Assembly: GCF_003018115.1 (NCBI RefSeq)
Contig: NZ_CP027457.1
Direction: 5' to 3' (one strand)
Source of the DNA: Escherichia coli
Lineage (GTDB): Bacteria; Pseudomonadota; Gammaproteobacteria; Enterobacterales; Enterobacteriaceae
Length of the DNA: 64,000 bases
The translations under genes and the position numbers were made by a program. This document shows positions 1 to 64,000 of the stretch, in pieces. Positions within the stretch are counted from its first letter, which is position 1, and every line of letters begins with the position of its first letter. A model generated the notes under the pieces. The model saw only the letters and a program-made list of their open reading frames with translations. It had not been told where the DNA came from and made no database searches.

Positions 1-201
1 ATGACCGATGCGCTGTGGTTGACCACACCGTGGACTGATATCTCTGGCGAAGTGGGGCAGATGGATAAGACCACAGTCAAATTTTCGATTCCAATGGATA
101 ACGCCATTTCGCTGCGTACGGTAGATGATAACGGCTGGTTTGGCGAAGTCAGCGCTTCAGGAGAAATTCATGTTCAGGCGACGTGGCGTAACATTAACTA
201 A
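1..201 (+). CDS. ecpD: EcpD fimbrial tip adhesin, C-terminal end (partial, runs off window start)
   Basis: ORF reads into window from upstream; position directly before ecpE in ecp operon order; identity from synteny rather than sequence recognition. Confidence 0.6.
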
Positions 202-880
202 GGCCCTGCTGACAGCGGTCTGTATGCTGGCGGCACCTTTGACACAGGCGATTTCGGTCGGCAATCTGACATTTTCGCTGCCGTCCGAGACTGACTTTGT
301 CAGCAAACGTGTAGTGAATAACAACAAAAGCGCACGGATATACCGTATTGCCATCAGTGCTATTGATAGCCCGGGCAGCAGTGAATTGCGCACCCGACCG
401 GTGGATGGTGAACTGCTTTTCGCCCCCCGCCAGCTGGCGTTGCAGGCTGGTGAGAGCGAGTATTTTAAATTTTACTATCATGGTCCACAGGATAACCGCG
501 AGCGCTACTACCGGGTCTCATTTCGCGAGGTCCCCACTCGTAACCAGACAAGACGCAGCCCAACCGGCGGCGAGGTCAGCACGGAGCCGGTGGTGGTGAT
601 GGATACCATTCTGGTAGTACGACCACGTCAGGTTCAGTTTAAATGGTCCTTCGATCAGGTGACCGGAACGGTAAGTAACACCGGCAACACGTGGTTTAAG
701 CTACTGATTAAACCAGGATGTGATTCGACCGAAGAGGAAGGCGATGCCTGGTATCTACGTCCGGGAGACGTGGTTCATCAGCCTGAGTTACGTCAGCCGG
801 GGAATCATTATCTGGTCTATAACGACAAATTCATTAAGATTAGCGATTCCTGTCCGGCTAAGCCCCCTTCGGCGGACTAA
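170..880 (+). CDS. ecpE: EcpE (YagV) fimbrial chaperone
   Basis: Translation [27 protein letters not shown]... with signal peptide; start chosen at internal Met 170 (overlaps ecpD end), 236 aa. Confidence 0.8.
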
Positions 881-1192
881 GACTTATCCATCGGTCGAGG
901 GAAGAATTCCACTTCAGAGCCCCAAAAATCGTTTAAATGATGTGGAAGCGATCGTCAATATCACCTGTAACGATGGGCTTTCTCATATGCACACCATAGT
1001 GTTCAGGAGACACGGAAAGGTATCAGGCAGCCTGCTAACGAGTGGTTTATTCACGAATTAGTACGTAAAATCGGTAACGGCTGGAAATCATTCAATACTC
1101 ACACTATCGAAAGTTCCCCAGCCAACCGCGGTACGTTCTTACATACGATGTACCGCTGTTCTCTTTACGATTTATAGCTGTACTGGTGAATT

Positions 1193-1522
1193 ATGAGCAA
1201 TCTGAATCCATGCATGACGTGTGGTGCCTGTTGTGCATTTTTCCGCGTCTCTTTTTACTGGGCCGAAGCCGACGATGCTGGTGGTACCATTCCCGCCAGG
1301 CTCACTGAACAAATATCCCCTTTTCACCGATGCATGAGCGGAACTAATCAGAAAAACCCCCGATGTATTGCCCTTGCAGGAACCCCGGGCAAAAATGCCT
1401 GCTGCACGATATATAAAAATCGATCGTCCACATGCAGAGAATTCGCCATGTCTGGTGAGAACGGAGTCGTCAATGAGGCTTGCAATCGTGCAAGGGCTAA
1501 ATACGGGCTGACACCGTTATAA
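1193..1522 (+). CDS. ykgJ: YkgJ family cysteine-cluster protein
   Basis: 109 aa, Cys-rich N-terminus [17 protein letters not shown]; synteny between ecpE and yagU. Confidence 0.8.
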
Positions 1523-1545
1523 ACATACAATAATTAATTGCACTG

Positions 1546-1578
1546 CCCCGCCTACTGTAATAGCGGGGCTTCGTTTTC
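1546..1578 (+). terminator. rho-independent terminator after ykgJ
   Basis: GC stem ccccgc...gcgggg followed by cttcgttttc. Confidence 0.5.
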
Positions 1579-1726
1579 AGGGACAACAAAACCCGAAACT
1601 TATTGTATTTGCCTGCAACAATGCCTCTCTTCTGTAGCGTTCTTCGGATCTACATCATCCTGAAGTAGCACGATATACTCACTGACTATCTGAATCAGAA
1701 TATAAAAAGCAATGTTTTTAACCTAT

Positions 1727-1755
1727 AAAAATGGCGCTGTATTTGCGCCATTTTT
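1727..1755. terminator. bidirectional hairpin between ykgJ and yagU (convergent)
   Basis: Perfect inverted repeat aaaaatggcgc-tgtattt-gcgccattttt flanked by A/T runs on both sides. Confidence 0.55.
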
Positions 1756-1768
1756 ATCATTCAATGCA

Positions 1769-2383
1769 TTATCTGTTTGAGCCTAAAGGGATCTCAGGGT
1801 CTGGCTCATGAGTAATTCTGTTTCGTAAATCTCTGCGAATAATTTCAATGGACCAGAACCAGACTAAATGTCCAAAAATTTCAGAAACATTCTCATACCA
1901 CGGGAGATCAAACAGAGGTGGTGTCAGTCCCATGAGAGGGAATGAAATCATATGAACAAAAAGTTGGGCTAAAGCACCTGCCAGTAAGCCCTGCCAGAGT
2001 TTAATTTTTGGAAATACTTCAGCGACCACACAATAACCGACAGCAAACACTATCGAAAAGATAATGTGCGTAACACCAACCCAGTTAAAGACATGCCCGG
2101 CAAAGGTATAAACAGCCGCATTGGGATCTGTCAGCCCCAGCCAGTCTCGAAGAAAAATATACGGAGGATTGAGAAAATTACGCGAGCAATCAATTTGCCC
2201 AGCAGCCCTGATTAATGATTCCGGGCCACACGCTGCATTAAACATATCCACCGGGCTACGTGGCGGCAATGGAACTTCAGCCCCCCACTTCACAAATGCG
2301 GAAACAACGCCAGCAATCAGCCCAATGAATGCAGCAAGACCATAACGTCTGCGGTTCGGTGGAGTTTGTTCAAATATATTCAT
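1769..2383 (-). CDS. yagU: YagU inner membrane protein (DUF1440)
   Basis: 204 aa hydrophobic protein; synteny next to paoA. Confidence 0.85.
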
Positions 2384-2800
2384 ATCTACCCTGCTTGTAC
2401 CATTATGTTATACACCTCTTCAGGAGTATTCATAAAACAAGGAAAATGTAAAGAACTGTATTGTTTTGTATAACAAGATGGTTGTCTAATCACCAAAGAA
2501 TATAAGCACCATCATTTCTCCCTATTTTTATATTAGAAGTGACATAGATTTGCAGGGTGATGCAGAGCTGACAATCACAGGTTTCCTTATCGGTTTTTGC
2601 ATCGTACAACTAAAGCAATAAAACAGCTCCCATCATCATCAACATCCCGGCGAACATGAATTTATTAGCCGGGCTCATAGCTGCATTCGCGTTTTAAGAA
2701 TAATCCTCCTGCTGTCGCCGACTATGCTTAACGTTTAAAAAAGCATCAGCACTCTCGCAACGCACTCTTATTTTCCCCTTTAGAATACCGGAGGCCTGGT

Positions 2801-3490
2801 ATGAGCAACCAAGGCGAATACCCCGAAGATAATCGGGTTGGGAAGCACGAGCCGCACGATTTTAGTTTGACCCGTCGCGATCTGATTAAAGTGAGCGCCG
2901 CAACGGCGGCGACCGCCGTGGTTTATCCTCATTCTACGCTTGCGGCAAGCGTTCCGGCAGCTACACCCGCGCCTGAGATAATGCCCCTGACACTTAAGGT
3001 GAACGGCAAAACCGAGCAGCTTGAAGTGGATACCCGAACCACGCTACTGGACGCTTTGCGTGAAAATCTGCATTTGATCGGTACCAAGAAAGGTTGCGAT
3101 CACGGACAGTGCGGAGCCTGTACCGTGCTGGTCAATGGTCGCAGGCTTAATGCCTGCCTGACGCTTGCAGTCATGCATCAGGGGGCCGAGATCACCACCA
3201 TTGAAGGCCTGGGTTCACCAGATAATCTTCACCCCATGCAGGCGGCCTTTATCAAGCATGATGGCTTCCAGTGCGGCTACTGTACCTCCGGGCAAATTTG
3301 CTCATCAGTAGCGGTGCTAAAAGAGATTCAGGACGGCATTCCCAGTCACGTCACGGTCGATTTGGTTTCCCCTCCAGAAACAACTGCCGATGAGATCCGT
3401 GAACGTATGAGCGGCAACATCTGTCGCTGTGGTGCATACGCTAACATCCTTGCCGCCATTGAAGACGCTGCGGGGGAGATAAAATCATGA
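2801..3490 (+). CDS. paoA: Aldehyde oxidoreductase 2Fe-2S subunit PaoA, Tat-exported
   Basis: 229 aa; twin-arginine motif TRRDLIK; Cys motifs CDHGQCGAC and CGYC typical of 2Fe-2S ferredoxin subunit. Confidence 0.9.
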
Positions 3491-4443
3491 AGGCGTTTAC
3501 CTATGAACGAGTGAACACCCCGGCCGAGGCGGCACTTAGCGCTCAGCGCGTACCCGGCGCAAAATTTATCGCGGGCGGGACCAATCTGCTGGACCTGATG
3601 AAGCTGGAAATTGAAACGCCCACCCACCTTATCGATGTGAACGGGCTCGGGCTCGATAAGATTGAAGTGACCGACGCGGGTGGGCTGCGCATCGGCGCAC
3701 TGGTACGGAACACCGACCTGGCGGCTCACGAGCGCGTGCGTCGTGATTACGCGGTACTCTCCCGCGCCCTGCTCGCTGGCGCGTCTGGTCAGTTACGCAA
3801 TCAGGCAACCACCGCAGGTAATCTGCTCCAGCGCACGCGCTGCCCCTATTTTTACGACACCAATCAGCCCTGCAATAAGCGCCTGCCCGGGAGCGGCTGC
3901 GCGGCGCTTGAAGGCTTTAGCCGTCAGCACGCGGTGGTAGGCGTAAGCGAAGCCTGCATTGCCACCCATCCGAGCGATATGGCGGTCGCAATGCGGTTGC
4001 TGGATGCGGTGGTGGAAACCATCACGCCGGAGGGAAAGACTCGCAGTATCACACTGGCTGATTTTTATCACCCACCGGGGAAAACGCCGCACATTGAAAC
4101 CGCCCTGCTTCCCGGTGAGCTTATCGTTGCGGTGACGTTACCTCCGCCGCTCGGCGGAAAACATATTTACCGTAAGGTGCGCGATCGCGCCTCCTACGCC
4201 TTTGCCCTGGTATCGGTCGCGGCGATTATTCAGCCTGACGGCAGCGGGCGCGTCGCGCTGGGCGGAGTAGCACATAAGCCCTGGCGCATTGAGGCTGCGG
4301 ATGCTCAGCTATCCCAGGGGGCACAGGCCGTATATGACACGCTGTTCGCCAGCGCCCATCCCACCGCTGAAAACACCTTTAAACTCCTGTTGGCGAAGCG
4401 AACGCTTGCCTCCGTACTGGCTGAAGCGAGGGCACAGGCATGA
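3487..4443 (+). CDS. paoB: Aldehyde oxidoreductase FAD-binding subunit PaoB
   Basis: 318 aa; start overlaps paoA stop (ATGA); FAD-binding molybdopterin dehydrogenase-like. Confidence 0.9.
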
Positions 4444-6638
4444 AATTTGATAAACCCGCAGGGGAAAACCCGATCGATCAGCTGAAGGTTGTCGGTCGTC
4501 CCCATGACCGCATCGACGGACCGCTGAAAACTACCGGCACGGCACGCTACGCCTACGAATGGCATGAAGAGGCCCCCAACGCCGCCTATGGCTATATCGT
4601 CGGTTCCGCCATTGCCAAAGGACGCCTCACCGCCCTTGATACGGACGCCGCGCAAAAAGCGCCGGGCGTACTGGCTGTCATTACCGCCAGTAACGCCGGG
4701 GCACTCGGCAAAGGCGACAAAAACACCGCCAGGCTGTTAGGCGGCCCCACTATTGAGCACTATCATCAGGCCATTGCGCTGGTAGTGGCCGAGACCTTCG
4801 AACAGGCGCGAGCGGCGGCCTCGCTGGTGCAGGCACACTATCGCCGTAATAAAGGAGCTTACTCCCTGGCGGACGAAAAACAGGCCGTCAATCAGCCGCC
4901 GGAAGACACGCCCGACAAAAACGTCGGTGACTTTGACGGGGCTTTCACCTCCGCTGCGGTGAAGATTGATGCTACCTACACGACCCCGGACCAGAGCCAT
5001 ATGGCGATGGAGCCGCATGCCTCGATGGCCGTCTGGGATGGAAATAAGCTTACTCTCTGGACCTCAAATCAGATGATTGACTGGTGCCGCACCGATCTGG
5101 CAAAAACGCTAAAAGTGCCCGTGGAGAATGTGCGTATTATCTCCCCGTATATCGGCGGAGGGTTTGGCGGCAAGCTGTTCCTGAGAAGCGATGCGCTGCT
5201 GGCAGCCCTCGCCGCCCGAGCGGTGAAACGTCCGGTTAAAGTGATGCTCCCCCGCCCCACTATTCCCAATAACACCACGCACCGCCCCGCCACCCTTCAG
5301 CACTTGCGTATCGGTGCCGACCAGAGCGGGAAAATCACCGCTATCTCACATGAAAGCTGGTCCGGAAACCTGCCCGGCGGCACGCCGGAAACGGCGGTAC
5401 AGCAAAGCGAATTACTCTACGCCGGGGCAAACCGTCATACCGGCCTGCGGCTCGCCACGCTTGATTTGCCGGAAGGGAACGCCATGCGTGCGCCCGGCGA
5501 AGCCCCCGGTCTGATGGCGCTCGAAATCGCGATCGACGAACTGGCGGAAAAAGCGGGCATCGATCCCGTCGAGTTTCGCATCCTGAATGACACTCAGGTT
5601 GACCCCGCCGACCCGACGCGCCGCTTCTCTCGCCGTCAGCTTATTGAGTGCTTGCGCACCGGAGCGGATAAATTTGGCTGGAAGCAGCGCAACGCCACAC
5701 CCGGACAGGTACGCGACGGAGAGTGGCTAGTCGGCCACGGCGTCGCGGCGGGCTTTCGCAATAATCTGCTGGAAAAATCGGGGGCTCGGGTTCACCTCGA
5801 ACCAAACGGCACCGTTACCGTGGAAACGGACATGACCGACATTGGCACCGGCAGCTACACCATTCTGGCCCAGACGGCAGCGGAAATGCTTGGCGTACCG
5901 CTGGAGCAGGTTGCGGTTCACCTCGGCGATTCCAGTTTCCCGGTTTCTGCGGGTTCTGGTGGACAATGGGGCGCGAATACCTCCACCTCCGGCGTTTACG
6001 CCGCCTGTGTGAAGCTTCGCGAAATGATTGCCTCGGCAGTCGGGTTTGATCCTGAGCAGTCGCAGTTTGCCGACGGCAAGATTACCAACGGTACCCGAAG
6101 CGCCATGCTACATGAGGCCACCGCAGGCGGCAGACTGACAGCGGAAGAGAGCATTGAATTCGGAACACTGAGCAAGGAGTACCAGCAGTCGACCTTTGCC
6201 GGGCATTTTGTGGAGGTCGGCGTGCATAGCGCGACGGGAGAAGTTCGGGTCCGGCGTATGCTCGCTGTGTGTGCTGCAGGACGCATCCTGAATCCGAAAA
6301 CTGCACGCAGCCAGGTCATTGGCGCAATGACTATGGGCATGGGCGCGGCACTGATGGAGGAGCTGGCGGTGGATGACCGTTTGGGCTACTTCGTTAATCA
6401 CGATATGGTGGGGTATGAGGTGCCGGTCCATGCGGATATCCCAAAACAGGAGGTGATTTTCCTGGATGATACCGACCCCATATCCTCCCCGATGAAGGCC
6501 AAAGGTGTCGGTGAGCTGGGCCTGTGCGGCGTGAGCGCTGCTATCGCCAACGCGGTGTATAACGCCACCGGTATTCGGGTACGCGATTATCCCATCACTC
6601 TGGATAAGCTGCTCGATAAGCTGCCGGATGTGGTTTAA
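4440..6638 (+). CDS. paoC: Aldehyde oxidoreductase molybdopterin-binding large subunit PaoC
   Basis: 732 aa; overlaps paoB stop; xanthine dehydrogenase family large subunit. Confidence 0.9.
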
Positions 6639-6647
6639 GGAGGAACA

Positions 6648-7604
6648 ATGTCATACCCGCTTTTTGATAAAGACGAACACTGGCATAAGCCAGAGCAGGC
6701 GTTTCTCACCGATGACCACCGTACCATTCTGCGCTTCGCCGTAGAGGCGCTAATGTCCGGTAAAGGAGCGGTGCTGGTGACGCTGGTGGAGATACGCGGC
6801 GGTGCGGCGCGCCCGCTCGGGGCGCAGATGGTGGTGCGCGAAGATGGTCGTTACTGCGGTTTTGTCTCTGGCGGCTGCGTGGAGGCCGCTGCCGCTTTTG
6901 AAGCGCTGGAGATGATGGGCTCAGGCCGCGATCGCGAAATTCGCTATGGCGAAGGTTCGCCGTGGTTTGACATCGTTCTGCCCTGCGGCGGTGGGATCAC
7001 GCTGACGCTCCATAAACTACGCTCGGCACAGCCTCTGCTCGCCGTGCTGAACCGCCTGGAACAGAGAAAACCGGCGGGGCTGCGCTACGATCCGCAAGCA
7101 CAATCGTTGGTGTGCCTGCCCACGCAAACCCGAACGGGCTGGAATCTCAATGGCTTTGAGGTGGGGTTCAGGCCATGCGTCAGGCTGATGATTTACGGAC
7201 GTTCTCTTGAGGCGCAGGCAACCGCGAGTCTTGCAGCAGCCACAGGCTATGACAGCCATATCTTCGATCTTTTTCCGGCCTCAGCCAGCGCTCAGATCGA
7301 TACCGACACGGCGGTCATTTTGCTGTGCCATGATCTCAACCGGGAGCTGCCAGTGTTGCAGGCCGCGCGAGAAGCAAAACCCTTTTATCTCGGCGCATTG
7401 GGCAGCTATCGAACCCACACGTTACGTCTGCAAAAGCTCCACGAGCGGGGATGGTCCAGGGAGGAGACAGCGCAAATCCGGGCACCCGTCGGGATATTCC
7501 CCAAAGCCCGGGATGCGCATACTCTGGCACTCTCCGTGCTGGCAGAAGTCGCCTCTGTACGTCTCCATCAGGAGGAGGATTCATGCCTGCCCCCGTCGTG
7601 CTGA
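6648..7604 (+). CDS. paoD: Molybdenum cofactor insertion chaperone PaoD (XdhC family)
   Basis: 318 aa; follows paoC by 9 nt with AGGAGG RBS. Confidence 0.85.
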   Translation: MSYPLFDKDEHWHKPEQAFLTDDHRTILRFAVEALMSGKGAVLVTLVEIRGGAARPLGAQMVVREDGRYCGFVSGGCVEAAAAFEALEMMGSGRDREIRYGEGSPWFDIVLPCGGGITLTLHKLRSAQPLLAVLNRLEQRKPAGLRYDPQAQSLVCLPTQTRTGWNLNGFEVGFRPCVRLMIYGRSLEAQATASLAAATGYDSHIFDLFPASASAQIDTDTAVILLCHDLNRELPVLQAAREAKPFYLGALGSYRTHTLRLQKLHERGWSREETAQIRAPVGIFPKARDAHTLALSVLAEVASVRLHQEEDSCLPPSC

Positions 7605-7663
7605 TCCTTGCGGCCGGGCGTGGAAAGCGCTTTCTCACCTCCGGGGGAAATACCATAAATTAA
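7583..7663 (+). pseudogene. 26-codon N-terminal stub of a MobA/MocA-like nucleotidyltransferase
   Basis: GAGGAGGATTC-ATG then MPAPVVLILAAGRGKRF (LAAGxGxRF motif), stop after 26 codons; overlaps paoD end. Confidence 0.4.
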
Positions 7664-7782
7664 GAGAAAAATCTGCAGTAGCCGTTTTAGAAAATCACCT
7701 AAATCATTTAAAAGAGCGACCTACCCATAGTGGGTGCTCATCGCCTTGTGTAACTTATTCAGCAACGCGCGCCCTCGCCGGA

Positions 7783-8976
7783 CTAAAGCGCACCGGCCTT
7801 CTGGCGTGCGGTAACAAAGGTCAGTACGCCCGCGCAAAGGAGCAGCACACTACTCATGGCAAACGTACTCTGCCAGCCAAGGCGGTCAAACACGATGCCT
7901 CCTGCCGTTGATCCAAGGGCGATTGAGAGCTGAATCACCGCGACCATGAGCCCGCCTCCGGCTTCGGCGTTGTCAGGCAACGTACGCGCAATCCATGTCC
8001 ACCATCCGGTTGGCGCGGCGGTGGCCAGCATGCCCCAGAGTCCTAACAGCAGCGAGACCGTCCAGACGTGATGCCCGGTAAGCATCAGACCGATGGCAAT
8101 GACGGCCATCAGTCCGGGTATGGCCATCAGCGTGGGGTAGAATTTTCTGTTGAGAAATGTCGAAACAACCAGCGTGCCAATAAAACCGGCCACGCCGATA
8201 ATCAGCAAAATCAACGACAAGCCTAAGGAATTAACCCGTGTCACCGACTCCAGAAACGGGCGCACATAGGTGAATAGCGCAAACTGCCCCATGAAAAACA
8301 GGCCACAAGCTATCATGCCGACCACAACCATGCGGCGGCTAAATAAGCGGAATACCGCGCCACATGACGTGTGGCTTTTATTCGCATCCATGCTGGGCAG
8401 ACTAATGCACTGCCAGATAAAGGCGACAACCGCCATGGGCACCAGGCACAAGAAAGCGCCTCGCCATCCGACCGTAGCCCCCAGATAGCTTCCCAGCGGC
8501 GCGGCCACGACCGTCGCCAGCGCATTACCGGCGTTGAAAATCGCCAGCGCACGCGTGACCTGATGCTGCGGCACCAGACGAATCGCCGTTGCCGCTGACA
8601 TCGACCAGAATCCGCCAATGGCCACACCAATCATCGCACGACCGACCATATACATCAGATAACTGGTAGCCAGCGCAATAATAAGCCCCGATACGGCCAT
8701 CAGAACCGTCATCCCCAGCAGCAGGAACTTACGATTCATCTTTCCAGCTAGCGTTGAAAGCGTCAGGCTGGTCAGAACAGCCAGCGCGCCGGAGATAGCA
8801 ATCCCCTGCCCTGCAAGCCCCTCCGTCACGCCTAAATCGCGGGTAATCGGCGTGAGCAGGCTGACGGGCATAAATTCAGAAGCAATCAGCACAAACACGC
8901 ACAGGGTCATAGCAAAAATACCGCCCCAGTATGCGTGCTGATGATGAGGTGATGGTGTTTGGCTTAGTGTCGACAT
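7783..8976 (-). CDS. MFS family transporter (12 TM)
   Basis: 397 aa highly hydrophobic, MFS-like helices and loop motifs. Confidence 0.75.
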   Translation of the reverse strand: MSTLSQTPSPHHQHAYWGGIFAMTLCVFVLIASEFMPVSLLTPITRDLGVTEGLAGQGIAISGALAVLTSLTLSTLAGKMNRKFLLLGMTVLMAVSGLIIALATSYLMYMVGRAMIGVAIGGFWSMSAATAIRLVPQHQVTRALAIFNAGNALATVVAAPLGSYLGATVGWRGAFLCLVPMAVVAFIWQCISLPSMDANKSHTSCGAVFRLFSRRMVVVGMIACGLFFMGQFALFTYVRPFLESVTRVNSLGLSLILLIIGVAGFIGTLVVSTFLNRKFYPTLMAIPGLMAVIAIGLMLTGHHVWTVSLLLGLWGMLATAAPTGWWTWIARTLPDNAEAGGGLMVAVIQLSIALGSTAGGIVFDRLGWQSTFAMSSVLLLCAGVLTFVTARQKAGAL

Positions 8977-9051
8977 AGTGAAATTTCACAAAGATCAGGA
9001 TAAAAGCCACCTGCCATAGACCGGTGGCTTTGCATCAATTCAGGAGAGGTT

Positions 9052-10188
9052 TTATTTCAGTTTGGTCTGGAAAAATTGTTCGAACTTCGCGAAAGGTATT
9101 TTTCCGGCCACGTTATCGTACAGGTCCACGTGATTTGCCCCTGGTACCACCACCAACTCTTTGTCTTTACTGCCAACCGCCTTGTAAGCATCTTCAGCAA
9201 AATAGCGTGAATGCGCTTTCTCACCGGTCACAATCAGCGTCGGGATGGTGATTTCACTGGCGTATCTCAACAGCGGCATATTCATAAATGACAGCGGCAT
9301 CGTTGCCGTCCACGCCCCGGTAGAGTTAACGGAACGTTCGTGGAAGCCGCGCGGCATGCGATAGTAGTCAAAGAACTCTTTCAGTACCGGATGAGGATTT
9401 GCCGGCAGCGTTTCTGGCAGAATACGCTCGCCCGCACTGACCTTGCCGTTGCTATCGACATTAATATCATGACCACCGTGAGCGAACGTTCCGCTATGCG
9501 CATCCTTCCAGCGCTGTTCATTCAGATATTGCAGAACAGCACGACGGTCGGCGGTAGAATAACGGTCTTTGCCATCCCCCACACCATGACCCATCGCCCG
9601 GCTCATGTCATACATCACGCTGGTAGCTACCGCTTTAACGCGGGTATCCATCGCCACGTCGTTCAGCGCCATGCCGCCCCAGCCACAAATACCGAGCAGC
9701 CCGATACGGTTGCGGTCTACCTCTTTTTGCAGCCCTAAGAAATCCACCGCCGCGCTGAAATCTTCAGTGTTGATATCCGGTGAGGCGACGTTTCGCGGAT
9801 AGCCGCCGCTTTCCCCGGTGTAAGAAGGATCGAACGCCAGGGTAACAAACCCTCGTTCCGCCAGCGTCTGCGCATACAGGCCGCTGGATTGCTCTTTCAC
9901 CGCGCCAAATGGCCCACTGACCGCAATCGCCGCCAGCTTGCGATCGCCACGGTCTTTAGGCAGGTAAAGATCGCCCACTAAGGTGATGCCATATCGGTTC
10001 GGGAACGAGACTTTACGGTGATCGACTTTCTGGCTCTCGGCGAACGTTTTATCCCATTTATCTGTCATGGACACAGGGGCATTAGGATTGGTTGAATCAG
10101 CATAACTCATTGTCGTGACTCCACTTAATGATGCGAAAAGCAGCATGGTCGGCATCGCGGTTTTTAGCGTTCGGGTGAAGGCTTTCAT
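9052..10188 (-). CDS. Secreted alpha/beta hydrolase, Cys-nucleophile (dienelactone-hydrolase-like)
   Basis: Signal peptide MKAFTRTLKTAMPTMLLFASLSG; nucleophile elbow GICGWGG; start set at internal Met. Confidence 0.6.
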   Translation of the reverse strand: MKAFTRTLKTAMPTMLLFASLSGVTTMSYADSTNPNAPVSMTDKWDKTFAESQKVDHRKVSFPNRYGITLVGDLYLPKDRGDRKLAAIAVSGPFGAVKEQSSGLYAQTLAERGFVTLAFDPSYTGESGGYPRNVASPDINTEDFSAAVDFLGLQKEVDRNRIGLLGICGWGGMALNDVAMDTRVKAVATSVMYDMSRAMGHGVGDGKDRYSTADRRAVLQYLNEQRWKDAHSGTFAHGGHDINVDSNGKVSAGERILPETLPANPHPVLKEFFDYYRMPRGFHERSVNSTGAWTATMPLSFMNMPLLRYASEITIPTLIVTGEKAHSRYFAEDAYKAVGSKDKELVVVPGANHVDLYDNVAGKIPFAKFEQFFQTKLK

Positions 10189-10374
10189 AAAAATCCCCAT
10201 AAAAAACAACAGAGAGATACAGGTTTCCGACGGACAACGCTGCGGTGCTTTACTTTGATGGGGTCATTATAGTGAGCAGAATTAGTGCTGATTAGGGGGC
10301 GATTAATGCTAAGATTAATACCATATTGTTATAAATTAATGCGGAGATTGCCGGCATGAAGGGGGGATGTTTCA

Positions 10375-11259
10375 ATGGCGAAAAGGGAGAACTACAACGA
10401 GCTGTACCTGTTTATGCAGGTGGTGCGGGAAGGCAGCTTTACCGCAGCGGCTCAGCGGCTGGGTCTTGCTCAGTCAGGAGTCAGCCGTTCTGTTCGCGAG
10501 CTTGAAGAAAGGCTGGGTGTCCAGCTGCTAGTGCGCACCACGCGTAAACTGTCGCTGACACAAGCAGGCGAGCAGCTCTACCAGAAGACGGCATCTGGAT
10601 TTGAAATGTTAGATCTTGGGCTTGCCACACTGGCGCACTATCGAGAGACGCCCTCCGGCACGGTGCGTATCAATGCCAGCCAGCACGCGATTGATAAATG
10701 CCTGCTGCCAAAGCTGGCGGTATTTAAACAGCGATATCCTGATATCCGGCTTGAACTGATAAATGAGAGCCGGTTCGTCGATATCATCGAGGAAAGATTC
10801 GATGCAGGTGTCCGCCTGGGGCCTGAAGTCGGCCAGGGTATGGTCGCGGTACGCATCACGCCCGATATGGAGATGGCAATTGTGGGGACTCCGGAACATT
10901 TTCGTCGTTATGGTTTTCCGCAAACCCCGGCGGATTTAAAGGCGCATCCCTGTATCGCCTATCAGTTTGCCGACGGCAGCGTATACCAGTGGGAACTCAA
11001 TCAGGATGATAAAAAAATCACTCATCGCCCTGAAGGGCAATGGGCCCTATCCGACAGCTATATGGAAGCAGAAGCCGCCCGGCTGGGCCTCGGATTGGCC
11101 TATGTTCCTGTTGAACTGGTCGCGGATGATTTAGAACACGGTAACCTTATCAGGGTGTTGCAGCGTTACAGCCTGCGAATGGAGGGATTGTTTCTCTATT
11201 ACCCTCATCGCAACGTCTCCCCCGCTCTGCGGATGGTCATTGATACATTGAAAATCTGA
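10375..11259 (+). CDS. LysR-family transcriptional regulator
   Basis: 294 aa; N-terminal HTH FTAAAQRLGLAQSGVSRSVRELEERLG; divergent from hydrolase-MFS genes. Confidence 0.85.
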   Translation: MAKRENYNELYLFMQVVREGSFTAAAQRLGLAQSGVSRSVRELEERLGVQLLVRTTRKLSLTQAGEQLYQKTASGFEMLDLGLATLAHYRETPSGTVRINASQHAIDKCLLPKLAVFKQRYPDIRLELINESRFVDIIEERFDAGVRLGPEVGQGMVAVRITPDMEMAIVGTPEHFRRYGFPQTPADLKAHPCIAYQFADGSVYQWELNQDDKKITHRPEGQWALSDSYMEAEAARLGLGLAYVPVELVADDLEHGNLIRVLQRYSLRMEGLFLYYPHRNVSPALRMVIDTLKI

Positions 11260-11968
11260 ACGTTAACAACGACCGACTCTTCACTGTGCAATATTGTGTC
11301 AGGTAGTCACTCTGCGTTCAATTCCAGGGGCCGCTTTGAGCGAGAAAGAGCGGACTTATCTGTATAAGGGGACTATCCAGCAATGGAGATCACCCAAAAG
11401 AAAAAACTACCTGGCTCCCTCAACAACCTTCATCCGGGAATTTAGCCTCAATCAACATTTTTATATCTGTCAGGTTACTTCATTATGAAAACCGATCAAT
11501 ATCGTTGTTTTTGTAGTAATAATAGAATACGCGTATTTATTCCTCCATTTCTATTAATAACAGCCATAAACTGTTCACTTCACTGATATTTAAAATATGC
11601 ATCCTTTTCCTGCTTTTCAAGTTGTTCAGCGGCGTAAGAAAACGTATTAAATATGAATTCGACGATTTAACCATTTCTGTCTGATTGGTAATCATCTGTG
11701 ATTAATGCTGGTCTATTGATTACGCCAGCATTAACCGCTTAGGGATGTATTCTTCCTGATCATATACAGCCCTCGAAAAAGAGAGAAAATAAAACTGTGT
11801 CCAATATTACTCTACCACTCCAGACCGAAGCATCGGTAGAATTAGCAGAACGACTGGTACAGAAGGTGGGTATAGCGTCATTTGTCGGGCATTCCATTGC
11901 CATCATAATGATAATTTTGAATCAATAGACGTGCTTCTTGATCATGTCTTAAAATTATACCATGAGCC

Positions 11969-12199
11969 TTATGAAGCATCATTTTTACTGACTGGTGTTA
12001 ACTTTGCTATCATATAAACTCTGTTCTTAAAAAACGCGCCCAGAATTTTATATGATTTCCCTTGTTTTTCTGCCTGTAAAGAAATTTCTTTTTCAGTGCT
12101 GTCAATAGTTGAACCGACGGCAGTAATCGTTTTGGCGACGCTACTGAATGATAATAAAGACAGTGCAACCACAACAATTAAAGAACAGATAGTATTCAT
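11969..12199 (-). CDS. Small secreted protein, DUF1471 (BhsA/McbA/YdgH-like) candidate
   Basis: Signal peptide MNTICSLIVVVALSLLSFSSVA then ~55 aa mature domain; start at internal Met of ORF 11969..12247. Confidence 0.45.
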   Translation of the reverse strand: MNTICSLIVVVALSLLSFSSVAKTITAVGSTIDSTEKEISLQAEKQGKSYKILGAFFKNRVYMIAKLTPVSKNDAS

Positions 12200-12412
12200 G
12201 CTAATTCTCCTGACAATTAAGAGGATGAGTTTTATATATAAAGGCATTAAACATGAGTCATATTTACTTCCTGTGAAAATAATCTTTCTGTAATTAAACC
12301 TTCATCTCCTTCGGGGTGAGCAATACATAATGCATCTTGCTATGAAAAACACAGGGATATATAAATCTTCCTTCTGACCTATTTAATAAAACGTGAATGT
12401 AAAAGTTATTCT

Positions 12413-13135
12413 TCAGTTTGCAGATGCAGTGGGTCTGATGGTAATTTCGGTTGTATCAACGCTTTCGGGAGATTCAATAATATGCCTTACCGCACGGGCA
12501 ATATCCGCAGGTTGAAGTGCAACAGAACGGTAGGAGTCCATTGCCTTCATGGTTTCCACATGGGTAATGGTTGAAGCCAGTTCACTTTCGACAACGCCAG
12601 GATTTACGCAGGTCACACGGATTTTCGAGCTTTCCTGCCGTAAGCCATCAGAAATAGCCCGTACTGCAAATTTTGATGCACAATAGACTGCGCCTGTGGG
12701 CACAACAGAAAGGGCACCAATAGAACCAAGATTGATTATCTGACCGGAACCCTGTGCTTCCATCACCGGAAGTACAGCGCCAATTCCCCACAGTACACCT
12801 TTGATATTCACGTCAATAGTGAGCGCCCATTCATCTTGTTTTCCTGCTGCAAGCGGTGAAAGCGGCATAACGCCCGCATTATTGATAAGAACATCAACTC
12901 GCCCCCAGCTATCCAGCGCTGCTTGCACGAAATCGGCCATGGACTGTCGGTCTGTGACATCCAACTCCCGCGCTTTAGCAATTCCTCCTGCGCGGCAGAT
13001 TTCGGTTGCAATGGCTTCGATACGCTCAACTCTGCGTGCTCCCAGTAAAACCTTTGCACCTGTCGTTCCAAGCTCTCTGGCAATACCTTCCCCAATACCA
13101 CTTGATGCGCCGGTAATTAATATGACCTTATCCAT
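12413..13135 (-). CDS. Short-chain dehydrogenase/reductase (SDR)
   Basis: TGASSGIG NAD(P)-binding motif, YCASK catalytic motif; start at MDKVILITG. Confidence 0.85.
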   Translation of the reverse strand: MDKVILITGASSGIGEGIARELGTTGAKVLLGARRVERIEAIATEICRAGGIAKARELDVTDRQSMADFVQAALDSWGRVDVLINNAGVMPLSPLAAGKQDEWALTIDVNIKGVLWGIGAVLPVMEAQGSGQIINLGSIGALSVVPTGAVYCASKFAVRAISDGLRQESSKIRVTCVNPGVVESELASTITHVETMKAMDSYRSVALQPADIARAVRHIIESPESVDTTEITIRPTASAN

Positions 13136-13233
13136 TACGTTCTCCTTCAAATGTGTTCGGAGAGAGAATAGAACTTTATGATTGGTTCCAGTATCCTGCT
13201 TTCAATGTACTCAGTGGTTAGCGGCATTAAACA

Positions 13234-14133
13234 ATGAAAATCGATCTTAATCTTTTACCCATTTTTATCGCGGTAGCAGAAGAGAGTAATTTTAGTAAAG
13301 CCGCCGCACGACTGGGCGTTACCCGTTCAGCGGTCAGTCAGGGAATAAGACGTCTTGAAGATGCATTCGGGACAATGCTTGTAATGCGGACCACGCGCTC
13401 AGTTAATTTGACGGAAGCGGGAGAACGGCTGCATAAATCGTTGTCATTACCTTTATCCGGTATTGAGGCAGCGTTCGAAGAGATGGTCTCTGACCATGTA
13501 CCACGTGGACATCTCAGAATCGCGGTGACGTCGATAGCAGAAGAATTTCTTTCAGGTCCGCTAATCGCTTCGTTTGCAGCTGCCAATCCAGCCGTTACGC
13601 TTGATATTGTTGTCACGGATGAGGAATTCGATATCGTTGCCGCAGGTTACGATGCTGGCGTAAGGCTCGGAGAGGTCATTGAAAAAGACATGATTGCTGT
13701 TCCCCTTACCGGCAGGCAGCGTGAAATGGTCGTTGCCTCTCCCTCCTATCTCGCAGCCAACAGCACACCTGTTCATCCGCGTGAACTTGTGAATCATAAG
13801 TGTATCGGCTGGCGTCAGTCCCCGGAGGTTGCGCCTTATCGCTGGCCATTTGAAGAAAACGGGAGAGCTTTCGACCTTGCGATTGAACCGCAGATTACGA
13901 CTAATGATCTGCGTCTGATGTTGCGGCTGGCTCTTGCCGGTGGAGGAATAACAATTGCCACTCAGGAAACTTTCAGGCCGTATATTGAAAGCGGTAAGCT
14001 TGTATCTCTGCTTGATGACTTTCTTCCACAATTTCCGGGCTTCTATCTGTATTTCCCACAGCGTCGCAATATTGCACCAAAGCTCCGCGCCCTGATTGAC
14101 CACGTCAAGGAATGGCGGCAGCAATTGGCTTAA
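13234..14133 (+). CDS. LysR-family transcriptional regulator (possibly the intact counterpart of K-12 yagP fragment)
   Basis: 299 aa; HTH FSKAAARLGVTRSAVSQGIRRLE; divergent from SDR. Confidence 0.8.
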   Translation: MKIDLNLLPIFIAVAEESNFSKAAARLGVTRSAVSQGIRRLEDAFGTMLVMRTTRSVNLTEAGERLHKSLSLPLSGIEAAFEEMVSDHVPRGHLRIAVTSIAEEFLSGPLIASFAAANPAVTLDIVVTDEEFDIVAAGYDAGVRLGEVIEKDMIAVPLTGRQREMVVASPSYLAANSTPVHPRELVNHKCIGWRQSPEVAPYRWPFEENGRAFDLAIEPQITTNDLRLMLRLALAGGGITIATQETFRPYIESGKLVSLLDDFLPQFPGFYLYFPQRRNIAPKLRALIDHVKEWRQQLA

Positions 14134-14259
14134 ATGTCTGCACCTACATTGCCTGATGTCAGAACAGTATTTTGATTAATTGCCAGGGTTACAATGGCAC
14201 AAATACGGCACAGGAGGAAACGTGGTGTATTTAAATATGGGGTAACTACTTGATTTAAA

Positions 14260-14335
14260 TGGTGCCGATAATAGGAGTCGAACCTACGACCTTCGCATTA
14301 CGAATGCGCTGCTCTACCAACTGAGCTATATCGGC
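14260..14335 (-). tRNA. thrW: tRNA-Thr (anticodon CGU)
   Basis: Reverse complement reads GCCGATATAGCTCAGTTGGTAGAGCAGCGCATTCGTAATGCG...TTCGACTCCTATTATCGGCACCA; cloverleaf with CGT anticodon and CCA end. Confidence 0.9.
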
Positions 14336-14449
14336 CCTGAAAGGACATGTTCACGAACGTGAATCACGGTGGACAAGGTTAAAACTAACCGGGCGATGCG
14401 TCAATGGCCTTGTGAATCAAATGGCTACTTTTGCATCACCCGGTTTTAT

Positions 14450-15703
14450 TTACGCACGAATGGTGTAATCACCAATGCCGATCCACTTGTAAGTGGTCAG
14501 TGCTTCCAGCCCCATTGGGCCACGCGCGTGGAGTTTTTGTGTGCTTACCGCCACTTCCGCGCCCAGTCCAAACTGGCCGCCGTCGGTAAAACGCGTAGAG
14601 GCGTTAACGTAAACAGCGGACGAATCCACTTCGTTAACAAAACGCTGGGCGTTGCGCATATCGCGGGTCAGGATCGCATCGGAGTGTTGCGTGCCGTGTT
14701 CACGAATATGGGCGATGGCATCGTCAAGATCGCTGACGATTTTGACGTTCAAATCTAATGACAGAAACTCATCGTCATACTCTTCGGCTTTAACCGCCAC
14801 CACCTTCGCAGGGCCTGTCTGCAACTGCGCCAGCGCAGCTGCATCTGCGTGTAACGTCACGCCGCTTTCCGCCATTTGTTTGCTTAATGCGGGCAGGAAG
14901 CTATCGGCGATGTTTTTATTCACCAGCAACGTTTCTACCGTATTACATGTGCTCGGACGCTGGGTTTTCGCGTTGACGATCACTTTTAATGCTTCAGCGA
15001 TCTCTGCACTTTCATCAACGTAAATATGGCATACGCCTATACCACCAGTGATCACCGGGATCGTCGACTGCTCGCGGCACAGTTTATGCAAACCAGCCCC
15101 GCCGCGCGGGATCAGCATGTCGATGTATTTATCCATACGCAGCATTTCACTGACCAGCGCACGGTCAGGATTATCAATCGCCTGCACGGCACCCGCCGGT
15201 AAGCCACAGGATTTCAGGGCGTCCTGAATCACCGCCACCGTTGCAGCGTTAGTGCGACACGTTTCTTTGCCGCCGCGCAGGATCACTGCGTTACCTGTTT
15301 TCAGGCACAGCGAAGCGACATCAACCGTCACGTTCGGGCGCGCTTCATAAATCACGCCAATAACCCCCAGCGGTACGCGACGACGCTCAAGACGCAGGCC
15401 GCTGTCCAGTACGCCGCCATCGATTACCTGCCCCACCGGATCGGCGAGGTTGCACACCTGGCGCACATCATCGGCAATGCCTTTCAGCCGTGCGGGCGTC
15501 AGTGCCAGACGGTCAAGCATCGCTTCGCTAAGGCCATTGGCTCGCGCGTCAGCAACATCCTGGGCGTTAGCGTTGAGGATGATTTCGCTTTGTGCTTCCA
15601 GTTCATCGGCGATTTTTTCCAGCACACGATTTTTTTCGCGGCTGGAGAGTTGCGCTAATTTATACGAGGCTTGCTTCGCGGCAATGCCCATTTGTTCCAG
15701 CAT
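14450..15703 (-). CDS. proA: Gamma-glutamyl phosphate reductase
   Basis: 417 aa; [19 protein letters not shown]...; synteny proB-proA-thrW. Confidence 0.95.
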
Positions 15704-15714
15704 CGGCCAGCTCC

Positions 15715-16818
15715 TTAACGGGTAATCATGTCATCACGGTGAACGGCAACCGGGCCGTATTCATATCCCAGTATTGCATCAATTTCTTGCGAGTGGTGCC
15801 CGGCAATACGGCGTAATGCATCGCTGTTGTAACGACTGACGCCGTGGGCGATATCGCGACCTTCGAGGTTGCAAATGCGGATGACTTCACCACGCGAGAA
15901 ATTGCCAGTCACGCTTTTAATGCCTTTCGGCAACAGGGAGCTGCCGCGTTCAAGAATGGCGGCGGTTGCCCCTTCATCTACCGTGATTTCACCCGCAGGC
16001 GGCGCACCGAAAATCCAGCGTTTACGGTTTTCAAGCGGAGTCGCCTGGGCATGGAACAGCGTACCGACGGAAATGCCTTCCATCACATCACCAATGACGC
16101 CCGGCTTGCTGCCCGCGGCAATAATGGTGTCGATACCCGCACGGCAAGCCACGTCCGCGGCCTGCAATTTGGTACTCATGCCGCCAGTTCCGAGGCCTGA
16201 AACGCTGTCACCGGCAATCGCGCGCAGTGCGTCATCAATGCCGTAAACATCTTTAATCAGTTCTGCCTGCGGATTGCTGCGCGGGTCAGCGGTATACAAA
16301 CCTTTTTGATCGGTCAGTAACAACAGTTTATCGGCACCCGCCAGAATCGCCGCCAGCGCAGAAAGGTTGTCGTTATCGCCGACTTTAATCTCTGCCGTAG
16401 CGACAGCATCGTTCTCATTGATTACCGGAACGATATTGTTATCGAGCAACGCACGCAGGGTGTCGCGGGCGTTCAGGAAGCGTTCACGGTCTTCCATATC
16501 AGCACGAGTCAGCAGCATTTGCCCGACGTGAATGCCATAAATCGAAAACAGCTGTTCCCACAGTTGAATCAGTCGACTCTGCCCTACCGCCGCCAGCAGT
16601 TGTTTCGAGGCGATAGTCGCTGGCAGTTCCGGGTAACCCAGGTGCTCACGTCCGGCGGCGATCGCGCCCGACGTCACAATAACAATCCGATGCCCGGCGG
16701 CATGTAACTGCGCGCACTGGCGAACAAGTTCAACGATATGGGCACGGTTCAGGCGGCGCGATCCGCCTGTTAGCACACTGGTGCCGAGTTTTACCACCAG
16801 CGTCTGGCTGTCACTCAT
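15715..16818 (-). CDS. proB: Glutamate 5-kinase
   Basis: Start set at [16 protein letters not shown] (367 aa); ORF extends upstream to 16905 but canonical start is internal. Confidence 0.9.
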
Positions 16819-17006
16819 GATTCTCTGCCATTCAATTTTAGGAAAAATGATATCAAACGAACGTTTTAGCAGGACTGTCGTCGGTTGCCAACCATCTGCG
16901 AGCAAAGCATGGTGTTTTGTTGCGCGGGATCAGCAAGCGTAGCGGCAGTTGTTTACGCTTTCATTACAGATTTAATAAATTACCACATTTTAAGAATATC
17001 ATTAAT

Positions 17007-17028
17007 CTGTAATATATCTTTAACAATC
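17007..17028 (+). promoter_or_regulatory. Pho box (PhoB binding site) in phoE promoter
   Basis: CTGTAATATATCTTTAACAATC matches two direct CTGTCATA-like repeats about 80 bp upstream of phoE ATG. Confidence 0.6.
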
Positions 17029-17105
17029 TCAGGTTAAAAACTTTCCTGTTTTCAACGGGGCTCTCCCGCTGAATATTCGCGCGTTAATTAAAATCAGGAA
17101 TGAAA

Positions 17106-18161
17106 ATGAAAAAGAGCACTCTGGCATTAGTGGTGATGGGCATTGTGGCATCTGCATCCGTACAGGCCGCAGAAATATATAACAAAGACGGTAATAAACT
17201 GGATGTCTATGGCAAAGTTAAAGCCATGCATTATATGAGTGATAACGACAGTAAAGATGGCGACCAGAGTTATATCCGTTTTGGTTTTAAAGGCGAAACA
17301 CAAATTAACGATCAACTGACTGGTTATGGTCGTTGGGAAGCAGAGTTTGCCGGTAATAAAGCAGAGAGTGATACTGCACAGCAAAAAACGCGTCTCGCTT
17401 TTGCCGGGTTGAAATATAAAGATTTGGGTTCTTTCGATTATGGTCGTAACCTGGGCGCGTTGTATGACGTGGAAGCCTGGACCGATATGTTCCCGGAATT
17501 TGGTGGCGACTCCTCGGCGCAGACCGACAACTTTATGACCAAACGCGCCAGCGGTCTGGCGACGTATCGGAACACCGACTTCTTCGGCGTTATCGATGGC
17601 CTGAACTTAACCCTGCAATATCAAGGGAAAAACGAAAACCGCGACGTTAAAAAGCAAAACGGCGATGGCTTCGGCACGTCATTGACATATGACTTTGGCG
17701 GCAGCGATTTCGCCATTAGTGGGGCCTATACCAACTCAGATCGCACCAACGAGCAGAACCTGCAAAGCCGTGGCACAGGCAAGCGTGCAGAAGCATGGGC
17801 AACAGGTCTGAAATACGATGCCAATAATATTTATCTGGCAACTTTTTATTCTGAAACACGCAAAATGACGCCAATATCTGGCGGCTTTGCCAATAAAACT
17901 CAGAACTTTGAAGCGGTCGCTCAATACCAGTTTGACTTTGGTCTGCGTCCATCGCTGGGTTATGTCTTATCGAAAGGGAAAGATATTGAAGGTATCGGTG
18001 ATGAAGATCTGGTCAATTATATCGATGTCGGGGCTACATATTATTTCAACAAAAATATGTCAGCGTTTGTTGATTATAAAATCAACCAACTGGATAGCGA
18101 TAACAAATTGAATATTAATAATGATGATATTGTCGCGGTTGGCATGACCTATCAGTTTTAA
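17106..18161 (+). CDS. phoE: Outer membrane phosphoporin PhoE
   Basis: [21 protein letters not shown] signal peptide, C-terminal ...VAVGMTYQF porin terminus. Confidence 0.95.
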
Positions 18162-18199
18162 TGATTATTGCCGGATGTGATGCATCCGGCACATTTCAC

Positions 18200-18658
<459 letters not shown>

Positions 18659-19903
18659 TTAACACAAGCGTTTTTCGATCCAGCCGGTGATTTCCTGAAG
18701 ACCTTTGTCAAAATTCCGATACACCGGGTTAAATGGGATCTCTAATAATTTACCGTCAGCAGATGATGAGGTGATTAAGCGTGAGTCCTCTTCCGGGCTG
18801 AACGGATCGTTCTTCCAGTAGCCTGATAACATTGGCGTTGGGCAGCGACGTCCCAGCAATCCTTGCACTTTTAATGAATAGCGATTCAGCTCCACGCGCA
18901 ACGCGTCATCGGAAGCATCATGCATCCCCAAACGACTCGCCAGAACGTCAAGATACATTTCCGGCACCTGTTGCTGGCACTTAAAATCACTCAACAGGGT
19001 ATGAACTACCGGACCAAGACAGGCAACCGCTTTCAGACGCGGCGATTCAAGGTATGCCAGACGCACGGCAACGTTAGCGCCGAAACGGAAACCAAAGGCC
19101 GCGACGCGAGTGTGATCCACCCACGGTACGTTAGGCAGCGCCTTTAAGACGTGCTGATGCAACAGGCTGGAGTCCTGGGTGAGCTTCCATTTTGAAGAAA
19201 AGCCCACCGACGGCATATCAATAGTCAGCATCGCAATGCCGCGCGGCGCAAAATAACGTTCATACAGGCTGTAATAGTCCGTCTGCATCGCATCCAGACC
19301 ACCACACATTAATACTGTCGGGAACGGGCCATCGCCTTTCGGCATATGCAAAAAGCCGGTGATGGGCGCACCGCCGGGTACGGTAAACTCCATCTGCCGC
19401 ATCGTGCCCGGCAGACGCTGGGCGGCCTCTTCATAGGCGCGGTTTGATAAAGCCTGCGCTTGCTCGGCCAGGTCATCTCCTTTCAGATGAGGATAGGCGG
19501 CAATGTTGTACAACGTAGCCGCATGCAGCCAGTGTCGACCACTGAGTTGCGGATCTTCTTCCGCACAGGCTTTTTGTTGCCACACCATCGCCTGGGTGGC
19601 CCACTCATAAATCCAGTTGCCACCACGGTAGCCAATCACGGTATCGTATAAATCATCATCGGTACGTTCAGCATCGCTCATCACAATACGTGCCTGGACG
19701 TCGAGGATTTCACGTGGGTCAATGCCGCGCCAGATCCACATCAGACGGTTAATCATGCGATACCAGTGAGGGATGGTTTTACCATCAAGGGCCGACTGCA
19801 CAGGCGGTTGTGCGCCGTGATTAAAGCGGCGGACTAGCGTCGAGGTTTCAGGATGTTTAAAGCGGGGTTTGAACAGGGTTTCGCTCAGGTTTGCCTGTGT
19901 CAT
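18659..19903 (-). CDS. frsA: Esterase FrsA (fermentation/respiration switch protein)
   Basis: 414 aa; synteny crl-frsA-gpt. Confidence 0.9.
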
Positions 19904-19994
19904 GGATGCAGCCTCCAGAATACTTACTGGAAACTATTGTAACCCGCCTGAAGTTAAAAAGAACAACGCCCGGCAGTGCCAGGCGTTGAAAAGA

Positions 19995-20453
19995 TTAGCG
20001 ACCGGAGATTGGCGGGACGAATACGACGCCCATATCCCACGGCTGTTCGATCCAGGTATCTTGCGGGATATCAACAACATAATCATCAACCAGCGGACGA
20101 CCAGCCGGTTTTGCAAAGATGGTGACAAAGTGCGCTTTTGGATACATTTCACGAATCGCAACCGCAGTACCACCGGTATCCACCAGGTCATCAATAACGA
20201 TGAAGCCTTCGCCATCGCCTTCTGCGCGTTTCAGCACTTTAAGCTCGCGCTGGTTGTCGTGATCGTAGCTGGAAATACAAACGGTATCGACATGACGAAT
20301 ACCCAGTTCACGCGCCAGTAACGCACCCGGTACCAGACCGCCACGGCTTACGGCAATAATGCCTTTCCATTGTTCAGAAGGCATCAGTCGGCTTGCGAGT
20401 TTACGTGCATGGATCTGCAACATGTCCCAGGTGACGATGTATTTTTCGCTCAT
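19995..20453 (-). CDS. gpt: Xanthine-guanine phosphoribosyltransferase
   Basis: 152 aa [23 protein letters not shown]...; PRTase motif [11 protein letters not shown]. Confidence 0.95.
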
Positions 20454-20713
20454 GTGAAGTGTCCCAGCCTGTTTATCTACGGCTTAAAAAGTGTTCGAGG
20501 GGAAAATAGGTTGCGCGAGATTATAGAGATCTGGCGCACTAAAAACCAGTATTTCACATGAGTCCGCGTCTTTTTACGCACTGCCTCTCCCTGACGCGGG
20601 ATAAAGTGGTATTCTCAAACATATCTCGCAAGCATGTCTTGTGTTGACAACATTTTCTGCTAACCCTGTGACCTGCAATACTGTTTTGCGGGTGATCGAC
20701 AAGGAGACTTAAC

Positions 20714-22171
20714 GTGTCTGAACTGTCTCAATTATCTCCACAGCCGCTGTGGGATATTTTTGCCAAAATCTGTTCTATTCCTCACCCGTCCTATCATGAA
20801 GAGCAACTCGCTGAATACATTGTTGGTTGGGCAAAAGAGAAAGGTTTCCATGTCGAACGCGATCAGGTAGGTAATATCCTGATTCGTAAACCTGCTACCG
20901 CAGGTATGGAAAATCGTAAACCGGTCGTCTTGCAGGCCCACCTCGATATGGTGCCGCAGAAAAATAACGACACTGTGCATGACTTCACGAAAGATCCTAT
21001 CCAGCCTTATATTGATGGCGAATGGGTTAAAGCGCGCGGCACCACGCTGGGTGCGGATAACGGCATTGGTATGGCCTCTGCGCTGGCGGTTCTGGCTGAC
21101 GAAAACGTGATTCACGGCCCGCTGGAAGTGCTGCTGACCATGACCGAAGAAGCCGGTATGGACGGTGCGTTCGGCTTACAGAGCAACTGGTTGCAGGCTG
21201 ATATTCTGATTAACACCGACTCCGAAGAAGAAGGTGAAATCTACATGGGTTGCGCGGGGGGTATCGACTTCACCTCCAACCTGCATTTAGATCGTGAAGA
21301 GGTTCCAGCTGGTTTTGAAACCTTCAAGTTAACCTTAAAAGGTCTGAAAGGCGGTCACTCCGGCGGTGAAATCCACGTTGGCCTCGGTAATGCCAACAAA
21401 CTGCTGGTGCGCTTCTTGGCGGGTCATGCGGAAGAACTGGATCTGCGCCTTATCGATTTCAACGGCGGTACACTGCGTAACGCCATCCCGCGTGAAGCCT
21501 TTGCGACCATTGCTGTCGCAGCTGATAAAGTCGACGCACTGAAATCTCTGGTGAATACCTATCAGGACATTCTGAAAAACGAGCTGGCAGAAAAAGAGAA
21601 AAATCTGGCCTTGTTGCTGGACTCTGTAGCGAACGATAAAGCTGCCCTGATTGCGAAATCTCGCGATACCTTTATTCGTCTGCTGAACGCCACTCCGAAC
21701 GGTGTGATCCGCAATTCCGACGTGGCAAAAGGTGTGGTTGAAACCTCCCTGAACGTCGGTGTGGTGACCATGACTGACAATAACGTAGAAATTCACTGCC
21801 TGATCCGTTCACTGATCGACAGCGGTAAAGACTACGTGGTGAGCATGCTGGATTCGCTGGGTAAACTAGCTGGCGCGAAAACCGAAGCGAAAGGCGCATA
21901 TCCTGGCTGGCAGCCGGACGCTAATTCTCCGGTGATGCATCTGGTACGTGAAACCTATCAGCGTCTGTTCAACAAAACACCGAACATCCAGATTATCCAC
22001 GCGGGCCTGGAATGTGGTCTGTTCAAAAAACCGTATCCGGAAATGGACATGGTTTCTATCGGGCCAACTATCACCGGTCCACACTCTCCGGATGAGCAAG
22101 TTCACATCGAAAGCGTAGGTCATTACTGGACGCTGCTGACTGAACTGCTGAAAGAAATTCCGGCGAAGTAA
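20714..22171 (+). CDS. pepD: Cytosol nonspecific dipeptidase (aminoacyl-histidine dipeptidase)
   Basis: 485 aa, GTG start; MSELSQLSPQPLWDIFAKICSIPHPSYHEEQ. Confidence 0.95.
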   Translation: MSELSQLSPQPLWDIFAKICSIPHPSYHEEQLAEYIVGWAKEKGFHVERDQVGNILIRKPATAGMENRKPVVLQAHLDMVPQKNNDTVHDFTKDPIQPYIDGEWVKARGTTLGADNGIGMASALAVLADENVIHGPLEVLLTMTEEAGMDGAFGLQSNWLQADILINTDSEEEGEIYMGCAGGIDFTSNLHLDREEVPAGFETFKLTLKGLKGGHSGGEIHVGLGNANKLLVRFLAGHAEELDLRLIDFNGGTLRNAIPREAFATIAVAADKVDALKSLVNTYQDILKNELAEKEKNLALLLDSVANDKAALIAKSRDTFIRLLNATPNGVIRNSDVAKGVVETSLNVGVVTMTDNNVEIHCLIRSLIDSGKDYVVSMLDSLGKLAGAKTEAKGAYPGWQPDANSPVMHLVRETYQRLFNKTPNIQIIHAGLECGLFKKPYPEMDMVSIGPTITGPHSPDEQVHIESVGHYWTLLTELLKEIPAK

Positions 22172-22227
22172 TTATTTGATTTGCTGCCGGATGGCGTTTA
22201 ATCGCCTTCCGGCAGTTTCATCCTTCA

Positions 22228-22785
22228 TTATCCTTCGATAAAAGCCATCCCTGTAAATGTCCGTCTCGGGTTGCCACGTTCAATCTGGTGATGGAACATT
22301 CGCCGCTGCGATTTCAGCACCGCGCTATTTTCCTGTTGCTGCTGCTCCAGCCTCCAGGCAATCAGCAATCGTGCCAGCCGCTTGTTAGCATGCTGACTAC
22401 GCTCTGACTGAACCTTCACGCTAATACCGGATGCCAAATGCGTGGCGCGTACCGCCGAGTCGGTTTTATTGACATGTTGACCGCCCGGCCCCGACGAACG
22501 CAACGTCTCATAACGGATTGCATCCGATTGTTCCTGCTCATCAGCGGTAAAACGCCCAATGCCCAGAAACCAGTTTTTGCGCCCATGATGAGGCCGATAC
22601 GGACTCGGACAAATCCACTGAATAGTGCCACACCAGCTTTCGCTTAATGCCCATGCGTTATCGCCATCCAGAGAAACCAGCGCCGAACGCAGCGTGTCAG
22701 AGTAGCAGCCCGTTTCTGTTTCCAGCACCGTTACCGCGACGTCTTGTCGGGTAAAAACGACCAACAGAGAAGAACGCTGCGCCAA
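22228..22785 (-). CDS. prfH: Peptide chain release factor homolog PrfH (probably 5'-truncated as in K-12)
   Basis: Contains SGPGGQHVN (GGQ motif); 185-aa ORF overlapping ykfJ remnant. Confidence 0.75.
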
Positions 22786-22963
22786 TCGGGTAGCCGCGTC
22801 CGGGGTGTAAATCTGGCATCCCCACTACGCGCTGCATGTTGGGTAAATTTGCCGTGGTGTGTAATTGTTGGATCGCTAAACTCTCGATCCACAGGTCATC
22901 AGATGCGATGGTAAATACCGCATCGGATAAGGGAAGAATATATTTGCCCATGTACCATTCCAT
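22697..22963 (-). pseudogene. ykfJ: RtcB-like RNA ligase N-terminal fragment (ykfJ)
   Basis: [16 protein letters not shown] resembles the RtcB N-terminal motif; only ~70 aa of homology before reading out of frame into prfH. Confidence 0.6.
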
Positions 22964-23268
22964 TTATACTCGTCATACTTCAAGTTGCATTTACTGCGAC
23001 TGCGTTCGTTCACCCCAGTCACTTACTTATGTAAGCTCCTGGCGATTCACTCGCTTGTCGCCTTCCTGCAACTCGAATTATTTAGAGTATATAAATATAA
23101 AAATCAGGAAATGGCAGACGAATCCAGGGCAAGAAAAAAAGAATTAATCCTGGAAAGGTCTGCAAAGAGTCATTGATAAAGGATTTGTCATGATTTACCT
23201 CCTTGCAGTTTGTGGAATAAGAAAACGCGCACATACCAGGCGGGCGTTATTTTCATTGCAAGCTGGAT

Positions 23269-23721
23269 TTAATGTTGCGGTTTATATCGCATATAAAAAT
23301 TAGTAAACCACGCTCCCCGGCATTCAACGCGCTGCTGCTTAACTGTCTGAAAACCATAACGTTCAAAAAAGGGTTTTGCGGTTATGCTGGCATCTACCGT
23401 AAGTTCGGATTCAGACTTAATCAATGGTTTTAACAAGGCGCTGGCAACCCCGCGGCGGGTGTATTCAGGGTCAACAAATAACATATCGATATAACGTTCA
23501 ATGCGGGAAATAAAACCAACCGGTTGTGCATTAATGACGGCAACCCGCACTTGTGATTTCGCGAGTTTCTCCTTCCAGCGAGATTCGTCAATCTGCGCCC
23601 AGGCGGCAATTTGTTGTGGAGAATAGTGCTGACTGGAGGTCATCGTAACCGCTCTAATGAAAATAGCGCATAGTTGCTGAAAATCGCCAGGCTGATAGTT
23701 TCTTATTTGTATGTTATTCAT
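23269..23721 (-). CDS. yafP: GNAT family acetyltransferase YafP
   Basis: 150 aa [25 protein letters not shown]; ATG overlaps dinB stop. Confidence 0.9.
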
Positions 23722-24773
23722 AATCCCAGCACCAGTTGTCTTTCCATTTGCGGATCCAGCAACGTCACATGCAGCCCCACCAGTCGCACACCGCGCCCGC
23801 CGCGGCGTTCATCCCAGGTTTTACGCGCGGTGGCGATTAAGTCAGCTTTATTCAGCCGCGGCCAGACGTGCTCCTGGGTGGTTTGCTGAAAATCGTCGAA
23901 CTTTAATTTCACCCCCTGGCGAGCAATCAGTAAATCAGGTTTTACCTTTGCCAGACGGCGTTCAAGTTCCGGATACAGCCGCTCGATAATCGCTTCACAT
24001 TCAGACCAGTGATGAATATCTTCCGCCATCGTGCGTTCCACGCCGACGGATTTTCGCAACCGTTCGCTGTTAACATCGCGTTCGTCAATCCCCTGACTAC
24101 GCTCCCACAAAATGCGGCCAAATTTGCCAAAGCGTTTAAGCAGCATCACCAGATCACACTTTTGTACATCACCGCAGGTCCGCAGCCCCATCGCTTCCAG
24201 TTTTGCCGCCGAGACTTTGCCGACGCCGGGGATTTTTGCCAGTGGTAAGGTTTGTAAAAATGCCGGAACTTCTGCCGGCGTAATCACAAACTGGCCGTTG
24301 GGTTTATTCATGTCGGAGGCGATTTTGGCGAGAAACTTTACTGGTGCCACGCCCGCAGACGCCGTCAGTTGCAGCTCGTTGAAAATCGTCTGGCGGATTT
24401 CCTGGGCAATGAGGGTCGCAGAACCGTGGCAATGGACGCTGTCGGTGACATCGAGATAAGCCTCATCCAGTGACAACGGCTCAATGCGAGAGGTGTAGCG
24501 CGAGAAGATTTCACGGATATGATTTGAGGCTTCTTTGTAGGCGTCAAAGCGCCCCGGAAGCAAGGTGAGATGTGGGCATAATTTGAGCGCCATCCCTGTC
24601 GGCATAGCGCTGCGTACGCCAAATTTACGCGCGGGATAATTAGCGGTGCTGATCACCCCCCGACGTTCGCGGCTGCCGCCAATAGCAATAGGGATATCGC
24701 GCAGGGCGGGATTGTCGCGCATCTCCACTGCGGCGAAAAAGCAGTCCATATCCACATGAATGATTTTACGCAT
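23718..24773 (-). CDS. dinB: DNA polymerase IV
   Basis: 351 aa [33 protein letters not shown] (Y-family polymerase). Confidence 0.95.
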
Positions 24774-24787
24774 TACTCACCTCTCAA

Positions 24788-24805
24788 CACTGGTAAAGTA
24801 TACAG
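24788..24805 (-). promoter_or_regulatory. LexA (SOS) box upstream of dinB
   Basis: Reverse complement CTGTATACTTTACCAGTG fits CTGT-N8-ACAG. Confidence 0.75.
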
Positions 24806-24843
24806 TGATTTCAGGGTTTGAGAAATGCGTAAAGATTCAGCAT

Positions 24844-25575
24844 TTAGCGCGTTCGCTGCGAAAGCACCTGCTGCTTATCCAGCTTTTGCACCAGCGGCTG
24901 CACCACTTTATCCCCATGCTGACCAAAGTATTGATACAGCGTATCGGACGCACTTTTGGTCAGCACCATAATCTCAATACGCCGATTGCCCGCGCTTTGC
25001 GGATTTTTGGCATCCAGCAGCATCTGGTCAGCCATTGCGCTTACCTGCATCACTTTATCTTCCGGCATTCCGGCCTCTTCCAGCACCCGACGAGCCGAAA
25101 GCGCGCGGTCACCCGAAAGGTTCCAGTTGTTGTAGATATTGTTTTTGTAAGCCATCGCATCGGTATGCCCGGTAATAATAATTTTGTTATCGAGCGAGTC
25201 GAACACTGGCGCGAGCTCCACCAGCAAAGTTTTAAAGAACGGCATAATCTGCGCGCTGCCGCGTTCGAACATATTGCGATTCTGGTCGTCTTTAATCAGC
25301 ACGCGTAATCCCTGCGGGACAATCTCCATCTCCAGATTCGCTTCCATATGCGCATCACGGGCAATGGTGTTGATACTGGTTGCCAGCTCGCCAAGCTCGG
25401 TGGCGGATTTCTTCTTCAGCAGCGCCGTTTTCTCATTCACATCACGCGCTTTTTTCTCCGTCTCTTCCGGCACCGCCACGGTGGCAGGTTTTGGCGGATG
25501 AGACGGGCTGATTTTATTTAACGGCGACAGCCCACCACCGTTAAAAATCGACTGCCCGTGCAGCGCGGCGATAAT
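24844..25575 (-). pseudogene. lafU: lafU (mbhA) MotB-like flagellar motor protein, 5'-truncated; Flag-2 remnant
   Basis: C-terminal OmpA-like domain (NWNLSGDRALSARRVLEEAGM... RRIEIMV) present, N-terminal TM segment absent; upstream part of ORF is antisense of lfhA fragment. Confidence 0.75.
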
Positions 25576-25599
25576 GCTTTCACGCTCGGATTTACTGAC

Positions 25600-27313
25600 G
25601 CTGTTGACAATCAACTTTATCGTCGTCACCAAAGGGGCCGAGCGTATTTCCGAGGTTTCTGCCCGCTTTACCCTGGACGCGATGCCCGGCAAACAGATGG
25701 CGATTGACGCCGACCTTAACGCCGGGTTGATCAACCAGGCGCAGGCGCAAACCCGGCGTAAAGATGTCGCCAGCGAGGCCGATTTCTACGGCGCGATGGA
25801 CGGGGCGTCAAAGTTTGTGCGCGGGGATGCCATCGCCGGGATGATGATTCTGGCAATCAACCTGATCGGCGGCGTCTGTATCGGGATCTTCAAATACAAC
25901 CTGAGCGCCGACGCCGCCTTCCAGCAATATGTGCTGATGACCATCGGCGATGGGCTGGTGGCGCAGATCCCTTCCCTGCTGCTCTCCACCGCGGCGGCGA
26001 TTATCGTCACCCGCGTCAGCGACAACGGCGATATCGCCCATGACGTGCGCCACCAGCTGCTGGCAAGCCCGTCGGTGCTCTACACCGCTACCGGGATCAT
26101 GTTCGTGCTGGCGGTGGTACCGGGGATGCCGCACCTGCCGTTTTTGCTGTTCAGCGCCCTGCTTGGTTTTACCGGCTGGCGGATGAGCAAACGCCCGCAG
26201 GCGGCAGAGGCGGAAGAGAAAAGCCTCGAAACGCTAACCCGCACCATCACCGAAACCAGCGAGCAACAGGTCAGTTGGGAAACCATTCCGCTGATCGAGC
26301 CCATCAGCTTAAGCCTCGGCTACAAACTGGTGGCGCTGGTGGACAAAGCGCAGGGCAACCCGCTCACCCAGCGGATTCGCGGCGTGCGGCAGGTGATTTC
26401 TGACGGCAACGGCGTGCTGCTGCCGGAGATCCGCATTCGGGAAAACTTCCGCCTCAAGCCGAGCCAGTACGCCATTTTCATCAACGGCATTAAGGCCGAT
26501 GAAGCGGATATTCCGGCGGATAAACTGATGGCCCTGCCCTCCAGCGAAACCTACGGCGAGATAGACGGCGTGCTGGGGAACGACCCGGCGTACGGGTTGC
26601 CGGTGACCTGGATCCAGCCTGCGCAGAAAGCGAAGGCGCTGAATATGGGGTATCAGGTGATCGACAGCGCCAGCGTGATTGCCACCCATGTGAATAAGAT
26701 TGTACGCAGCTATATTCCTGATTTGTTTAACTATGACGACATCACACAGTTGCATAACCGTTTGTCGTCGATGGCACCGCGCCTGGCAGAAGACTTAAGC
26801 GCGGCGCTGAATTACAGCCAGTTGCTGAAAGTGTACCGGGCGTTACTGACCGAAGGCGTTTCCCTGCGCGATATCGTCACCATCGCCACCGTGCTGGTCG
26901 CCAGTAGCGCGGTGACCAAAGATCATATTCTGCTGGCAGCCGATGTGCGCCTGGCGCTGCGGCGCAGCATTACCCATTCGTTTGTTCGCAAGCAGGAGCT
27001 GACGGTGTATACGCTGAATAATGAGCTGGAAAATCTGCTGACCAACGTGGTGAATCAGGCGCAACAGGGCGGGAAAGTGATGCTCGACAGCGTGCCGGTC
27101 GCCCCGAATATGCTCAACCAGTTCCAGAACACGATGCCGCAGGTAAAAGAGCAGATGAAAGCGGCGGGGAAAGACCCGGTGCTGCTGGTGCCGCCGCAGC
27201 TTCGCCCTTTGCTGGCGCGCTATGCGAGATTGTTTGCGCCGGGACTGCATGTGCTGTCGTATAATGAAGTGCCGGACGAGCTGGAGTTGAAGATTATGGG
27301 GGCGTTGATGTAA
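25600..27313 (+). pseudogene. lfhA: lfhA (fhiA) FlhA-like flagellar export protein, 5'-truncated; Flag-2 remnant
   Basis: Homology starts mid-protein (NFIVVTKGAERISEVSARFTLDAMPGKQMAIDADLNAG); lacks N-terminal TM domain. Confidence 0.75.
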
Positions 27314-27319
27314 GAATCC

Positions 27320-27500
27320 GGCATCGGTGCACAATTGCCGGATGCGGCGTGAACGCCTTATCCGGCCTACCGTTCAGGCACAGGTTTCCAGGCATGATAA
27401 GACGCGCCAGCGTCGCATCAGGCATCCGCGCACAACTGCCGGATGCGGCACAGATTTGTAGGCCGGATAAGCGTAAGCGCATCCGGCACCAGCGCACAAT
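27320..27500. repeat. REP/BIME cluster (several REP units)
   Basis: Repeated GCCGGATGCGGCGTGAACGCCTTATCCGGCCTAC-type palindromes. Confidence 0.85.
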
Positions 27501-27997
27501 TATAAAATAATACGCTCGCCAGCATTTAAATCCGTTATGTCTCCCGCCCAATCGATGGGATATAACCCTCGCGCAACATCGCGATGGAACGTTGAGAATG
27601 GCCAATCACACACCTGCTTAACCCAGCCATGTTTCACTGGATTTATATAAATATAATCAACATGATGCCGATAATCTTTTGTATTACGGATGGCATGCTC
27701 CCAAAAACGCGGTTGCCAGATATTTTTCAATCCGCAAGCATGGGTGAACTGCTTTTTAATCTCTCTCCAGCGCGAGGAAAAATCATCATCGCCTTCAGGT
27801 AATGTCCATATGCAATGCATATGCTCTGGTAAAACGACCCAAGCGTTGATTTCAAAAGGTCTGTCTCGCTTAACTTTAATAATAGCGTTACGGAGCATCT
27901 GGAACTGAGCGGTCAGAAGGTGGCTTCGACGATTTCGTAGGTTAACCGTGAAAAACCAGGTTCCCCCCTTGATGTAATACCGACGATATTCAGACAT
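27500..27997 (-). CDS. rayT: REP-associated tyrosine transposase RayT (TnpA-REP)
   Basis: 165 aa; IS200/IS605-like HUH transposase fold, flanked on both sides by REP sequences. Confidence 0.85.
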   Translation of the reverse strand: MSEYRRYYIKGGTWFFTVNLRNRRSHLLTAQFQMLRNAIIKVKRDRPFEINAWVVLPEHMHCIWTLPEGDDDFSSRWREIKKQFTHACGLKNIWQPRFWEHAIRNTKDYRHHVDYIYINPVKHGWVKQVCDWPFSTFHRDVARGLYPIDWAGDITDLNAGERIIL

Positions 27998-28059
27998 AGC
28001 GACTCCTTTTTCTCAACGGTAAGAAGAAAAGGAAAGGTCGGCAATGAGGTGATGGAATA

Positions 28060-28170
28060 ACGGGAAAGCGGCTCGCAAAAACGCACAAATTTGTAGGCAT
28101 GATAAGACGCGTCAGCGTCGCATCAGGCATCCGTGCACAACCGCCGGATGCGGCGTAAACGCCTTATCCG
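28060..28170. repeat. REP cluster
   Basis: TGTAGGCATGATAAGACGCGTCAGCGTCGCATCAGGCATC...GCCGGATGCGGCGTAAACGCCTTATCCG. Confidence 0.85.
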
Positions 28171-28172
28171 TC

Positions 28173-28922
28173 CTACAAAATCGTCTCCTCCGTCAAAATC
28201 CGTCGCGCGCCTAAAAAATGATCCTGCCAGAAAGGTTCAGCTAACCGACTTACCCGAATGGTTTCCCCGGTGCGCGGTGACTCAATAAACTGACCGTCTC
28301 CCAGATACACCCCCATATGGTCGGCAATCTCACGACTGTGAATATGGAAAAACAGCAAATCTCCCCGGCGCAGGTCGTTGTTCGCCACAATCGTTGCCCG
28401 ATGGTAGTGATACATCTCATTGGCTGTGCGCGGGAGCTTAGCCTCAAGGATCTTGTTGTAGGCATAAAAAACCAACCCGCTACAGTCGAAGCCTTTATCG
28501 GGCCGCGTGCCGCCCCAGACGTAAGGCTTGCCAAGTTGCTGTTCCAGGCGGTGAATCGCCACTTCGGTGATGTTATGCAGATGGTCACTGCTTAGAAAGT
28601 GGTTGTTTTCCGCCAGCGCCTGCCAGCGTCTGTCACTCGCCTTGAGCGGTGCAGGAAACCATTCTGGATGCTGTTTTATCTGCTCCCGGTTGTGCTGGCG
28701 TAGCGCCCTTCTGCTTTCGGCATTGCCTTCCACAATATAGCTGGCCTGTTTTTTCAGATGGGTTTGGTACTGTTTTAATAAACGCGCACGGTTTTGCATC
28801 CGCTGGCGGGCGGCGTAGCTGAAAGAGATATGTGATGTGGTGGCGCTGGCAAATGAAGAAAACGGCAAACAAATCAACAGTAATCCCGACAATACAAAGG
28901 ATGGAATCGACGGCAAGGACAT
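28173..28922 (-). CDS. yafL: NlpC/P60 family lipoprotein peptidase YafL
   Basis: Signal/lipobox region MSLPSIPSFVLSGLLLICLPFSSFA; C-terminal NlpC/P60 Cys-His domain (DCSGLVFYAY...H); start at internal Met. Confidence 0.8.
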   Translation of the reverse strand: MSLPSIPSFVLSGLLLICLPFSSFASATTSHISFSYAARQRMQNRARLLKQYQTHLKKQASYIVEGNAESRRALRQHNREQIKQHPEWFPAPLKASDRRWQALAENNHFLSSDHLHNITEVAIHRLEQQLGKPYVWGGTRPDKGFDCSGLVFYAYNKILEAKLPRTANEMYHYHRATIVANNDLRRGDLLFFHIHSREIADHMGVYLGDGQFIESPRTGETIRVSRLAEPFWQDHFLGARRILTEETIL

Positions 28923-29099
28923 ACTCAATAATGGCTGGTCATGCTTTAATGTTGCAGTGTATCCCGGATCGTTTCTGAACAAACTTAATAAACCATTATT
29001 ATAAAATTAACATATATATTTCAGTGAATTATGTAAATACATCAGTTTATTGAATTGCTCATGAATTGCCGCTGTTGCTCAATTGAGCTACAATTCAAG

Positions 29100-29115
29100 C
29101 TGAATATATATACAG
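29100..29115 (+). promoter_or_regulatory. LexA box in dinJ promoter
   Basis: CTGAATATATATACAG palindrome 17 bp upstream of dinJ ATG. Confidence 0.6.
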
Positions 29116-29131
29116 CACAGGAGATACCCCA

Positions 29132-29392
29132 ATGGCTGCTAACGCGTTTGTTCGCGCCCGAATCGATGAAGATCTGAAGAATCAGGCGGCGGACGTACTG
29201 GCCGGGATGGGGCTGACCATCTCTGACCTGGTTCGCATAACCCTCACAAAGGTCGCGCGTGAAAAGGCATTGCCGTTTGATTTACGCGAGCCTAATCAAT
29301 TAACCATTCAATCAATCAAAAACAGCGAAGCTGGCGTTGATGTTCATAAGGCCAAAGACGCCGATGATTTATTTGATAAATTAGGAATTTAA
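29132..29392 (+). CDS. dinJ: Antitoxin DinJ
   Basis: 86 aa MAANAFVRARIDEDLKNQAADVLAGMGLTISDLVRI. Confidence 0.95.
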   Translation: MAANAFVRARIDEDLKNQAADVLAGMGLTISDLVRITLTKVAREKALPFDLREPNQLTIQSIKNSEAGVDVHKAKDADDLFDKLGI

Positions 29393-29394
29393 AT

Positions 29395-29673
29395 ATGATT
29401 CAAAGGGATATTGAATACTCGGGACAATTTTCAAAGGATGTAAAACTTGCACAAAAGCGTCATAAGGATATGAATAAATTGAAATATCTTATGACGCTTC
29501 TTATCAATAATACTTTACCGCTTCCAGCTGTTTATAAAGACCACCCGCTGCAAGGTTCATGGAAAGGTTATCGCGATGCTCATGTCAAACCGGACTGGAT
29601 CCTGATTTACAAACTTACCGATAAACTCTTACGATTTGAGAGAACTGGAACTCACGCGGCGCTCTTTGGGTAA
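29395..29673 (+). CDS. yafQ: mRNA interferase toxin YafQ (RelE family)
   Basis: 92 aa MIQRDIEYSGQFSKDVKLAQKRHKDM...; 2 nt after dinJ stop. Confidence 0.95.
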   Translation: MIQRDIEYSGQFSKDVKLAQKRHKDMNKLKYLMTLLINNTLPLPAVYKDHPLQGSWKGYRDAHVKPDWILIYKLTDKLLRFERTGTHAALFG

Positions 29674-29828
29674 AGCCCGCTTCCGATGAAATTTGTAAAC
29701 CCTGCGCCGACAGGCTTGCGTAAAACTCTTTTGGTGATAATGTGAGCCTTCCAAATCCAGACTATTCCGATTTGGGATCCATTTTGCCGTCCTGGCGTGT
29801 GTAACCGTTTTATCAAGGAATAAGCAGT

Positions 29829-30569
29829 ATGCGTAAAATCGCATTAATTCTTGCGATGTTGTTGATCCCGTGCGTTTCGTTTGCCGGTTTGCTGGGCAGC
29901 AGTAGCTCGACCACGCCAGTGAGCAAAGAGTATAAGCAGCAGTTGATGGGATCCCCTGTCTACATCCAGATCTTCAAGGAAGAACGTACGCTCGATCTCT
30001 ACGTCAAAATGGGCGAGCAATATCAACTGCTCGACAGCTATAAAATCTGTAAATATTCCGGCGGCTTAGGGCCAAAACAGCGTCAGGGCGATTTCAAAAG
30101 CCCGGAAGGGTTTTATAGTGTCCAGCGTAATCAGTTAAAACCAGACAGCCGTTACTACAAAGCGATTAATATTGGTTTCCCCAATGCCTATGACCGTGCG
30201 CATGGTTATGAAGGGAAATACCTGATGATCCACGGCGATTGTGTTTCCATCGGCTGCTACGCAATGACCAATCAGGGTATTGATGAGATCTTCCAGTTCG
30301 TTACTGGTGCGCTGGTGTTTGGTCAGCCGAGCGTGCAAGTGAGTATTTACCCGTTCCGCATGACCGACGCCAATATGAAGCGCCATAAATATTCCAACTT
30401 TAAGGACTTCTGGGAGCAACTGAAGCCGGGTTACGACTACTTTGAGCAAACCCGTAAGCCACCGACCGTTTCTGTGGTCAATGGCCGTTACGTGGTCAGC
30501 AAGCCGTTAAGCCACGAAGTGGTGCAGCCACAACTGGCATCAAACTACACGCTCCCCGAGGCAAAATAA
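29829..30569 (+). CDS. yafK: Periplasmic L,D-transpeptidase-fold protein YafK
   Basis: 246 aa with signal peptide; YkuD-like catalytic core [12 protein letters not shown]. Confidence 0.9.
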
Positions 30570-31307
30570 GCGCCATTCGCCTGGCATAATTTTTTGCCAG
30601 GTTTCATTGCCCGTCAGCGGCTGTGTCGCAATCACCGTGACCACATCATTCGGTGTGGTCTGCGAGCTGAAGTCGATTTCCACATCCTGATCCAGCAACG
30701 TTGCCACGCCAAACGGCGCGCGGCGGGTGATCCAGTGTAAATTAGTCGAGCAATACGCCATCACATAGCGCCCGTCAGAAAGCAGCATGTTGAAAACGCC
30801 CTTCTGCCGCAGTTCATCCGCCAGTGAGGCGATATATTTAAATACCGCCGCCATGTTGCCCGGTGTGCGCGGGTAACGCTGCGTTAATTTATGCAGCAGC
30901 CAGCAGAAGGCTTTTTCGCTGTCGGTTTCGCCTACCGGGCGGAAGTTGCCGGTTTCCAGTGATTTGTAGCCCGTCAGTTGTCCGTTATGGGCATAAGTCC
31001 AGTTACGCCCCCATAACTCGCGGGTAAACGGGTGAGTATTTTCCAGCGCCACCTCGCCCCGATTAGCCTGCCGAATATGAGCCACCACCGAACAGGATTT
31101 TATCGGGTAGTCCTGGACAAGTTTGGCGATGGGGGAATTAAAGCTGGGTTGTGGATCTTTAAATGTGCGACAGCCTTTACCTTCGTAAAAGGTAATGCCC
31201 CAGCCATCTTTATGTGGCCCGGTTCCACCACCACGCTGTACAAGCCCGGTGAAACTAAAGCAGATATCGGTAGGGACGTTGGCGCTCATCCCGAGCAATT
31301 CGCACAT
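30540..31307 (-). CDS. yafJ: Class II glutamine amidotransferase YafJ
   Basis: N-terminal MCELLGMS (Ntn Cys2); start set at internal Met (255 aa). Confidence 0.9.
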
Positions 31308-31369
31308 GGGTAACCTCCACAACAGCGGGAGCGCATGGCCCCCGGCGAAGATTGATTTAAGAATTTTGA

Positions 31370-31505
31370 GGTCGGATGCGGCGTGAACGCATTATTCGGC
31401 CTACGGTTCGCGTACAGATTTGTAGGCATGATAAGACGCGTCAGCGTCGCATCAGGCATCAGCGCACAAATGCCGGATGCGGCGTAAACGTCTTATCCGG
31501 CCTAC
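31370..31505. repeat. REP/BIME cluster
   Basis: GGATGCGGCGTGAACGC...TGTAGGCATGATAAGACGCGTCAGCGTCGCATCAGGCATC...GCCGGATGCGGCGTAAACG. Confidence 0.85.
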
Positions 31506-31512
31506 GCCAGAC

Positions 31513-32091
31513 TTACTTAACCATCTCTTTTTCAATTAACTGGATCAGGATATGGATCACTTTAATATGGATCTCCTGAATGCGGTCGGCATAACCAAAG
31601 TGCGGAACGCGAATTTCGATATCCGCCGTGCCAGCCATTTTGCCGCCGTCTTTACCGGTCAGGGTGATCACTTTCATCCCCTTCTCACGCGCCGCTGCGA
31701 TCGCTTTGATCACGTTTGCAGAGTTACCGGAGGTGGAGATCCCCAGCAGTACATCGCCTTCGCGACCTACCGCTTCAACGTAGCGGGAGAAAATATCATT
31801 GAAACCGAAATCATTACCGACGCAGGAAATATGACTAACGTCAGAAATGGCAATCGCCGGGTAGCCCGGACGGTTTTCACGGTAGCGACCGGTCAACTCT
31901 TCGGCAAAGTGCATGGCGTCGCAATGGGAACCGCCGTTGCCGCAGGAAAGCACTTTGCCACCGGCTTTAAAGCTATCTGCTAACAGGACCGCCGCGCGCT
32001 GAATGGCGTGAATATTGGCGTCATCTTTTAAAAAGTTAGCCAGCGTTTCCGCCGCTTCGTTCAGTTCGTTACGAATAAGATCCTGGTACAT
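31513..32091 (-). CDS. gmhA: Phosphoheptose isomerase (sedoheptulose-7-P isomerase)
   Basis: 192 aa from [17 protein letters not shown]; SIS domain; ORF extends upstream to 32253 but canonical start is internal. Confidence 0.95.
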
Positions 32092-32330
32092 GAGGATATC
32101 CTTCAGCATAAATGTAATAGACAAAATGCAGTGTACCGGATACCGCCAAAAGCGAGAAGTACGGGCAGGTGCTATGACCAGGACTTTTTGACCTGAAGTG
32201 CGGATAAAAACAGCAACAATGTGAGCTTTGCTGTAATTATATTGTAAACACATTGCTAAATGTTTTTACATCCACTACAACCATATCATCACAAGTGGTC
32301 AGACCTCCTACAAGTAAGGGGCTTTTCGTT

Positions 32331-34775
32331 ATGATGATTTTGAGTATTCTCGCTACGGTTGTCCTGCTCGGCGCGTTGTTCTATCACCGCGTGAGCTTAT
32401 TTATCAGCAGTCTGATTTTGCTCGCCTGGACAGCCGCCCTCGGCGTTGCTGGTCTGTGGTCGGCGTGGGTACTGGTGCCTCTGGCCATTATCCTCGTGCC
32501 ATTTAACTTTGCGCCTATGCGTAAGTCGATGATTTCCGCGCCGGTATTTCGCGGTTTCCGTAAGGTGATGCCGCCGATGTCGCGCACTGAGAAAGAAGCG
32601 ATTGATGCGGGCACCACCTGGTGGGAGGGCGACTTGTTCCAGGGCAAGCCGGACTGGAAAAAGCTGCATAACTATCCGCAGCCGCGCCTGACGGCTGAAG
32701 AGCAAGCGTTTCTCGACGGCCCGGTAGAAGAAGCCTGCCGGATGGCGAATGATTTCCAGATCACCCATGAACTGGCGGATCTGCCGCCAGAGTTGTGGGC
32801 GTACCTTAAAGAGCATCGCTTCTTCGCGATGATCATCAAAAAAGAGTACGGCGGGCTGGAGTTCTCGGCTTATGCCCAGTCTCGTGTGCTGCAAAAACTC
32901 TCCGGCGTGAGCGGGATCCTGGCGATTACCGTCGGCGTGCCGAACTCATTAGGCCCGGGCGAGCTGCTGCAACATTACGGCACTGACGAGCAGAAAGATC
33001 ACTATCTGCCGCGTCTGGCGCGTGGTCAGGAAATCCCTTGTTTTGCGCTAACCAGCCCGGAAGCGGGTTCCGATGCGGGCGCGATTCCGGACACCGGGAT
33101 TGTCTGCATGGGTGAATGGCAGGGCCAGCAGGTGCTGGGCATGCGACTGACCTGGAACAAACGCTACATTACGCTGGCACCGATTGCGACCGTGCTGGGT
33201 CTGGCGTTTAAACTCTCCGACCCGGAAAAATTACTCGGCGGTGCAGAAGATTTAGGCATTACCTGTGCGCTGATCCCGACCACCACGCCGGGCGTGGAAA
33301 TTGGTCGTCGCCACTTCCCGCTGAACGTACCGTTCCAGAACGGACCGACGCGCGGTAAAGATGTCTTCGTGCCGATCGATTACATCATCGGCGGGCCGAA
33401 AATGGCCGGGCAAGGCTGGCGGATGCTGGTGGAGTGCCTCTCGGTAGGCCGCGGCATCACACTGCCTTCCAACTCAACCGGCGGCGTGAAATCGGTAGCG
33501 CTGGCAACCGGCGCGTATGCTCACATTCGCCGTCAGTTCAAAATCTCTATCGGTAAGATGGAAGGGATTGAAGAGCCGCTGGCGCGTATTGCCGGGAACG
33601 CTTATGTAATGGATGCTGCGGCATCGCTGATTACCTACGGCATTATGCTCGGCGAAAAACCTGCCGTGCTGTCGGCTATCGTTAAGTATCACTGTACCCA
33701 CCGCGGGCAGCAGTCGATTATTGATGCGATGGATATTACTGGTGGCAAAGGCATTATGCTCGGGCAAAGCAACTTCCTGGCGCGTGCTTACCAGGGCGCA
33801 CCGATTGCCATCACCGTTGAAGGGGCTAACATTCTGACCCGCAGCATGATGATCTTCGGACAAGGAGCGATTCGTTGCCATCCGTACGTGCTGGAAGAGA
33901 TGGAAGCGGCGAAGAACAATGACGTCAACGCGTTCGATAAACTGTTGTTCAAACATATCGGTCACGTCGGTAGCAACAAAGTTCGCAGCTTCTGGCTGGG
34001 CCTGACGCGCGGTTTAACCAGCAGCACGCCAACCGGCGATGCCACTAAACGCTACTATCAGCACCTGAACCGCCTGAGCGCCAACCTCGCCCTGCTTTCT
34101 GATGTCTCGATGGCAGTGCTGGGCGGCAGCCTGAAACGTCGTGAGCGTATCTCGGCACGTCTGGGGGATATTTTAAGCCAGCTTTACCTCGCCTCTGCCG
34201 TTCTGAAGCGTTATGACGACGAAGGCCGTAATGAAGCCGATCTGCCGCTGGTGCACTGGGGCGTACAGGATGCGCTGTATCAGGCAGAACAGGCGATGGA
34301 CGATTTACTGCAAAACTTCCCGAACCGCGTGGTTGCCGGGCTGCTGAATGTGGTGATCTTCCCGACCGGACGTCATTATCTGGCACCGTCTGACAAGCTG
34401 GATCATAAAGTGGCGAAGATTTTACAAGTGCCGAACGCCACCCGTTCCCGCATTGGTCGCGGTCAGTACCTGACGCCGAGCGAGCATAACCCGGTTGGTT
34501 TACTGGAAGAGGCGCTGGTGGATGTGATTGCCGCCGACCCGATTCATCAGCGGATCTGTAAAGAGCTGGGTAAAAACCTGCCATTTACCCGTCTGGATGA
34601 ACTGGCGCACAACGCGCTGGCGAAGGGGCTGATTGATAAAGATGAAGCCGCTATTCTGGTGAAAGCTGAAGAAAGCCGTCTGCGCAGTATTAACGTTGAT
34701 GACTTTGATCCGGAAGAGATGGCGACGAAGCCGGTAAAGTTGCCGGAGAAAGTGCGGAAAGTTGAAGCCGCGTAA
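32331..34775 (+). CDS. fadE: Acyl-CoA dehydrogenase FadE
   Basis: 814 aa from [21 protein letters not shown]. Confidence 0.95.
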
Positions 34776-34817
34776 TTGAATAACGGAGCCGAAAGGCTCC
34801 GTTTCTTTATCCGCTAA

Positions 34818-35291
34818 TTATTTAAAATTAAAGCCATCCGGATGGTTTTCCAGGCTGCCGGTCAACGCCGCGAACAGCACCGTTTTACCATCAATCGAAA
34901 GCGCATCGTTCACATTCAACCAGGTGAGTTTCTCTTGCGACGTTTTCTCATCAATAGTCGAGAACAGCCCCGTCATCTGATTAGATTTCTCGGACCACAT
35001 CACAGCGATACGTTGCGAGCCACAGTCATGCGGTTTGCACGCGCTCATCACCTGATACGTCTCATCTCCCAACGTTACGGTTTGTGCAGGGGTATAAGTA
35101 CCGCCTTTCATCACCCAGGCAGGCAGCTTATGCCCTTGCACCATCTGATTAAATGCAGCTTTGGTGGTTTCGCCCTTTGCAAGGCTGCTAATGGTTAAAT
35201 CATCCTGCGCCATTGCACTGGTGGCGATGACCAGTGCGGCGACTGTCGTTATTGCCTTAAACATCATTCCTCCCGAGCTTATCCTGCCCAT
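34818..35291 (-). CDS. ivy: Inhibitor of vertebrate lysozyme Ivy
   Basis: 157 aa; signal peptide; CKPHDC motif. Confidence 0.95.
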   Translation of the reverse strand: MGRISSGGMMFKAITTVAALVIATSAMAQDDLTISSLAKGETTKAAFNQMVQGHKLPAWVMKGGTYTPAQTVTLGDETYQVMSACKPHDCGSQRIAVMWSEKSNQMTGLFSTIDEKTSQEKLTWLNVNDALSIDGKTVLFAALTGSLENHPDGFNFK

Positions 35292-35444
35292 GTTATTAAC
35301 CTTCTAAAGCCTGGCGATAACACGATAATTTGCAAATCAGATATTTCCAATATCAGCATTTGTTATCAATTTATTCTGCGCTAAGGCAACTGCCTGATAA
35401 GGTGTTAAAGTTATAAAACCCTTCGCATAAAGGAGTTGTACACC

Positions 35445-36212
35445 GTGCCTGGTTTGAAGATTACGCTTTTGCAGCAACCACTGGTGTGGATGGATGGCCC
35501 TGCCAACCTGCGTCATTTTGATCGTCAACTGGAAGGTATTACCGGGCGCGATGTGATCGTTCTACCGGAGATGTTTACCAGCGGCTTTGCCATGGAAGCG
35601 GCAGCTTCGTCGCTAGCACAAGATGACGTAGTGAACTGGATGACAGCTAAGGCGCAGCAGTGCAATGCGCTGATTGCAGGCAGTGTTGCATTACAAACGG
35701 AGTCTGGTTCGGTTAACCGCTTTTTGCTGGTTGAGCCGGGCGGCACGGTACATTTTTATGATAAGCGTCATCTGTTCCGCATGGCAGATGAGCATCTACA
35801 TTATAAAGCGGGCAATGCGCGAGTGATTGTGGAATGGCGCGGCTGGCGTATTTTGCCGCTGGTGTGCTACGACTTACGTTTTCCTGTGTGGTCGCGCAAT
35901 CTCAACGATTATGACCTCGCCCTGTACGTCGCCAACTGGCCTGCTCCGCGCTCTCTGCACTGGCAGGCATTGCTGACGGCCCGCGCGATTGAGAATCAGG
36001 CGTATGTGGCGGGATGCAATCGCGTCGGCAGCGATGGCAACGGCTGCCATTATCGCGGTGACAGCCGGGTGATTAATCCACAGGGCGAGATTATCGCTAC
36101 TGCCGACGCGCATCAGGCAACGCGCATTGATGCGGAGCTGTCGATGGCGGTGTTAAGGGAATATCGCGATAAGTTTCCGGCATGGCGGGATGCGGATGAG
36201 TTTAGGTTGTAG
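35445..36212 (+). CDS. yafV: Omega-amidase / nitrilase-family hydrolase YafV
   Basis: GTG start giving [22 protein letters not shown]; carbon-nitrogen hydrolase E-K-C triad region. Confidence 0.9.
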
Positions 36213-36239
36213 TGAGTGGGTGTTGTGTTTAGGGCTGGG

Positions 36240-36680
36240 GAGAGTCGGGGAAGACTACGAAAGCCCGCTCTCCTGCGACCACTTTTATCATAGGAGTGTG
36301 GAAGTGCTTTTCCATCAATCGCGATGACGTCTTTGTCATTTGATGAATGGCAGTCACGCATCCAGTTAATAAAGCACTCGTGAAATTTTGCAGGACTGAT
36401 ACAGGATACAACTCTGGCAATGGTATCGTGAACAGGAATACCATTTTCAAAATCACCATATTGCTTCAAAAAATCGAGATGTGTTTCCCCAAAATCCTCT
36501 ATATCTTCCCAACCTTCTGCACCAGAAATAACGGCACAAATAGTCAACAGTAGAATATCCGATAATTTATGTTCCACGTTCCAGGCTTGTCTGTAATCGG
36601 GGATAACAGAAATATGTTCCATCAATTTTTTAAGTTCCATTTTGTTCTCCTTAATTATGTAAGGAGTATTTGATCCAGGG
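36240..36680 (-). mobile_element. Internally deleted ISAs1-family (H-repeat) element; encodes only first ~120 aa of transposase
   Basis: Near-identical to 37420..37860 (same antisense ORF on both copies); protein diverges after ...DKS; shared end motif ACGAAAGCCCGCTC at both elements. Confidence 0.75.
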
Positions 36681-36685
36681 CAAGA

Positions 36686-37822
36686 TTACGAAAGCCCGCT
36701 CCCCGCAAGGACTGACGCCAGATAGTTTCTGTCCATGGCTGCTTTTCGCATCTTACGTCTTAACCCTGCCTTGAATACCTTATCATTCGTCAAAATATTA
36801 ATAGCAATGTGCCGTATCCCTGAAAATAATTCCGCTGCATTTCCTCTTCTTATTCTGCAGTCGTCTTCATTCATTACCACGTCCAGGCGCCAGTGCAGCT
36901 TATTTTCCACGTGCCAGTGATTTCGGTTCGCTGTGGCGAACTTCTCTGCAGTTAAATCAGCAGAGCTGATATAATATCTGACCGTCATTTCGGGTTCTTT
37001 CTTTTGTTCTGCTATTATTGACCGAAAGGAGACTGCCACGCATAATTTCTTCAGCCCTTTCCATTCAAACGTGAAATCAATAAGTTCATCAGGGACATCG
37101 CAAACAATATGAAGACGGATTTCTTCTCTGCCGTGACTCTTTTCACTGATTGCGTAACTGTCATGCTCTGGATTATTTAATTCTTTCAGCGGAAATTTTT
37201 CCTCAAAGGCTTTATTTAGCCGCCCCTGGTTTCCTTTTACCGCGAATAAATAATCACCTCCCTGTTTTTGTATCTTCTCTGCAATATCTTTCTGGCAACC
37301 CATCGCATCAGTTGTGATGATTTTTCCTTTAATATCCAGCATGTTAAGAAGTTCTGGGATAGCTGTAATCTCATTAGATTTCTCATCCGTCCTGATCTGT
37401 CCGATGACCAGACTGTGCATTGTTGAGAACGCACTAATGACATGAATCGCTCCCCTGCGGCGACTCTTGTCATAAGAGTGCCGGAGCGTTTTTCCATCAA
37501 TTGCAATGACGTCTTTATCATCTGAAGAATGGCAGTCACGCATCCAGTTAATAAAGCACTCGTGAAATTTTGCAGGACTGATACAGGATACAACTCTGGC
37601 AATGGTATCGTGAACAGGAATACCATTTTCAAAATCACCATATTGCTTCAAAAAATCGAGATGTGTTTCCCCAAAATCCTCTATATCTTCCCAACCCTCT
37701 GCACCAGAAATGACGGCACAAATAGTCAACAGTAGAATATCTGACAATTTATGTTCTACTTTCCAGGCTTGTCTGTAATCGGGGATAATAGAAATATGTT
37801 CCATCAGTTTTTTAAGTTCCAT
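36686..37822 (-). mobile_element. ISAs1-family transposase (H-repeat-associated protein), complete
   Basis: 378 aa [60 protein letters not shown]... DDE transposase typical of Rhs-associated H-rpt. Confidence 0.9.
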
Positions 37823-38290
37823 TTTGTTCTCCTTATTTATGCAAGGAGTATTTGATCATATATAAGCTATGAAAAATAGTTTTAGGTAATAAGGAATATC
37901 TCAATTATTGAACATTTAGCGCGAATTATTTAGTACAAAAAGTGTACTTCTGATGACCTTTCCCTGCTCCAAAGTCTTCTAAAATCAACAATGTAGACTC
38001 TTAATTATATTTATCAACACAATAATCTATCCTATTACTATCTTGACAAGAGAGAACCGTTTTTTATTTAAATATATGATACACATCATTAAATATATAA
38101 CCATACTTTTTCATAAGGCAATCTAACTTAGCTCTTAAATCACCAAAACCCATCACACCATAACATCTAATAGCCATTGCCACACGTCACCATGGATTTA
38201 TTTCCACCTGCAATTACTTCGTCCTAACTTTAATTTAATCTCAAGAAGCATTAAGATCTCAATAGCGAGCTTAATACTTCTTGAATAATA

Positions 38291-38668
38291 TCACTCCTGA
38301 CCAAAATTTTTCCACACTAATGCATGAGACTTTGATTTGTCACCCAGAAATTTACTTACATCTTGCCAAAGTAAAGAATTGCTATCGGTCGCAGTGACTA
38401 TTGCCTCTATAAGCCCTGTAGCTACAACTGTGGCCAATTCATCATCAAGCGAGACCATACCATCTTCGACATGTTTAAATATTTTTTCTCTTTCAATATC
38501 CCCCATTTCATAAAAATTTTTTACAATCGTTTTTCCAACCTGAGAGAACAACATAACCACCGGTGGCGTTTCTGGATGCCAGTATTCATTAGCTAATGAG
38601 ACTGTCTCAGACAAAACAGTGGAAAATGATGCCATTTTTTCTATATAACTAGCAATATATTGGTTCAT
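38291..38668 (-). CDS. Putative Rhs immunity protein (RhsI), family unassigned
   Basis: 125 aa acidic ORF whose ATG shares one base with the Rhs stop (TAATG); AT-rich like the Rhs CT. Confidence 0.7.
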   Translation of the reverse strand: MNQYIASYIEKMASFSTVLSETVSLANEYWHPETPPVVMLFSQVGKTIVKNFYEMGDIEREKIFKHVEDGMVSLDDELATVVATGLIEAIVTATDSNSLLWQDVSKFLGDKSKSHALVWKNFGQE

Positions 38669-41600
38669 TACTTGCCTCCCAAAGCATTCTGTAAATCCTG
38701 AAGAACGTTTTCTGCTGCTGCTCGATCCCCTGGAGATGCTGTTGGATTCTTATCCAACCAATCCTGTAAAGCCCTTGTATAATCCTGTGCTTTCAATACA
38801 TGTCCTCTACCACCAACTTTTTCACCTGTGGCCAATTCATAACGAACAGCATCTGCTGTGCTTCCACTTCCTACTTTTGCATTTGGCCGATAAAGATCGT
38901 CTATAATATTTTTCAAATTTGAATCTGTAACGTCGGGTTTTCCCATTTTCTGTCGCAATTCATCTTTATACCGTTCATGCTGCATACGATCCCTTGCGCT
39001 ATTCTCATCTTCTGGTCCCCATCCTCCCGGGCTTCCCGTACTGCCGCCGGCCAGGCAGTTCTTCTCTTCATCCGTCAAATCCTTCCCAACATTCGGCTGA
39101 CTCCCTGACGAATTATCATTCTCATGTGGGCTATCTAAAGGACAACTACTGGTCCAGTAACACATTTCAGCCTGAGAATTTATTAACTGCCCATCGCTCA
39201 GAGCCTTCCCGGCACGCCCATCATTAGCGAGAAGGTCATATCCCATTGGCCCAGCGACCACAGCCATTGCTCCAAGAGCAGGGGCAGCAGACGCCATAGC
39301 CGCCGTGACTGCATCAAAAGTCGCCGCCCCACCCGAAAGTAACGCCCCCCCAAATTCTGTTCCTGTTACTGTTGTGGCAGAACCAAGAACCAGTGTCTCA
39401 CCAGACAACCCAAGAGGATCCCCCCGCTGCACCGGGTTCAGCGGATACGCATACAGGTTCCATCCCCCCTTCAGCCCAATGGGATCCTGGGTGATATAGC
39501 GTCCCTGCAACGGATCGTAGTACCGGTTCCGGTTATAGTACAGCCCCGACTCCTCATCATACTGCTGCCCCGGCAGACGGAGTGACTGTTGAAGGTGCTG
39601 CGCGCTGGTTTCGCCCAGCAGGTTTCCCCACTCGTCATACTCCCCCTGCCACGCCGTTTCCCCTTCCGGGCTGATGAGCGCCAGCGGCAGTCCCCGGTGG
39701 TCGCAGTGGTAAAGATGAAGTTTCCTCTCCGGGATGTATTCCGCCTCCAGCTGTGCGGCCATCTGCTCCGCCGTCAGCCCGCACTGCGCAAGCCATGCCT
39801 CACTCTCCGCACTCACCGCTCCCGCGCGCAGTTCCCGCTCCAGCCTCCCCAGCATCACCGACAGCTCCGCCGGTAGCGTCACACCCGTGTCCTCCTGCAA
39901 CACCTCCGCCAGGCTCCGGTGCCGCGCCTTCGCCTGTTCGCCATTCTCTGTTTCGATTCTCAGGAGCGGCGTGAAGCTCCCCGGCTGGTATACCGTCTGG
40001 ATACGCGTGGTGCCGGTCTGTATCGTCGTCAGCCTGTCACCGTCCCACCCGTACCATGTCACCTCCGGTTTACGCGACAGCGACATCCACCCCGTCAGGT
40101 CACGCTCCCGCCGCCATACCCGTTTTCCCGTCCGGCGGCCCAGCGGGTCATAGAGGTACCGGCTCTCCACCTGTGGTTCGCCGTGCTGTATCCGCGTGTA
40201 GAACACCAGGCGGTGCTGGCTGTCGTAGTGATAGTGGTGGGTGCGCTCGTCGTGCATCCGGATAACCCCTTCCGGGATACGGTCCGTCTTCTCCGCCAGC
40301 CTGCCGTATTCATCGTGGCGGTAGACATAGTGCGCATCCTCCGCGATGCGGTTATCCGGCCACGCCGTGAGCGTGCTGTCCGGGTGCAGTTCCGGGTCCG
40401 GCAGCCGGTTTCCTGCCGGGTCCGTCGCATACGGGATATCAATGTCCAGGTTCGCTGCCGTGGTGTGGACGCCCGTCAGCCTTCCCGTGCCGCTGTAACG
40501 GTACTCCCGGCTCTCCTGCGGGCCGCTGATGCGGATTAGCTGTCCGTTGTCGTTCCACGTATACTCACGGTCAAGCTGCGGAAGGTTCAGGTGCCTGCTC
40601 CGGAGCTGGCCGCTGGTATTCCAGGCGGTGGCAAGTTCATATGCCTCCCCGCCGAAGCTGCGGGCCGTCTCACGGTGCAGCCGGTCCCGCGTGTACTCGA
40701 CCAGCGGCGTTCCGCCCAGCTTCATCCCCGCAAGATAACCGCTGCCATACGTCAGCCACTCCACCGGCGGCAGACCGTCCGGCTCCTGACGGGTCGCCAG
40801 CCCCTGTTCGCTGTACGCATGCCCCGTCTCATGCTCCCACAGCATCTCCCCCGTCTCCGGGTTCTCCACCGTCTGCCGTTCGCCCGTCAGGCGGCCTTTA
40901 TCGTCATAGCCGTAGTGGACCGACACGCGGTGGCCTTCACTGGTATGGCTGAGGGTGGTTAACCACCCGTGCTCATCATACTGCCACTGCTCTGCCGGGT
41001 CGCCGTTCACCGTCCGGTGCGTGATGCGGTCCGACGCATCGTAGTGCCAGAGGGTGATAAGCCCCTCGTCTTCACTCTGCGTGAGTTTTCCGGTCAGGTC
41101 ATAGTGGTAACGTTGCGTCCGGCCGTCAAAACCGCGCTGTTCAGTCAGCCTGTCCACCGGGTCATACCGGAACGTGGACTGGCTGCCGTTCTCGTTGGTC
41201 AGCACGGTGATGCGCCCGGCAGCGTCATACCCCATGCTGCGCGTAAGACCGCCTTCCGTCACACTCACCGGACGCCCGTGTTTATCATATTCGATGGTGC
41301 TGCGTTTACCGTCCGGTGATATCGTTGCTGTCAGGTCGCCTGCGGCGCTGTACTCATAACGGATTTCACGCCCCTGCGCATCCTTCTGACTGACCAGTTG
41401 CCCACGCGGGTTATAACTGCTGTAAGTGCTGATGCCTTCCTCCCGGTGAACGGCGATTTGTTGACCGTACCAGTCATACTCATACCGCGTCGTGTACCCC
41501 GAGCAGTCCGTGAAGGCCCGAAGCTGACCGTACCGGTTTCGCGTTATTCTCCGCGTCACCCCGGTTCCGTCTTCCACCGCGCCGGGCAGGCTACTGCGGG

Positions 41601-43173
41601 GGGAGTCATAAAACCAGCGCGTAATGTTACCGTTGCGCGAGGTCTCTTCTGCCAGTCGGCCCTGACGGTCATATTTCCGGTTGCTGCGTAAACCATCCGG
41701 ATATGTCACTGAAGTCAGTTGCAACTGGCTGTTGTAACCATACCGTACCGTCCTGCCGTCCGGCAGTATCACTGAAGTCAGCTTTCCAGACGCCATATGC
41801 AGCCGGTACTCCGTCCGCCGCCCCGCCGCATCCGTCTGCGCCTTCAGCCTCCCCGCCTCATCATACTCGCTGCGGGTGATGCTCCCGTCCGCATGTTCCT
41901 TCTTCACCACACGCTTCAGGCCACCTTCGCCCTCCGTGTACAGCACCTCCCGCCGGTTCAGGCTGTCCGTGATGGTCACACGGTCCTGCCCGTACTCAAA
42001 GCGGTAGTCCAGCCCCTCCGGGTTGACCTGTTCTGTCACCCGACCGGTATCATCATACCGGTAGCGGCTCTCCGGCCTCCCTGCATAATGGTGCGCCACC
42101 ATCCGCCCGGCGTGCTGCACATCATAAGTAAACCCGCGCACCTGCGTCCCGCTGCGGTCATACACCGCCCGCAGTTCTCCGCTGGCCGTGTACGTGTAGC
42201 GCGCCAGCGGCGCAGTCGGCTGTTCATCCGGGTATGCCGGGTCGTGTGTCAGCCACACCGCCTCCAGCCGGATACCGTTATCGGCACCGTACTCTGTACC
42301 GGCGGGCAGCGTGTCGGGGAAAGCTGAAGAAAAGGAAGAAGAGGAAACAGAACGGGGACTGGCCGGGGAAGATAAGGAAGACTCGCGCTGTTTACGGAAG
42401 GCTTCCGCCCGCTGCGCCTGTGTGGTCAGCGCCAGGTGAAAACGGCGGCCCGCGCCGTCCGTCACCCCCGTCACCGCGCCCGCCACGTCACCCTCCGCCG
42501 CCCTGTGAAAGGCCAGCGTCCGACCAAAGCCATCCACCACGCCCGTCAGCACCCGGTATGCGGGCGGCTCCGGCGGCAGCACCTCGTCCGCCTCCGGCAC
42601 CCGCTCCGGCCAGCTGAGCACCAGCCACTGCCCGGTTGTGCTGACAGCCATCATATAGGTGTGTGGACTCAGACGGACCGCTTCCGGCAGCGCCCGCCAG
42701 AGCCGGGCCAGCGGGTGGCCTTTGTGTTGTTTCAGCACCCCACCCCTTGCCAGCCAGAGTGACTCGCTGCGGCTGTAGCTTATCTCGCCGGGAAACAGCG
42801 GCTCAAAGTGAATGCTCCTGCCGCCGTTGTCGTTGAGTATCAGTTCCCGCTCATGAATCTGTAAGCGGATATCAAAGGGGGCTTTCCAGCCGGGGCCAAA
42901 CACCCCCACCGGCGCGGGCGTCCTGGTCCGGTAACTGCTGTAGGCACGGGAAAGAATGAACGGCAGCGGGCCGGGCAGCGCAAGGTCCGTCTCGCCCGGC
43001 AGCACCTTCGCACCCAGTAGCGGGTTCACCGGGTTAGCATAGGTAATCCCTCCCGGACACACCGAGCAGGCCACTCCCGTCGGCGCACCTATCAGCACCC
43101 CCGCTGAACCCTGCACAATATCCAGTCCCTTGCGGGTCATATCACCCTGCCGCGCCGCCGGTTTTCCGCCCAT
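38668..43173 (-). CDS. rhs: Rhs-family polymorphic toxin: N-terminal PAAR-like region, YD-repeat core, variable C-terminal toxin domain
   Basis: 1501 aa; N-term [12 protein letters not shown]...[10 protein letters not shown]; many YD repeats; core ends [27 protein letters not shown]; ~245 aa CT encoded at 38671..39405. Confidence 0.9.
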
Positions 43174-43248
43174 GAATCAATTCCTTCTGCTTTTAATATG
43201 GTTTATCTGGTCACTGCACCAGTTCCGTTTTGATTTTTTGCGCCTGAC

Positions 43249-45390
43249 TCAAAATTGCCGCATATCCGGCATTCCGGGGGGTAAATCTTTCGGCACAGGC
43301 GCATCCGGTACAGGTTGTGTGGCACCACAGTTCCAGTTAATCACCGGCGCATCACCGTTCACATCCGACTCCCCTTCCAGATGAATGTGCGTACCATTAA
43401 GAAATATGCTTCCGTCCTTCGTCAGCACCAGCCTTGCCTTACCACAGCAGAGTTCAAGATGCTCACCGGCAGAATAAACTGCTGTTTGTCCGGTGTTTTC
43501 CTTCATCGTCTTGCCCACCGAGAAGGTGACGTTATTCCCTACATTGACGCTGTAGCCCATTCCCACCATCAGTGATTTATGCAGCCCTACCTGTGAGGAC
43601 TGCAACAACGCCACCGAGGTATTCATAATGCCGCCTACCGTCGTCTGATACGCCACACCCACCGTCAGCGCACGAATGATCCCCACCTTTTCAACCTGGT
43701 TTGATCCCACTTTGATAATCTGGTTACTGCCCACCGTTTCCACCTGGTTGACACCAACCGTCTGTATCTGATTAACGCCAATGTTCTGGATCTGGTTATT
43801 GGTAACGGTGATCGCCTGGTTGTTACCTATTTTTTCGGCATGGTTGTTTATCACATCAGTGGTGCGGTTATTCAGCACCTCGGTGTTCATGTTCTTCTGC
43901 GCGTGGATGTAGACCTGTTCTTTCCCTGTCGCATCGTCAAACTTCAGTTCATTAAACCCGCTGCCCTTATAGGTTTTCGAACGAATGGTCATCTGCGTCT
44001 TTGTTCCCGGCAGGCTGCCGGGTGTGCGGTTTTCCTGGTGGTAGGTGCGCCCCATAATGATCGGCTGGTCCGGATCGCCGTTGAGGAAGTCCACAATCAC
44101 CTCCTGACCCACACGCGGTATCGCCAGGTTACCAAACCCGGTGCCTGCCCACGCCTGTGCCACACGGATCCAGCATGAACTGTCCTGGTTTGACGGGTTA
44201 TAGCGGTCCCAGTTAAATTTCACCCGCACGCGACCATGTTCGTCGCAGAAGATTTCCTCGCCTGCCGGTCCCGTCACGACGGCGCTCTGCGGGCCATCCA
44301 CCAGCGGTTTCAGCAACGGCTGTGGTCGCCATGTTCTGTCTGCCGGTATTACCGCAAAATGGTTATCCAGCGTGGTGCCTGAACCCCTGCGTCCCGGTAC
44401 CGCCTGCGGCTGTTCGCCGTGAAGATCGCTCGCCACCACCTGCCATTCCCGGTTCAGGTTCGCCTGCGGATGCCCCGTCAGCACAATTCGCCGTCCCGGC
44501 CATATCTCCGGCGAACGGCTTGTTCCGCGCGCCACTTCTGCGTTGTTTCGCCAGCCATCCATCTGCCAGCGGGCAAAGTTCTGCCCGTGGGCACCCTTGA
44601 AACGTCCGGGGTAGTCATACACTTCATACTGTGTGCGCTGGTAATCCTGGTACTGGCCTTCCTGATCAAAACGCCCTGCCCAGCCGGGTCGTTTAAAGGT
44701 GTAGTCTTTGGTCACCACGGAAGAAGGGCGGATTTGTGCGCTGTAGCGAAACTGGCTGATGCAGAGGGTGCTTACCTCGGTACGGGTGTTCGGATTCCAG
44801 GGGATCTCAAAGGACTCCGGCAGATAACGCACGGTATCGCACAGGACCAGGCTCTGGTCGGTACTTTTTTGCGCGTGCTCCTCATAAAAGAAGATGCCTT
44901 CCTCCGCCGCCATCCGGCACAGGAAATCGTAATCAGTCTCACCGTACTGGACACAAAACTCACGGGAAGGATGCGGTTCACTGAACAGCGGACTCCACTC
45001 GGTCACCCCGTTTTCCTGCAATATCGTGCCGAGGATGCTTTTGATGTCCTCGTTCTGGAAGATACGGAAGTTCTGGCGCAGCCCTGTGCGCCACAGCGGC
45101 GGGCATACCTTCATGCTGTACAGCTTCTGGTTTTTGTCGTTCTCCCCCAGTTCAAACCAGGTCACCACACCTTTCACCCGGCGCTGTACGTCATCGCCCT
45201 GCCATATCGTCAGGTAGGCCATTTTGTCGAGGATCTGCTGGAATTCAAGGGAGAGAAACTGCTGGCTGACCAGAGAGAGAGCGAGGGAAAAAAGCGAAGA
45301 GAGTGACTGGTTCAGATGAAAGGAGACCACCGCAAAAGCATCCGGTGGCAGGCCGTCCACTTCCAGCGTGAAACGTAATCCGGTTGACAT
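43249..45390 (-). CDS. vgrG: Type VI secretion spike protein VgrG
   Basis: 713 aa; gp27/gp5-like VgrG; 75 bp upstream of rhs. Confidence 0.9.
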   Translation of the reverse strand: MSTGLRFTLEVDGLPPDAFAVVSFHLNQSLSSLFSLALSLVSQQFLSLEFQQILDKMAYLTIWQGDDVQRRVKGVVTWFELGENDKNQKLYSMKVCPPLWRTGLRQNFRIFQNEDIKSILGTILQENGVTEWSPLFSEPHPSREFCVQYGETDYDFLCRMAAEEGIFFYEEHAQKSTDQSLVLCDTVRYLPESFEIPWNPNTRTEVSTLCISQFRYSAQIRPSSVVTKDYTFKRPGWAGRFDQEGQYQDYQRTQYEVYDYPGRFKGAHGQNFARWQMDGWRNNAEVARGTSRSPEIWPGRRIVLTGHPQANLNREWQVVASDLHGEQPQAVPGRRGSGTTLDNHFAVIPADRTWRPQPLLKPLVDGPQSAVVTGPAGEEIFCDEHGRVRVKFNWDRYNPSNQDSSCWIRVAQAWAGTGFGNLAIPRVGQEVIVDFLNGDPDQPIIMGRTYHQENRTPGSLPGTKTQMTIRSKTYKGSGFNELKFDDATGKEQVYIHAQKNMNTEVLNNRTTDVINNHAEKIGNNQAITVTNNQIQNIGVNQIQTVGVNQVETVGSNQIIKVGSNQVEKVGIIRALTVGVAYQTTVGGIMNTSVALLQSSQVGLHKSLMVGMGYSVNVGNNVTFSVGKTMKENTGQTAVYSAGEHLELCCGKARLVLTKDGSIFLNGTHIHLEGESDVNGDAPVINWNCGATQPVPDAPVPKDLPPGMPDMRQF

Positions 45391-45549
45391 AGCAACCTCC
45401 GGGGTTAAGGAAAAACAGACAGTTCGCTGTTAAAGCGGCTGTGACAGTACAGTGTTACGCTTGCGTTCAGGCACGCTACCGCCGAAGTTTCCGGCAGCCG
45501 CCATCTCCCGTGAACGTAACCCCTTACTGACAACCTTTCTTTCTACGGC

Positions 45550-45592
45550 GTAATACAAAAACAGCATCCGGCCTGATAGCCGGATGCTGTTG
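45550..45592 (-). terminator. rho-independent terminator/attenuator after hcp
   Basis: Perfect 11-bp stem CAGCATCCGGC/GCCGGATGCTG with 6-nt loop, followed on the minus strand by TTTTTGTATT. Confidence 0.7.
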
Positions 45593-45599
45593 GCTTAAC

Positions 45600-46118
45600 T
45601 TATGCTTCCAGCGGTGCGCGCCAGTCGTCGGCACCGGAGGTGCCAGATTTGACGTGTTCCCATTCAATTTTGCGGTAGGCCAGTGAAACTTCGAGCAACT
45701 GGGTGAACTCGCGTTTCGCCGGGTCCTGGCAATGCGGCATATGCAGTTTCATATCGACAATCGTCGAATCAGTCAGGCGGGTAGTGAAATAATGCTCCTG
45801 TTTGCCTTCCACAGAGGTACGCCACCAGTGAAGTTCAGTGGTTGGCAGCATTTCGCCGGAGGCCAGTGCGTTGTACATCAGCGGAACCGCTTTGTTCAGC
45901 GCCACGGTAAAAATGAAAGGCTTGTGAGCACGCTGACCCGCAGGCTGACCGGACTGAGGATCGGTCGGGACAGTAACGTTATGCAGGAATTCCTGCACCA
46001 GCATCTCGTCTTCGTGCCCCTGCACATAGATGTTGCCGACAGAATCAGCGGTAAATGCACCTGCAGTAATATTTCCCTGGGTCTGACCAGTGATGGAGAT
46101 ATAACACGGTGTTGGCAT
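45600..46118 (-). CDS. hcp: Type VI secretion tube protein Hcp (TssD)
   Basis: 172 aa MPTPCYISITGQTQGNITAGAFTADSVGNIYVQGHEDEMLVQ. Confidence 0.9.
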   Translation of the reverse strand: MPTPCYISITGQTQGNITAGAFTADSVGNIYVQGHEDEMLVQEFLHNVTVPTDPQSGQPAGQRAHKPFIFTVALNKAVPLMYNALASGEMLPTTELHWWRTSVEGKQEHYFTTRLTDSTIVDMKLHMPHCQDPAKREFTQLLEVSLAYRKIEWEHVKSGTSGADDWRAPLEA

Positions 46119-46412
46119 TTGTAAACTCCTTGTTAACGTGGTTAATTACTACTTACAATGACCTGCCGTTAATCCCAGACAGGCAGATGCAGCTCACTTC
46201 ACGGAACCGCATCATTTTTCAGTATTTTTTACATACAAACCGAGCTAGAATTTACGGTTGTCGTAAAAACTATTTTTAAAATCATTAAATCTCTTATTCA
46301 GCAATAACTTAATAATATATATCTGGATAACCATACCCAACTGTTCAAAGTCCGTATTGCCTCCATAAAATGGCCAAAGCTGAATCATGAATAAATATTG
46401 TATTTATCCTTT

Positions 46413-46432
46413 CTGAATTATCATTTTGATAA
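46413..46432. promoter_or_regulatory. Fur-box-like AT hexamer repeat in hcp/tssB divergent control region
   Basis: GAATTATCATTTTGATAATT resembles GATAATGATAATCATTATC. Confidence 0.3.
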
Positions 46433-46815
46433 TTTTTGAGATATTCCTTAAAAATACCCACTTAATCAATCACAAAACAAATATATAAACAAGCAATCAT
46501 TAGATTAGCTTATGTTTAATAAAATTATTATACAATTCAATAAGATGAATAAAAAACCCTATATTTAAATTATTGCCATAATACACCTGACGCGAATTAC
46601 ACAGGTTCACACAATCTATTTAACGCTTGCAGAATACCCCTCTTTACGATCGATAAAAAGTCCTTTTCTTATTTATTTTGAAGCGTAAAATGCGGGGTGA
46701 TGAAGGAGTGGTGATTTTATTTTCACCGCCATTAGGGCGGCATTGCCGATATTTTTTTGCGGTACAAATATGCCGTGTTCATGGCCTGTACGAGATAACA
46801 TGACGGATCACTTTT

Positions 46816-47316
46816 ATGAGCAAAAAATTTGAAGGCAGCGTCGCGCCTCGCGAGCGTATTAATATATCGTATGTCCCAAAAACAGATGGCCAGACGGCTG
46901 AAGTGGAACTTCCGCTTAACATGCTCGTTGTCGGCGATACCGGAAATACGCAGGAAACATCCCCACTGGATGAACGTCAGGCAGTTTCCGTTAACAAGCA
47001 CAATTTCGGTGCAGTGATGGCTGAAGCAGCCATTGGCCTCAATTTTACCGTCCCTGCCACACTGAAGGGAAGCACAACGGACGATGAGCTGAATGTGGCG
47101 CTGAATATCAAGTCACTGGATGATTTTTCACCAGATAGCGTGGCCCGGCAGGTTCCGGAAGTGAATAAATTGCTGGAACTGCGTGAAGCACTGACTGCAC
47201 TGAAGGGGCCGATGGGTAACCTTCCGGCATTCCGTACCCAGCTCCAGGCATTGCTGGAAAATGAAGAGTCCCGCGAGCAGTTGCTCAAAGAAATCGGCCA
47301 GGTGAGCAATAAATAA
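46816..47316 (+). CDS. tssB: T6SS sheath small subunit TssB (VipA)
   Basis: 166 aa MSKKFEGSVAPRERINISYVPKTDGQTAEVELPLNMLVVGD. Confidence 0.9.
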   Translation: MSKKFEGSVAPRERINISYVPKTDGQTAEVELPLNMLVVGDTGNTQETSPLDERQAVSVNKHNFGAVMAEAAIGLNFTVPATLKGSTTDDELNVALNIKSLDDFSPDSVARQVPEVNKLLELREALTALKGPMGNLPAFRTQLQALLENEESREQLLKEIGQVSNK

Positions 47317-47350
47317 CCACCACTATTTCATTAAACAGGGTTATCCAGGC

Positions 47351-47575
47351 ATGACGGCACACAAAAATATCTCCGGGACATACCACCTCTCTGTTGCAGA
47401 CATTCTGCAGGTGGTTTACCAGGTATGTTTCAGCCCGTCCGTTGAAATCAACCAGGATGGTGTGGCTGCGCTGATTACAACACTGGATCGCCGTATCAGT
47501 GATCTATTGGATGAGATTATCCATTTTTGTGAGTTTCAGCAGAGCGCGTCGCACTGGCAGCGCGTACTTCACTGA
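47351..47575 (+). other. 74-aa ORF paralogous to the N-terminal region of TssC (fragment or divergent duplicate)
   Basis: ...ALITTLDRRISDLLDEIIHFCEFQQSASHWQRV aligns to TssC ...SMIADIDERISRQMDVIIHAPAFQQVESFWRSL (~40-45% identity over ~60 aa). Confidence 0.45.
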
Positions 47576-47625
47576 CGGCGAAAAGCCGGTTTCAGAAACA
47601 CAGCTAAAACAGAAGGATTTTCAGT

Positions 47626-49101
47626 ATGTCTTTACAGGAAGAGGAACTCGTTTCCAGTCATGCCGGGCAGCCTGAGCAGGCATCGTCGCTGCTTGATCAA
47701 ATCATGGCACAGACCCGTATTCAGCCCGGTTCGGAAGGTTATGACGTTGCCCGCCAGGGTGTGACAGCCTTTATTGCCAGCATCCTGCAATCCACTGCAT
47801 CTGCCGAACCGGTCAATAAACTGGCCGTGGACAGCATGATTGCAGATATTGATGAACGCATCAGCCGCCAGATGGATGTCATCATCCATGCGCCTGCCTT
47901 TCAGCAGGTCGAGTCGTTCTGGCGCTCACTGAAAACCATGGTGGATCGCGTTGATTTCCGTGAAAACATCAAGGTCAACGTGCTTCATGTCACCAAGCAG
48001 GAACTTCTGGAAGACTTTGAGTTTGCGCCAGAAATTATTCAGTCCGGATTTTATAAGCACGTTTATTCGTCCGGTTTCGGACAGTTTGGCGGTGAACCCA
48101 TCGCTGCCGTGCTGGGCGCTTATGAGTTCAAAAATACCGCGCCTGACATGAAACTGCTGCAATACGTCAGTGCCGTGGGCGCAATGGCGCACGCACCGTT
48201 CCTGTCCTCCGTTTCCCCGGAGTTTATGGGGCTGAACTCGTGGACCGAACTGCCTAATATCAAAGATCTTTATGCCATCTTTGAAGGTCCGGCCTACACC
48301 AAATGGCGCGCCCTGCGTGACTCGGAAGATTCGCGCTATTTAGGGCTTACGGCACCCCGCTTCCTGCTTCGCCAGCCCTATTCACCAACAGATAACCCTG
48401 TTAAGAACTTTAACTATTACGAAGATGTCAGCCAGAACCACGAAGATTATCTGTGGGGTAATACGGCCTGGATGCTGGCATGCAATATCGCAGACAGTTT
48501 TGCCAAATACCGCTGGTGTCCAAACATTATCGGTCCGCAAAGCGGCGGCGCAGTGAAAGATCTGCCGGTGCATCTGTTCGAAACGATGGGGCAGATTCAG
48601 GCCAAAATCCCAACCGAGGTGCTGGTCACCGATCGCCGCGAATTTGAACTGGCTGAAGAGGGTTTTATCACCCTTACCATGCGTAAAGACTCTGATAATG
48701 CAGCCTTTTTCTCTGCAAACTCGGTACAAAAACCGAAGCACTTTCCGGGAAAAGATGCAGAAACCAACTATAAGCTGGGTACGCAGCTTCCTTATCTCTT
48801 CATCATCAATCGGTTAGCGCACTACATCAAGGTGTTGCAGCGTGAACAACTGGGGTCATGGAAAGAAAGGAGCGACTTAGAAAGAGAGCTTAATACCTGG
48901 ATCCGTCAGTATGTTGCCGACCAGGAAAACCCGCCTGCAGACGTGCGCAGCCGCAAACCTCTGCGCGCTGCCAAAGTTGAGGTTATGGATGTAGAAGGCG
49001 AACCCGGCTGGTACCAGGTTGCGCTAAGCGTGAGACCTCATTTTAAATTTATGGGGGCAAATTTTGAGCTTTCCCTGGTTGGCCGGTTAGACAGGGAGTA
49101 A
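47626..49101 (+). CDS. tssC: T6SS sheath large subunit TssC (VipB)
   Basis: 491 aa; HAPAFQQVESFWRSL conserved TssC motif. Confidence 0.9.
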   Translation: MSLQEEELVSSHAGQPEQASSLLDQIMAQTRIQPGSEGYDVARQGVTAFIASILQSTASAEPVNKLAVDSMIADIDERISRQMDVIIHAPAFQQVESFWRSLKTMVDRVDFRENIKVNVLHVTKQELLEDFEFAPEIIQSGFYKHVYSSGFGQFGGEPIAAVLGAYEFKNTAPDMKLLQYVSAVGAMAHAPFLSSVSPEFMGLNSWTELPNIKDLYAIFEGPAYTKWRALRDSEDSRYLGLTAPRFLLRQPYSPTDNPVKNFNYYEDVSQNHEDYLWGNTAWMLACNIADSFAKYRWCPNIIGPQSGGAVKDLPVHLFETMGQIQAKIPTEVLVTDRREFELAEEGFITLTMRKDSDNAAFFSANSVQKPKHFPGKDAETNYKLGTQLPYLFIINRLAHYIKVLQREQLGSWKERSDLERELNTWIRQYVADQENPPADVRSRKPLRAAKVEVMDVEGEPGWYQVALSVRPHFKFMGANFELSLVGRLDRE

Positions 49102-49107
49102 CACACC

Positions 49108-49521
49108 ATGATACCGGATCGGGAAAGAACCACAGGTTCTCTTTTTGAGCGTATGGAAGCCTCTTCGGCCAGAAACCGGCAGGGAGGCAGTATTCATTCG
49201 CTCAGGCAATCCATTCGCCAGAACCTACGAAACATTCTTAATACCCGGTCCGGTAGTTGCCGGGGTGCGCCTGAGCTGGGCATTGATGAACCGGAAGGGG
49301 CTGAAAACTTCCGCGAATCCATGAGTCGGGCCATCGAGCAATGTATAGAACGCTATGAACCCCGGATCTCACACGCTGAAGTGCAGGCAGTGGTTTCATC
49401 CGCCTCCAGCCCGCTGGATATGACGTTTCATATTACAGCCTGGGTGACATTTAACGAAACGCATGAGGTGCTTGAATTTGATATGGCACCGAATGGCAGC
49501 CAGCATTACCGGGTGGACTGA
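49108..49521 (+). CDS. tssE: T6SS baseplate protein TssE (gp25-like)
   Basis: 137 aa; position after tssC. Confidence 0.8.
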   Translation: MIPDRERTTGSLFERMEASSARNRQGGSIHSLRQSIRQNLRNILNTRSGSCRGAPELGIDEPEGAENFRESMSRAIEQCIERYEPRISHAEVQAVVSSASSPLDMTFHITAWVTFNETHEVLEFDMAPNGSQHYRVD

Positions 49522-49524
49522 CAA

Positions 49525-51375
49525 ATGGAATTTGAAGAACGCTATTTTCGGGAAGAACTCGATTACCTGCGCCAGCTTAGCAAGCTGCTGGCAACGGAAA
49601 AACCCCATCTGGCCCGCTTCCTGGCCGAAAAAGATGCGGATCCGGATATTGAACGCCTGCTGGAAGGGGTGGCTTTTCTTACCGGCAATCTCCGCCAGAA
49701 AATTGAGGATGAATTCCCAGAACTGACGCACGGGCTTATTAAGATGCTATGGCCTAATTACCTGCGTCCGGTTCCGGCAATGACCCTTATTGAATATACG
49801 CCGGATATGGATAAGTCTTCTGTACCGGTGTTAATCCCCCGTAATGAGCAGTTTACAACCAACGCCGGGGAAATCAGAGTTGATGAAGTGCTGCCCTCTG
49901 ATGCTAAAAAGGAGGAGCCGCCTCCCTGTACCTTCACCCTCTGCCGGGATATCTGGCTGCTGCCCGTTCGCCTGGAGCAGATTGAAAACCGCAGTACGAC
50001 CCGTAATGGTGTTATCAACATCACCTTTTCGGTCGCACCGGGAACGGATTTCCGCACGCTGGATCTGAACAAACTTCGCTTCTGGCTCGGCAATGACGAC
50101 AACTATACCCGTGACCAGCTTTATTTATGGTTCTGCGAATACTTGCAGGGTGCCGACCTGACTGTGGGTGAACAGCATATTCGCCTGCCTGAGTTTATGC
50201 TAAAAGCTGTCGGTTTTGAGCCGCAGGATGCCATGCTGCCCTGGCCGAAAAACGTCCACAGCGGCTACCGGATCCTTCAGGAGTATTTCTGTTACCCCGA
50301 TGCGTTTCTCTTTTTTAATCTTTGTGGTTGTCCGGCTTTGCCTGACGGATTGCAGGCGGAATTCTTTACCCTGCAACTGCGTTTTTCGCGCCCTTTGCCC
50401 GTGGACATCCGGCTGCGCCGCGATTCCCTGCGCCTGTATTGCGCACCTGCCATTAATTTATTTATCCACCATGCAGAAGCCATCACGCTGGACAACCGGC
50501 GGGCAGACTATCCGCTGGTTCCCAGCCGCCATTACCCACAACATTACGATGTATTTTCCGTTAACAGTGTGGTGAGCCAGGTCCAGGATATGTTCAGGAA
50601 AAAAGATCTGGGGCGTCCTGTTTCGACGCAGGCCGCGCGCCAGTGGCCAGCCTTTGAAAGTTTCAGCCATCAGATGGAATACAGCCGGAAGCGGGAAGTG
50701 GTGTACTGGCATCACCGGACCAAAACATCCCTGTTCCATCGCGGCTTTGATCATACCCTTGCCTTTATACATGCTGATGGCAGTTATCCGTCAGACGAAT
50801 CTCTGCTCAGTAATGAAGTGGTTTCGGTATCGCTGACCTGTACCAACCGTGAGCTTCCGTCACAAATTCGTTCCGGCGATATCACCGGCACAACCGGTAA
50901 AAATGCGGCTGTTGCTTCATTTCGCAACATTACCCGCCCGACGCAACCACTCTGGCCGGTCATTGATGGCAGCCTGCACTGGTCCCTACTCTCCGCCATG
51001 AACCTGAATTATCTGTCATTACTGGATACGGACGCGCTGAAGCAGGTCATCGCCAACTTTGATCGCCACGCAATCCATCATCCGCAGACGGCACGGCTGT
51101 CACAACAAAAGCTGGATGCCATTGAGCGTCTGGAGACCCGCCCCGTTGATCGCCTGTTTACGGGTATTCCCGTCCGGGGGCTGGCCTCCACGCTGTATCT
51201 GCACCCGGAGCCGTTTGTCTGTGAAGGGGAAATGTATCTGCTCGGTACGGTGCTTTCGCATTTTCTGTCGCTGTACGCCAGCGTTAACTCATTCCACATG
51301 CTGACCGTTGTGAACACAGAAAGCCAGGAGACATGGAAATGGACGGAAAGAATCGGGCAGCATCCTCTTATCTGA
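49525..51375 (+). CDS. tssF: T6SS baseplate protein TssF
   Basis: 616 aa; position and size. Confidence 0.85.
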   Translation: MEFEERYFREELDYLRQLSKLLATEKPHLARFLAEKDADPDIERLLEGVAFLTGNLRQKIEDEFPELTHGLIKMLWPNYLRPVPAMTLIEYTPDMDKSSVPVLIPRNEQFTTNAGEIRVDEVLPSDAKKEEPPPCTFTLCRDIWLLPVRLEQIENRSTTRNGVINITFSVAPGTDFRTLDLNKLRFWLGNDDNYTRDQLYLWFCEYLQGADLTVGEQHIRLPEFMLKAVGFEPQDAMLPWPKNVHSGYRILQEYFCYPDAFLFFNLCGCPALPDGLQAEFFTLQLRFSRPLPVDIRLRRDSLRLYCAPAINLFIHHAEAITLDNRRADYPLVPSRHYPQHYDVFSVNSVVSQVQDMFRKKDLGRPVSTQAARQWPAFESFSHQMEYSRKREVVYWHHRTKTSLFHRGFDHTLAFIHADGSYPSDESLLSNEVVSVSLTCTNRELPSQIRSGDITGTTGKNAAVASFRNITRPTQPLWPVIDGSLHWSLLSAMNLNYLSLLDTDALKQVIANFDRHAIHHPQTARLSQQKLDAIERLETRPVDRLFTGIPVRGLASTLYLHPEPFVCEGEMYLLGTVLSHFLSLYASVNSFHMLTVVNTESQETWKWTERIGQHPLI

Positions 51376-52421
51376 GTCCGGGAAATCCCCCGGCAGATAA
51401 AGAGCAGAATGATCCGCTGGCACAGGTTTTCCATAATGCCTGCTCTTACAATTTTTTTGCGATGGCGGAGCTGTTGCACCGCCTGGCAAAGGGTGAAAAG
51501 GGGACGCCAGAATTATCCCTGCGCGACGATCCGGCACAGGAAACCCTGCGTTTCAGCGCCGATGCCAGCCTTGCCTTCCCGTGCAGTGATATCAGTGCGC
51601 TGAAACGGGATACGTCAGGGGCATTCAGGATGACCACCACCTTTATGGGGTTACAGGGGAGCCAGTCGCCTCTCCCCGGTTATTACCTCGATCACCTGGC
51701 CTGGAAAGCGGTACATGAACAAAGTCCGGTAGGTGATTTTCTGGATATGTTCAGCCACCGCCTGACCCAGTTTGTCTGGCATATCTGGCGTAAGTACCGC
51801 TATCACATCAGTTTTCGTAACGGCGGTGTGGATGCGTTCTCGCAGCGCATGTACTCCCTTGTCGGGCTGGGCCACCGCCAGCTTCGCGATAAGCTGGCGA
51901 TTAATCACAGCAAAATGCTGGCGTATTCCGGGATCCTGGCAAATCCGGGACGATCCCCGGAAATTATCTGTGGCCTGGTGTCCCACTGCTTTGATTTGTC
52001 AGAAGTGACGCTGCAAAACTGGCAACGTCGCAAGGTGGATATTGAACCGGATCAGCAAAATAGTCTGGGGAGCTATTCTCTTAAAAATGGCGAAAAACTG
52101 GCGGGAAGATCGGTACTGGGCAACTTTGTTCTGGGTACACAAGTGCCCGATCTCAGCGGAAAATTCCAGCTCAGTATTACCAGCCTGACCCGAAAACAGT
52201 TCCTCTCTTTTCTGCCGTCCGGCGAAAACTTCCTGCCACTGACGATGTTCGTGTCCTTCATCCTGCGCGATCAGCTTGCCTGGGACTTACATCTGGGGCT
52301 GGCGCCGGAGCAGGTGGGCGCAATGCGCCTGGGCGATAACAAAAGTGCGCTGCTGGGCTGGACCAGCTTCCTCGGCACACCGGAAGAACGCCCCTCAGTC
52401 ACCATCAGGGTACGGTCGTAA
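51333..52421 (+). CDS. tssG: T6SS baseplate protein TssG
   Basis: 362 aa; overlaps tssF end; exact start uncertain. Confidence 0.8.
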   Translation: MEMDGKNRAASSYLSPGNPPADKEQNDPLAQVFHNACSYNFFAMAELLHRLAKGEKGTPELSLRDDPAQETLRFSADASLAFPCSDISALKRDTSGAFRMTTTFMGLQGSQSPLPGYYLDHLAWKAVHEQSPVGDFLDMFSHRLTQFVWHIWRKYRYHISFRNGGVDAFSQRMYSLVGLGHRQLRDKLAINHSKMLAYSGILANPGRSPEIICGLVSHCFDLSEVTLQNWQRRKVDIEPDQQNSLGSYSLKNGEKLAGRSVLGNFVLGTQVPDLSGKFQLSITSLTRKQFLSFLPSGENFLPLTMFVSFILRDQLAWDLHLGLAPEQVGAMRLGDNKSALLGWTSFLGTPEERPSVTIRVRS

Positions 52422-52424
52422 ATT

Positions 52425-53726
52425 ATGATAATCACGGAGCAGAATATGCCGGAAGAGAAACTACAGACGCTTTCATTGCAGGTCATTAACGGCAGTGAGC
52501 TGGAAAGCGGGCGGGCGGCGCGCTGTCTGTTCACACAGCAGGGAAATGTCGGCCATGGCCCCGAATGCCACTGGTCGGTACAGGATCGTCAGCAGAGCAT
52601 TCCGGCCCAGGCTTTTACCGTTATCCTGCACGATGGCACATTTTGTCTACGCCCGCAGACGGCACAACTGTGGCTGAATCAGGCAAAAGTCACAGCAACA
52701 TCAGACCTGATACAGTTGCGCCAGGGCGATGAGATCCAGATCGGACGGCTGATGGTGAGGGTTCATCTGAACCGGGGAGATATTCCCCATTACGATGAGG
52801 AAATGGCCACTCCCGAAACCATCGTTACCAATCGCGATATGCTCACGGATACCCTGCTATCAACGGAGGGTGCGCCACACTATCCGGGAATGACTCACCG
52901 GCACCAGCTTGCAGACACCGTGGTAAACGGTTTTTCTGCCGATCCACTCCAGGCACTTCAGTCCGAAAGCCTGATTACCACGGGCGATCCGCTTTCAGGC
53001 ATTGCGGCTGTCCGGCCATCGGCACCGCTGTCCGATCCGGCAAGTAATGGGGGGATCAATACTCCGTTTATGGATCTGCCGCCCATTTATGCCAGCCCCG
53101 GCGATCGTAATGACGACGTCTCTGCGGCAGAAATGGCGCAACGCCACCTTGCGGTCACCCCCTTACTGCGCGGTCTTGGCGGCTCGCTTACCATGAGCAA
53201 TTCCGACGATGCGGATGATTTTCTGGAGGAGGCCGGACGAACGTTACAGGCCGCAATAAAAGGTCTGCTCGATTTGCAGCAGCAGCGTAACAGCCTCTCA
53301 GACAAACATTTGCGCCCGCTGGAAGATAACCCGCTGCGCCTGAACATGGATTACGCCACCGCGCTCGACGTGATGTTTGCCGAAGGTAAAAGCCCGGTAC
53401 ATCTGGCGGCTCCCGCCGCCGTCAGTGAAAGCCTGCGCAATGTCCGCCACCACGAAGAAGCTAACCGGGCAGCAATTGTGGAGTCGCTTCGTGTCCTGCT
53501 GGATGCTTTCTCACCACAAAATCTGCTGCGCCGCTTTGTGCAGTACCGCCGCAGCCATGAACTGCGCCAGCCGCTGGATGATGCCGGAGCATGGCAAATG
53601 TACAGCCATTATTACGAAGAACTGGCCTCCGATCGCCAGCAGGGGTTTGAGATGCTGTTTAACGAGGTCTACGCCCAGGTCTATGACCGGGTGCTTCGTG
53701 AAAAACAGCGGGAGCCGGAAGCATGA
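52425..53726 (+). CDS. tagH: T6SS FHA-domain protein TagH (Fha)
   Basis: 433 aa; N-terminal FHA-like region (LSLQVINGSELESGRAARCLF...LHDGTFCLRP...NQAKV). Confidence 0.7.
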   Translation: MIITEQNMPEEKLQTLSLQVINGSELESGRAARCLFTQQGNVGHGPECHWSVQDRQQSIPAQAFTVILHDGTFCLRPQTAQLWLNQAKVTATSDLIQLRQGDEIQIGRLMVRVHLNRGDIPHYDEEMATPETIVTNRDMLTDTLLSTEGAPHYPGMTHRHQLADTVVNGFSADPLQALQSESLITTGDPLSGIAAVRPSAPLSDPASNGGINTPFMDLPPIYASPGDRNDDVSAAEMAQRHLAVTPLLRGLGGSLTMSNSDDADDFLEEAGRTLQAAIKGLLDLQQQRNSLSDKHLRPLEDNPLRLNMDYATALDVMFAEGKSPVHLAAPAAVSESLRNVRHHEEANRAAIVESLRVLLDAFSPQNLLRRFVQYRRSHELRQPLDDAGAWQMYSHYYEELASDRQQGFEMLFNEVYAQVYDRVLREKQREPEA

Positions 53727-54247
53727 ACAGGAAGGCGTTTCTGGCCTGCGTGCTGATGTGCGTCATATTAACCGGCTGCGAAACGGCGAAAAAAATCAGC
53801 GAGGTGATCAAAAACCCGGATATCCAGGTCGGGAGCCTGAAGGAGCAACCTTCGGAAATAACCGTCACCCTGCTGACTGAACCGGACACCAATACCAATG
53901 CGGAGGGTGAATCAGCCGCCGTGGATGTGCAACTGGTGTACCTGACTGACGACTCAAAATTGCAGGCAGCCGACTATGACCAGATAGCCAGTACGCCGCT
54001 ACCGGATGTGCTGGGTAAAAACTATATCGACCACCAGGATTTCAACCTGTTGCCGGACACCATCAAAACCCTGCCGCCGATAAAGCTGGATGAGAAAACG
54101 CAGTTTATTGGTGTCGTGGCCTATTTCTCCGATGACCAGGCCACTGAATGGAAACAAATCGAGACGGTGGAAGGAACCGGCCACCATTACCGCCTGCTGG
54201 TGCATGTACGTCAAAGCAGCATCGAAATGAAAAAAGAGGATGAATAA
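53723..54247 (+). CDS. tssJ: T6SS outer-membrane lipoprotein TssJ
   Basis: 174 aa; lipobox LTGC after signal peptide. Confidence 0.85.
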   Translation: MNRKAFLACVLMCVILTGCETAKKISEVIKNPDIQVGSLKEQPSEITVTLLTEPDTNTNAEGESAAVDVQLVYLTDDSKLQAADYDQIASTPLPDVLGKNYIDHQDFNLLPDTIKTLPPIKLDEKTQFIGVVAYFSDDQATEWKQIETVEGTGHHYRLLVHVRQSSIEMKKEDE

Positions 54248-54249
54248 TT

Positions 54250-55581
54250 ATGGCAACCACCCGCAATAAGGTGATGTGGCAGGAAGGGATGCTGATGCGC
54301 CCACACCATTTCCAGCAACAGCAGCGTTACAACGACTACCTGGATAACCAGCGTTTCCGGGCCATGAATGATTTATCCTGGGGATTTACCGAACTCACCC
54401 TCAACAATGAACTGCTGGCGCAGGGTAAGATCATGATTGACAGCGCGTCAGGCACACTGCCTGACGGCACCGTCTTTTCTATCCCCGACCAGGACGCACT
54501 GCCCGATCCGCTGCACCCGCAAAATTTTCCGGACGAAAGAAGCCGCAATATTTACCTCGCTCTGCCGGTCGCCAGTGATGTGAGAAATGAAATCAGCGAC
54601 GGGCGGCGAATCGGGCGTTACCGGCTGAATTATGCCGATGTCCGGGATCTGCATTCAGAAGAAGGCGACGCGCGAACACTGACGCTGGGACAACTGACGC
54701 CGCGCATTATGAGCGGTGCAGAAGATATGAGTGCCTATATTACGCTCCCGCTTTGCCGTATCAGCGATCGCCATGCCGACGGCTCCCTGACGCTGGATGA
54801 CGATTTTATCCCCTCCTGCCAGAATATTCAGGTCAGTAAGAAACTGCGTGTTTATCTCAAAGAGGTACAGGGGGCCATTGGCGGACGGGCAAGCGATCTG
54901 GCAAACCGTATTGGCTCTCCGGCGCAGAGCGGCATCGCGGATGTGGCGGAATTTATGATGTTGCAGTTGCTTAACCGTAACCAGACCCGGTTTACCCATC
55001 GCGCCCGCCGATCCCAGCTCCACCCGGAAGATTTCTACCTTGATCTTGCCGGGTTGCTGGGTGAACTGATGACCTTTACAGAGCCGTCACGCCTGCCCTG
55101 CCCGCTTGATGTGTATGATCATCATGACCTGACCAAAACATTTAAAACACTGTTACCGGAAGTCAAACGGGCGCTGCATACCGTACTGTCGCCAAGAGCG
55201 GTCAATCTGCCGCTGCATCTGCGTGACGGCATCTGGCAGGCCGATGTTCATGACTCGGAACTGCTACAGTCTGCCACCTTTGTACTGGCCGTGGCAGCAA
55301 ATATGCCTGTCGATCAGATCCAGCGTCAGTTTATCCAGCAGTCGAAAATTTCCTCGCCGGAAAAAATCCGCAATATGGTCAGTGTGCAGATCCCGGGTAT
55401 TCCTCTGCGCGCACTGATGGTGGCCCCCCGCCAGCTTCCCTACCATTCCGGGTTCAGCTATTTCGAACTCGACAAGAGCGGCCAGACCTGGACAGAAATG
55501 GCTGCCGCCGGGGCCGTTGCACTGCATGTATCCGGCAGTTTCCCGGATCTGAACATGCAACTGTGGGCGATAAGAGGGTAA
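54250..55581 (+). CDS. tssK: T6SS baseplate protein TssK
   Basis: 443 aa; position and size. Confidence 0.85.
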   Translation: MATTRNKVMWQEGMLMRPHHFQQQQRYNDYLDNQRFRAMNDLSWGFTELTLNNELLAQGKIMIDSASGTLPDGTVFSIPDQDALPDPLHPQNFPDERSRNIYLALPVASDVRNEISDGRRIGRYRLNYADVRDLHSEEGDARTLTLGQLTPRIMSGAEDMSAYITLPLCRISDRHADGSLTLDDDFIPSCQNIQVSKKLRVYLKEVQGAIGGRASDLANRIGSPAQSGIADVAEFMMLQLLNRNQTRFTHRARRSQLHPEDFYLDLAGLLGELMTFTEPSRLPCPLDVYDHHDLTKTFKTLLPEVKRALHTVLSPRAVNLPLHLRDGIWQADVHDSELLQSATFVLAVAANMPVDQIQRQFIQQSKISSPEKIRNMVSVQIPGIPLRALMVAPRQLPYHSGFSYFELDKSGQTWTEMAAAGAVALHVSGSFPDLNMQLWAIRG

Positions 55582-55585
55582 GACG

Positions 55586-56347
55586 ATGGATGAGGGGTCA
55601 CTGTCTCTGCCACCATTTACCGGATACGACGAAAAAAGCCTGCGCGACTACCATCTCGCGCTTCGTGGCAACAGCCTGAATCCGATGATCGACGCGGCGA
55701 CGCCGCTACTCGGTATGGTAATGCGCCTTTCCACCATGAACAGCCAGACGATGCCGGAGCATCTTTTTGCTCAGGTGGTGACAGATGTTCAGGCCGTGGA
55801 GCAACTGCTTCAGGAACAGGGCTACGAACCGGGCGTGATTATCTCGTTTCGCTACATCCTCTGCACGTTTATTGATGAAGCGGCGCTCGGTAACGGCTGG
55901 TCGAACAAGAACGAGTGGATCAAGCAGTCATTGCTGGTCCATTTCCACAACGAAGCCTGGGGTGGCGAGAAAGTTTTCATCCTGCTGGAGCGCCTGATCC
56001 GTGAACCCAAACGTTACCAGGATCTGCTGGAATTTCTCTGGCTCTGTTTTTCTCTGGGATTTCGCGGGCGCTACAAAGTGGCAGTACAGGATCAGGGGGA
56101 ATTTGAGCAGATCTACCGCCGTCTGTACCACGTTCTGCATAAACTGCGCGGCGATGCCCCTTTCCCGCTGTTACACCAGGACAAAAAAACCCAGGGCGGG
56201 CGTTATCAGCTCATCAGTCGCCTGACTGTTAAACATATTTTTTGTGGTGGCGTTGTCGTGCTGGCGTTGTTTTACCTGTTCTATCTGTTGCGGCTGGACA
56301 GCCAGACGCAGGACATCCTGCACCAGCTAAACAAATTACTTCGATAA
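55586..56347 (+). CDS. tssL: T6SS membrane complex protein TssL (DotU)
   Basis: 253 aa with single C-terminal TM helix (GGVVVLALFYLFYLL). Confidence 0.85.
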   Translation: MDEGSLSLPPFTGYDEKSLRDYHLALRGNSLNPMIDAATPLLGMVMRLSTMNSQTMPEHLFAQVVTDVQAVEQLLQEQGYEPGVIISFRYILCTFIDEAALGNGWSNKNEWIKQSLLVHFHNEAWGGEKVFILLERLIREPKRYQDLLEFLWLCFSLGFRGRYKVAVQDQGEFEQIYRRLYHVLHKLRGDAPFPLLHQDKKTQGGRYQLISRLTVKHIFCGGVVVLALFYLFYLLRLDSQTQDILHQLNKLLR

Positions 56348-56355
56348 GGACGTTT

Positions 56356-59127
56356 ATGATCCAGATTGATCTTCCCACGCTGGTAAAACGGCTGAACCTG
56401 TTCTCCCGCCAGGCGCTGGAGATGGCCGCCTCTGAATGTATGAGTCAGCAGGCTGCGGAAATTACCGTCAGCCATGTGCTTATTCAGATGCTCGCCATGC
56501 CACGCAGTGACCTGCGGGTTATTACCCGCCAGGGCGATATTGGCATGGAAGAGTTGCGCCAGGCGTTGACGGTAGAGAACTACACAACCGCCCGTTCTGC
56601 GGACAGCTACCCGGCGTTTTCCCCGATGCTGGTTGAGTGGCTTAAAGAGGGCTGGCTGCTGGCGTCGGCTGAGATGCAGCACAGCGAACTGCGCGGCGGC
56701 GTGTTGCTGCTGGCCTTGCTGCATTCGCCGCTGCGTTATATACCGCCTGCTGCCGCCCGGCTGTTGACCGGCATTAACCGTGACCGTCTGCAACAGGACT
56801 TTGTGCAGTGGACACAGGAGTCGGCGGAATCAGTCGTGCCGGATGCAGACGGTAAAGGCGCAGGCACACTGACGGACGGCTCTGACACCCTGCTTGCCCG
56901 CTACGCCAAAAACATGACCGCAGACGCCCGTAACGGCAGGCTAGACCCGGTACTGTGCCGCGACCACGAAATCGACCTGATGATCGACATTCTCTGCCGC
57001 CGCCGTAAAAACAACCCGGTGGTGGTGGGCGAAGCAGGCGTGGGTAAAAGCGCGCTGATTGAAGGGCTGGCGCTGCGCATCGTGGCAGGCCAGGTGCCGG
57101 ACAAACTGAAAAACACCGATATCATGACCCTTGACCTGGGCGCATTGCAGGCCGGGGCATCGGTGAAGGGTGAGTTTGAAAAACGCTTCAAGGGGCTGAT
57201 GGCGGAGGTCATTTCCTCTCCGGTGCCGGTCATTCTGTTTATCGACGAAGCGCATACCCTGATTGGCGCGGGCAACCAGCAGGGCGGGCTGGATATCTCC
57301 AACCTGCTGAAACCGGCGCTGGCGCGTGGCGAACTGAAAACCATCGCCGCCACCACCTGGAGCGAGTACAAAAAATACTTCGAGAAAGACGCCGCCCTGT
57401 CGCGCCGCTTCCAGTTAGTGAAGGTCAGCGAACCCAACGCTGCCGAAGCCACCATTATTCTGCGTGGTCTGTCGGCGGTCTATGAACGGTCTCACGGCGT
57501 GCTGATTGACGATGATGCCTTGCAGGCCGCAGCAACGCTGAGCGAACGTTATCTCTCCGGGCGTCAGTTACCGGACAAAGCGATTGATGTGCTGGATACC
57601 GCCTGCGCCCGTGTGGCCATCAACCTGTCGTCGCCGCCGAAGCAAATCTCGGCGCTGACCACTCTGAGCCACCAGCAGGAGGCGGAAATTCGCCAGCTTG
57701 AGCGCGAGCTTCGCATCGGACTGCGTACCGACACATCACGGATGACCGAGGTGCTGGTGCAGTATGATGAAACGCTGACGGCGCTGGATGAACTGGAAGC
57801 GGCCTGGCACCAGCAGCAGACGCTGGTCCGGGAGATTATCGCGCTGCGCCAGCAGTTACTGGGCGTGGCAGAGGACGATGCGGCGCCGTTGCCGGACGCA
57901 GATACCGTGGAGGATACGCAGCCAGAGTCAGAGTCAGAGTCAGAACAGGATAATACCGGTGCCGTACCGGCTGATGAGGCCGACAGAGAACAGCCGGAAG
58001 AGACCGCTGAAACAGTTTCCCCGGTACAGCGGCTGGCCCAGCTCACTGCCGAACTGGACGCCCTGCATAACGACCGGTTGCTGGTCTCCCCGCACGTCGA
58101 TAAAAAACAGATTGCGGCGGTGATTGCCGAATGGACCGGCGTGCCGCTCAACCGCCTGTCGCAGAATGAAATGTCGGTCATCACCGACCTGCCGAAATGG
58201 CTGGGCGACACCATCAAAGGCCAGGACCTGGCGATTGCCAGCCTGCATAAGTATCTACTGACCGCACGCGCCGACCTGCGTCGTCCGGGACGCCCGCTCG
58301 GTGCGTTCCTGCTGGCTGGCCCCAGCGGTGTGGGTAAAACCGAAACCGTCCTGCAACTGGCAGAGCTGCTCTACGGCGGTCGCCAGTACCTGACCACCAT
58401 CAATATGTCCGAATTCCAGGAGAAACACACCGTCTCGCGGCTGATTGGTTCGCCTCCGGGCTACGTTGGCTACGGTGAAGGCGGCGTACTGACCGAAGCG
58501 ATTCGCCAGAAACCCTACTCGGTAGTACTGCTCGATGAAGTGGAAAAAGCGCACCCGGATGTGCTCAACCTGTTCTACCAGGCGTTCGATAAGGGCGAAA
58601 TGGCAGACGGTGAAGGCCGCCTGATTGACTGCAAAAATATCGTCTTCTTCCTGACGTCCAACCTCGGCTACCAGGTAATAGTCGAGCATGCCGATGACCC
58701 GGAAACCATGCAGGAAGTACTGTATCCGGTGCTGGCCGACTTCTTCAAACCTGCCCTGCTGGCGCGTATGGAAGTGGTGCCGTATCTGCCGCTGTCGAAA
58801 GAGACGCTCGCCACCATTATCGCCGGGAAACTGGCCCGTCTGGATAACGTGCTGCGCAGTCGCTTTGGTGCAGAAGTGGCCATTGAACCGGAAGTGACGG
58901 ACGAAATCATGAGCCGCGTCACCCGCGCGGAAAACGGCGCGAGGATGCTGGAATCGGTCATCGATGGCGACATGCTACCGCCGCTCTCGCTGCAGCTGTT
59001 GCAGAAAATGGCGGCTAACACGGCGATTGCCCGGATTCGGTTGTCGGCAGTGGACGGCGCATTTACGGCAGACGTGGAAGATGCTCAGAACGACGAGTCC
59101 GTCACAAAGGATGAAACGGTTTTATGA
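56356..59127 (+). CDS. clpV: T6SS AAA+ ATPase ClpV (TssH)
   Basis: Two AAA modules: Walker A GEAGVGKSA and GPSGVGKTE; start set at MIQIDLPTLVKRLN (in-frame internal ATG of ORF 56242). Confidence 0.9.
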   Translation: MIQIDLPTLVKRLNLFSRQALEMAASECMSQQAAEITVSHVLIQMLAMPRSDLRVITRQGDIGMEELRQALTVENYTTARSADSYPAFSPMLVEWLKEGWLLASAEMQHSELRGGVLLLALLHSPLRYIPPAAARLLTGINRDRLQQDFVQWTQESAESVVPDADGKGAGTLTDGSDTLLARYAKNMTADARNGRLDPVLCRDHEIDLMIDILCRRRKNNPVVVGEAGVGKSALIEGLALRIVAGQVPDKLKNTDIMTLDLGALQAGASVKGEFEKRFKGLMAEVISSPVPVILFIDEAHTLIGAGNQQGGLDISNLLKPALARGELKTIAATTWSEYKKYFEKDAALSRRFQLVKVSEPNAAEATIILRGLSAVYERSHGVLIDDDALQAAATLSERYLSGRQLPDKAIDVLDTACARVAINLSSPPKQISALTTLSHQQEAEIRQLERELRIGLRTDTSRMTEVLVQYDETLTALDELEAAWHQQQTLVREIIALRQQLLGVAEDDAAPLPDADTVEDTQPESESESEQDNTGAVPADEADREQPEETAETVSPVQRLAQLTAELDALHNDRLLVSPHVDKKQIAAVIAEWTGVPLNRLSQNEMSVITDLPKWLGDTIKGQDLAIASLHKYLLTARADLRRPGRPLGAFLLAGPSGVGKTETVLQLAELLYGGRQYLTTINMSEFQEKHTVSRLIGSPPGYVGYGEGGVLTEAIRQKPYSVVLLDEVEKAHPDVLNLFYQAFDKGEMADGEGRLIDCKNIVFFLTSNLGYQVIVEHADDPETMQEVLYPVLADFFKPALLARMEVVPYLPLSKETLATIIAGKLARLDNVLRSRFGAEVAIEPEVTDEIMSRVTRAENGARMLESVIDGDMLPPLSLQLLQKMAANTAIARIRLSAVDGAFTADVEDAQNDESVTKDETVL

Positions 59128-59867
59128 GCAGGTTGCGCGTTTTCCGGCAGACAGGATGGTTTATCGCGGGCCTGATGACGGGCTTACCCGCCACTGCCGC
59201 GCCCGCAGAAGCATCGTCAATGGCCAGTGTGGCGGTCGCCGTCGCCACCACGACCCCGCCGGATGCGACAGCCACGTTACAGGCCATGCAGTCCTGTCGG
59301 CGGGAGTCCGCGGCGCTGGAGCGGCTTGACTGCTATGACCGCCTGCTGGCACCGCTGTCCCCGTCAGGGTTTGACGGGGCGCTGGTCAAAGCCGGTTTTG
59401 TGGGCGAGGCCTGGACCCGCGCCACAGAGCAGGAAAAACGCCGCGAGGGCAACACCACAGAACTGCTGGTGACGCAGGTGCCGGGGGAGCGCCCGACGGT
59501 GGTGATAACCACCCCGGCTATCGGCCATGTTCCGCCGCGCCCGGTGCTGATGTTCAGTTGCGTGGACAATATCACCCGGATGCAGGTGGCGCTGATGCAC
59601 CCTCTGGATGTCCATGATATCGCCGTCACTCTGAATGCCGACAGCCGGGCATTGCGCAGCCACTGGTTTGTGCGCGAGAACGGCACCCTGCTGGAGTCCA
59701 GCCGGGGGCTGTCCGGGATTGATGAAATTAAGCAACTGTTCGGCGCAAAAACGCTGACAGTGGATACCGGCGCAGATAACGCCGCAGGAAAGCTGACCTT
59801 TAACATTGACGGGCTGGCAAGGGCGATTGCCCCCCTGCGCGATGCCTGCCACTGGGCGGGAGAATAA
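59124..59867 (+). CDS. T6SS-associated periplasmic protein (VasI/TagO-like), function unknown
   Basis: 247 aa with signal peptide; overlaps clpV stop and precedes tssA. Confidence 0.5.
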   Translation: MSRLRVFRQTGWFIAGLMTGLPATAAPAEASSMASVAVAVATTTPPDATATLQAMQSCRRESAALERLDCYDRLLAPLSPSGFDGALVKAGFVGEAWTRATEQEKRREGNTTELLVTQVPGERPTVVITTPAIGHVPPRPVLMFSCVDNITRMQVALMHPLDVHDIAVTLNADSRALRSHWFVRENGTLLESSRGLSGIDEIKQLFGAKTLTVDTGADNAAGKLTFNIDGLARAIAPLRDACHWAGE

Positions 59868-59871
59868 AAAT

Positions 59872-61284
59872 ATGGCAATGGACTTACGCGATCCGAATGT
59901 CTGGATATCGCACCTGCTGGAAAACCTGCCAGAAGAAAAACTGGCATCGGCGCTGAAAGATGACAACCCGAACTGGGAGTATATCGACGGCGAAATCGTC
60001 AAACTGGGATCTCTGGCCCACAGTCAACTGGATATCCCGGAACTCCAGCGCCGGGGGCTGGTCATTCTGGCTTCGGAGAGTAAGGACTTTCGTCTGCTGG
60101 CGCATCTGCTGAGAACCCTGCAACACGCCGGTGATCCTCATCTCGCATTGCGCCTGCTGGCGCTGTATGTGGAGCATTACTGGTCGGTGGCTGCGCCGCA
60201 GAATATGGCACATAAAAAACGCTTTGCCAGCCAGGTCATTAAACGCTTTGAAACAGGTATTGAAGGCTTTTCACAGAACGCCGCCACAGCGCAGCGCGAC
60301 GCGCTGTCAGGGGAACTGGCGAAACTGGCGCAGTGCTGGCAGTCACATAACGCCCCGGAACTGGCACTGGCTACCGATGATCTTTTTGCCCTGTACCAGC
60401 GTGCGTTTAATCGTGCGGCACCGGCTCCTGCCCCCACTCCGGCGGCCTCCGATAGTTCACCACAGACCACCGCCACGTCTGAAAGCGGCGTGACGCAACC
60501 CAGTGCTCCGACTCCCCAAATCGCCATCGACAGTCACGACGACAAAGCCTGGCGCGACACGCTGTTAAAAGTGGCGGCTATTTTATGTGAACGCCAGCCG
60601 GACTCGCCGCAGGGCTATCGCCTGCGCCGCCATGCCCTGTGGCAATCCATCACCAGTACACCCCAGGCGGAAAGCGATGGACGTACCCCATTGGCTGCGG
60701 TCTCTGCCGATATGGTGGCGGATTACCAGTCCCGGCTTGCCAGCGCGGATATGGCGCTGTGGCAGCAGGTTGAGAAAAGCGTATTGCTGGCTCCTTACTG
60801 GCTGGACGGTCACTGTCTTTCTGCACAGACGGCACTGCGTCTGGGTTACAAACAGGTGGCAGACACCATCCGCGATGAGGTCATCCGCTTCCTTGAGCGT
60901 CTGCCCCAGCTTACCGGGCTGCTGTTTAATGACCGCACACCGTTTCTCAGTGAGCAGACGAAACAATGGCTGGCTGCTTCGCCCGACGGCAAAGTTGCAC
61001 CGGTTGCGCAAATCGGTGAGGAATCGCAGGCAGCCAGAGCCTGTTTTGCTGGGCAGGGTCTGGAGGCGGCGCTGCGATATCTGGACATGCTACCCGAAGG
61101 CGATCCCCGCGATCAGTTTCACCGCCAGTACCTTGCCGCACAGTTGACGGAGGAGGCGGGGCTGATACAGCTTGCGCAGCAACAGTACCGGATGTTGTTG
61201 ATGATAGGGAGTCAGATGATGGTGTCTGACTGGGAGCCATCATTACTTACGCAGCTTGAACAAAAATTCACGGCAGAACAATAA
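59872..61284 (+). CDS. tssA: T6SS protein TssA (ImpA N-terminal domain)
   Basis: Start MAMDLRDPNVWISHLLENLPEEKLASAL with GGGAG RBS; ~470 aa. Confidence 0.8.
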   Translation: MAMDLRDPNVWISHLLENLPEEKLASALKDDNPNWEYIDGEIVKLGSLAHSQLDIPELQRRGLVILASESKDFRLLAHLLRTLQHAGDPHLALRLLALYVEHYWSVAAPQNMAHKKRFASQVIKRFETGIEGFSQNAATAQRDALSGELAKLAQCWQSHNAPELALATDDLFALYQRAFNRAAPAPAPTPAASDSSPQTTATSESGVTQPSAPTPQIAIDSHDDKAWRDTLLKVAAILCERQPDSPQGYRLRRHALWQSITSTPQAESDGRTPLAAVSADMVADYQSRLASADMALWQQVEKSVLLAPYWLDGHCLSAQTALRLGYKQVADTIRDEVIRFLERLPQLTGLLFNDRTPFLSEQTKQWLAASPDGKVAPVAQIGEESQAARACFAGQGLEAALRYLDMLPEGDPRDQFHRQYLAAQLTEEAGLIQLAQQQYRMLLMIGSQMMVSDWEPSLLTQLEQKFTAEQ

Positions 61285-61302
61285 AAGAGAACAGGAGTTT
61301 TT

Positions 61303-64000
61303 GTGTTCAGATTACCAACACCCCGACTACTCAGCGGACTCAAATCAGCCCTACGCCCGGCGATGCCCCGGTTTAAAGTCTCCGCTTTCTGGCTGCTGAT
61401 ACTGGCGTGGATTTTTCTGCTGGTATGGATCTGGTGGAAAGGCTCGACGTGGACGCTGTATGAAGAACAGTGGCTCAAACCACTGGCGAACCGCTGGCTG
61501 GCAACGGCGGCATGGGGGATTATCGCCCTGGTGTGGCTTACCGTCCGGGTGATGAAGCGCCTGCAACAACTTGAAAAAATGCAAAAGCAGCAGCGCGAGG
61601 AGGCCATTGATCCGCTCAGTGTGGAGCTGAACGCCCAGCAGCGTTACCTTGACCGCTGGCTGCTGCGCCTGCAACGCCATCTCGACAACCGCCGTTTCCT
61701 GTGGCAGTTGCCGTGGTATATGGTCATCGGCCCGGCGGGCAGTGGCAAAACGACACTGCTGGGCGAGGGGTTTCCGTCAGACATTATTTATGCCCCGGAA
61801 GGCGCGCGCGGCACAGAACAACGCCTGTACCTTACGCCCCATGTCGGTAAACAGGCGGTGATCTTTGATATCGACGGCACACTCTGCGCTCCCGCTGATG
61901 CGGATATCCTGCATCGCCGTCTGTGGGAACATGCCCTCGGCTGGCTGAAAGAAAAGCGCGCGCGCCAGCCGCTGAACGGGATTATTCTGACACTCGATTT
62001 ACCCGATCTGCTTACCGCAGACAAACGCCGCCGCGAGCATCTGTTACAGACGCTGCGCAGCCGCTTGCAGGATATACGCCAGCATCTTCACTGCCAGTTA
62101 CCGGTTTACGTGGTACTCACCCGGCTTGATTTATTGCAGGGTTTTGCCGCCCTGTTCCAGTCACTGAACAGACAGGATCGCGATGCGATTCTGGGCGTCA
62201 CGTTCACCCGCCGCGCCCATGAAAATGATGACTGGCGAACAGAGTTGAATGCTTTCTGGCAGACATGGGTGGATCGAATGAACCTAGCGTTGCCGGATCT
62301 GATGGTCGCTCAGACTCACACCCGCGCGTCTTTATTTAGTTTTTCCCGCCAGATGCAGGGAAGCCGTGAACCGCTGGTGTCACTGCTTGAGGGTCTACTT
62401 GATGGCGAAAATATGAACGTGATGCTGCGTGGTGTCTATCTCACCTCTTCGCTTCAGCGTGGACAGATGGATGATATATTCACCCAGTCTGCCGCCCGCC
62501 AGTACCGGCTGGGCAATAACCCACTGGCGTCCTGGCCTCTGGTGGACACCGCGCCTTATTTCACCCGCAGCTTGTTCCCGCAGGCATTACTCGCAGAGCC
62601 TAATCTGGCAACGGAGAGCCGCGCCTGGCTGATGCGTTCCCGTCGCCGCCTGACGGTTTTCTCTACCACAGGAGGCGTGGCGGCACTGCTGCTCATCACC
62701 GGCTGGCATCACTATTACAACGGTAACTATCAGTCCGGCATCACCGTGCTTAAGCAGGCCAAAGCCTTTATGGATGTGCCGCCTCCACAGGGGGAAGATG
62801 ACTACGGCAACCTGCAACTGCCGCTGCTGAACCCGGTACGCGATGCCACACTGGCCTATGGCGACTGGGGCGACCGCAGCCGTCTGGCCGATATGGGACT
62901 GTACCAGGGACGACGTATCGGGCCTTATGTGGAACAGACCTATCTGCAACTGCTGGAGCAACGTTACCTGCCCTCGCTGTTTAACGGGCTGGTTAAAGCG
63001 ATGAATGCCGCGCCGCCGGAGAGTGAAGAAAAACTCGCGGTGCTGCGCGTGATGCGAATGCTGGAGGACAAAAGCGGACGTAACAATGAGGTGGTGAAGC
63101 AGTATATGGCAAAACGCTGGAGCGAAAAGTTCCACGGCCAGCGCGATATCCAGGCACAACTGATGTCCCATCTTGACTACGCGCTGGCTCATACTGACTG
63201 GCACGCAGAGCGTCAGGCGGGCGACGGTGACGCCATCAGCCGCTGGACGCCATATGACAAGCCCGTGGTATCAGCACAGAAAGAACTGAGCAAACTGCCT
63301 GTCTACCAGCGGGTTTACCAGAGCCTGAAAACGCGGGCGCTGGGCGTTCTTCCTGCCGACCTCAATCTGCGTGACCAGGTAGGGCCAACCTTTGACCAGG
63401 TGTTTACATCTGCCGATGACAACAAACTGGTTGTTCCACAGTTTCTTACCCGTTACGGCCTGCAAAGCTATTTTGTAAAACAGCGCGATGAACTGGTTGA
63501 ACTGACGGCGATGGATTCCTGGGTACTTAACCTTACCCGCAGCGTGAAATACAGTGACGCCGACCGCGCGGAAATCCAGCGCCAGCTCACCGAGCAGTAT
63601 ATCAGCGACTACACCGCCACCTGGCGGGCCGGGATGGACAATCTGAATATCCGCAATTTTGAGTCCATCGGACAACTGACCGGGGCGCTGGAGCAGGTTA
63701 TCAGCGGCGACCAGCCTTTGCAGCGGGCGCTGACCGTGCTGCGTGACAACACACAGCCAGGCGTCTTTTCTGAAAAACTCTCTGCCAAAGAACGGGATGA
63801 GGCCCTGGCAGAGCCGGACTACCAGTTACTCACCCGTCTCGGGCATGAGTTCGCCCCGGAAAACAGTACCCTGGCAGTACAGAAAGACAAAGAAAGCACG
63901 ATGCAGGCAGTATATCAGCAACTCACCGAGTTGCACCGCTACCTGCTGGCAATCCAGAACGCGCCTGTACCAGGGAAATCGGCGCTGAAAGCCGTGCAGT
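61303..64000 (+). CDS. tssM: T6SS membrane complex protein TssM (IcmF), N-terminal ~900 aa; partial, runs off window end
   Basis: GTG start VFRLPTPRLL; TM helices then Walker A GPAGSGKTT; open frame to 64000, not in ORF track because no stop in window. Confidence 0.85.
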   Translation, partial: MFRLPTPRLLSGLKSALRPAMPRFKVSAFWLLILAWIFLLVWIWWKGSTWTLYEEQWLKPLANRWLATAAWGIIALVWLTVRVMKRLQQLEKMQKQQREEAIDPLSVELNAQQRYLDRWLLRLQRHLDNRRFLWQLPWYMVIGPAGSGKTTLLGEGFPSDIIYAPEGARGTEQRLYLTPHVGKQAVIFDIDGTLCAPADADILHRRLWEHALGWLKEKRARQPLNGIILTLDLPDLLTADKRRREHLLQTLRSRLQDIRQHLHCQLPVYVVLTRLDLLQGFAALFQSLNRQDRDAILGVTFTRRAHENDDWRTELNAFWQTWVDRMNLALPDLMVAQTHTRASLFSFSRQMQGSREPLVSLLEGLLDGENMNVMLRGVYLTSSLQRGQMDDIFTQSAARQYRLGNNPLASWPLVDTAPYFTRSLFPQALLAEPNLATESRAWLMRSRRRLTVFSTTGGVAALLLITGWHHYYNGNYQSGITVLKQAKAFMDVPPPQGEDDYGNLQLPLLNPVRDATLAYGDWGDRSRLADMGLYQGRRIGPYVEQTYLQLLEQRYLPSLFNGLVKAMNAAPPESEEKLAVLRVMRMLEDKSGRNNEVVKQYMAKRWSEKFHGQRDIQAQLMSHLDYALAHTDWHAERQAGDGDAISRWTPYDKPVVSAQKELSKLPVYQRVYQSLKTRALGVLPADLNLRDQVGPTFDQVFTSADDNKLVVPQFLTRYGLQSYFVKQRDELVELTAMDSWVLNLTRSVKYSDADRAEIQRQLTEQYISDYTATWRAGMDNLNIRNFESIGQLTGALEQVISGDQPLQRALTVLRDNTQPGVFSEKLSAKERDEALAEPDYQLLTRLGHEFAPENSTLAVQKDKESTMQAVYQQLTELHRYLLAIQNAPVPGKSALKAVQ

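Follow-up and report, generated by a model that had tools for sequence, protein, structure and literature searches.

The window analysed here (the whole 64,000-nucleotide stretch of Escherichia coli DNA) carries genes of the pao operon, a short open reading frame (ORF) that opens inside the end of paoD and is called the stub below, and a convergent gene for an MFS transporter (Table 1). Bases 7300-8000 are 100% identical to those of E. coli strain F9792, where the RefSeq order is paoA-paoB-paoC-paoD, convergent MFS transporter, alpha/beta hydrolase and LysR regulator. No annotated feature lies on the stub stretch in the RefSeq genomes checked. Farther to the right is an intact tRNA-Thr(CGT) gene, which is probably thrW, a gene known as an island integration site; beyond it are two large ORFs with the sizes and order that we would expect of proA and proB.

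An earlier note on this DNA had described a ribosome-binding site and an ATG within the last codons of paoD, opening a frame of 26 codons, and on re-reading of the sequence both its coordinates and its peptide were exact. The ATG occupies 7583-7585 and the TAA 7661-7663. The paoD stop codon TGA is at 7602-7604, so the last 22 nt of paoD overlap the frame of the stub.

Table 1. Features at the 3' end of the pao operon and in its right-hand flank (positions in the window)
Feature	Position	Strand	Basis or remark
paoC	4440-6638		ORF list
paoD, XdhC-family molybdenum-cofactor insertion chaperone	6648..7604	+	ORF list; Pfam XdhC_CoxI and XdhC_C; RefSeq annotation of the identical region of E. coli F9792
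Shine-Dalgarno-like sequence AGGAGGAGGA	7570..7579	+	3 nt upstream of the ATG of the stub; within the coding part of paoD
Stub ORF	7583..7663	+	26 codons plus TAA, reads MPAPVVLILAAGRGKRFLTSGGNTIN; from the sequence and the ORF list
Actual gene remnant, codons 1-27 (ending ...THKL), allowing for a missing C	7583..7662	+	pairwise and blastn alignments to L001, L089, L091 and L092
Lineage-specific 1-bp deletion, ACCCAT to ACCAT	7653..7655	+	alignment with K-12, B2-type strains and intact orthologues
CATAA microhomology, left copy	7654..7658	+	blastn of K-12 against the window
Truncation junction	7662..7663	.	homology to the intact gene stops after 7662
MFS transporter gene, convergent with the pao operon	7783..8976	-	first gene of the block replacing the rest of the lost gene
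Intact LysR-family regulator gene	13234..14133	+	translations
CATAA microhomology, right copy, inside the LysR-family gene	13795..13799	+	blastn of K-12 against the window
Intact tRNA-Thr(CGT)	14260..14335	-	ARAGORN; right limit of the variable block beside the pao operon

The stub contains a glycine-rich nucleotide-binding loop of the form (L/I/V)xAAGxGxR(F/M), namely VVLILAAGRGKRF at residues 5-17. The complete PF12804 domain (about 160 residues, including the substrate-binding half) is absent, with codons 1-27 alone retained, and a Pfam scan of the bare 26-aa peptide found no NTP-transferase or PF12804 match, even at E <= 10. The sole Pfam match of this peptide, LonC_helical at E 0.03, was judged spurious. 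Because a PF12804 match is missing for the stub alone, it was assigned via its orthologues and not directly, and since the generic Pfam models are silent on 26 residues, its significance rests on a subfamily profile and on synteny rather than on the motif. Promoter and terminator scans of 7400-8000 gave no matches, and the predicted fold of 7655-7790 is unremarkable (z = -1.6).

Intact genes behind paoD in related genomes

We compared 80 loci encoding PaoD relatives, 28 of them from Enterobacterales. An intact ORF of 180-199 aa lies directly 3' of paoD on the same strand in 26 of these 28 loci, in genera including Leclercia, Enterobacter, Franconibacter, Siccibacter, Cedecea, Atlantibacter, Kosakonia, Citrobacter and others, and several Rhizobiaceae loci have the same order of paoD followed by a nucleotidyltransferase gene. 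An example of the N-terminus of these proteins is MPASIVLILAAGRGGRFLTSGGSTHKLAALLNGKP. In three of the genomes (L089, L091 and L092), paoA-B-C-D and an NTP_transf_3 gene form a five-gene layout with the same 22-nt overlap with paoD as in the window, and in a fourth (L001), which also has the intact gene, the ribosome-binding site AGGAGGAGGC is as in the window and stands at the same spacing from the ATG. Since the start of this fifth gene lies within the end of paoD, its translation may be coupled to that of paoD.

The intact orthologues match the Pfam family of MobA-like NTP transferases (PF12804) with 91-125 bits against a cut-off of 27 (E 5e-26 to 3e-36), which agrees with the proposal of the earlier note that a nucleotidyltransferase gene once completed this operon. 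Among NCBIfam models, the proteins of L001 and L067 match TIGR03310 (MocA/YgfJ, molybdenum cofactor cytidylyltransferase) best, and for that of L003 this model is nearly level, at 83.3 bits, with the top match NF045665 (84.0 bits). The TIGR03310 scores of 84.7, 83.3 and 133.8 bits are below the curated cut-off of 186.45, and by the NCBI criterion the proteins are classified as MocA-like but not as equivalogs. Their name in databases is 'nucleotidyltransferase family protein' or, in a few cases, 'CTP:molybdopterin cytidylyltransferase'. Association with a chaperone of the XdhC family and an MCD-type member of the xanthine-oxidase enzyme family was found for the paoD-linked gene in the 26 of 28 Enterobacterales loci. 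From family and context, the most likely activity of the intact orthologues is that of a cytidylyltransferase, transferring CMP to Mo-molybdopterin to give MCD. The dedicated cytidylyltransferase suggested in the earlier note is therefore upheld as to MocA-like family and gene context; the proteins are, however, distant from E. coli MocA and below the TIGR03310 cut-off, and their activity is a prediction.

The stub can be tied to these genes at both the protein and the DNA level. Of its first 24 residues, 22 are identical to those of the closest intact proteins, P0005 and P0008, which begin MPAPVVLILAAGRGERFLTSGGSTHKL and whose genes belong to five-gene clusters of the layout described above, with its 22-nt overlap. 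A profile was built from 26 intact enterobacterial orthologues and searched against all six-frame fragments of the 64-kb window. The stub was the sole match (24.7 bits, E 2.1e-6, profile positions 2-25), and the next best fragment had an E of 1.5; a significant profile match, which the earlier note had asked for, was thus obtained with the orthologue profile. The window DNA is 85-89% identical to that of its four closest relatives, the intact-gene genomes L001, L089, L091 and L092, and this identity is unbroken from paoD to 7659-7662. On this evidence we hold with high confidence that the stub is a real, unannotated and non-functional 5' remnant of the fifth gene of the pao operon, which encoded a MocA-like nucleotidyltransferase of about 184 aa. 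The object is an ordinary decaying pseudogene remnant and not a new system.

The truncation junction and its origin

In the relatives the sequence reads ...ACC CAT AAA TTA GCC... (T H K L A), and in the window it reads ...ACC ATA AAT TAA GAG. The stub ends at the TAA at 7661 after 26 codons because the loss of one C at 7653-7655 shifts the frame. When the missing C is restored, the peptide ends in ...GGNTHKL, the profile score rises to 36.0 bits and the alignment extends to profile position 42; we think that most of this 11-bit gain comes from the restored HKL.

With blastn at word size 9, no match to the intact-gene genomes was found after 7662, and from 7663 on come 120 bp that flank the convergent MFS gene on its 3' side. 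The earlier note had placed a rearrangement near 7664, and the homology does end there, with 7662 as its actual last position. Near 7688-7699 there is a short DNA island, GTTTTAGAAAAT, which resembles L001 and L091; it is not present in L089 or L092, was missed by blastn and was not counted as homology, and any trace of the gene beyond 7662 is unproven. An internal deletion that left the 3' end of the gene in place was rejected, as 7663-7782 resembles neither the 3' end of the intact gene nor the DNA downstream of it. The six-frame profile search found no other fragment of the gene, which excludes an inversion or translocation inside the 64 kb.

The loss is not confined to the window. Across 5,426 complete E. 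coli genomes, what is left of the gene never goes beyond its first 81 nt (codons 1-27), and in no genome is over 15% of the intact sequence covered; the gene loss is therefore species-wide in E. coli. In the history that we propose, the ancestral pao operon would have carried a fifth gene for a MobA/MocA-like nucleotidyltransferase of about 184 aa, starting inside the end of paoD, and its product would have made the MCD cofactor that PaoD inserts into PaoC. Everything after codon 27 would have been lost at 7662/7663 before the sampled E. coli lineages diverged, and the junction now leads into the MFS / hydrolase / LysR block that extends up to tRNA-Thr.

As for the cutting event itself, which the earlier note called a rearrangement, there are two routes: deletion or replacement in place of codons 28-184, or the import of a pao segment that was already cut. 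By the second route the gene was never complete in E. coli, pao having been acquired horizontally with the right recombination endpoint inside the nucleotidyltransferase gene. We regard import as possible but rather unlikely, and under it the object would still be a remnant, differing only in its history. Consistent with import, the pao genes have 58-63% G+C, above the level typical of E. coli (about 51%), and at the DNA level they share 85-89% identity with Enterobacter-like genomes. The cluster also stands beside tRNA-Thr, the DNA on its right side is different in every genus examined, and in Leclercia a 53-bp tRNA-Thr fragment directly follows the intact gene. However, a tRNA scan of 26 related loci found no complete tRNA-Thr after the intact gene, and at the junction itself we saw neither a repeat nor an IS or att sequence. 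There is also no clear break in composition at 7662/7663, the MFS gene on the right having 56-58% G+C, and for this reason the G+C profile does not choose between import and deletion in place.

Cofactor supply with and without the fifth gene

The E. coli operon has been published as the four-gene paoABCD, with paoD as the last gene (PMC3909100), and PaoABC binds MCD (PMC2997495). In E. coli this cofactor is made by MocA, which hands it to PaoD (PMC3909100). The mocA gene was found in 5,169 of the 5,426 E. coli genomes (95%), unlinked to pao; its neighbours in K-12 are yqeB and yqeC, in the xdh / ygf region of purine catabolism. Maturation of PaoABC in E. coli relies on an unlinked and distantly related mocA instead of the lost gene. 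The E. coli operon of four genes appears to have been reduced from a unit of five, which carried a cofactor nucleotidyltransferase of its own, and such a reduction fits the delivery of MCD to PaoD by the unlinked MocA.

E. coli MocA (YgfJ) shares with the paoD-linked proteins the PF12804 domain, an N-terminal xxAAGxxxR(M/F) loop and the best or joint-best NCBIfam match. They differ in sequence and in length: the paoD-linked protein of L001 is 21% identical to E. coli MocA over 115 residues, and in the enterobacterial paoD-linked form the stretch from the N-terminal loop to the core is shorter, with residue 61 joined to model position 74 in the best matched segment. Because of this 21% identity and the TIGR03310 scores below the cut-off, the lost gene is not considered a copy of mocA. 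The stub is no working MocA either, since the window holds only 27 codons. MobA, the molybdopterin guanylyltransferase, belongs to the same fold family as the paoD-linked proteins and gives weak N-terminal profile matches with them. The MobA-type matches, at E 2e-4 to 7e-4 for L001, are far less strong and cover the N-terminal loop only, and PaoABC uses MCD, not the MGD of MobA. The N-terminal specificity motifs are reportedly TAAG in MocA and LAGG in MobA.

It is well known for a MocA-like gene to stand behind the gene of an XdhC-family chaperone, and what lies behind paoD here is the remnant of such a MocA-like gene. Pairs of xdhC and mocA are known as pucA-pucB in Bacillus subtilis, on plasmid pAO1 and in the clusters of Oligotropha carboxidovorans; the MocA-like gene comes after the chaperone gene or shares its transcript, and an MCD-type molybdoenzyme is encoded next to them (PMC2997495). 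The intact units of paoABCD with NTP_transf_3 follow the same logic as these pairs, whereas E. coli has lost the second partner. The proteins P0004, P0005 and P0008 are intact orthologues and candidates for dedicated MCD synthases in a shortened MocA-like subfamily.

Two further readings, even when taken jointly, seem improbable to us. In one, the paoD-linked proteins (about 184 aa) are a distinct and shortened branch within the Moco nucleotidyltransferases, whose specificity or partnership with PaoD may be unlike that of MocA; in the other, the stub is still translated and affects the expression of paoD. If the distinct-branch reading were true, the repeated loss of the gene (in E. coli and in the Rhizobium loci L072 and L075) would mark a shift from an operon-dedicated to a shared cofactor supply. 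As the remnant of a MocA-like gene, the stub adds one small unannotated pseudogene to the annotation and leaves the understanding of Moco biology unchanged.

Decay of the remnant within E. coli

The pao region was matched by 3,598 E. coli genomes, in 912 of which paoD is next to the MFS gene as in the window. Of these 912, 406 match the ACCAT form with its 26 codons (for the most part O157:H7 and its relatives) and 504 the ACCCAT form. Three B2-type strains have the ACCCAT form with a change of TTA to TAA, by which the frame ends after 35 codons (MPASIVLILAAGRGERFLTSGGNTHKLREKSAVAV), and they also have a 3-nt deletion in the ribosome-binding site. In strain PKF4 there is an extra A in the A-run.

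Most of the remaining genomes (about 2,690) match only to 7658, and the sampled ones, including K-12, have a LysR fragment after paoD. In blastn, positions 1-3360 of the K-12 sequence align to 4300-7658 of the window and positions 3356-3872 to 13795-14311, with an overlap of 5 nt, which gives a K-12-type deletion of 6,141 bp between the two copies of CATAA. This deletion brings codons 1-26 of the stub in frame with the last 111 codons of the LysR gene in an ORF of 136 codons, which reads MPAPVVLILAAGRGECFLASGGNTHK up to the fusion point and continues with CIGWRQSPEV.... In the K-12 stub the conserved arginine of the GxGxR loop is also gone (R16C). Since the form in the window still has an intact LysR gene and the TTA found in the orthologues, the K-12 form is the derived one. 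The endpoint of the K-12 deletion is 4-8 nt from the older junction at 7662/7663; this closeness is compatible with chance, since the gap behind paoD in which a deletion has to start if it leaves that gene untouched is about 180 bp long.

Since the truncation, the remnant has taken a different course of decay in each lineage, by the 1-bp deletion in the window and O157:H7, the TTA-to-TAA change in B2-type strains, the extra A in PKF4 and the 6.1-kb deletion in K-12-type genomes. When the stub of the window is aligned with that of a B2-type strain, 8 of 72 positions differ (3 of them amino-acid changes), which is no fewer than in the non-coding flank. Such independent lesions in different lineages, together with a flank-like level of substitution, are the signature by which a neutrally decaying pseudogene would be recognised.

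All E. coli lineages examined have kept the ribosome-binding site, the ATG and the first 24 codons, and this survival could in principle reflect selection rather than too little time for decay. In that case the stub would be a functional short ORF, either a micropeptide or an element of coupling or termination-reinitiation that acts on paoD expression or mRNA stability. The strength of the ribosome-binding site, the overlap of the ATG with the end of paoD and the fact that the same start heads the 136-codon open frame of K-12-type genomes would agree with this. Nevertheless, we consider it very improbable. The C-terminal end varies by lineage (26 aa, 35 aa, frameshifted, or fused to a LysR tail), the substitutions are as frequent as stated above, and K-12 is without the conserved arginine. 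Moreover, the ribosome-binding site is part of the coding sequence of paoD, which is enough to account for its retention, and in the B2-type strains it has the 3-nt deletion; a piece of 24 residues from a Rossmann-like fold cannot form an active site. The stub presumably has no function, and no sign of another role was found. A chance open frame with a motif like a nucleotide-binding loop, for which one could cite the shortness of the peptide, its lack of a Pfam NTP-transferase match when taken alone and the occurrence of GxGxR-type loops in many families, has a practically negligible probability, given a position, 22-nt overlap and start context as in the intact orthologues of L089, L091 and L092, DNA identity of 85-89% continuous with paoD, 22 of 24 residues identical to P0005 and P0008, and the sole profile match in the window at E 2e-6.

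The decayed remnant also bears on the annotation of K-12. The LysR-fragment pseudogene beside paoD, which we take to be 'yagP' (b0282, 136 aa), is covered in the PGAP annotation of K-12 for its LysR part only, as 'LysR substrate-binding domain-containing protein, missing N-terminus', and a literature search on 'yagP' found no account of a chimeric origin. The pseudogene has the same ATG and codons 1-26 as the stub and differs from it by the fused LysR tail, and the remnant explains its start codon and first 26 codons.

Chimeric reading frame beside paoD in K-12

In E. coli K-12 strain MC1061, the ORF beside paoD (L081:3284-3694) is labelled by PGAP as a LysR fragment with a missing N-terminus. 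This ORF is a chimera of the stub, the 5' remnant of a MocA-like nucleotidyltransferase gene after paoD, and a LysR part: codons 1-26, the start codon included, derive from the stub, to which 111 LysR codons were joined in frame by a 6,141-bp CATAA-mediated deletion. Of the 3,598 E. coli genomes with pao, the majority, about 2,690, appear to have this derived form.

Window features of the deletion and the tRNA border
Feature	Window position
CATAA copy of the K-12-type deletion, first	7654-7658
CATAA copy of the K-12-type deletion, second	13795-13799
tRNA-Thr(CGT), intact	14260-14335

In the K-12-like strain E. coli MARGA_4 (L088:1706-2950), ISEc52, of the IS3 family, interrupts paoD towards its 3' end, so that the gene is annotated as two fragments.

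From the stub to the tRNA-Thr gene

Within the block from the stub to the tRNA-Thr gene, window 11200-12600 has a G+C content of 37-40% and looks like foreign or degraded DNA. In E. coli F9792, identical to the window around the stub, the features annotated in this stretch are a hypothetical protein and ykgR as a partial pseudogene. In K-12, an integrase-bearing element (intF, yagN, yagM) comes after the LysR fragment. In the window, the intact tRNA-Thr(CGT) is directly followed by two minus-strand ORFs of 417 and 396 aa (14450-16905), which, judging by their size, are probably proA and proB, and the window strain is therefore without the K-12 element.

A tRNA-Thr attachment site seems to border the pao cluster in more than one genus. 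In Leclercia adecarboxylata, the intact MocA-like gene is directly followed by a 53-bp fragment (L002:6418-6470) that shares 93% identity with a portion of the window tRNA-Thr gene (compared with 14251-14305), and then by phage- or plasmid-like genes; no complete tRNA was found at this fragment by ARAGORN.

The paoD-linked gene outside E. coli

Enterobacterial proteins encoded by the intact paoD-linked MocA-like gene are about 184 aa (e.g. L001:5936-6487), against about 205 aa in rhizobia (L067:5933-6556), a difference of some 20 residues. The shortening falls after the N-terminal loop and before the core: the best stretch matched to the MocA model (TIGR03310) begins at residue 61, aligned with model position 74. 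The enterobacterial proteins may form a distinct, compact subfamily.

The gene is wholly absent from two Erwinia loci (L009 and L016). Independent decay was observed in two Rhizobium loci, one retaining only an N-terminal remnant (L072:5758-6150; profile positions 4-40) and the other containing the gene in pieces, in differing frames and on both strands (L075:5779-6578), thus loss of the paoD-linked gene is recurrent beyond E. coli.

Follow-up and report, generated by a model that had tools for sequence, protein, structure and literature searches.

Undeleted O island 9 at the paoD-thrW locus of Escherichia coli: two LysR-headed cassettes, one a putative hydrolase-efflux module

The described system closest to the locus analysed here is O island 9 (OI-9, z0342-z0348) of EHEC O157:H7, published as 6,132/6,133 bp in strain EDL933 (PMC6768210, PMC8565820). 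It was presented in that literature as one acquired island, of which only the action of OvrB on LEE1 was characterised. A 2019 study described OvrB (z0346) as directly activating LEE1/ler, found that single deletions of the six remaining genes, z0347 and z0348 among them, affected neither adherence nor the LEE in O157, and inferred two independent acquisitions from clade distribution (PMC6768210). A second related system is the K-12 pgrR (ycjZ)/ycjY pair, whose regulator PgrR is listed for ycjY-ymjDC-mpaA and peptidoglycan recycling (PMC5934670). PgrR, a reported repressor, is the nearest characterised paralogue of the regulator termed LysR1 below.

In the window (the whole 64,000-nucleotide stretch of E. 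coli DNA under study), an ORF check recovered six genes in block 7783-14133, all at the coordinates given in the original prediction. These genes and the neighbouring tRNA gene are as follows.

7783-8976, minus strand: MFS transporter, 12-TMS-type, Pfam MFS_1 at E=4e-37, orthologue of z0348
9052-10209, minus strand: alpha/beta-hydrolase ORF, likely start M8 at 10188 giving 378 aa, orthologue of z0347
10375-11259, plus strand: LysR1, with HTH_1 and LysR_substrate domains, orthologue of OvrB (z0346)
11969-12247, minus strand: small ORF, likely start 12199 giving 76 aa, AGGAG 7 nt upstream, probably z0344
12413-13150, minus strand: SDR, likely start 13135 giving 240 aa, orthologue of z0343
13234-14133, plus strand: LysR2, with Pfam domains, orthologue of z0342 and full-length form of K-12 yagP
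14260-14335, minus strand: thrW tRNA-Thr(CGU), found by ARAGORN and Rfam

Judged from its sequence, the block is OI-9 and has thus largely been described already. Both share the paoD-thrW position, the content and order of seven ORFs and the size (6,132/6,133 versus 6,136 bp), and represent one locus in different strains. LysR1 was 98% identical to Sakai ECs_0309 (OvrB), and the Sakai annotation gives the name yagP to the LysR2 gene. The original prediction had overlooked the published island and had not equated LysR1 with OvrB, whose activation of the LEE has been characterised (PMC6768210). The 3' end of thrW points at the block, from which it is separated by 126 bp, and proA comes next. This tRNA gene is the integration site of CP4-6 or Sp2 in other strains (K-12 and Sakai annotation); Sakai carries the P4-like prophage Sp2 there, whereas thrW is unoccupied in the window strain.

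The two divergent LysR-target pairs initially proposed were indeed present, with intergenic regions of 186 bp (LysR1) and 98 bp (LysR2), and we infer that both modules are LysR-regulated. Against diverged homologues, the small ORF had a dN/dS ratio of 0.26, and all large genes but one lay at 0.04-0.08; no ratio could be given for the remaining one, the MFS gene, because dS was saturated. The block ORFs are thus genuine genes rather than chance ORFs, and these ratios indicate strong purifying selection on four of the five large ones.

Collinearity with other genera, which ended at 11344 and at 11982 on either side of an AT-rich spacer, showed the block to be organised, at the level of the alignments, as two independent LysR-headed cassettes plus this 0.64-kb spacer and not as one unit.

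7766..11344, unstranded: cassette 1 (MFS, hydrolase, LysR1 and shared promoter region), collinear with Kluyvera
11345..11981, unstranded: AT-rich spacer, 33-40% GC, part of neither cassette
11489..11554, plus strand: ykgR-like remnant encoding ...KPINIVVFVVIIEYAYLFLHFY
11982..14133, unstranded: cassette 2 (LysR2, SDR and small secreted protein), collinear with prophage and plasmid loci

Kluyvera genomosp. 1 was collinear over the 3.58 kb of cassette 1 only (91.7% nucleotide identity, ends at 7766 and 11344) with different flanks, and the same gene trio occurred in Klebsiella, Yersinia, phages and plasmids. Cassette 2 was collinear at 78% nucleotide identity with loci in a P2-like prophage and on plasmids (L017-L019), LysR2 and SDR being collinear at 85% in Pantoea. 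Certain E. coli alleles retained cassette 1 with cassette 2 lost or replaced. Within the spacer, the ykgR remnant (a PGAP pseudogene) displayed 86% amino acid and 87% nucleotide identity to the K-12 ykgR locus (tblastn, blastn); beyond it, 11624-11763 is similar to the 3' region of K-12 ykgL/ykgO.

Both cassettes were encountered on mobile elements. In complete Peduovirus genomes, among them Yersinia phages vB_YpM_115 and vB_YpM_117, the whole of cassette 1 lay between the tail-fibre-assembly and sheath genes in the manner of a P2 moron, a junction that is the site of the variable Z/fun cargo in P2. Unlike these morons, cassette 1 of the window lies in the chromosome and is not flanked by phage genes. 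Another copy adjoined the integrase of a lambdoid prophage, and on a Salmonella IncFIB plasmid the cassette had a Tn3-family transposase and recombinase as neighbours; it was also carried by plasmids of Klebsiella, Pantoea and Kosakonia.

The fold of the hydrolase and its membership of the PA2218/YcjY clade are established, and two features concern its activity and location.

9052..10188, minus strand: exported alpha/beta-hydrolase, PA2218/YcjY clade, predicted triad Cys168-His353-Asp194
10099..10188, minus strand: predicted Sec signal peptide MKAFTRTLKTAMPTMLLFASLSGVTTMSYA, followed by D (hydrolase codons 1-30)

Its only cysteine lies within GICGWGG and aligns with the nucleophile serine of serine esterases and with the cysteine in GICAG of YcjY. 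The predicted Cys nucleophile elbow was borne out. This residue was invariant in 80 cross-phylum orthologues, as was His353 (Cys168 and His353 in 81/81 sequences, Asp194 in 80/81); overall identity across phyla was 50-60%. The histidine was also missing in two of three family members devoid of the cysteine. Conservation and a position after strand 6 point to Asp194 as the predicted catalytic acid. Likewise, the proposed N-terminal export signal was conserved as protein across genera of Enterobacterales, and 64 of the 80 orthologues carried a hydrophobic, signal-like extension; export signals, of Sec, lipobox or Tat type, are widespread in the family. The RefSeq start, M34, leaves the signal region out.

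The protein may be a lactone/ester hydrolase, as first suggested. A profile search yielded no match to the Pfam DLH family, and literature searches found no activity for any close relative, PA2218 and YcjY being structural-genomics entries. Pseudomonas aeruginosa PA2218 (PDB 2HDW), which with YcjY is nearest in structure, has no assigned activity and therefore informs on fold alone. Identity to dienelactone hydrolases and to DcsB and GrgF, trans-acting hydrolases of fungi that work in cytosolic polyketide pathways, was only about 20%, and the invariant VKEQ, D120/S122/S127 and R226/Y276 motifs are specific to the PA2218/YcjY clade. Hydrolase genes in 80 genomes neighboured genes for LysR regulators (33 loci), cyclophilin-like proteins (24), cupin and CMD proteins (21), MFS transporters (19), acetyltransferases (18) and FMN reductases (8), a neighbourhood of the stress or detoxification type. 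OvrB and the hydrolase are a paralogous copy, as a unit, of the K-12 PgrR/YcjY pair, in which PgrR is reported to regulate ycjY: LysR1 shares 41% identity with PgrR, the hydrolase shares 34% with YcjY, and both loci have a LysR gene divergent from a Cys-elbow hydrolase gene. YcjY differs in lacking the signal peptide and the N-terminal WDKTF segment, and its operon runs on into ymjD, ymjC and mpaA where cassette 1 has an MFS gene.

The transporter matches the MFS_1 fold over its full length and appears to be of the NepI/SotB/Cmx (DHA1) efflux type, its best NCBIfam and PDB matches all being efflux proteins. It was 39% identical to NepI, with SotB (6KKI) as closest solved structure, and its score of 294 bits falls below the NCBIfam NepI equivalog cut-off (584 bits), which places it in a separate subfamily. 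The original prediction was therefore supported only in part: the hydrolase was suggested to be coupled to a transporter, and, as this transporter is efflux-type by sequence, coupling is more likely to export than to uptake.

The LysR1-hydrolase intergenic region contained three conserved elements.

10216..10251, minus strand: conserved 36-nt leader, downstream of the -10 hexamer and upstream of the hydrolase start codon
10266..10271, minus strand: perfect TATAAT -10 hexamer, invariant in four diverged cassettes, putative hydrolase-MFS promoter
10318..10332, unstranded: candidate LysR1/OvrB site ATAACAATATGGTAT, T-N11-A, conserved across genera

The leader was almost invariant among the E. coli, Klebsiella, Yersinia and prophage copies and had no match in an Rfam search. 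The putative promoter displayed a poor -35, and the candidate site was centred at about -66 from the inferred transcription start. No similar copy of this candidate operator was found in the LEE1 promoter region, so that the published LEE1 binding and the predicted native site are not reconciled.

In cassette 2, the SDR (Pfam adh_short, E=7e-54; TGASSGIG and YCASK motifs) is a classical NAD(P)-dependent short-chain dehydrogenase/reductase; its closest structure was 3TFO, an uncharacterised S. meliloti protein (E=7e-122). One divergent promoter region lies between the SDR and LysR2 genes.

13136..13233, unstranded: SDR/LysR2 divergent promoter region, 98 bp

Its length and sequence were kept in the Pantoea, prophage and plasmid copies. 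The small secreted protein, first noted as a separate element, belongs to this SDR cassette. It was 60% identical to the ORF 3' of the SDR gene in L017 and 40% identical to a Salmonella plasmid protein passing Pfam PF07338; alone, it scored 14.5 bits against a cut-off of 27 bits, and it is probably a divergent YdgH/BhsA/McbA-like (DUF1471) protein.

Our best guess for cassette 1 is an inducible periplasmic hydrolase with an efflux pump serving detoxification. LysR1 (OvrB) would bind the conserved candidate dyad at about -66 and control the divergent hydrolase-MFS operon. The hydrolase would leave the cytoplasm via Sec and, once in the periplasm, use Cys168-His353-Asp194 to cut a small molecule of outside origin at an ester, thioester, lactone or amide bond, and the NepI/SotB-type pump would clear the cytoplasm of this compound or of the cleavage product. 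The set would amount to a detoxification module that is both inducible and mobile. OvrB has further been recruited, in strains that carry the LEE, to the published role of activating LEE1/ler. In cassette 2, LysR2 may control the NAD(P)-dependent SDR and the small secreted DUF1471-type protein. The null phenotypes of z0347 and z0348 are silent on detoxification, yet provide no positive support either. Taken as a whole (undeleted OI-9, two cassettes and the detoxification mechanism of cassette 1), we give this explanation a probability of roughly 60%.

Cassette 1 might instead serve nutrient scavenging: the hydrolase would split an ester or amide conjugate to free a moiety that the cell can use, the MFS protein would import this moiety, and the substrate would induce LysR1. 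Catabolic uptake modules are classically laid out in this way too, with the genes for an exported hydrolase and then a transporter in a single operon under a LysR regulator, and feruloyl and other carbohydrate esterases were among the structural neighbours of the hydrolase. Yet the MFS protein groups with the efflux proteins NepI, SotB and Cmx/CmrA, no linked downstream catabolic enzymes were observed in Enterobacterales, and genes for resistance or detoxification are the more usual cargo of phage morons, of plasmids and of sites next to a Tn3-family transposase, which makes scavenging unlikely.

A function like that of K-12 pgrR/ycjY, with LysR1 as repressor and the Cys hydrolase acting on cell-wall-derived peptides in the periplasm, is distinctly improbable. 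In its favour, the two pairs are paralogous with one divergent layout, PgrR is tied to peptidoglycan recycling, and cysteine enzymes that act on murein in the periplasm are known, L,D-transpeptidases being one example. Against it, YcjY is without demonstrated substrate, the murein-peptide genes mpaA, mppA and ycjG lay beside cassette 1 in none of the contexts seen, and the hydrolase is paired here with an efflux-type MFS pump.

The history of the locus was addressed by comparison with K-12, where CP4-6 and a truncated yagP had been expected in place of the block genes. This held: MG1655 carries CP4-6 in thrW and a truncated 136-aa yagP abutting paoD, and one segment of the window has no counterpart there. 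CP4-6 sits apart from that segment, in thrW.

7659..13794, unstranded: segment absent from K-12, 6,136 bp (blastn of window versus MG1655)

The junctions fell at 7658 and 13795, with ATAA common to both (microhomology of 4-5 bp). K-12 YagP corresponds to the last 113 codons of LysR2 (LysR2 residues 187-299 match YagP residues 24-136 at 97% identity) and has no HTH domain. Among 5,426 complete genomes, 2,683 contained the K-12 deletion junction, 912 an intact paoD-MFS junction and 425 at least 80% of the block. These alignments showed the K-12 arrangement to be a deletion and not the ancestral state: 6,136 bp disappeared from K-12, as from roughly half of the E. coli sequenced, in one ATAA-microhomology deletion, which joined the paoD 3' flank to LysR2 codon 187 and so created 'yagP'. 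By the same comparison, the window interval represents the undeleted form of the paoD-thrW region.

The published view takes K-12 to show the ancestral arrangement, OI-9 having entered pathogenic lineages by horizontal transfer once they had diverged from commensals. The clade distribution, read as two independent acquisitions (PMC6768210), the demonstrable mobility of both cassettes elsewhere and the AT-rich spacer speak for it. For the K-12 comparison it is contradicted by yagP, an N-terminally truncated LysR2 broken exactly at the junction, as a complete in-frame LysR gene cannot arise from a stump by insertion. One deletion junction is common to the 2,683 genomes, and a search of the block flanks found no integrase, att repeat or tRNA-end duplication. 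We consider this view very improbable, though an older acquisition may have preceded the K-12 deletion.

That the block is decaying accessory DNA with OvrB alone functional is scarcely credible. In favour of decay, deleting any of six OI-9 genes out of seven was without phenotype in the assays applied, the block has been lost from half of E. coli genomes, and remains of pseudogenes lie in the spacer. Against it, none of the six ORFs is disrupted, dN/dS is low, as given above, for every large gene except the MFS gene, for which no ratio could be had, promoter regions are conserved across genera, and the hydrolase retains its cross-phylum identity with invariant catalytic residues.

What the present analysis adds to the OI-9 literature is the two-cassette structure, the origin of yagP by deletion, the predicted chemistry of the hydrolase, the paralogy with PgrR/YcjY and the phage and plasmid copies.

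The interval between paoD and thrW was shown to be O island 9 (OI-9) of EHEC O157:H7, and therefore a locus already in the literature. In strain Sakai, ECs_0305-0311 displayed the same gene order as the block, likewise between paoD (yagQ) and thrW/yagP. ORF calls found all the genes listed in the original prediction at their predicted coordinates, and Pfam upheld their families. The layout of two LysR regulators with divergent neighbour genes was also recovered, with an N-terminal HTH_1 and a C-terminal LysR_substrate domain in both.

Features of the paoD-thrW interval (window coordinates)
7783-8976, minus strand: MFS transporter (Pfam)
9052-10209, minus strand: alpha/beta-hydrolase (ORF call, Pfam)
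10216-10251: 36-nt leader AAAGCACCGCAGCGTTGTCCGTCGGAAACCTGTATC (written on the hydrolase strand), between the -10 element and the hydrolase start
10266-10271: TATAAT, a perfect hexamer of the putative -10 element, kept across genera
10318-10332: dyad ATAACAATATGGTAT of T-N11-A type, centred at about -66, candidate LysR1/OvrB site, kept across genera
10375-11259, plus strand: LysR1 (Pfam HTH_1 and LysR_substrate)
11489-11554: ykgR-like remnant (KPINIVVFVVIIEYAYLFLHFY followed by the stop), about 10 N-terminal codons missing, 87% nucleotide identity to K-12 ykgR
11624-11763: piece resembling the ykgL/ykgO 3' region, 74% identical to K-12, directly after the ykgR-like remnant
11969-12247, minus strand: small ORF (ORF call)
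12413-13150, minus strand: SDR (Pfam adh_short)
13234-14133, plus strand: LysR2 (Pfam HTH_1 and LysR_substrate)
14260-14335, minus strand: tRNA-Thr(CGU), thrW, 3' end toward the block; followed by proA and proB

OI-9 was previously described as z0342-z0348, with a size of 6,132/6,133 bp (Liu et al. 2019, PMC6768210; 2021 review, PMC8565820). Its annotation comprises two LysR regulators (z0342 and z0346), an oxidoreductase (z0343), two hypothetical genes (z0344 and z0345), a hydrolase (z0347) and an MFS transporter (z0348) (PMC6768210, PMC8565820). The z0346 product, OvrB, is an activator of ler that binds the LEE1 promoter, and it favours adherence as well as colonisation of mice; loss of any single one of the six remaining genes left adherence and LEE expression unchanged (PMC6768210). 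LysR1 was 98% identical to Sakai ECs_0309 over 294 aa and, with the equivalence of z0346 and ECs_0309 taken from gene order, corresponds by sequence to OvrB. Since the locus is known as OI-9 and ovrB, the one gene of it that has been studied, codes for a virulence regulator, no new field is opened here.

The predicted absence of these genes from K-12, and the presence there of prophage CP4-6 and a truncated yagP, were borne out by comparison with MG1655, whose order is proA, thrW, CP4-6, intF, yagP, paoD and which lacks 6,136 bp. Window positions 5001-7658 and 13795-14311 aligned to K-12, with no K-12 alignment for the interval between them. Both break points have ATAA in common, and the K-12 state was thus shown to be a 6,136-bp microhomology deletion of 7659-13794. 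Residues 187-299 of LysR2 were 97% identical to residues 24-136 of K-12 YagP; YagP thus matches the C-terminal part of LysR2 and is a stump devoid of the HTH domain, and its first 23 codons derive from the paoD flank. The insertion of CP4-6 at thrW is an event independent of this deletion. OI-9 was read as gained twice by pathogenic clades after their divergence from commensals (PMC6768210). Against this reading, the yagP stump of K-12-type genomes indicates loss of the block, so that, where K-12 is concerned, the accepted idea of a pathogen-gained island is wrong. Among 5,426 complete E. coli genomes, the K-12 junction occurred in 2,683 and the intact paoD-MFS junction in 912, the rest matching neither junction query; at least 80% of the block was present in one piece in 425. 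An island or prophage integrated at thrW was considered as well and rejected: no integrase ORF was found in the block, and its surroundings displayed chance-level repeats only, with no thrW-derived att repeat on the paoD side.

The thrW-proximal half of the block was a variable spot. One allele (locus L106, 5740-6209) displayed another deletion in which only the SDR side is gone, leaving a 77-codon LysR2 stump that adjoins a 112-nt gene annotated as tRNA-Ser at the thrW position. In another (locus L107, 10093-15307), the SDR side (cassette 2, see below) has given way to an island with the toxin-antitoxin pair AbiEii/AbiEi and a reverse transcriptase of 1,069 aa.

The block was shown to consist of two cassettes rather than one island, and both were shown to be mobile. 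Cassette 1 comprises the MFS, hydrolase and LysR1 genes, and collinearity with Kluyvera genomosp. 1 was limited to it (7766-11344, 91.7% nucleotide identity). The same trio with its highly conserved intergenic region was also encountered in Klebsiella michiganensis and Yersinia frederiksenii and on plasmids of Klebsiella, Pantoea and Kosakonia. In vB_YpM_115 and vB_YpM_117, two complete P2-like phages of Yersinia, it is placed between the genes for tail-fibre assembly and sheath, and in a lambdoid prophage of E. coli it adjoins the integrase near yjjG-rimI-holD (L006/L007, 4946-8508). On a Salmonella IncFIB plasmid (L011, 4871-8644) it directly adjoined a Tn3-family transposase and a recombinase. 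A P2-like prophage and several plasmids carried cassette 2 (11982-14133; LysR2, SDR and the small ORF) with the same spacing, and Pantoea chromosomes carried it without the small ORF.

The cassette 1 alleles of vB_YpM_115 (L010, 15680-19242) and of the lambdoid prophage were 98.6% identical at the nucleotide level, one allele being cargo of two unrelated temperate phage types, a P2-like virion genome and a lambdoid prophage. The copy of the Salmonella plasmid displayed an additional 69-aa YdgH/BhsA-like gene between LysR and hydrolase; small proteins of the DUF1471 type thus pair with either cassette, depending on the host.

The spacer between the cassettes measures 0.64 kb with 33-40% GC. Its two ykg-like pieces look like a second, decayed copy of ykgR-ykgMO-ykgL from which ykgMO is gone. 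Two ORFs of 64 and 52 aa in the spacer were taken as non-genes, profile searches giving them no family support.

For three genes, better start sites are proposed. That of the hydrolase is probably M8 (10188, 378 aa), where GGGGA lies 5 nt upstream and which most public gene calls use. AGGAG precedes the probable starts of the small ORF (12199, 76 aa) and of the SDR (13135, 240 aa). Judged from their sequences, the genes of the block are functional. Compared with diverged homologues, dN/dS ranged from 0.04 to 0.08 in four of the five large genes and was 0.26 in the small ORF; dS of the MFS gene was saturated, so that it has no ratio. PADLOC models gave no anti-phage defence match among the six block proteins, and counts from a promoter and terminator scan were at shuffle level and were set aside.

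The hydrolase was shown to have an alpha/beta-hydrolase fold and to belong to the clade of P. aeruginosa PA2218 (2HDW, E=6e-125) and E. coli YcjY (5XB6, E=2e-43), its nearest solved structures. It is one of a large family, with 2,420 representatives at E below 1e-10 after 50% clustering, and orthologues with 50-64% identity occurred in Proteobacteria, Bacteroidota, Firmicutes, Campylobacterota, Elusimicrobia, Verrucomicrobia and Melainabacteria-like MAGs. The Cys nucleophile anticipated from the sequence found its partner in a C-terminal His: Cys168 of the nucleophile elbow (GICGWGG) and His353 (GANHVDLYD) were each present in 81 of 81 sequences (80 orthologues plus the query), Cys168 is the single Cys of the mature protein, and two of the three distant representatives devoid of the Cys also lacked the His. 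A role of Cys168 and His353 as the catalytic pair is thus strongly supported by this conservation. Asp194, kept in 80 of the 81, lies just past the strand at 184-190 of the structure model, as in DLH-type triads, and is the putative catalytic acid. Further invariant positions were VKEQ 97-100, D120/S122/S127, D149, D181/R183, R226, Y276 and D355, and D358 was also conserved. In HMM annotation, the hydrolase did not reach the gathering score of the DLH profile (Pfam PF01738) and matched the UilS-type N-acyl-homoserine lactonases (NCBIfam NF047920) only partially, with 64 bits versus a 400-bit cut-off.

Its first 30 residues, MKAFTRTLKTAMPTMLLFASLSGVTTMSYA with D following, were conserved as protein across genera and can be divided into MKAFTRTLKT, AMPTMLLFASLSGVTTM and SYA before D, the parts sought being a basic n-region, a hydrophobic core and an AXA-like site. 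A hydrophobic N-terminal extension occurred in 64 of the 80 orthologues and was absent from YcjY-like short forms; Tat-type and lipobox variants were encountered as well. This predicted signal peptide suggests that the hydrolase is exported. PGAP/RefSeq records place the start at M34, yielding 352 aa (window 9052-10110; 7452-8510 in comparison locus L001; other RefSeq records), which removes the conserved signal peptide and makes the database entries look cytoplasmic. We conclude that z0347 most probably encodes an exported Cys-His(-Asp) alpha/beta-hydrolase. A literature search on YcjY, PA2218, 2HDW, 5XB6, yagP and ECs0305-0311 returned nothing functional and no characterised close relative. 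As a widespread clade (50-60% identity across phyla) with two crystal structures, a clearly delimited predicted triad and no assigned activity, these proteins form a tractable target for function discovery.

The best family and structure matches of the MFS protein were efflux proteins, namely NepI, the sugar efflux transporter SotB and Cmx. It was 39% identical to NepI; with 294 bits versus a cut-off of 584 (NCBIfam NF007578), NepI equivalence was rejected and the two are related only. Domain matches of the regulators were clear (HTH_1 1e-23 and LysR_substrate 5e-35 for LysR1; 9e-22 and 2e-35 for LysR2). OvrB was 41% identical to K-12 PgrR (YcjZ), which lies divergent to ycjY and is reported to regulate it (PMC5934670). 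Regulator and hydrolase are therefore paralogous to that pair as a unit.

The 36-nt leader was nearly invariant in E. coli, Klebsiella, Yersinia and the prophage copy, with variable adjacent bases. A second LysR site is one possible role, an mRNA leader another; an Rfam scan of 7000-15000 had the tRNA as its sole match, hence the leader is not a known riboswitch. The promoter region of cassette 2 displayed weak T-N11-A candidates only. In the Sakai LEE region, the candidate OvrB operator gave 3 matches with 3 mismatches versus 2.9 expected, none of them in the LEE1 promoter, which lends no support to a site common to both promoters.

For the SDR (adh_short, E=7e-54), the TGASSGIG (TGxxxGxG) and YCASK (YxxxK) motifs are those of a classical NAD(P) enzyme; its nearest structure, 3TFO, is that of an uncharacterised protein from S. 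meliloti. A signal peptide is predicted for the 76-aa protein, which is 60% identical to the ORF after the SDR in other hosts. Its own matches to PF07338 (DUF1471, YdgH/BhsA/McbA; 14.5 bits, cut-off 27) and to NCBIfam BhsA (weak, E=1.5e-4) were below threshold, and its assignment as YdgH/BhsA/McbA-like goes through a 40% identical Salmonella plasmid homologue scoring 34 bits with PF07338; on that plasmid the DUF1471-like gene is located within cassette 1.

Among the hydrolase loci of 80 diverse genomes, neighbours were LysR regulators (33, mostly divergent), cupin and carboxymuconolactone-decarboxylase-family fusions (21), MFS proteins (19), hexapeptide acetyltransferases (18), AraC regulators (16) and FMN reductases (8). 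This neighbourhood is stress- or detoxification-like rather than that of a catabolic pathway. A cyclophilin-like PF18050 protein, missing from the E. coli block, was the commonest same-strand neighbour after LysR; it occurred in 24 of the 80 loci (L026-L105) and in three further comparison loci (L008, 8601-9104; L020, 4576-4998; L021, 4493-4858).

The reading that we favour, at a probability of roughly 0.4, is that OvrB would respond to a small molecule and control the divergently transcribed hydrolase-MFS operon, that the hydrolase would attack an ester, thioester, lactone or amide bond in the periplasm, and that the MFS pump would export the compound or its product. Three other readings are less likely: nutrient scavenging with uptake, a role on murein peptides like that of PgrR/YcjY, and a block devoid of function. 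Purifying selection, an MFS of the efflux type and the lack of catabolic or murein genes in linkage speak against them.

Inducer-dependent control of z0347-z0348 may further be the native role of OvrB, the molecule handled being the cue that also switches on LEE and type III secretion in EHEC and EPEC, and the cassette a mobile detoxification or resistance determinant across Enterobacterales; this wider proposal, taken as a whole, is rather unlikely. If true, the small molecule handled by the Cys hydrolase and the pump would be an unrecognised chemical cue for LEE acting via OvrB, and cassette 1, spread by P2-like and lambdoid phages and plasmids and found beside a Tn3-family transposase, would be a detoxification or resistance determinant for the cue compound. 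As the three-gene cassette headed by OvrB is also kept by bacteria that lack LEE and travels on or beside such mobile elements, LEE activation is probably a secondary recruitment. Given this LEE-independent conservation, the real ligand of OvrB would have to be sought via the hydrolase and the pump.

Follow-up and report, generated by a model that had tools for sequence, protein, structure and literature searches.

Few tDNA hot spots in E. coli are used as often as the tRNA-Thr gene thrW (PMC7545054). The Sf phages of Shigella use thrW, downstream of proA, as their integration site and are in some cases found there in tandem (PMC3306764), and the thrW-integrating phages have a 46-nt core sequence (PMC3636060). 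This stretch is identical in the attP sites of HK75 and SfX and is used by SfI, SfII, SfV, SfX and P22. The same chromosomal target is taken by a number of pathogenicity islands, namely PAI III-536, the APEC O1 and UM146 islands, the APEC VAT island and LAA (PMC7545054). In the K-12 strain MG1655 the resident element is the cryptic prophage CP4-6; this feature starts inside thrW (262898) and ends 109 nt beyond intF (297205). Here we describe the thrW site in a 64-kb stretch of DNA (the window), which, in contrast to the genomes with thrW pathogenicity islands, is island-free and thus in the recipient state.

The window is E. coli chromosome, with the gene order ecpDE-ykgJ-yagU-paoABCD-...-thrW-proAB-phoE-crl-frsA-gpt-pepD... 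Around the site the order is proB-proA, a probable terminator hairpin, thrW, a 126-nt spacer and a full-length LysR gene of the yagP type (Table 1). ARAGORN finds one tRNA gene in the 64 kb, tRNA-Thr(cgt), on the minus strand. It scores 71.8 bits against the Rfam tRNA model RF00005, has the full length of 76 nt with the anticodon CGT, and is identical to K-12 thrW at 76 of 76 positions. The initial annotation had described thrW as intact, with the LysR gene ending about 125 bp from its 3' end and proA lying about 115 bp from the other side. These statements agree with our measurements: the gene is complete, there are 126 nt between the LysR stop codon and the tRNA 3' end, and there are 114 nt between the proA stop codon and the tRNA 5' end. 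The positions 14134 to 14449 are exactly the intergenic interval from the LysR gene to proA.

There is a hairpin in the gap between proA and thrW with a predicted folding energy of -39.1 kcal/mol (z = -4.0), and none of 200 shuffled sequences folded as stably. This is probably the terminator of proBA, lying upstream of thrW. A simple terminator scan omitted it because of its long loop, and a consensus scan of both thrW intergenic regions gave no promoter-like site or terminator. Only the hairpin after proA stands out, as there is no stable fold in the 3' flank of thrW (z = 0.11). Rfam gave no RNA element other than the tRNA between 11 and 15 kb. A match to 'Plastid-ycf2' antisense to the tRNA scored 28.8 bits, far under the gathering score of 65.7, and was dismissed.

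Table 1. Features at and around the thrW site, in window coordinates
Feature	Position	Strand	Evidence or remark
6.1-kb segment, present in the window and deleted in K-12	7659..13794	.	blastn against K-12, Pfam, annotation of colinear genomes
LysR-family regulator, full-length, 299 aa; outer (B') flank of the attachment site	13234..14133	+	Pfam HTH_1 and LysR_substrate
58-nt spacer, LysR (yagP) stop to integrase vestige	14134..14191	.	alignment; without phage homology
Putative 68-nt vestige of the attP P' arm of SfX/HK75-type lambdoid phages	14192..14259	+	alignments to phages, DFK.1 and K-12
att core, 46 nt, equal to the last 46 nt of thrW (ATTCGTAATGCGAAGGTCGTAGGTTCGACTCCTATTATCGGCACCA)	14260..14305	-	single copy in the window
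thrW, tRNA-Thr(CGU), intact	14260..14335	-	ARAGORN, Rfam RF00005, identity with K-12
Hairpin, 13-bp stem, 5 nt past the proA stop, then AGUUUUAA	14387..14445	-	RNA fold
proA, conserved inner flank of the site	14450..15703	-	Pfam Aldedh; annotated proA in colinear genomes

The window was searched for the traces that an integrated element would be expected to leave at thrW. In a pattern search that allowed up to 3 mismatches, the last 30 nt of the tRNA had no second match in the window. When every k-mer from the tRNA and the 30 nt downstream of it was compared with both strands of the 64 kb, no repeat reached 12 nt, and 11-mer matches elsewhere in the window numbered three, where about three are expected by chance. 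A repeat search over 7–16 kb gave just short chance pairs of low identity, none of which overlaps the tRNA gene.

The results for integrases were also negative. The Pfam domain search took in all ORFs of at least 80 aa between paoD and proA, and there is no integrase, transposase or phage domain in the six ORFs between paoD and thrW. When HK75 Int, K-12 IntF and the two integrases of F9792 (the closest relative of the window within the set of complete genomes) were compared with the 64-kb window by tblastn, there was no integrase match at E ≤ 1. YagA and YagL gave only a weak YagA-like match over the same 64 kb (E = 0.076), in the ISEc1 area. Additionally, no integrase is annotated over the span of the window in colinear genomes. 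Hence there is neither an adjacent or distal integrase nor a direct repeat of the tRNA 3' end, as an integrated island or prophage at thrW would show. The absence of an integrase gene and of an att duplication, both of which had been claimed from the sequence at the outset, was borne out by these searches: the core occurs once, and nothing beyond chance resembles a second tRNA 3' copy, including in the 7.6–14.2 kb block. The claim about the integrase needs one qualification, a frameshifted int fragment of 54 nt beside the tRNA, which is described below.

A comparison with the K-12 thrW/CP4-6 junctions had also been proposed. Window 14242–18206 matches the thrW-proA-proB-phoE side of K-12 by blastn, and window 13795–14311 matches the yagP side, including the partial thrW copy beside intF. 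The raw sequences of the K-12 junctions agree with the blastn result in that the outer flanks of CP4-6 are the two halves of the window junction. Because the window matches both outer flanks, it is equivalent to K-12 minus CP4-6 with the two att copies merged, which is an empty, unsplit attB. The comparison also confirms the outer boundary of CP4-6 at the yagP-side att copy. The two sites have an identical thrW and the same flanks on the proA and yagP sides, but the window lacks the island, intF and the duplication of the 3' part of thrW. They differ further in that yagP is full length in the window and the 6.1 kb between paoD and yagP is kept, whereas this segment is lost in K-12. K-12 yagP aligns only to window 13795–14133. 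Judged by this alignment, the LysR gene of the window is the intact form of the K-12 fragment yagP, and yagP is a truncated LysR gene.

In F9792 the thrW site is occupied. F9792 is 99.98% identical to the window over 1–14276, with a 100% match to the block at 7659–13794, and 99.8% identical over 14242–39535. The two flanks are about 54 kb apart, and the att sequence occurs three times, as the full tRNA, as a 45-nt copy and as a copy of about 17 nt. Reading through the insert, there is a prophage of about 39 kb, with an annotated int that stops 14 nt from the tRNA, followed by the 45-nt att copy, an integrase/primase (P4-like) satellite of about 14 kb, and finally the copy of about 17 nt beside yagP. 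The flanks are near-identical to those of the window on both sides, and the yagP-side flank is the same down to the vestige listed in Table 1, but the window has no prophage, no satellite and no extra att copies. Single-base deletions were seen in F9792 relative to the window at 2123, 14266 and 21261, with the result that yagU and pepD are frameshifted and the att copy beside yagP lacks 1 nt; none of the three bases is missing from the window. These deletions may be sequencing errors in the F9792 assembly.

Taken together, the intact tRNA, the single att core, the lack of a mobility gene at the site, and flanks that equal the outer flanks of the occupied sites in K-12 and F9792 indicate that the interval between the LysR gene and proA is very probably an unoccupied attB at the 3' end of the thrW gene. 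Recombination by the tyrosine integrases of a number of element families takes place within the last 17–52 nt of thrW; these families are the SfX/HK75/P22-type and e14-like lambdoid phages, the P4-like satellites and the CP4-6-type islands. Since no such element is present in the strain, the thrW gene has the sole copy of the att core and the site should be free to receive one. We infer that the strain would in principle be lysogenisable through thrW by phages, satellites and islands that target this gene.

In order to see how common this state is, we used an 801-nt query (window 13900–14700) against 5,426 complete E. coli genomes. The thrW junction is contiguous in 947 of them (17%). In the remaining genomes the match is interrupted at the tRNA end or slightly 3' of it, where an integrase is often annotated; in about one-tenth of genomes, however, the break is at query position 293 and not at the tRNA end. 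The entire 7–16 kb arrangement is contiguous in 390 genomes. An empty thrW is thus a minority but ordinary state, found in about one in six E. coli genomes, and is already known.

The 6.1-kb block at 7659–13794 contains genes for an MFS transporter, an alpha/beta hydrolase, a LysR regulator and an SDR oxidoreductase, together with a ykgR-like fragment, an orphan ORF of 92 aa and the 5' part of yagP. There are no mobility genes and no att copy in the 6.1-kb segment. In K-12, the deletion of approximately 7659–13794 has a 5-nt overlap at its junction and has left the C-terminal yagP fragment abutting paoD. The 7.6–14.2 kb block is therefore unlikely to be an insertion relative to K-12; it is K-12 that carries the deletion. 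Of the 5,426 genomes, 957 have some or all of the 6.1-kb block and 423 have it at 80% coverage or more. Further deletion variants of the 7659–13794 stretch occur in other E. coli. Within the block there is an AT-rich gap (11260–12412, GC 0.36). Positions 11489–11622 share 87% identity with the ykgR region that lies elsewhere in E. coli; in relatives they are annotated as a partial ykgR pseudogene. The 92-aa ORF (11969–12247, minus strand) has no Pfam match. In the strain DFK.1 (locus L009, 163–11361), an 11-kb island replaces the pao operon, the block and yagP (window 2549–14191). This island contains hsdRMS, AbiEi/AbiEii, two decayed integrases and a 45-nt copy of thrW. The replacement in DFK.1 indicates that, at the species level, the whole stretch from yagU to thrW is variable.

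Two other histories of the site have to be considered. The distribution of the block, which makes it accessory, would also be expected if the stretch from paoD to thrW (7.6–14.2 kb), or even from yagU to thrW (2.5–14.2 kb), were a decayed thrW island whose integrase and distal att copy had eroded. The uneven GC content (0.36 at 11.5–12.5 kb against 0.56–0.61 in the MFS and pao genes), the replacement of window 2549–14191 by a different 11-kb island in DFK.1 and the position of the int stub at the tRNA-proximal edge of the block could be read in the same way. However, the 64 kb contain no further att copy that reaches 12 nt, the block has no integrase, transposase or phage domain, and it encodes a transporter together with regulators and oxidoreductases. 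Both K-12 and F9792 have the distal att copy of their resident elements on the tRNA side of yagP, so that yagP behaves as chromosomal flank, and K-12 lost the block, truncating yagP, by a simple deletion with a 5-nt overlap. A decayed island is thus very unlikely. The other history has the site empty through very recent loss, by precise excision or by a segment swap through homologous recombination, and not through long vacancy. F9792 is nearly identical to the window on the yagP side, where there are one SNP and two single-base indels in 14.3 kb, yet an insert of about 54 kb occupies its thrW. There are 45 differences between F9792 and the window on the proA side; 38 cluster in 14981–20510 (proA to frsA) and about five fall in the next 19 kb. 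This cluster abuts thrW and has the signature of an imported tract; it looks like a homologous-recombination import, and the tract may have carried the empty or the occupied state of thrW along with it, in either direction. It is equally possible, however, that the elements or the tract were acquired by F9792, and precise excision leaves no mark by which the sequence could decide. We regard recent loss as plausible, although at somewhat less than an even chance.

The flank of the empty attB on the yagP side is not what a textbook attB would have, namely sequence unrelated to the phage, but is phage-like. The 68 nt between the 58-nt spacer and the tRNA match SfX at 60 of 68 positions and HK75 at 58 of 68, whereas the best of 2,000 shuffles reached 47 of 68. 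Positions 14192–14245 correspond to the last 17 codons of int and its stop codon (TAA, 14243–14245), with a 1-nt deletion near 14218 that causes a frameshift, and positions 14246–14259 are a 14-nt spacer between the int stop codon and the att core. The homology to int starts abruptly at 14192 (CAATGGCAC...) and continues through the stop codon and spacer into the 46-nt core, as it does in the phage attP. The stub reads toward the tRNA and its stop codon lies 14 nt from the core, again as in the phages. Homology to the P' arm and the int 3' end is thus contiguous with the core in the phage orientation and the coding capacity has been lost, as would be expected of a prophage remnant.

The site can therefore be set beside the attB of a group of lambdoid phages (SfI, SfII, SfV, SfX, P22, HK75, mEp043, mEp213, mEpX2, HK446, HK542 and ECP1). 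The 46-nt core is present once in the window and the adjacent 68 nt match the P' arm of these phages (int tail plus 14-nt spacer). In contrast to the phages, the window keeps only the last 54 nt of int, in frameshifted form, and the rest of the phage and the second core are absent. The match to DFK.1 is closer (66 of 68). In this strain a PGAP-annotated integrase pseudogene of 204 nt ends 14 nt from thrW, and the window aligns to its last 54 nt and to the spacer. The pseudogene has the same allele-specific substitutions as the 68 nt of the window and runs on into the region of the catalytic Tyr (VRR*AHL), which now holds a stop codon. The peptide of the DFK.1 remnant is 92.9% identical to the Int C-terminus of SfX, HK75, mEpX2, HK542, HK446, ECP1, mEp043 and mEp213, and matches int1 of F9792 at E = 7e-20.

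The stub is widespread. It is also found beside the yagP-side att copy in K-12, where the attR flank matches at 65 of 68 positions, and in F9792, and it is present in NCTC10444 too. The DFK.1 query matches 3,851 of 5,426 genomes (71%), most of which have a piece of 68–69 nt. The stub is thus uninformative on the window strain specifically, because it is common to about 71% of E. coli, K-12 included. A literature search found no earlier description of an int remnant at empty thrW sites in the papers that were read. The 68-nt scar is the sole addition to the known picture of the empty site and is a minor detail.

The 68 nt on the 3' side of the tRNA are most likely the fossil of an old prophage of the SfX/HK75 type. 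According to this model, such a prophage once occupied thrW, and its int gene stopped 14 nt short of the tRNA. All of the prophage except the last 54 nt of int would then have been deleted, the distal att copy included, which brought the stub next to the yagP flank. This deletion would predate the divergence of the present lineages, with strains of the DFK.1 type keeping a longer piece of the same allele. An old date is suggested by the finding of the same stub in most E. coli and beside the yagP-side att copies in both K-12 and F9792. This deletion history is inferred from sequence comparison.

The reverse relationship would be that the phages did the borrowing, with the P' arm of the SfX/HK75 type holding host-derived sequence (an extended attP-attB homology) and the flank being native to the chromosome. 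The last 17 or so residues of Int are unlike between the integrase families that use thrW (int1 of F9792 against HK75 Int), and the tail could therefore be foreign. Additionally, a comparable piece adjoins thrW in Kluyvera. However, in DFK.1 the same allele continues unbroken for 204 nt into clear integrase coding sequence, up to the catalytic-Tyr region, which argues that the host flank derives from int and not the reverse. In the window the homology stops sharply at 14192 and is frameshifted, as expected of a truncated pseudogene. Several of the nine SfX/HK75 differences are at third codon positions (CAG/CAA, GTG/GTT and TAT/TAC), suggesting that the allele diverged while it was still coding, although differences also occur in the last two codons and in the spacer. 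Borrowing by the phages is therefore unlikely. The Kluyvera case is an otherwise empty thrW in Kluyvera genomosp. 3 YDC799 (locus L016, 840–900) with an int-tail piece of the HK75/SfX type of about 45–59 nt. The order at this site is aldo/keto reductase, about 340 nt, thrW and proA, and the stub allele is more phage-like than that of the window. This is apparently a second, independent stub of similar size, but it could also mean that the similarity arose differently, for instance through capture of host flank by a phage or through a constraint on the stretch. A scan of genome contigs across species for the exact pattern of the fossil allele gave no loci. A looser pattern gave 11 loci, several of which have an intact or partial integrase beside thrW and one of which is the Kluyvera vestige; there was no Escherichia outgroup with an empty thrW among these 11. 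A further suggestion is that the stub has been kept in most E. coli, and independently in Kluyvera, for a function, either in tRNA 3' trailer or termination signals or as arm-type binding sites for Int or IHF, through which this attB would behave like a resident attL. In both cases the function could help explain why thrW is busy and prone to tandem insertion. There is no excess conservation of the stub between the window and K-12, with 65 of 68 positions identical in the vestige and about 54 of 58 in the adjacent non-phage spacer, and neither conservation nor the fold of the 3' flank (z = 0.11) gives a sign of function. We consider a function extremely unlikely.

The old-prophage origin of the stub would mean that a tRNA site that counts as empty can still record earlier occupancy. 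The window also provides a clean attB reference for delimiting the elements in F9792 and K-12. The practical value of the finding is small.

Finally, there are differences from close relatives in the distal part of the window. At approximately 36265–37821, between yafV and the Rhs/type VI secretion genes, there is an ISEc1 (ISAs1-family) transposase gene with a partial second copy, according to the F9792 annotation, and this stretch is where the window differs from NCTC10444. A further 24 kb or so (39535–63516) are colinear with the type VI secretion region of NCTC10444, from the Rhs core protein gene via VgrG and Hcp to tssM. In F9792 the stretch 39535–63516 is deleted, between an Rhs fragment and the C-terminal part of tssM.

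Follow-up and report, generated by a model that had tools for sequence, protein, structure and literature searches.

In the stretch of E. coli DNA analyzed here (64,000 nucleotides, hereafter the window), the minus-strand region flanked by pepD on one side (plus strand, 20714-22171) and yafP on the other (minus strand, 23269-23721) is almost certainly what is left of an rtcB2-prfH operon for ribosome repair, now inactive, carrying the same allele as the ykfJ/prfH pseudogenes of K-12 and produced by one 1,027-bp deletion. A decayed RtcB-PrfH module had been proposed at this place in an earlier note written from the DNA letters without database searches, and both the family matches and the alignment to intact loci agree with that proposal.

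We observe two overlapping minus-strand ORFs in the ORF listing, of 88 and 185 aa (Table 1), both of which were covered by Pfam and NCBIfam scans. The 88-aa ORF matches the RtcB-family model NF007153 over profile positions 1 to 69 of 379 (E = 5.8e-30; 104.5 bits versus a cut-off of 407) and the PrfH-linked RtcB model TIGR03073 (release_rtcB) over positions 1 to 58 of 356 (E = 1.2e-28; 100.1 bits versus a cut-off of 271.8), so that its similarity to RtcB is significant. The match to Pfam RtcB (PF01139) covers positions 1 to 33 of 426 and, with 23 bits, stays below the gathering cut-off of 27 bits; neither the full RtcB2 length of approximately 379 aa nor the curated cut-off is reached by this stub. 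Its sequence is 95.7% identical to residues 1 to 69 of intact RtcB2 (tblastn), with 68 readable RtcB codons, 66 of them unambiguous, while the last base of codon 67 and codon 68 lie inside the microhomology at the deletion junction; the estimate of about 70 remaining codons was thus accurate. The true RtcB2 start is the ATG at 22951, the ATG of the ORF at 22963 lying four codons further upstream, and the only motif kept is the N-terminal PDLHPG.

The 185-aa ORF matches TIGR03072 (release_prfH) over positions 31 to 200 of 200 (E = 3.7e-82), scoring 274.7 bits where the cut-off is 166.65, which shows the retained part of the predicted product to be homologous and orthologous to PrfH. It also matches Pfam RF-1 (E = 2.2e-24) and, over positions 14 to 40, the ArfB model NF006718 (E = 1.5e-08; 34.4 bits, below the cut-off of 100). 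The retained prfH was aligned with intact PrfH and with chain 8 of PDB 7sa4. The GGQ motif described in the earlier note is in place (Table 1). The fragments of the two genes are adjacent and co-oriented on the same strand at the pepD-yafP locus, in the order rtcB2 then prfH, as in intact loci. No further copy of RtcB2 or PrfH was found by tblastn in the 64-kb window, and the plus-strand ORFs across the region are short (43 to 69 aa) and run antisense inside pseudogene DNA.

Table 1. Coordinates of the rtcB2-prfH remnant and adjoining features in the window
Feature	Position	Strand	Description
RtcB2 (ykfJ) stub	22752..22951	-	nt 1-200 of the 1,140-nt rtcB2; codons 1-66 plus 2 nt
Deletion junction	22748..22751	-	4-bp microhomology CCCG; 1,027 bp missing, equal to 2153-3179 of the intact 02E060 locus (L002)
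prfH remnant	22228..22751	-	nt 92-615 of the 615-nt gene; codons 32-204 plus stop
GGQ codons (GGC GGT CAA), peptidyl-tRNA hydrolase domain	22477..22485	-	PrfH residues 120-122, from direct sequence reading
88-aa mechanical "ykfJ" ORF	22697..22963	-	4 upstream, 68 RtcB2 and 16 out-of-frame codons, then stop
185-aa mechanical prfH-frame ORF	22228..22785	-	12 wrong-frame codons of the RtcB stub, then PrfH 32-204
169-bp GGQ-containing segment	22394..22562	-	kept in the window; removed elsewhere by a second deletion
ERIC-type imperfect palindromic repeat	22969..23092	-	former 5' leader/promoter region of the operon; a neighbor, not part of a gene

The deletion was delimited within an alignment set of 10 intact and 11 deletion-type loci, with strain 02E060 as the reference intact locus, where prfH (204 aa) and the RtcB-family ligase (379 aa) have overlapping stop and start codons. 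Window positions 22100 to 22751 correspond to positions 1501 to 2152 of that locus, and the window from 22752 onward corresponds to the reference from 3180 onward, which leaves 1,027 bp absent by blastn and by base-by-base comparison. Read on the gene strand, intact rtcB2 runs ...TTT TAY CCG GCA... and intact prfH ...GCT GCC CGA CAA..., while the window reads ...TTT TAC CCG ACA AGA...; because TAC is the form seen in three of the four intact alleles that were aligned first, both breakpoints fall in the CCCG microhomology. The deletion joins rtcB2 nt 200 to prfH nt 92 out of frame. The missing length of 1,027 bp is not divisible by three, and the RtcB frame therefore runs for 16 out-of-frame codons into prfH-derived DNA before it meets a stop, in keeping with the out-of-frame reading noted earlier, and the prfH frame upstream of the junction consists of 12 meaningless codons. 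Alignment to an intact locus therefore defines a single deletion that hits both genes. The earlier note had considered the ligase half deleted and prfH probably non-functional or orphaned; the loss of the ligase stands, as does the probable loss of function, but prfH is not merely orphaned, being itself truncated, with codons 1 to 31, the ATG, and the ribosome-binding site gone.

With RtcB2 residues 69 to 379, the deletion took all recognizable catalytic motifs of the ligase, and a full-length rtcB is not recoverable, as had been stated, since the DNA is physically absent. The motifs NDIGCG (residues 73 to 78), GGGNHF (133 to 138), HSGSRG (168 to 173), and HGAGR (294 to 298) of intact RtcB2 all lie past residue 68. 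In established RtcB enzymology, these motifs hold the metal ligands (Cys/His) and the guanylylated nucleophile, which is the His of HGAGR, and the catalytic core is in this sense missing from the stub. All four are conserved with respect to solved RtcB structures (alignment to PDB 2epg). The same event took PrfH residues 1 to 31, the prfH ATG, and the GGAGG ribosome-binding site upstream of it, inside the end of rtcB2; a prfH start of its own, coupled to the rtcB2 stop by an ATGA overlap with GGAGG upstream, is present in three intact loci (L002, L008, and L010) and lies inside the deleted segment in the case of the window. A complete PrfH of approximately 204 aa, including the N-terminal part that belongs to the rRNA-recognition domain (residues 2 to 98), is thus not encoded, codons 1 to 31 being deleted. 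In the cryo-EM structure of PrfH bound to the damaged ribosome, one wall of the pocket for the 3'-phosphate end of cleaved A1493 is made up of G10 to P12 and the main chain of residue 9, which also touches C1914 (PMC9304027).

The course of events can be put as follows. By the published mechanism, PrfH of an intact operon recognizes 70S ribosomes cut by colicin E3-type toxins and releases the nascent peptide, and RtcB2 religates the 16S rRNA once the 30S subunit is free. In the window, a single deletion between two CCCG tetranucleotides truncated both genes at once, with the loss of the catalytic RtcB2 motifs, of part of the PrfH pocket for damaged rRNA, and of the prfH start with its coupled ribosome-binding site. 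From the retained sequence, we infer that neither product would be able to perform the function of the module and that the strain would receive no protection from this locus against colicin E3-type ribotoxins.

With respect to its distribution, a megablast search with positions 22100 to 23300 against 5,426 complete E. coli genomes returned two size classes, one of approximately 1.2 kb, as here, and one of approximately 2.15 kb with full-length genes. A 100-bp query centered on the junction was matched without interruption in 2,689 of the 5,426 genomes and the deleted segment in 2,675, so that the two classes together account for approximately 99% of genomes and the species is split almost evenly. 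The identical 1,027-bp gap is present in all 11 deletion-type loci sampled (this window, F9792, K-12, BL21(DE3), O157:H7 493/89, HS30-1, MB31, APEC E123, GTEN_97, THO-008, and Br_167). A few plasmid records were matched as well (6 places with the deleted segment, 17 with the query across the junction), indicating that the module or its remnant is occasionally plasmid-borne.

The alleles private to each class differ in their ratio of nonsynonymous to synonymous changes (Fisher, P = 0.006). Those private to deletion-type copies are 13 nonsynonymous and 6 synonymous, compatible with the neutral expectation of 75% (P = 0.60), and include radical changes such as W91L, P79L, S116P, and Y47C, while those private to intact copies are 18 nonsynonymous and 41 synonymous (P = 9e-13 against neutrality). 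Pairwise pN/pS is 0.13 among deletion-type prfH remnants and 0.08 among intact genes. A reading of the value of 0.13 as constraint was rejected once the changes had been polarized into private and shared classes; because the private deletion-type changes look neutral, we ascribe the low pairwise value to polymorphism inherited from functional alleles or imported from them by recombination, an attribution drawn from 21 alleles. Furthermore, a second, frame-breaking deletion of 169 bp takes the GGQ in 4 of the 11 deletion-type loci (L006, L007, L020, and L021), at the equivalent of window positions 22394 to 22562. The 169-bp segment has no match in 671 of the 5,426 genomes, and we take roughly 640 to 670 of them, approximately a quarter of the deletion-type genomes, as lacking it. 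Judged from these sequence comparisons, the leftover DNA is probably drifting neutrally, and the neutral private changes and the second deletion indicate that the remnant is still decaying.

If only the ligase were gone, a complete but orphaned prfH might, even with no partner to carry out the repair, still free peptides from damaged ribosomes. In favor of this, GGQ and 173 of 204 residues are kept, and the TIGR03072 score is well above its cut-off; against it, the profile match begins at position 31, with codons 1 to 31, ATG, and GGAGG all within the missing 1,027 bp, and residues A9 to P12, which are needed for the recognition of A1493P, are among those deleted. A full-length prfH frame was not found in the window, nor was an alternative start supported by a Shine-Dalgarno sequence, and an orphaned but complete prfH, refuted by the alignment, is given next to no credence. 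Only marginally more credible, and still highly improbable, is a truncated PrfH of 166 to 185 aa with an intact GGQ domain, made from an internal or non-canonical start and serving another role, for example as an ArfB-like codon-independent peptidyl-tRNA hydrolase. The frame is open from 22785 to 22228, and such a role would explain the open ORF in many genomes; the weak match to the ArfB model over the GGQ and the low pairwise pN/pS among remnants also speak for it, and a reviewer of the 2006 paper remarked that expression had never been checked (PMC1586002). The candidate starts in the prfH frame (TTG at 22785, TTG at 22764, and GTG at 22728) nevertheless lack any Shine-Dalgarno match of 4 nt or more, and no match of at least 4 nt to AGGAGGT occurs within 20 nt upstream of any candidate for the prfH remnant or the stub. 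A crude scan of both strands of positions 22100 to 23350 for the sigma-70 consensus turned up no promoter, and three weak terminator-like hairpins in this interval are not meaningfully above shuffle expectation. An Rfam search of positions 21500 to 24000 at permissive E-values gave a sub-threshold V_AS5 match, which is the ERIC-type repeat, and two chance-level matches, with no sign of an RNA gene, and a literature search on "ykfJ" found no study of the expression or function of the remnant. A residual role is further contradicted by the neutral-like, in part radical, private changes and by the outright deletion of the GGQ region in approximately a quarter of deletion-type genomes. The fragment would, in addition, be devoid of a central beta-strand of its domain, as the K-12 PrfH product would be of that of domain 2 (Baranov et al. 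2006, PMC1586002), and knock-outs of the remnant in BW25113 left colicin E3 sensitivity unchanged (IJMS 2022, PMC9223846).

Two further readings concern how the deletion came to be so common rather than what it did. The shared junction could reflect recurrent independent deletions at a CCCG hotspot instead of one ancestral event, since there is microhomology at both breakpoints, the allele occurs in lineages as unlike as K-12, BL21, and O157:H7, and the 3' part of prfH shows diverse haplotypes among deletion-type copies. However, 4 bp is too short to direct repeated identical deletions of 1,027 bp, and the exact junction is found in all 11 sampled alleles and in 2,689 genomes, with no near-miss variants among those sampled. 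Synonymous diversity of the RtcB stub is, moreover, low in deletion-type copies (pS = 0.022, versus 0.117 in intact copies), as would be expected of one origin close to the junction and recombination at a greater distance, and we regard recurrent deletion as very unlikely. In the prfH part of deletion-type copies, pS is high (0.088), with variants in common with intact alleles. The low diversity near the junction together with the high, shared variation in prfH points to a single origin followed by recombination: the deletion allele most likely arose once, and it appears to have reached its present share of about half of sequenced E. coli partly by recombination onto different haplotypes. The roughly 50:50 split could also be a balanced polymorphism and not the outcome of drift, with the junction moved between lineages by recombination and the deletion repeatedly favored because the module is costly where colicin E3-type toxins are absent. 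The present evidence gives this reading no specific support for selection, and we consider it unlikely.

Regarding the neighborhood of the locus, the ERIC-type repeat of approximately 125 nt at 22969 to 23092 lies 17 nt upstream of the start of the RtcB2 stub and has a predicted fold of -53.4 kcal/mol (z = -9). Its core fits the ERIC consensus with 2 mismatches, where none would be expected by chance. The repeat is full-length, partial, or absent depending on the strain, independently of the rtcB2-prfH deletion. In the window, dinB (23718-24773, minus strand) directly overlaps yafP; the toxin-antitoxin pair yafN-yafO, which stands between dinB and yafP in K-12, BL21, and NC101, is absent here as well as in F9792, 02E060, and E2348/69. 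Positions 24844 to 27313 hold a lafU-like ORF (minus strand) and a 579-aa FlhA-like ORF (plus strand), the latter annotated in F9792 as an FlhA-like gene without its N-terminus, and the pair is presumably the scar known to have been left by the Flag-2 lateral flagellar cluster. Upstream of the locus, pepD is an intact 485-aa ORF in the window and is annotated as frameshifted in the near-identical F9792, a discrepancy that may be genuine or stem from an assembly error. A tRNA-Thr(CGT) gene lies at 14260 to 14335, and the window beyond it (1 to 14241) is not collinear with F9792; in place of the integrase and lambdoid prophage genes that F9792 has there, the window encodes a molybdopterin oxidoreductase, an MFS transporter, and a LysR regulator. 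An apparently complete type VI secretion cluster (TssC, TssF, ClpV-type ATPase, VasJ), with VgrG and a 1,501-aa Rhs protein, occupies positions 38668 to 61284; F9792 retains no more than truncated remnants at this position, together with an ISEc1 element.

The function of the intact operon has been described in detail. PrfH acts in peptide release only on 70S ribosomes that have been cleaved between A1493 and G1494, after which RtcB2 repairs the 30S subunit by religating the 16S rRNA, and both are presumed inactive in K-12 owing to the deletion (Tian et al. 2022, PMC9304027); in the published mechanism, the cut between A1493 and G1494 is the work of colicin E3-type toxins (PMC9304027). The intact operon of ATCC 25922 guards against colicin E3 (IJMS 2022, PMC9223846). 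Protection from 16S rRNA cleavage by colicin E3 or CdiA-CT(ECL) is documented in published work on other strains, in which the intact operon is protective and the K-12-type remnant is not. For K-12 MG1655, W3110, and both O157:H7 reference strains, a deletion of approximately 1,000 nt was reported that takes in the C-terminal portion encoded by the upstream gene as well as the N-terminal portion of RFH, with CFT073, 042, and UTI89 being intact at the locus (Baranov et al. 2006, PMC1586002). Among the loci aligned here, E2348/69 (L017) has an otherwise intact rtcB2-prfH with a premature stop at PrfH codon 194, annotated as 193 aa, which suggests that some "intact" loci may also be impaired. In three intact-type loci (L003, L014, and L015), pepD and prfH are separated by two extra genes, one for a metal-dependent hydrolase and one for a hypothetical protein, and the PrfH of these loci ends in ...AV, versus ...EG.

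The deletion was already described in 2006 and 2022, and the remnant is a known, non-functional, and ordinary one. Its relevance goes little beyond annotation, where the locus should be labeled as two pseudogenes from one deletion, and the strain is predicted to be without RtcB2-PrfH protection against colicin E3-type ribotoxins. What we add is modest: the exact breakpoints with their CCCG microhomology, the roughly half-and-half census of 5,426 genomes, the evidence for neutral drift, and the common second deletion that removes the GGQ.

In comparison with known systems, the closest is the pair ykfJ (b0235, 267 nt) and prfH (b0236, 501 nt) of K-12 MG1655, both annotated as pseudogenes, with the same position between pepD and yafP, the same breakpoints, the same 267-nt ORF, and the same prfH remnant. 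The window is approximately 98.9% identical to K-12-type loci, and its nearest match is F9792 (99.9%). Three changes in the window, R6L in the RtcB stub and, relative to other alleles, R46C and K164R in the prfH remnant, are absent from K-12 and shared, among the sampled strains, only with F9792. The intact RtcB2-PrfH operon (ATCC 25922, CFT073, and others; PDB 7SA4) is orthologous and occupies the same locus, and the retained parts of the window are 95 to 99% identical to it, with the sequence of the GGQ domain preserved. The difference is that the products of the intact operon are a 379-aa RtcB2 and a 204-aa PrfH, their genes overlapping in an ATGA stop/start, while the window is without RtcB2 69 to 379 and PrfH 1 to 31; the remnant is not expected to carry out the peptide release on colicin E3-damaged 70S ribosomes or the 16S rRNA religation published for the intact operon, and remnants of the K-12 type do not protect (PMC9223846). 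With canonical RtcB (RtcB1 of the rtcBA operon, PF01139), the stub has in common an N-terminal motif of the PDxHxGxG type, over only 33 of 426 profile positions, and RtcB2 is a subfamily separate from RtcB1 that acts on the damaged 30S subunit and not on tRNA (PMC9304027). ArfB (YaeJ) has the region of the GGQ motif in common with the prfH remnant, over 27 residues only and below the cut-off, but its C-terminal tail, which probes the empty mRNA channel, has no equivalent in the remnant.

Follow-up and report, generated by a model that had tools for sequence, protein, structure and literature searches.

The dinB operon in the 64-kb stretch of Escherichia coli DNA analysed here (the window) consists of dinB and yafP, fused by an ATGA overlap, and lacks the toxin–antitoxin pair yafN-yafO (yafNO). 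This arrangement is confirmed as a real, ordinary and already published polymorphism; the observation made in the window is a correct re-discovery of a documented strain difference and adds nothing by itself. Comparison with related loci suggests that the yafNO-free arrangement is the original enterobacterial one, a reading to which a probability of roughly 0.7 is assigned. Within E. coli, both alleles are old, and exchange or re-derivation of them has taken place repeatedly.

Published descriptions of the locus

Gutierrez et al. (2011, NAR 39:4192; PMC3105422) reported that 40% of 98 genomes and 50% of the ECOR strains carry dinB and yafP only, the two genes being "always fused" by ATGA. The two-gene form was attributed to recombination between two ATGA sequences, and four genes were inferred to be ancestral from E. 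fergusonii, with at least three losses. Fraikin et al. (2020; PMC7167474) described yafNO as "inserted immediately downstream of dinB", and dinB-yafP as an "undisturbed bicistronic operon" where the pair is absent. The first-pass annotation of the window had offered a precise loss or an ancestral state as explanations of the clean overlap, and both alternatives are in print, deletion in the former paper and insertion in the latter.

The two-gene operon of CFT073 and other natural isolates has the same genes as the window, the ATGA overlap, no yafN or yafO and a LexA-box dinB promoter. It occupies the same site, between lafU and the rtcB/prfH-pepD region, and the window departs from it in allelic detail only. 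A comparable case is relA-mazEF-mazG versus relA-mazG (PMC7167474), in which the presence of a type II toxin–antitoxin pair between two conserved co-transcribed genes likewise varies; the form without the pair is an undisturbed bicistronic operon like dinB-yafP. Set against the mazEF case, the insertion site at the dinB locus coincides with the stop/start overlap, and both gene ends are restored by a 7-nt duplicate.

The dinB-yafP junction in the window

The reading of this operon as dinB-yafP agrees with the open reading frames, the ATGA overlap, and the domain and identity matches (Table 1). Positions 23718-23721 are TCAT on the plus strand and hence ATGA on the gene strand, where the junction sequence is CTGGGATTATGAATAAC and these four bases are common to dinB and yafP. 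The DinB protein of the window is 100% identical in amino acid sequence to that of a K-12-type genome and contains the Pfam domains IMS, IMS_HHH, IMS_HHH_1 and IMS_C. YafP is 96.7% identical to its K-12-type counterpart and matches Acetyltransf_10 (E = 9e-20), Acetyltransf_7 and Acetyltransf_1. The K-12 gene order dinB-yafN-yafO-yafP given in the first-pass annotation is confirmed by the RefSeq annotation of the K-12-type genome. The K-12 operon shares with the window the identical DinB, the nearly identical YafP and the promoter with its LexA box, and is 759 bp longer, the additional DNA comprising a second promoter, yafN, yafO and a second ATTATGA heptamer.

Table 1 Features of the dinB operon in the window, and dinB loci outside E. 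coli.
Feature or locus	Coordinates	Strand	Description	Basis
dinB, operon gene 1	23718..24773	-	DNA polymerase IV, 351 aa	ORF and RefSeq annotation
yafP, operon gene 2 (last)	23269..23721	-	GNAT-family N-acetyltransferase, 150 aa	ORF and RefSeq annotation
ATGA overlap	23718..23721	-	dinB stop TGA / yafP start ATG	Read from sequence
Heptamer ATTATGA	23718..23724	-	Single copy in the window	Alignment with K-12-type locus
LexA box CACTGTATACTTTACCAGTG	24788..24807	-	Overlaps the dinB promoter -10	Identical to K-12
E. marmotae			Two genes, ATGA overlap	
L046, Escherichia-like lineage			Two genes, GGGTTATAAataatATG, TAA + 5 nt + ATG, gapless versus the E. coli junction; dinB 3' end 88% nt identity	
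Citrobacter amalonaticus			Two genes, TAA + 5 nt + ATG, pepD-gpt-frsA-crl neighbourhood	
Kluyvera sichuanensis and lineage L048/L049			Two genes, 2-nt gap	
E. whittamii			Four genes	
Pseudocitrobacter			Four genes	Identified by exact YafN match to WP_015965767.1
L057, enterobacterium	1-2492		dinB, 98-nt spacer, yafN, yafO, then pepD directly; no yafP	

Five independent complete genomes, among them those of the O169:H41 strains F6326-C1 and 2014EL-1345-2, match a 1.8-kb region of the window with 100% identity, and the fused junction recurs in 2,569 of the 5,426 complete E. coli genomes surveyed (~47%). The junction is therefore not an assembly artefact. All 12 two-gene alleles of E. coli that were sampled share the ATGA overlap, as does E. 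marmotae. The G+C content is close to 43% for both yafP and yafNO, as against 54% for dinB. In an exact-peptide genome scan, the closest YafP relatives outside the Enterobacteriaceae were actinobacterial GNAT proteins (Bifidobacterium, Cryobacterium and Frondihabitans) with 35-45% identity.

Absence of yafNO

Searches of the whole 64-kb window by tblastn with K-12 YafN and YafO returned noise only (best E values of 6.3 and 3.6, respectively), and blastn with the 755-nt K-12 yafNO segment gave no match in the window longer than 22 nt. Within the same DNA, no gene for a YafO_toxin protein (PF13957) preceded by a PhdYeFM-type antitoxin gene was found. The absence of the pair had been proposed subject to a search for YafN or YafO homologs between 23269 and 24773; as neither tblastn nor blastn found any, the proposal stands.

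The strain might still possess the toxin–antitoxin pair if yafNO were kept elsewhere in the genome, given that the window covers only 64 kb of it and that cassettes of the yafNO family lie at other sites in other genera. The genome survey makes this highly improbable. The locus is present in 5,416 of the 5,426 genomes and K-12-type yafNO in 2,847, a number that together with the 2,569 fused junctions gives exactly 5,416. Genomes with the fused junction thus essentially never carry K-12-type yafNO at another site, and in the window itself nothing resembles yafNO. Findings made in K-12 on dinB, yafP or yafNO cannot be carried over directly to the ~47% of E. coli without the pair. The other SOS-linked toxin–antitoxin pair, dinJ-yafQ, is intact at 29132-29673, ~4.4 kb upstream of dinB. 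The strain is thus without yafNO, as far as the window extends, yet keeps dinJ-yafQ.

Borders of the yafNO segment

Alignment of the window with the K-12-type locus, which had been suggested as a check on the junction, yielded a clean difference of 759 bp, made up of 752 nt and one copy of ATTATGA. The 752 nt carry the YafN-autoregulated promoter, yafN and yafO. In K-12 the borders read GGG-ATTATGA-tgtatac... at the dinB end and ...tttat-ATTATGA-ataac at the yafP start, and the window keeps one of the two copies. With the junction as query against yafNO-bearing genomes, the two half-matches overlapped at query positions 99-105, which correspond to the heptamer of Table 1. The 4-nt overlap described in the first-pass annotation is real as the ATGA shared by the two genes, but it is not the extent of the border repeat, which is the 7-nt ATTATGA. 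This length, as against the 4 nt (ATGA) stated in the 2011 paper, is a new detail.

The heptamer flanks yafNO on both sides in all 13 sampled four-gene alleles, E. whittamii included, so that yafNO has the direct repeat at both ends that is expected of a target-site duplication. Only yafN and yafO are encoded in the segment, in which no transposase or integrase was found, and no inverted repeats pairing the two segment ends were detected. The AT-rich operator region of yafN contains three occurrences of the motif ATTATG, and a chance origin of the heptamer is therefore less improbable than 4^-7. In view of this recurrence, and of the lack of a transposase and of terminal inverted repeats, the description of the heptamer as a statistically compelling target-site duplication was softened.

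A 7-nt direct repeat placed exactly at both borders of every sampled four-gene allele also speaks for the deletion model of Gutierrez et al. (2011). According to this model, four genes are ancestral in Escherichia, and the two-gene form arose several times, in the window included, by recombination or slippage between short direct repeats. Taken together with the evidence described below, the model is considered unlikely to account for the two-gene arrangement, falling clearly behind the ancestry of the yafNO-free form.

Allele states within E. coli

Among 27 Escherichia loci, the spacing from the dinB stop to the yafP ATG takes only the values -4, 755 or 376 nt. The 376-nt form represents a third allele, dinB-yafN-yafP, from which yafO was lost by a 379-bp deletion between TTAT repeats. 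What remains is yafN, now an orphan antitoxin gene, together with a yafO stub of 10 codons (MRVFKTKLIL*) that ends in a TGA overlapping the yafP ATG. This allele is carried by E. coli GPT24-02 (L026 2623-2998) and Escherichia sp. E1V33 (L003 3625-4000), and partial yafNO was found in at most 16 of the 5,426 genomes. The removal of yafO alone in these two genomes demonstrates that microhomology deletions do happen at the dinB locus, a point in favour of the deletion model.

The two-gene and four-gene alleles interleave in the dinB tree and in the yafP tree, and the two trees disagree with each other. Two-gene and four-gene alleles with near-identical flanks occur within lineages, as exemplified by Eco-15 (two genes) and NU14 (four genes), which differ at a single position in 500 bp of immediate flanks. 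The interleaved trees and the near-identical flanks across states indicate that the state changed repeatedly inside E. coli. The near-identical flanks are a point in favour of the deletion model; the changes may have come about by excision across the heptamer, by allele replacement via homologous recombination, or by both.

Signs of operon decay were also encountered, namely an internal stop in yafO of FDAARGOS_1291 (L037 2632-3030) and an internal stop in yafP of E06 (L036 2169-2621). An IS1 element lies within the yafO-yafP region in MINF_8D, EC0026B and SW070919 (matches H31, H13 and H150).

Loci outside E. coli and the ancestral state

The loci listed in Table 1 bear most directly on the ancestral state. 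The two-gene outgroup loci sit in the same pepD-gpt-frsA neighbourhood. Their presence in E. marmotae, C. amalonaticus, Kluyvera, L046 and L048/L049 suggests that the yafNO-free form is probably the older one. At least four lineages outside E. coli, Citrobacter and Kluyvera among them, have two-gene loci whose junctions align with no gap or just a 3-nt indel, which argues against the deletion model. The scan of genome contigs for YafP returned only four Escherichia loci; L046 and its sister allele L047 are present only in Logan assemblies. Two products taken up as candidates for E. fergusonii or E. albertii, P0027 and P0038, proved to come from E. coli and to be frameshifted.

The cassette must also be old, since four-gene loci exist in E. 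whittamii, in Pseudocitrobacter and, according to PMC3105422, in E. fergusonii, and this distribution is in keeping with the deletion model. Pseudocitrobacter provides the only four-gene locus found outside Escherichia. Its cassette shares its left-hand starting point with that of E. coli (stop|TGTATACTA), while the right side consists of a 15-nt spacer and the heptamer repeat is absent. The missing border repeat counts against the deletion model, as identical deletions in other genera would have had no guide.

Mobility and age of the cassette

A relative of yafNO, with a YafO that is 69% identical, occurs as a ~0.9-kb block with sharp borders in three unrelated neighbourhoods (L053/L054, L055, and L056 at ~3647-4542; Klebsiella variicola and others). 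The neighbours of these blocks are DUF4365/DUF3644 genes, traD and a shufflon, the latter two being conjugation-type genes, and upstream of the yafNO relative lies an operator-like sequence common to the E. coli dinB-yafN spacer.

Gain of the cassette by import is shown by L047, the yafO-bearing sister allele of L046. The first ~110 nt of its yafP are 93-95% identical to Pseudocitrobacter and 52% identical to L046. The remaining 330 nt of yafP, in contrast, match L046 with an identity of 90-100%, and the DNA downstream does so with 95% (positions compared: L047 39-482, L046 199-642 and L050 4415-4858). In L047, the cassette, along with some of the donor yafP, was thus imported by recombination from a Pseudocitrobacter-like donor into a native two-gene-type background. 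That gain by import does occur is a further point against the deletion model.

Synonymous divergence between K-12 and E. whittamii (loci L002 and L006) is 0.29 for dinB, 0.24 for pepD, 0.17 for yafP, 0.088 for yafN and 0.037 for yafO. The toxin gene shows 3 synonymous differences where 20 are expected (P = 3e-6), which makes its divergence 6-8 times smaller than the values for the flanking genes dinB and pepD. As yafO is saturated at synonymous sites relative to Pseudocitrobacter, it is not under special synonymous constraint. In a sliding profile the trough of divergence has its centre in yafO and its shoulders in yafN and the 5' part of yafP, which suggests either that the toxin gene was recently exchanged between species or that it went through a sweep. 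A yafO that appears 6-8 times younger between species than its flanks is at odds with the deletion model. The left part of the cassette (spacer and 5' yafN), by contrast, is ~4% diverged between E. coli and E. whittamii, close to species level. This part of the cassette is accordingly old, and exchange from one four-gene locus to another is required; its near-species-level divergence is favourable to the deletion model. The low diversity of yafNO was at first taken as proof of a young cassette, an argument that is weakened by the position of the trough, with its centre in yafO, and by the age of the left part.

The sequence of events that would reconcile these observations begins with yafNO as a mobile type II toxin–antitoxin cassette that landed immediately past the dinB stop. 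In the E. coli group, the heptamer formed by the dinB stop and yafP start would have ended up on both sides of the cassette. Both alleles would since have been maintained across the species of Escherichia. They would have been exchanged through homologous recombination, and the two-gene form was probably also regenerated when excision across the heptamer left no scar.

Combining all of these elements, the published four-gene ancestry would be wrong, and dinB-yafP would be an ancient enterobacterial core operon into which yafNO inserted exactly at the stop/start junction, with the heptamer on both sides. Homologous recombination via dinB and yafP would then have carried the cassette from one Escherichia species to another, and also out of a Pseudocitrobacter-like lineage; the cassette could leave again without a scar. 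As a whole, this composite is given about an even chance. If it is true, the locus acts as a reversible presence/absence switch, which also changes the coupling partner of yafP, either Pol IV or the toxin YafO.

The present analysis differs from that of Gutierrez et al. (2011) in that a 7-nt repeat replaces ATGA, and outgroup evidence points to the polarity opposite to deletion. The 7-nt repeat, the two-gene outgroups, the mosaic allele, the young yafO and the orphan-antitoxin allele conflict with the polarity of the 2011 paper and together make the locus a checkable case of the entry, spread and exit of a toxin–antitoxin cassette.

History of the allele in the window

The 3' end of dinB in the window has G-40/T-37, in contrast to the T/C found in K-12 and in most two-gene alleles. 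Both G-40 and T-37 are present in E. marmotae and E. whittamii, and T occurs at -37 in four of five outgroup genera. The exact 60-mer with G/T is found in at most 58 records and thus represents a minority haplotype. All sampled four-gene alleles of E. coli have T/C at -40/-37. When a chimeric query joining G/T to the K-12 spacer was used, none of the 2,841 yafNO-bearing E. coli genomes exceeded the two-mismatch level (98.2%). As no four-gene match with G/T exists in this set, the window allele is not a recent excision product of any sampled E. coli four-gene allele, and the result tells against the deletion model. The allele represents either an old yafNO-free lineage or an old event; excision without a scar would leave the same sequence as an allele that had never been interrupted. 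Use of the G/T and T/C polymorphisms as a clean marker of never-interrupted versus excised alleles was dropped, because the four-gene E. whittamii locus also has G/T. The window allele is itself a mosaic, with a yafP identical to that of EC2641 and a dinB closest to those of TUM13936 and O157:H7 TR01.

Promoter and translation of yafP

The LexA box upstream of dinB (Table 1) is accompanied by a promoter-like sequence, TTCTCA-16-TATACT, at 24824-24797. The 100 nt upstream of dinB contain two differences from K-12, both outside the LexA box. A search of the window with the strict LexA consensus TACTGTATATAAAAACAGTA, allowing up to 3 mismatches, found no match, the dinB box being a weaker CTG-N10-CAG site. 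As the consensus search missed this weaker site, the box was confirmed by its identity to K-12, where LexA control of the dinB box is established (literature cited in PMC3105422 and PMC2814082). With the box intact, SOS control of the operon is expected by virtue of sequence identity. In the two-gene strain CFT073, expression of both genes from one mRNA and SOS-induced production of YafP were shown with a YafP-YFP fusion and qPCR (PMC3105422), and the identical architecture of the window suggests the same for its operon. A simple scan found no intrinsic terminator downstream of yafP.

Pairing with the anti-Shine-Dalgarno (SD) sequence upstream of yafP is weak (-4.0 kcal/mol), and the GGGA involved is 2-3 nt from the ATG, which is too close. 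For comparison, the dinB SD has a value of -7.1 and yafP in K-12 one of +0.4. The dinB stop thus overlaps the start of a gene that has no strong SD of its own. Given the ATGA overlap and the lack of a usable SD, YafP is most likely produced by termination–reinitiation. A single transcript from the LexA-repressed dinB promoter would yield Pol IV and then the GNAT acetyltransferase YafP, as ribosomes that end dinB would re-initiate on the spot. Such translational coupling would tie YafP output to that of Pol IV. The "translational frameshifting" suggested in the 2011 paper (PMC3105422) is not needed, as yafP has its own ATG.

In K-12 a distance of 9 nt separates the yafO stop from the yafP ATG, which likewise lacks an SD, and yafP translation would consequently be coupled to yafO rather than to dinB. 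A second promoter, autoregulated by YafN, is located upstream of yafN in K-12 (PMC2814082), from which yafP should also be reachable. In the window, YafP output would therefore depend solely on how dinB is transcribed and translated; in K-12 it may also follow the toxin–antitoxin module. More generally, in strains without yafNO, yafP would be expressed only from the LexA/RpoS-controlled dinB promoter, and it is probably coupled to Pol IV translation.

Flanking genes

Two remnants of the Flag-2 lateral flagellar cluster lie upstream of dinB in the region 24844-27313, namely lafU and an flhA-like gene truncated at its N-terminal end (lfhA). At this position in 2013C_3963, FDAARGOS_1291 and E. 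marmotae, lafU is longer and is followed by motA and a gene for a fliA-type sigma factor; motA is frameshifted in 2013C_3963. Downstream of yafP, only rtcB remnants and a prfH open reading frame are found at 22228-22963, and an intact rtcB-prfH occupies the corresponding site in XJ55, Eco-15 and NU14. The pepD gene is intact in the window and includes a run of 7 G at 21255-21261. The otherwise identical F9792 record has 6 G at this position and is annotated as frameshifted, so that either the window comes from a sister genome or the F9792 record contains a homopolymer error.

Follow-up and report, generated by a model that had tools for sequence, protein, structure and literature searches.

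In strain panels, the Flag-2 (lateral flagellar) cluster is either wholly there or wholly missing, with no intermediate isoforms (PMC5422975), and in ST131 the Flag-2 region has been described as a recombination region (PMC4637896). Escherichia coli K-12 and B keep only fhiA, an lfhA pseudogene, and mbhA, a lafU pseudogene, according to the portion of PMC3032704 that cites Ren et al. (2005). The scar itself is already known from that study (Ren et al., 2005, J Bacteriol 187:1430; via PMC3032704 and PMC6993521). Across the Enterobacterales, the available part of De Maayer et al. (2020, PMC6993521) reports lfhA-lafU deletions in 531 of 4028 members, most of them belonging to taxa where intact flag-2 loci occur as well, and ascribes the deletion to direct repeats and recombination; that part of the account does not state that the junction falls at the same base in different genera.

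The stretch of E. coli DNA analyzed here (the window, 64,000 nucleotides) has the gene order pepD, prfH/rtcB remnants, yafP, dinB, Flag-2 scar, REP cluster, rayT, yafL, dinJ-yafQ and dpaA. On the chromosome, the Flag-2 site is bordered on the left by dinB (23718..24773, minus strand) and on the right by the REP cluster (27316-27499) and rayT (27500-27997, minus strand), a REP-associated transposase gene that adjoins lfhA. The scar shares with the K-12 fhiA/mbhA remnants the same gene fragments, the same divergent head-to-head layout, the same dinB to rayT/yafL site and a base-identical junction. Differences from K-12 are allelic only: identity over the window's 2.5 kb is ~96%, K-12 has T rather than C at position 25621 (9 bp from the junction), and yafNO, which lies beside dinB in K-12, is absent from the window. 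Both K-12 loci compared align with the window over the junction without an indel, as expected from the original prediction that the strain shares the K-12-type deletion and has no intact second flagellar system. A near-identical strain, F9792, is 99.87% identical to the window region across 14.5 kb and has the same scar structure.

We therefore regard the feature, with near certainty, as the remnant of an inactive Flag-2 cluster, a deletion scar of the E. coli K-12 fhiA/mbhA type, and there is no evidence contradicting the deletion-scar reading. In an Rfam scan the sole match was the REP-derived naRNA4, which lies outside the Flag-2 scar. The window also holds a second deletion scar, prfH-rtcB, which, like the eivJICAEGF deletion of ETT2 (PMC5422975), resembles the Flag-2 scar in that a block of genes has been lost, the genes at its borders are truncated and the junction bears a short repeat. 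The overlap at the prfH-rtcB junction is 9 bp, whereas that of Flag-2 is 3 bp (2 bp where Ile131 is encoded by ATT), though longer repeats were available.

The deletion junction and the missing interval

To map the endpoints, the window was aligned with strain PSS-12, whose intact Flag-2 locus (L001) comprises lafU (307 aa), 40 genes and lfhA (697 aa). Window positions 24700-25612 align to the lafU end of this locus and positions 25601-27400 to its lfhA end. Homology on the lafU side stops at 25612 and homology on the lfhA side begins at 25610, and a three-way alignment of the window with both sides places the junction at 25610..25612, with a 3-bp microhomology ATC. On the lafU side this ATC is the antisense of the third base of Trp52 plus Ile53, and on the lfhA side it is the Ile131 codon. 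The 12-mers flanking the two breakpoints agree at 9 of 12 positions (CTGTTGACAATC versus CTGATGATCATC). This alignment was the check put forward with the original prediction, which had the truncated 5′ ends abutting at about 25575..25600; the head-to-head abutment holds, but the true junction lies 10-35 bp further right.

Relative to PSS-12, 35,358 bp holding 40 CDS are absent between the two sides of the junction. The corresponding interval measures 35,582 bp in A14, 38,914 bp in E25, 35,009 bp in 2013C-4538 and 36,475 bp in GMM060, so that 35.0-38.9 kb, with 40 whole genes, is missing as judged across the intact E. coli loci. All five of these loci have full-length lafU (307 aa) and lfhA (697 aa) and occupy the dinB-to-rayT/yafL site, and the sequences at the lafU-side (L) and lfhA-side (R) breakpoint sites are identical in all five. 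The predicted footprint of a ~40-gene Flag-2 deletion thus proved to be exactly the 40-gene interval of intact loci, missing from the same chromosomal site. Since lafU and lfhA each close one of the two terminal operons, which face outward, a single deletion took both of their 5′ ends together with the 40 genes.

The two remnants lie in a lafU-bearing ORF (24844..25734, minus strand) and an lfhA-bearing ORF (25574..27313, plus strand). The antisense overlap between them that had been pointed out earlier is real and covers 161 bp (25574-25734), but it reflects only read-through across the junction. The 5′ end of each ORF is the antisense of the other gene, and since each ORF reads through the junction into that antisense, the overlap is purely mechanical.

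Of 5426 complete E. coli genomes, about 4083 have the contiguous junction (4085 by a 240-bp spanning query), and a junction 58-mer occurred in exact or near-exact form in 4073-4083 genomes. The intact lfhA (R) boundary was present in 1286-1289 of the same 5426 genomes. Other junctions occur as rare forms (P0013 and P0014) in genomes that lack Flag-2. That a sequencing or assembly error conceals full-length lafU and lfhA is virtually inconceivable, given that 35 kb and 40 genes are missing, that thousands of complete genomes (about 4083) share the identical junction, and that F9792 has the same structure; no full-length genes are recovered by allowing for such error.

Structure of the lafU and lfhA remnants

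The lafU (mbhA) remnant (24844..25612, minus strand) consists of codons 53-307 and the stop codon, and is colinear with positions 9170-10082 of the PSS-12 locus (L001) at 97.6% identity. Codons 1-52 are lost, and with them the entire cytoplasmic N-terminus and the single transmembrane (TM) helix, which in intact LafU spans residues 35-53 (VAFADFTLAMMALFMTLWI) and bears the conserved Asp; the absence of the N-terminal membrane segment was borne out in this respect. Of the protein, only the periplasmic linker and the OmpA-like peptidoglycan-binding domain are still encoded. Accordingly, Pfam detected the OmpA/MotB C-terminal domain alone in the lafU ORF, without MotB_plug, and truncated LafU forms have PF00691 alone where intact forms have PF13677 plus PF00691. 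The NCBIfam LafU model NF005273 matched with 478 bits (cut-off 383) over profile positions 42-297 of 297. With residues 1-52 gone, the remnant has neither the Asp-bearing TM helix nor the PF13677 plug that characterize a functional MotB/LafU stator.

Upstream of the remnant, the ORF list and the F9792 annotation include a read-through 5′ extension of the lafU ORF into antisense lfhA (25613..25734, minus strand), and the first 41 codons of the ORF are antisense lfhA. In F9792, PGAP places lafU at 6065-6850 of the F9792 locus (L002), equivalent to window positions 24844-25629, and starts the resulting 261-aa 'LafU' at a GTG (25627-25629) located in lfhA-derived DNA. The N-terminal peptide ...SEIRSAPLVTTIKL of the read-through LafU is the antisense of the conserved FHIPEP motif. 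The annotated 261-aa 'LafU' CDS is a by-product of ORF calling.

The lfhA (fhiA) remnant (25610..27313, plus strand) retains codons 131-697 and the stop codon as one open frame of 567 codons, colinear with positions 45438-47147 of the PSS-12 locus (L001) at 95.5% identity. It is preceded by a read-through 5′ extension of 12 codons into antisense lafU (25574..25609, plus strand; MLSRSDLLTLLT). Residues 1-130 of 697 are gone, comprising TM1-3 and most of TM4, while the end of TM4, the FHIPEP loop, TM5-8 (four hydrophobic segments), the linker and the whole cytoplasmic domain are kept. The earlier statement that lfhA lacks its N-terminal membrane domain is thus right as to the truncation, but the loss is partial, at roughly four of about eight helices. 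Pfam FHIPEP matched the ORF over positions 99-656 of 657 (E = 4e-189). The TIGR01398 FlhA model matched over positions 118-677 of 678 with 591.6 bits, below the cut-off of 772.1 that intact PSS-12 LfhA exceeds with 773.1 bits. The complete membrane domain and full-length TIGR01398 match of a functional FlhA/SctV export gate are therefore lacking in the remnant.

Scarred and intact loci in E. coli and other genera

When seven scar alleles and as many as five intact ones from E. coli were compared, the scars did not form a separate group. Between K-12 (scar) and A14 (intact), the lafU arm (769 nt) shows no difference and the lfhA arm (1701 nt) shows one, and the arms of CMZE123 (scar) are identical to those of E25 and GN04171 (both intact); scars differ from one another by up to 28/769 nt (lafU arm) and 108/1701 nt (lfhA arm), with dS of about 0.2. 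Clonal pairs extend this identity beyond the arms. Between E25 (intact) and CMZE123 (scar), every base agrees as far as the junction, through 13,444 bp of left flank and 12,943 bp of right flank. A14 (intact) and K-12 (scar) show no mismatch in 6,092 bp of left flank and 4 mismatches in 2,339 bp of right flank. Two pairs of clonemates thus differ only by the 35-39 kb cluster.

The C/T SNP at 25621 has the same frequency in scarred genomes (1956 C, 2051 T) and intact genomes (618 C, 659 T), and there is no linkage between this SNP and the scar. No scar-specific haplotype beside the junction was found in the scar and intact alleles or in these SNP counts. The clonal-pair and SNP-linkage results come from the present analysis and do not appear in the available part of the account in PMC6993521. 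Recombination has made the region as a whole a mosaic whose blocks range in divergence from 0.3% to 8%, and strains differ in the cluster interior to the same degree as in the arms. An apparently sharp change of haplotype between A14 and PSS-12 sits 168 bp before L.

The base-exact junction was also recovered at the DNA level from E. albertii, Kluyvera, Atlantibacter, Ewingella, Dryocola, Citrobacter amalonaticus and a Cedecea-like lineage. At the protein level, truncated LafU proteins open with an antisense-lfhA peptide, ...SEIRSAPLVTT(I/M/T)KL, fused to LafU Ile53; its carriers include Citrobacter (sp. R-1.5.2, gillenii and amalonaticus), Kluyvera, Atlantibacter, Dryocola/H11S18, Ewingella and two more lineages. 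Truncated LfhA proteins starting right at Ile131-Asn-Phe were found in Atlantibacter, Ewingella, the Cedecea-like lineage ('Enterobacter sp. Ap-916') and one more lineage. Altogether the junction base is shared by about ten lineages of the Enterobacteriaceae and Yersiniaceae, with flanks native to each genus. The lfhA-lafU deletions in the available part of PMC6993521 correspond to truncated pairs such as those seen here in Citrobacter, Kluyvera, Atlantibacter, Dryocola, the Cedecea-like lineage and Ewingella. A contig scan with the LfhA remnant, in which the universal FlhA motif dominated the matches, showed C. werkmanii to be intact and E. albertii to be scarred, and a protein search with an Ewingella query added two lineages and no extra family.

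The native character of the flanks reaches almost to the breakpoint. The Kluyvera scar equals intact Kluyvera lafU at 90 of 90 nt past the junction and departs from E. coli from the 6th nucleotide on each side, and the Ewingella scar matches the L and R sites of Ewingella itself; in both genera native sequence extends to 6-8 nt from the junction. In Ewingella and Cedecea, intact and scarred forms fall into the same 90%-identity protein clusters. The retained-side DNA is not conserved across genera (Cedecea-like ...CCCCCATAAT versus E. coli ...GTTGACAAT), synonymous sites vary up to the very edge of the junction, and taxa with ATT as the Ile131 codon have only 2 bp of shared homology.

No flagellar product can come from the scar, and the fragments are best read as dead. 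The LafU fragment lacks the membrane helix, the proton-binding Asp, the plug and an export signal, and the LfhA fragment has lost TM1-4. Both fragments point away from the junction, where native promoters and start codons are not supplied and where the sole promoter-like match is weak (9/12). It is highly improbable that the fragments are alive, that is, kept as working truncated genes such as a soluble LafU C-domain or an LfhA without TM1-4. Both frames are open in 7/7 sampled E. coli scars, as well as in Kluyvera, Atlantibacter and C. amalonaticus; PGAP calls the 261-aa LafU CDS; and the dN/dS of scars (0.037, compared with 0.032 for intact alleles) is a strong signature of purifying selection. 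Recent scar formation accounts equally well for this ratio, since the identity within clonal pairs indicates that the arms acquired their low dN/dS while the genes were whole. Living fragments are further at odds with the missing native promoter and start, with a LafU piece that has neither export signal nor TM helix, and with the state of two remnants elsewhere: in the E. albertii type strain a ~23-bp deletion splits the lfhA frame, and in Dryocola H11S18 the lfhA fragment is not called as a gene. The remnants are decaying where the scar seems older, in E. albertii and Dryocola.

Origin of the junction

A recurrent, position-specific deletion that joins lafU to lfhA in place would form the same junction repeatedly, and we consider this a somewhat better than even account of how the junction arose. 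The absent linkage, the genus-specific native flanks and the clonal pairs are all consistent with it, and the clonal pairs favor in-place formation of the exact junction rather than descent from a single old scarred stretch of chromosome. For the broader proposal, that base-exact excision has recurred always from lafU Ile53 to lfhA Asn132 in Escherichia, Citrobacter, Kluyvera, Atlantibacter, Dryocola, the Cedecea-like lineage and Ewingella, the chances appear evenly balanced.

Several candidate agents of such a deletion were considered. No recombinase or integrase gene is annotated within the cluster in the five intact E. coli loci, and the comparison of junctions between genera revealed no conserved recombination site on the retained side. 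A single intact E. coli locus offers one 11-bp, four 10-bp, eighteen 9-bp and seventy-seven 8-bp perfect direct repeats between the lafU and lfhA zones, along with 1600 pairs of 12-mers that match at 9/12 or more positions. With so many longer repeats available yet unused, chance illegitimate recombination cannot explain the recurrence, and a microhomology hot spot at the junction was ruled out on the same grounds, the 3-bp ATC being unremarkable. RayT was likewise dismissed as the deletion agent, since the endpoints lie in coding sequence and not in REP elements, and since rayT is not beside the scar in the Kluyvera, Atlantibacter, Ewingella and Cedecea-like loci. An 8-bp inverted repeat around L (GACGCTGT...ACAGCGTC) and, at R, a 10-bp palindrome (GATGATCATC) were rejected as a cause, as they are not conserved in Kluyvera and Ewingella; they are present because of the codons. 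Both sites, compared by eye, matched a gyrase-type cleavage consensus poorly.

Reproducible excision of a large segment at the same bases is seen in the skin/sigK element of Bacillus subtilis and the nifD element of Anabaena, which have their own recombinase and conserved att sites. Flag-2 excision would stand apart from these systems: excision of skin/sigK and nifD restores a gene, whereas that of Flag-2 would destroy two, and neither a recombinase nor a conserved site was found for it.

The reverse polarity, in which the 'scar' is an empty attachment site and the 35-kb interior a mobile cassette that inserts site-specifically and restores both half-genes, is hardly tenable. Such an insertion would explain both the identical junctions in many genera and the identical arms of scarred and intact strains. 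However, haplotypes are continuous over both boundaries in the five intact loci, where L and R are no more discordant than 355 control positions (81% of the controls equal or exceed L in discordance, and 48% equal or exceed R), and this lack of a breakpoint excess disfavors site-specific insertion. Between-strain divergence, moreover, is as high in the interior as in the arms, and no integrase was found in the cluster.

A less probable reading than recurrent deletion, which we hold as a tentative alternative, is that one ancient deletion allele is identical by descent everywhere and has persisted as a presence/absence polymorphism beside intact loci, spread by recombination. The allele would have moved by homologous recombination between strains and stepwise between related species, with gene conversion from intact alleles refreshing the arms up to the heterology border. 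Common descent predicts the base-exact identity of the junction, a sequence-specific site or enzyme is not evident, and the whole region is mosaic (blocks of 0.3% to 8% divergence), in keeping with the description of the ST131 Flag-2 region as a recombination region (PMC4637896). If conversion tracts stopped at the heterology border, linkage would be lost even at a distance of 9 bp. The cost of this alternative is that polymorphism or repeated cross-genus transfer is needed in about ten lineages of Enterobacteriaceae and Yersiniaceae, that native flanking sequence comes within 6-8 nt of the junction in Kluyvera and Ewingella, and that the two clonal pairs show no imported SNP within 6-13 kb on either side. 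Because no SNP was imported, any donor patch from another haplotype would have had to bridge 35-39 kb of heterology at a length below about 200 bp.

For annotation, the region is to be read as two pseudogene fragments and not as a LafU CDS, in a strain without a second flagellar system. The scar alone is of low interest, and the part worth following up is its base-exact recurrence across genera and within clones: a 35-kb organelle cluster has been lost via one junction in about ten lineages of two families, and in clonemates. If recurrent excision is true, it would point to an unrecognized position-specific deletion mechanism that operates without a conserved retained-side site and with homology of at most 2-3 bp. 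Should the junction form anew each time, this would be a precise deletion process so far undescribed, for which Flag-2 would offer a natural study system testable by PCR. If instead a single allele has been copied by recombination, a 35-39 kb deletion can pass from strain to strain on patches of less than about 200 bp, which would bear on how presence/absence polymorphisms in bacterial pangenomes are read.

Scar allele and non-canonical variants

The allele carried by the window at the Flag-2 deletion scar (24844-27313), where the remnants of lafU (minus strand) and lfhA (plus strand) meet at 25610-25612, was found to be rare, with only 5 of 5443 matching records sharing at least 99% identity over the 2.5 kb at 24780-27320. 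Compared with every other sampled allele, the lfhA remnant of the window differed at 70-108 of 1701 nucleotides, and nearly all of these differences were synonymous. Among the junction matches in E. coli genomes, 13 copies were located on records typed as plasmids; these may be pieces of chromosome borne by plasmids or replicons given the wrong type.

Several rare E. coli variants of LafU-related proteins were also recovered. In P0013 and P0014 the C-terminal part of LafU is preceded by an unrelated Pro/Gln-rich ORF, and in P0007 by a frameshifted N-terminus; these sequences therefore show that non-canonical Flag-2 deletions or rearrangements exist, though they are uncommon. The canonical junction was present in the E. 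albertii type strain NBRC 107761 (L017), in which a deletion of approximately 23 bp within the lfhA remnant (L017 4655-4665) splits the reading frame. Synteny with E. coli stops upstream of lafU in this strain, and dinB is consequently not adjacent to lafU.

Left flank of the Flag-2 site

A second deletion scar was observed in the window at 22228-22967. Relative to E25 it lacks 1,018 bp, comprising most of an rtcB-family gene along with the 5′ end of prfH, and at its junction (about 22745-22753) the alignments from either side share 9 bp. This arrangement matches the ykfJ/prfH arrangement of K-12. In E25, 2013C-4538 and GMM060, prfH and the rtcB-family gene are both intact. The yafN-yafO toxin-antitoxin pair is missing from the dinB/yafP boundary of the window, where dinB leads directly into yafP with a 4-bp overlap of the two genes (23718-23724). 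This form lacking yafNO is common to the window, E25, CMZE123, 2013C-4538 and GMM060; in K-12, PSS-12 and A14, yafN-yafO fills the 752 bp separating dinB and yafP.

Right flank and the intact variable region

REP/BIME clusters were located on both sides of rayT (27316-27499 and 28000-28175), and the same REP sequence occupies at least eight intergenic sites in the intact Flag-2 cluster of PSS-12. A minus-strand match to the Rfam family naRNA4 was found at 28096-28173. Downstream of lfhA, 2013C-4538 (L107 46644-47271) and GMM060 (L108 47079-47706) contain a hicA-hicB toxin-antitoxin pair in the slot held by rayT in the window, K-12, A14 and E25.

In intact Flag-2 loci, a variable region bounded by the glycosyltransferase gene and lfiJ houses insertion sequences and cargo genes, including IS1 with two hypothetical genes in E25 (L014 29289-32288) and IS621 in GMM060 (L108 32331-33311). 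The Flag-2 glycosyltransferase of 2013C-4538 is frameshifted.

NlpC/P60 gene neighboring Flag-2

In every genus examined, a yafL-like NlpC/P60 (C40 peptidase) gene adjoins the Flag-2 locus or its scar, on a side that varies: beside lfhA in L095 (Kluyvera), L099 (Atlantibacter), L101 (Dryocola) and L102 (C. amalonaticus), and beside lafU in L103, L100 (Ewingella) and L105 (Cedecea-like). In the window, yafL is located at 28173-28982. The NlpC/P60 gene may be an unrecognized Flag-2 accessory gene that has outlasted the deletion.
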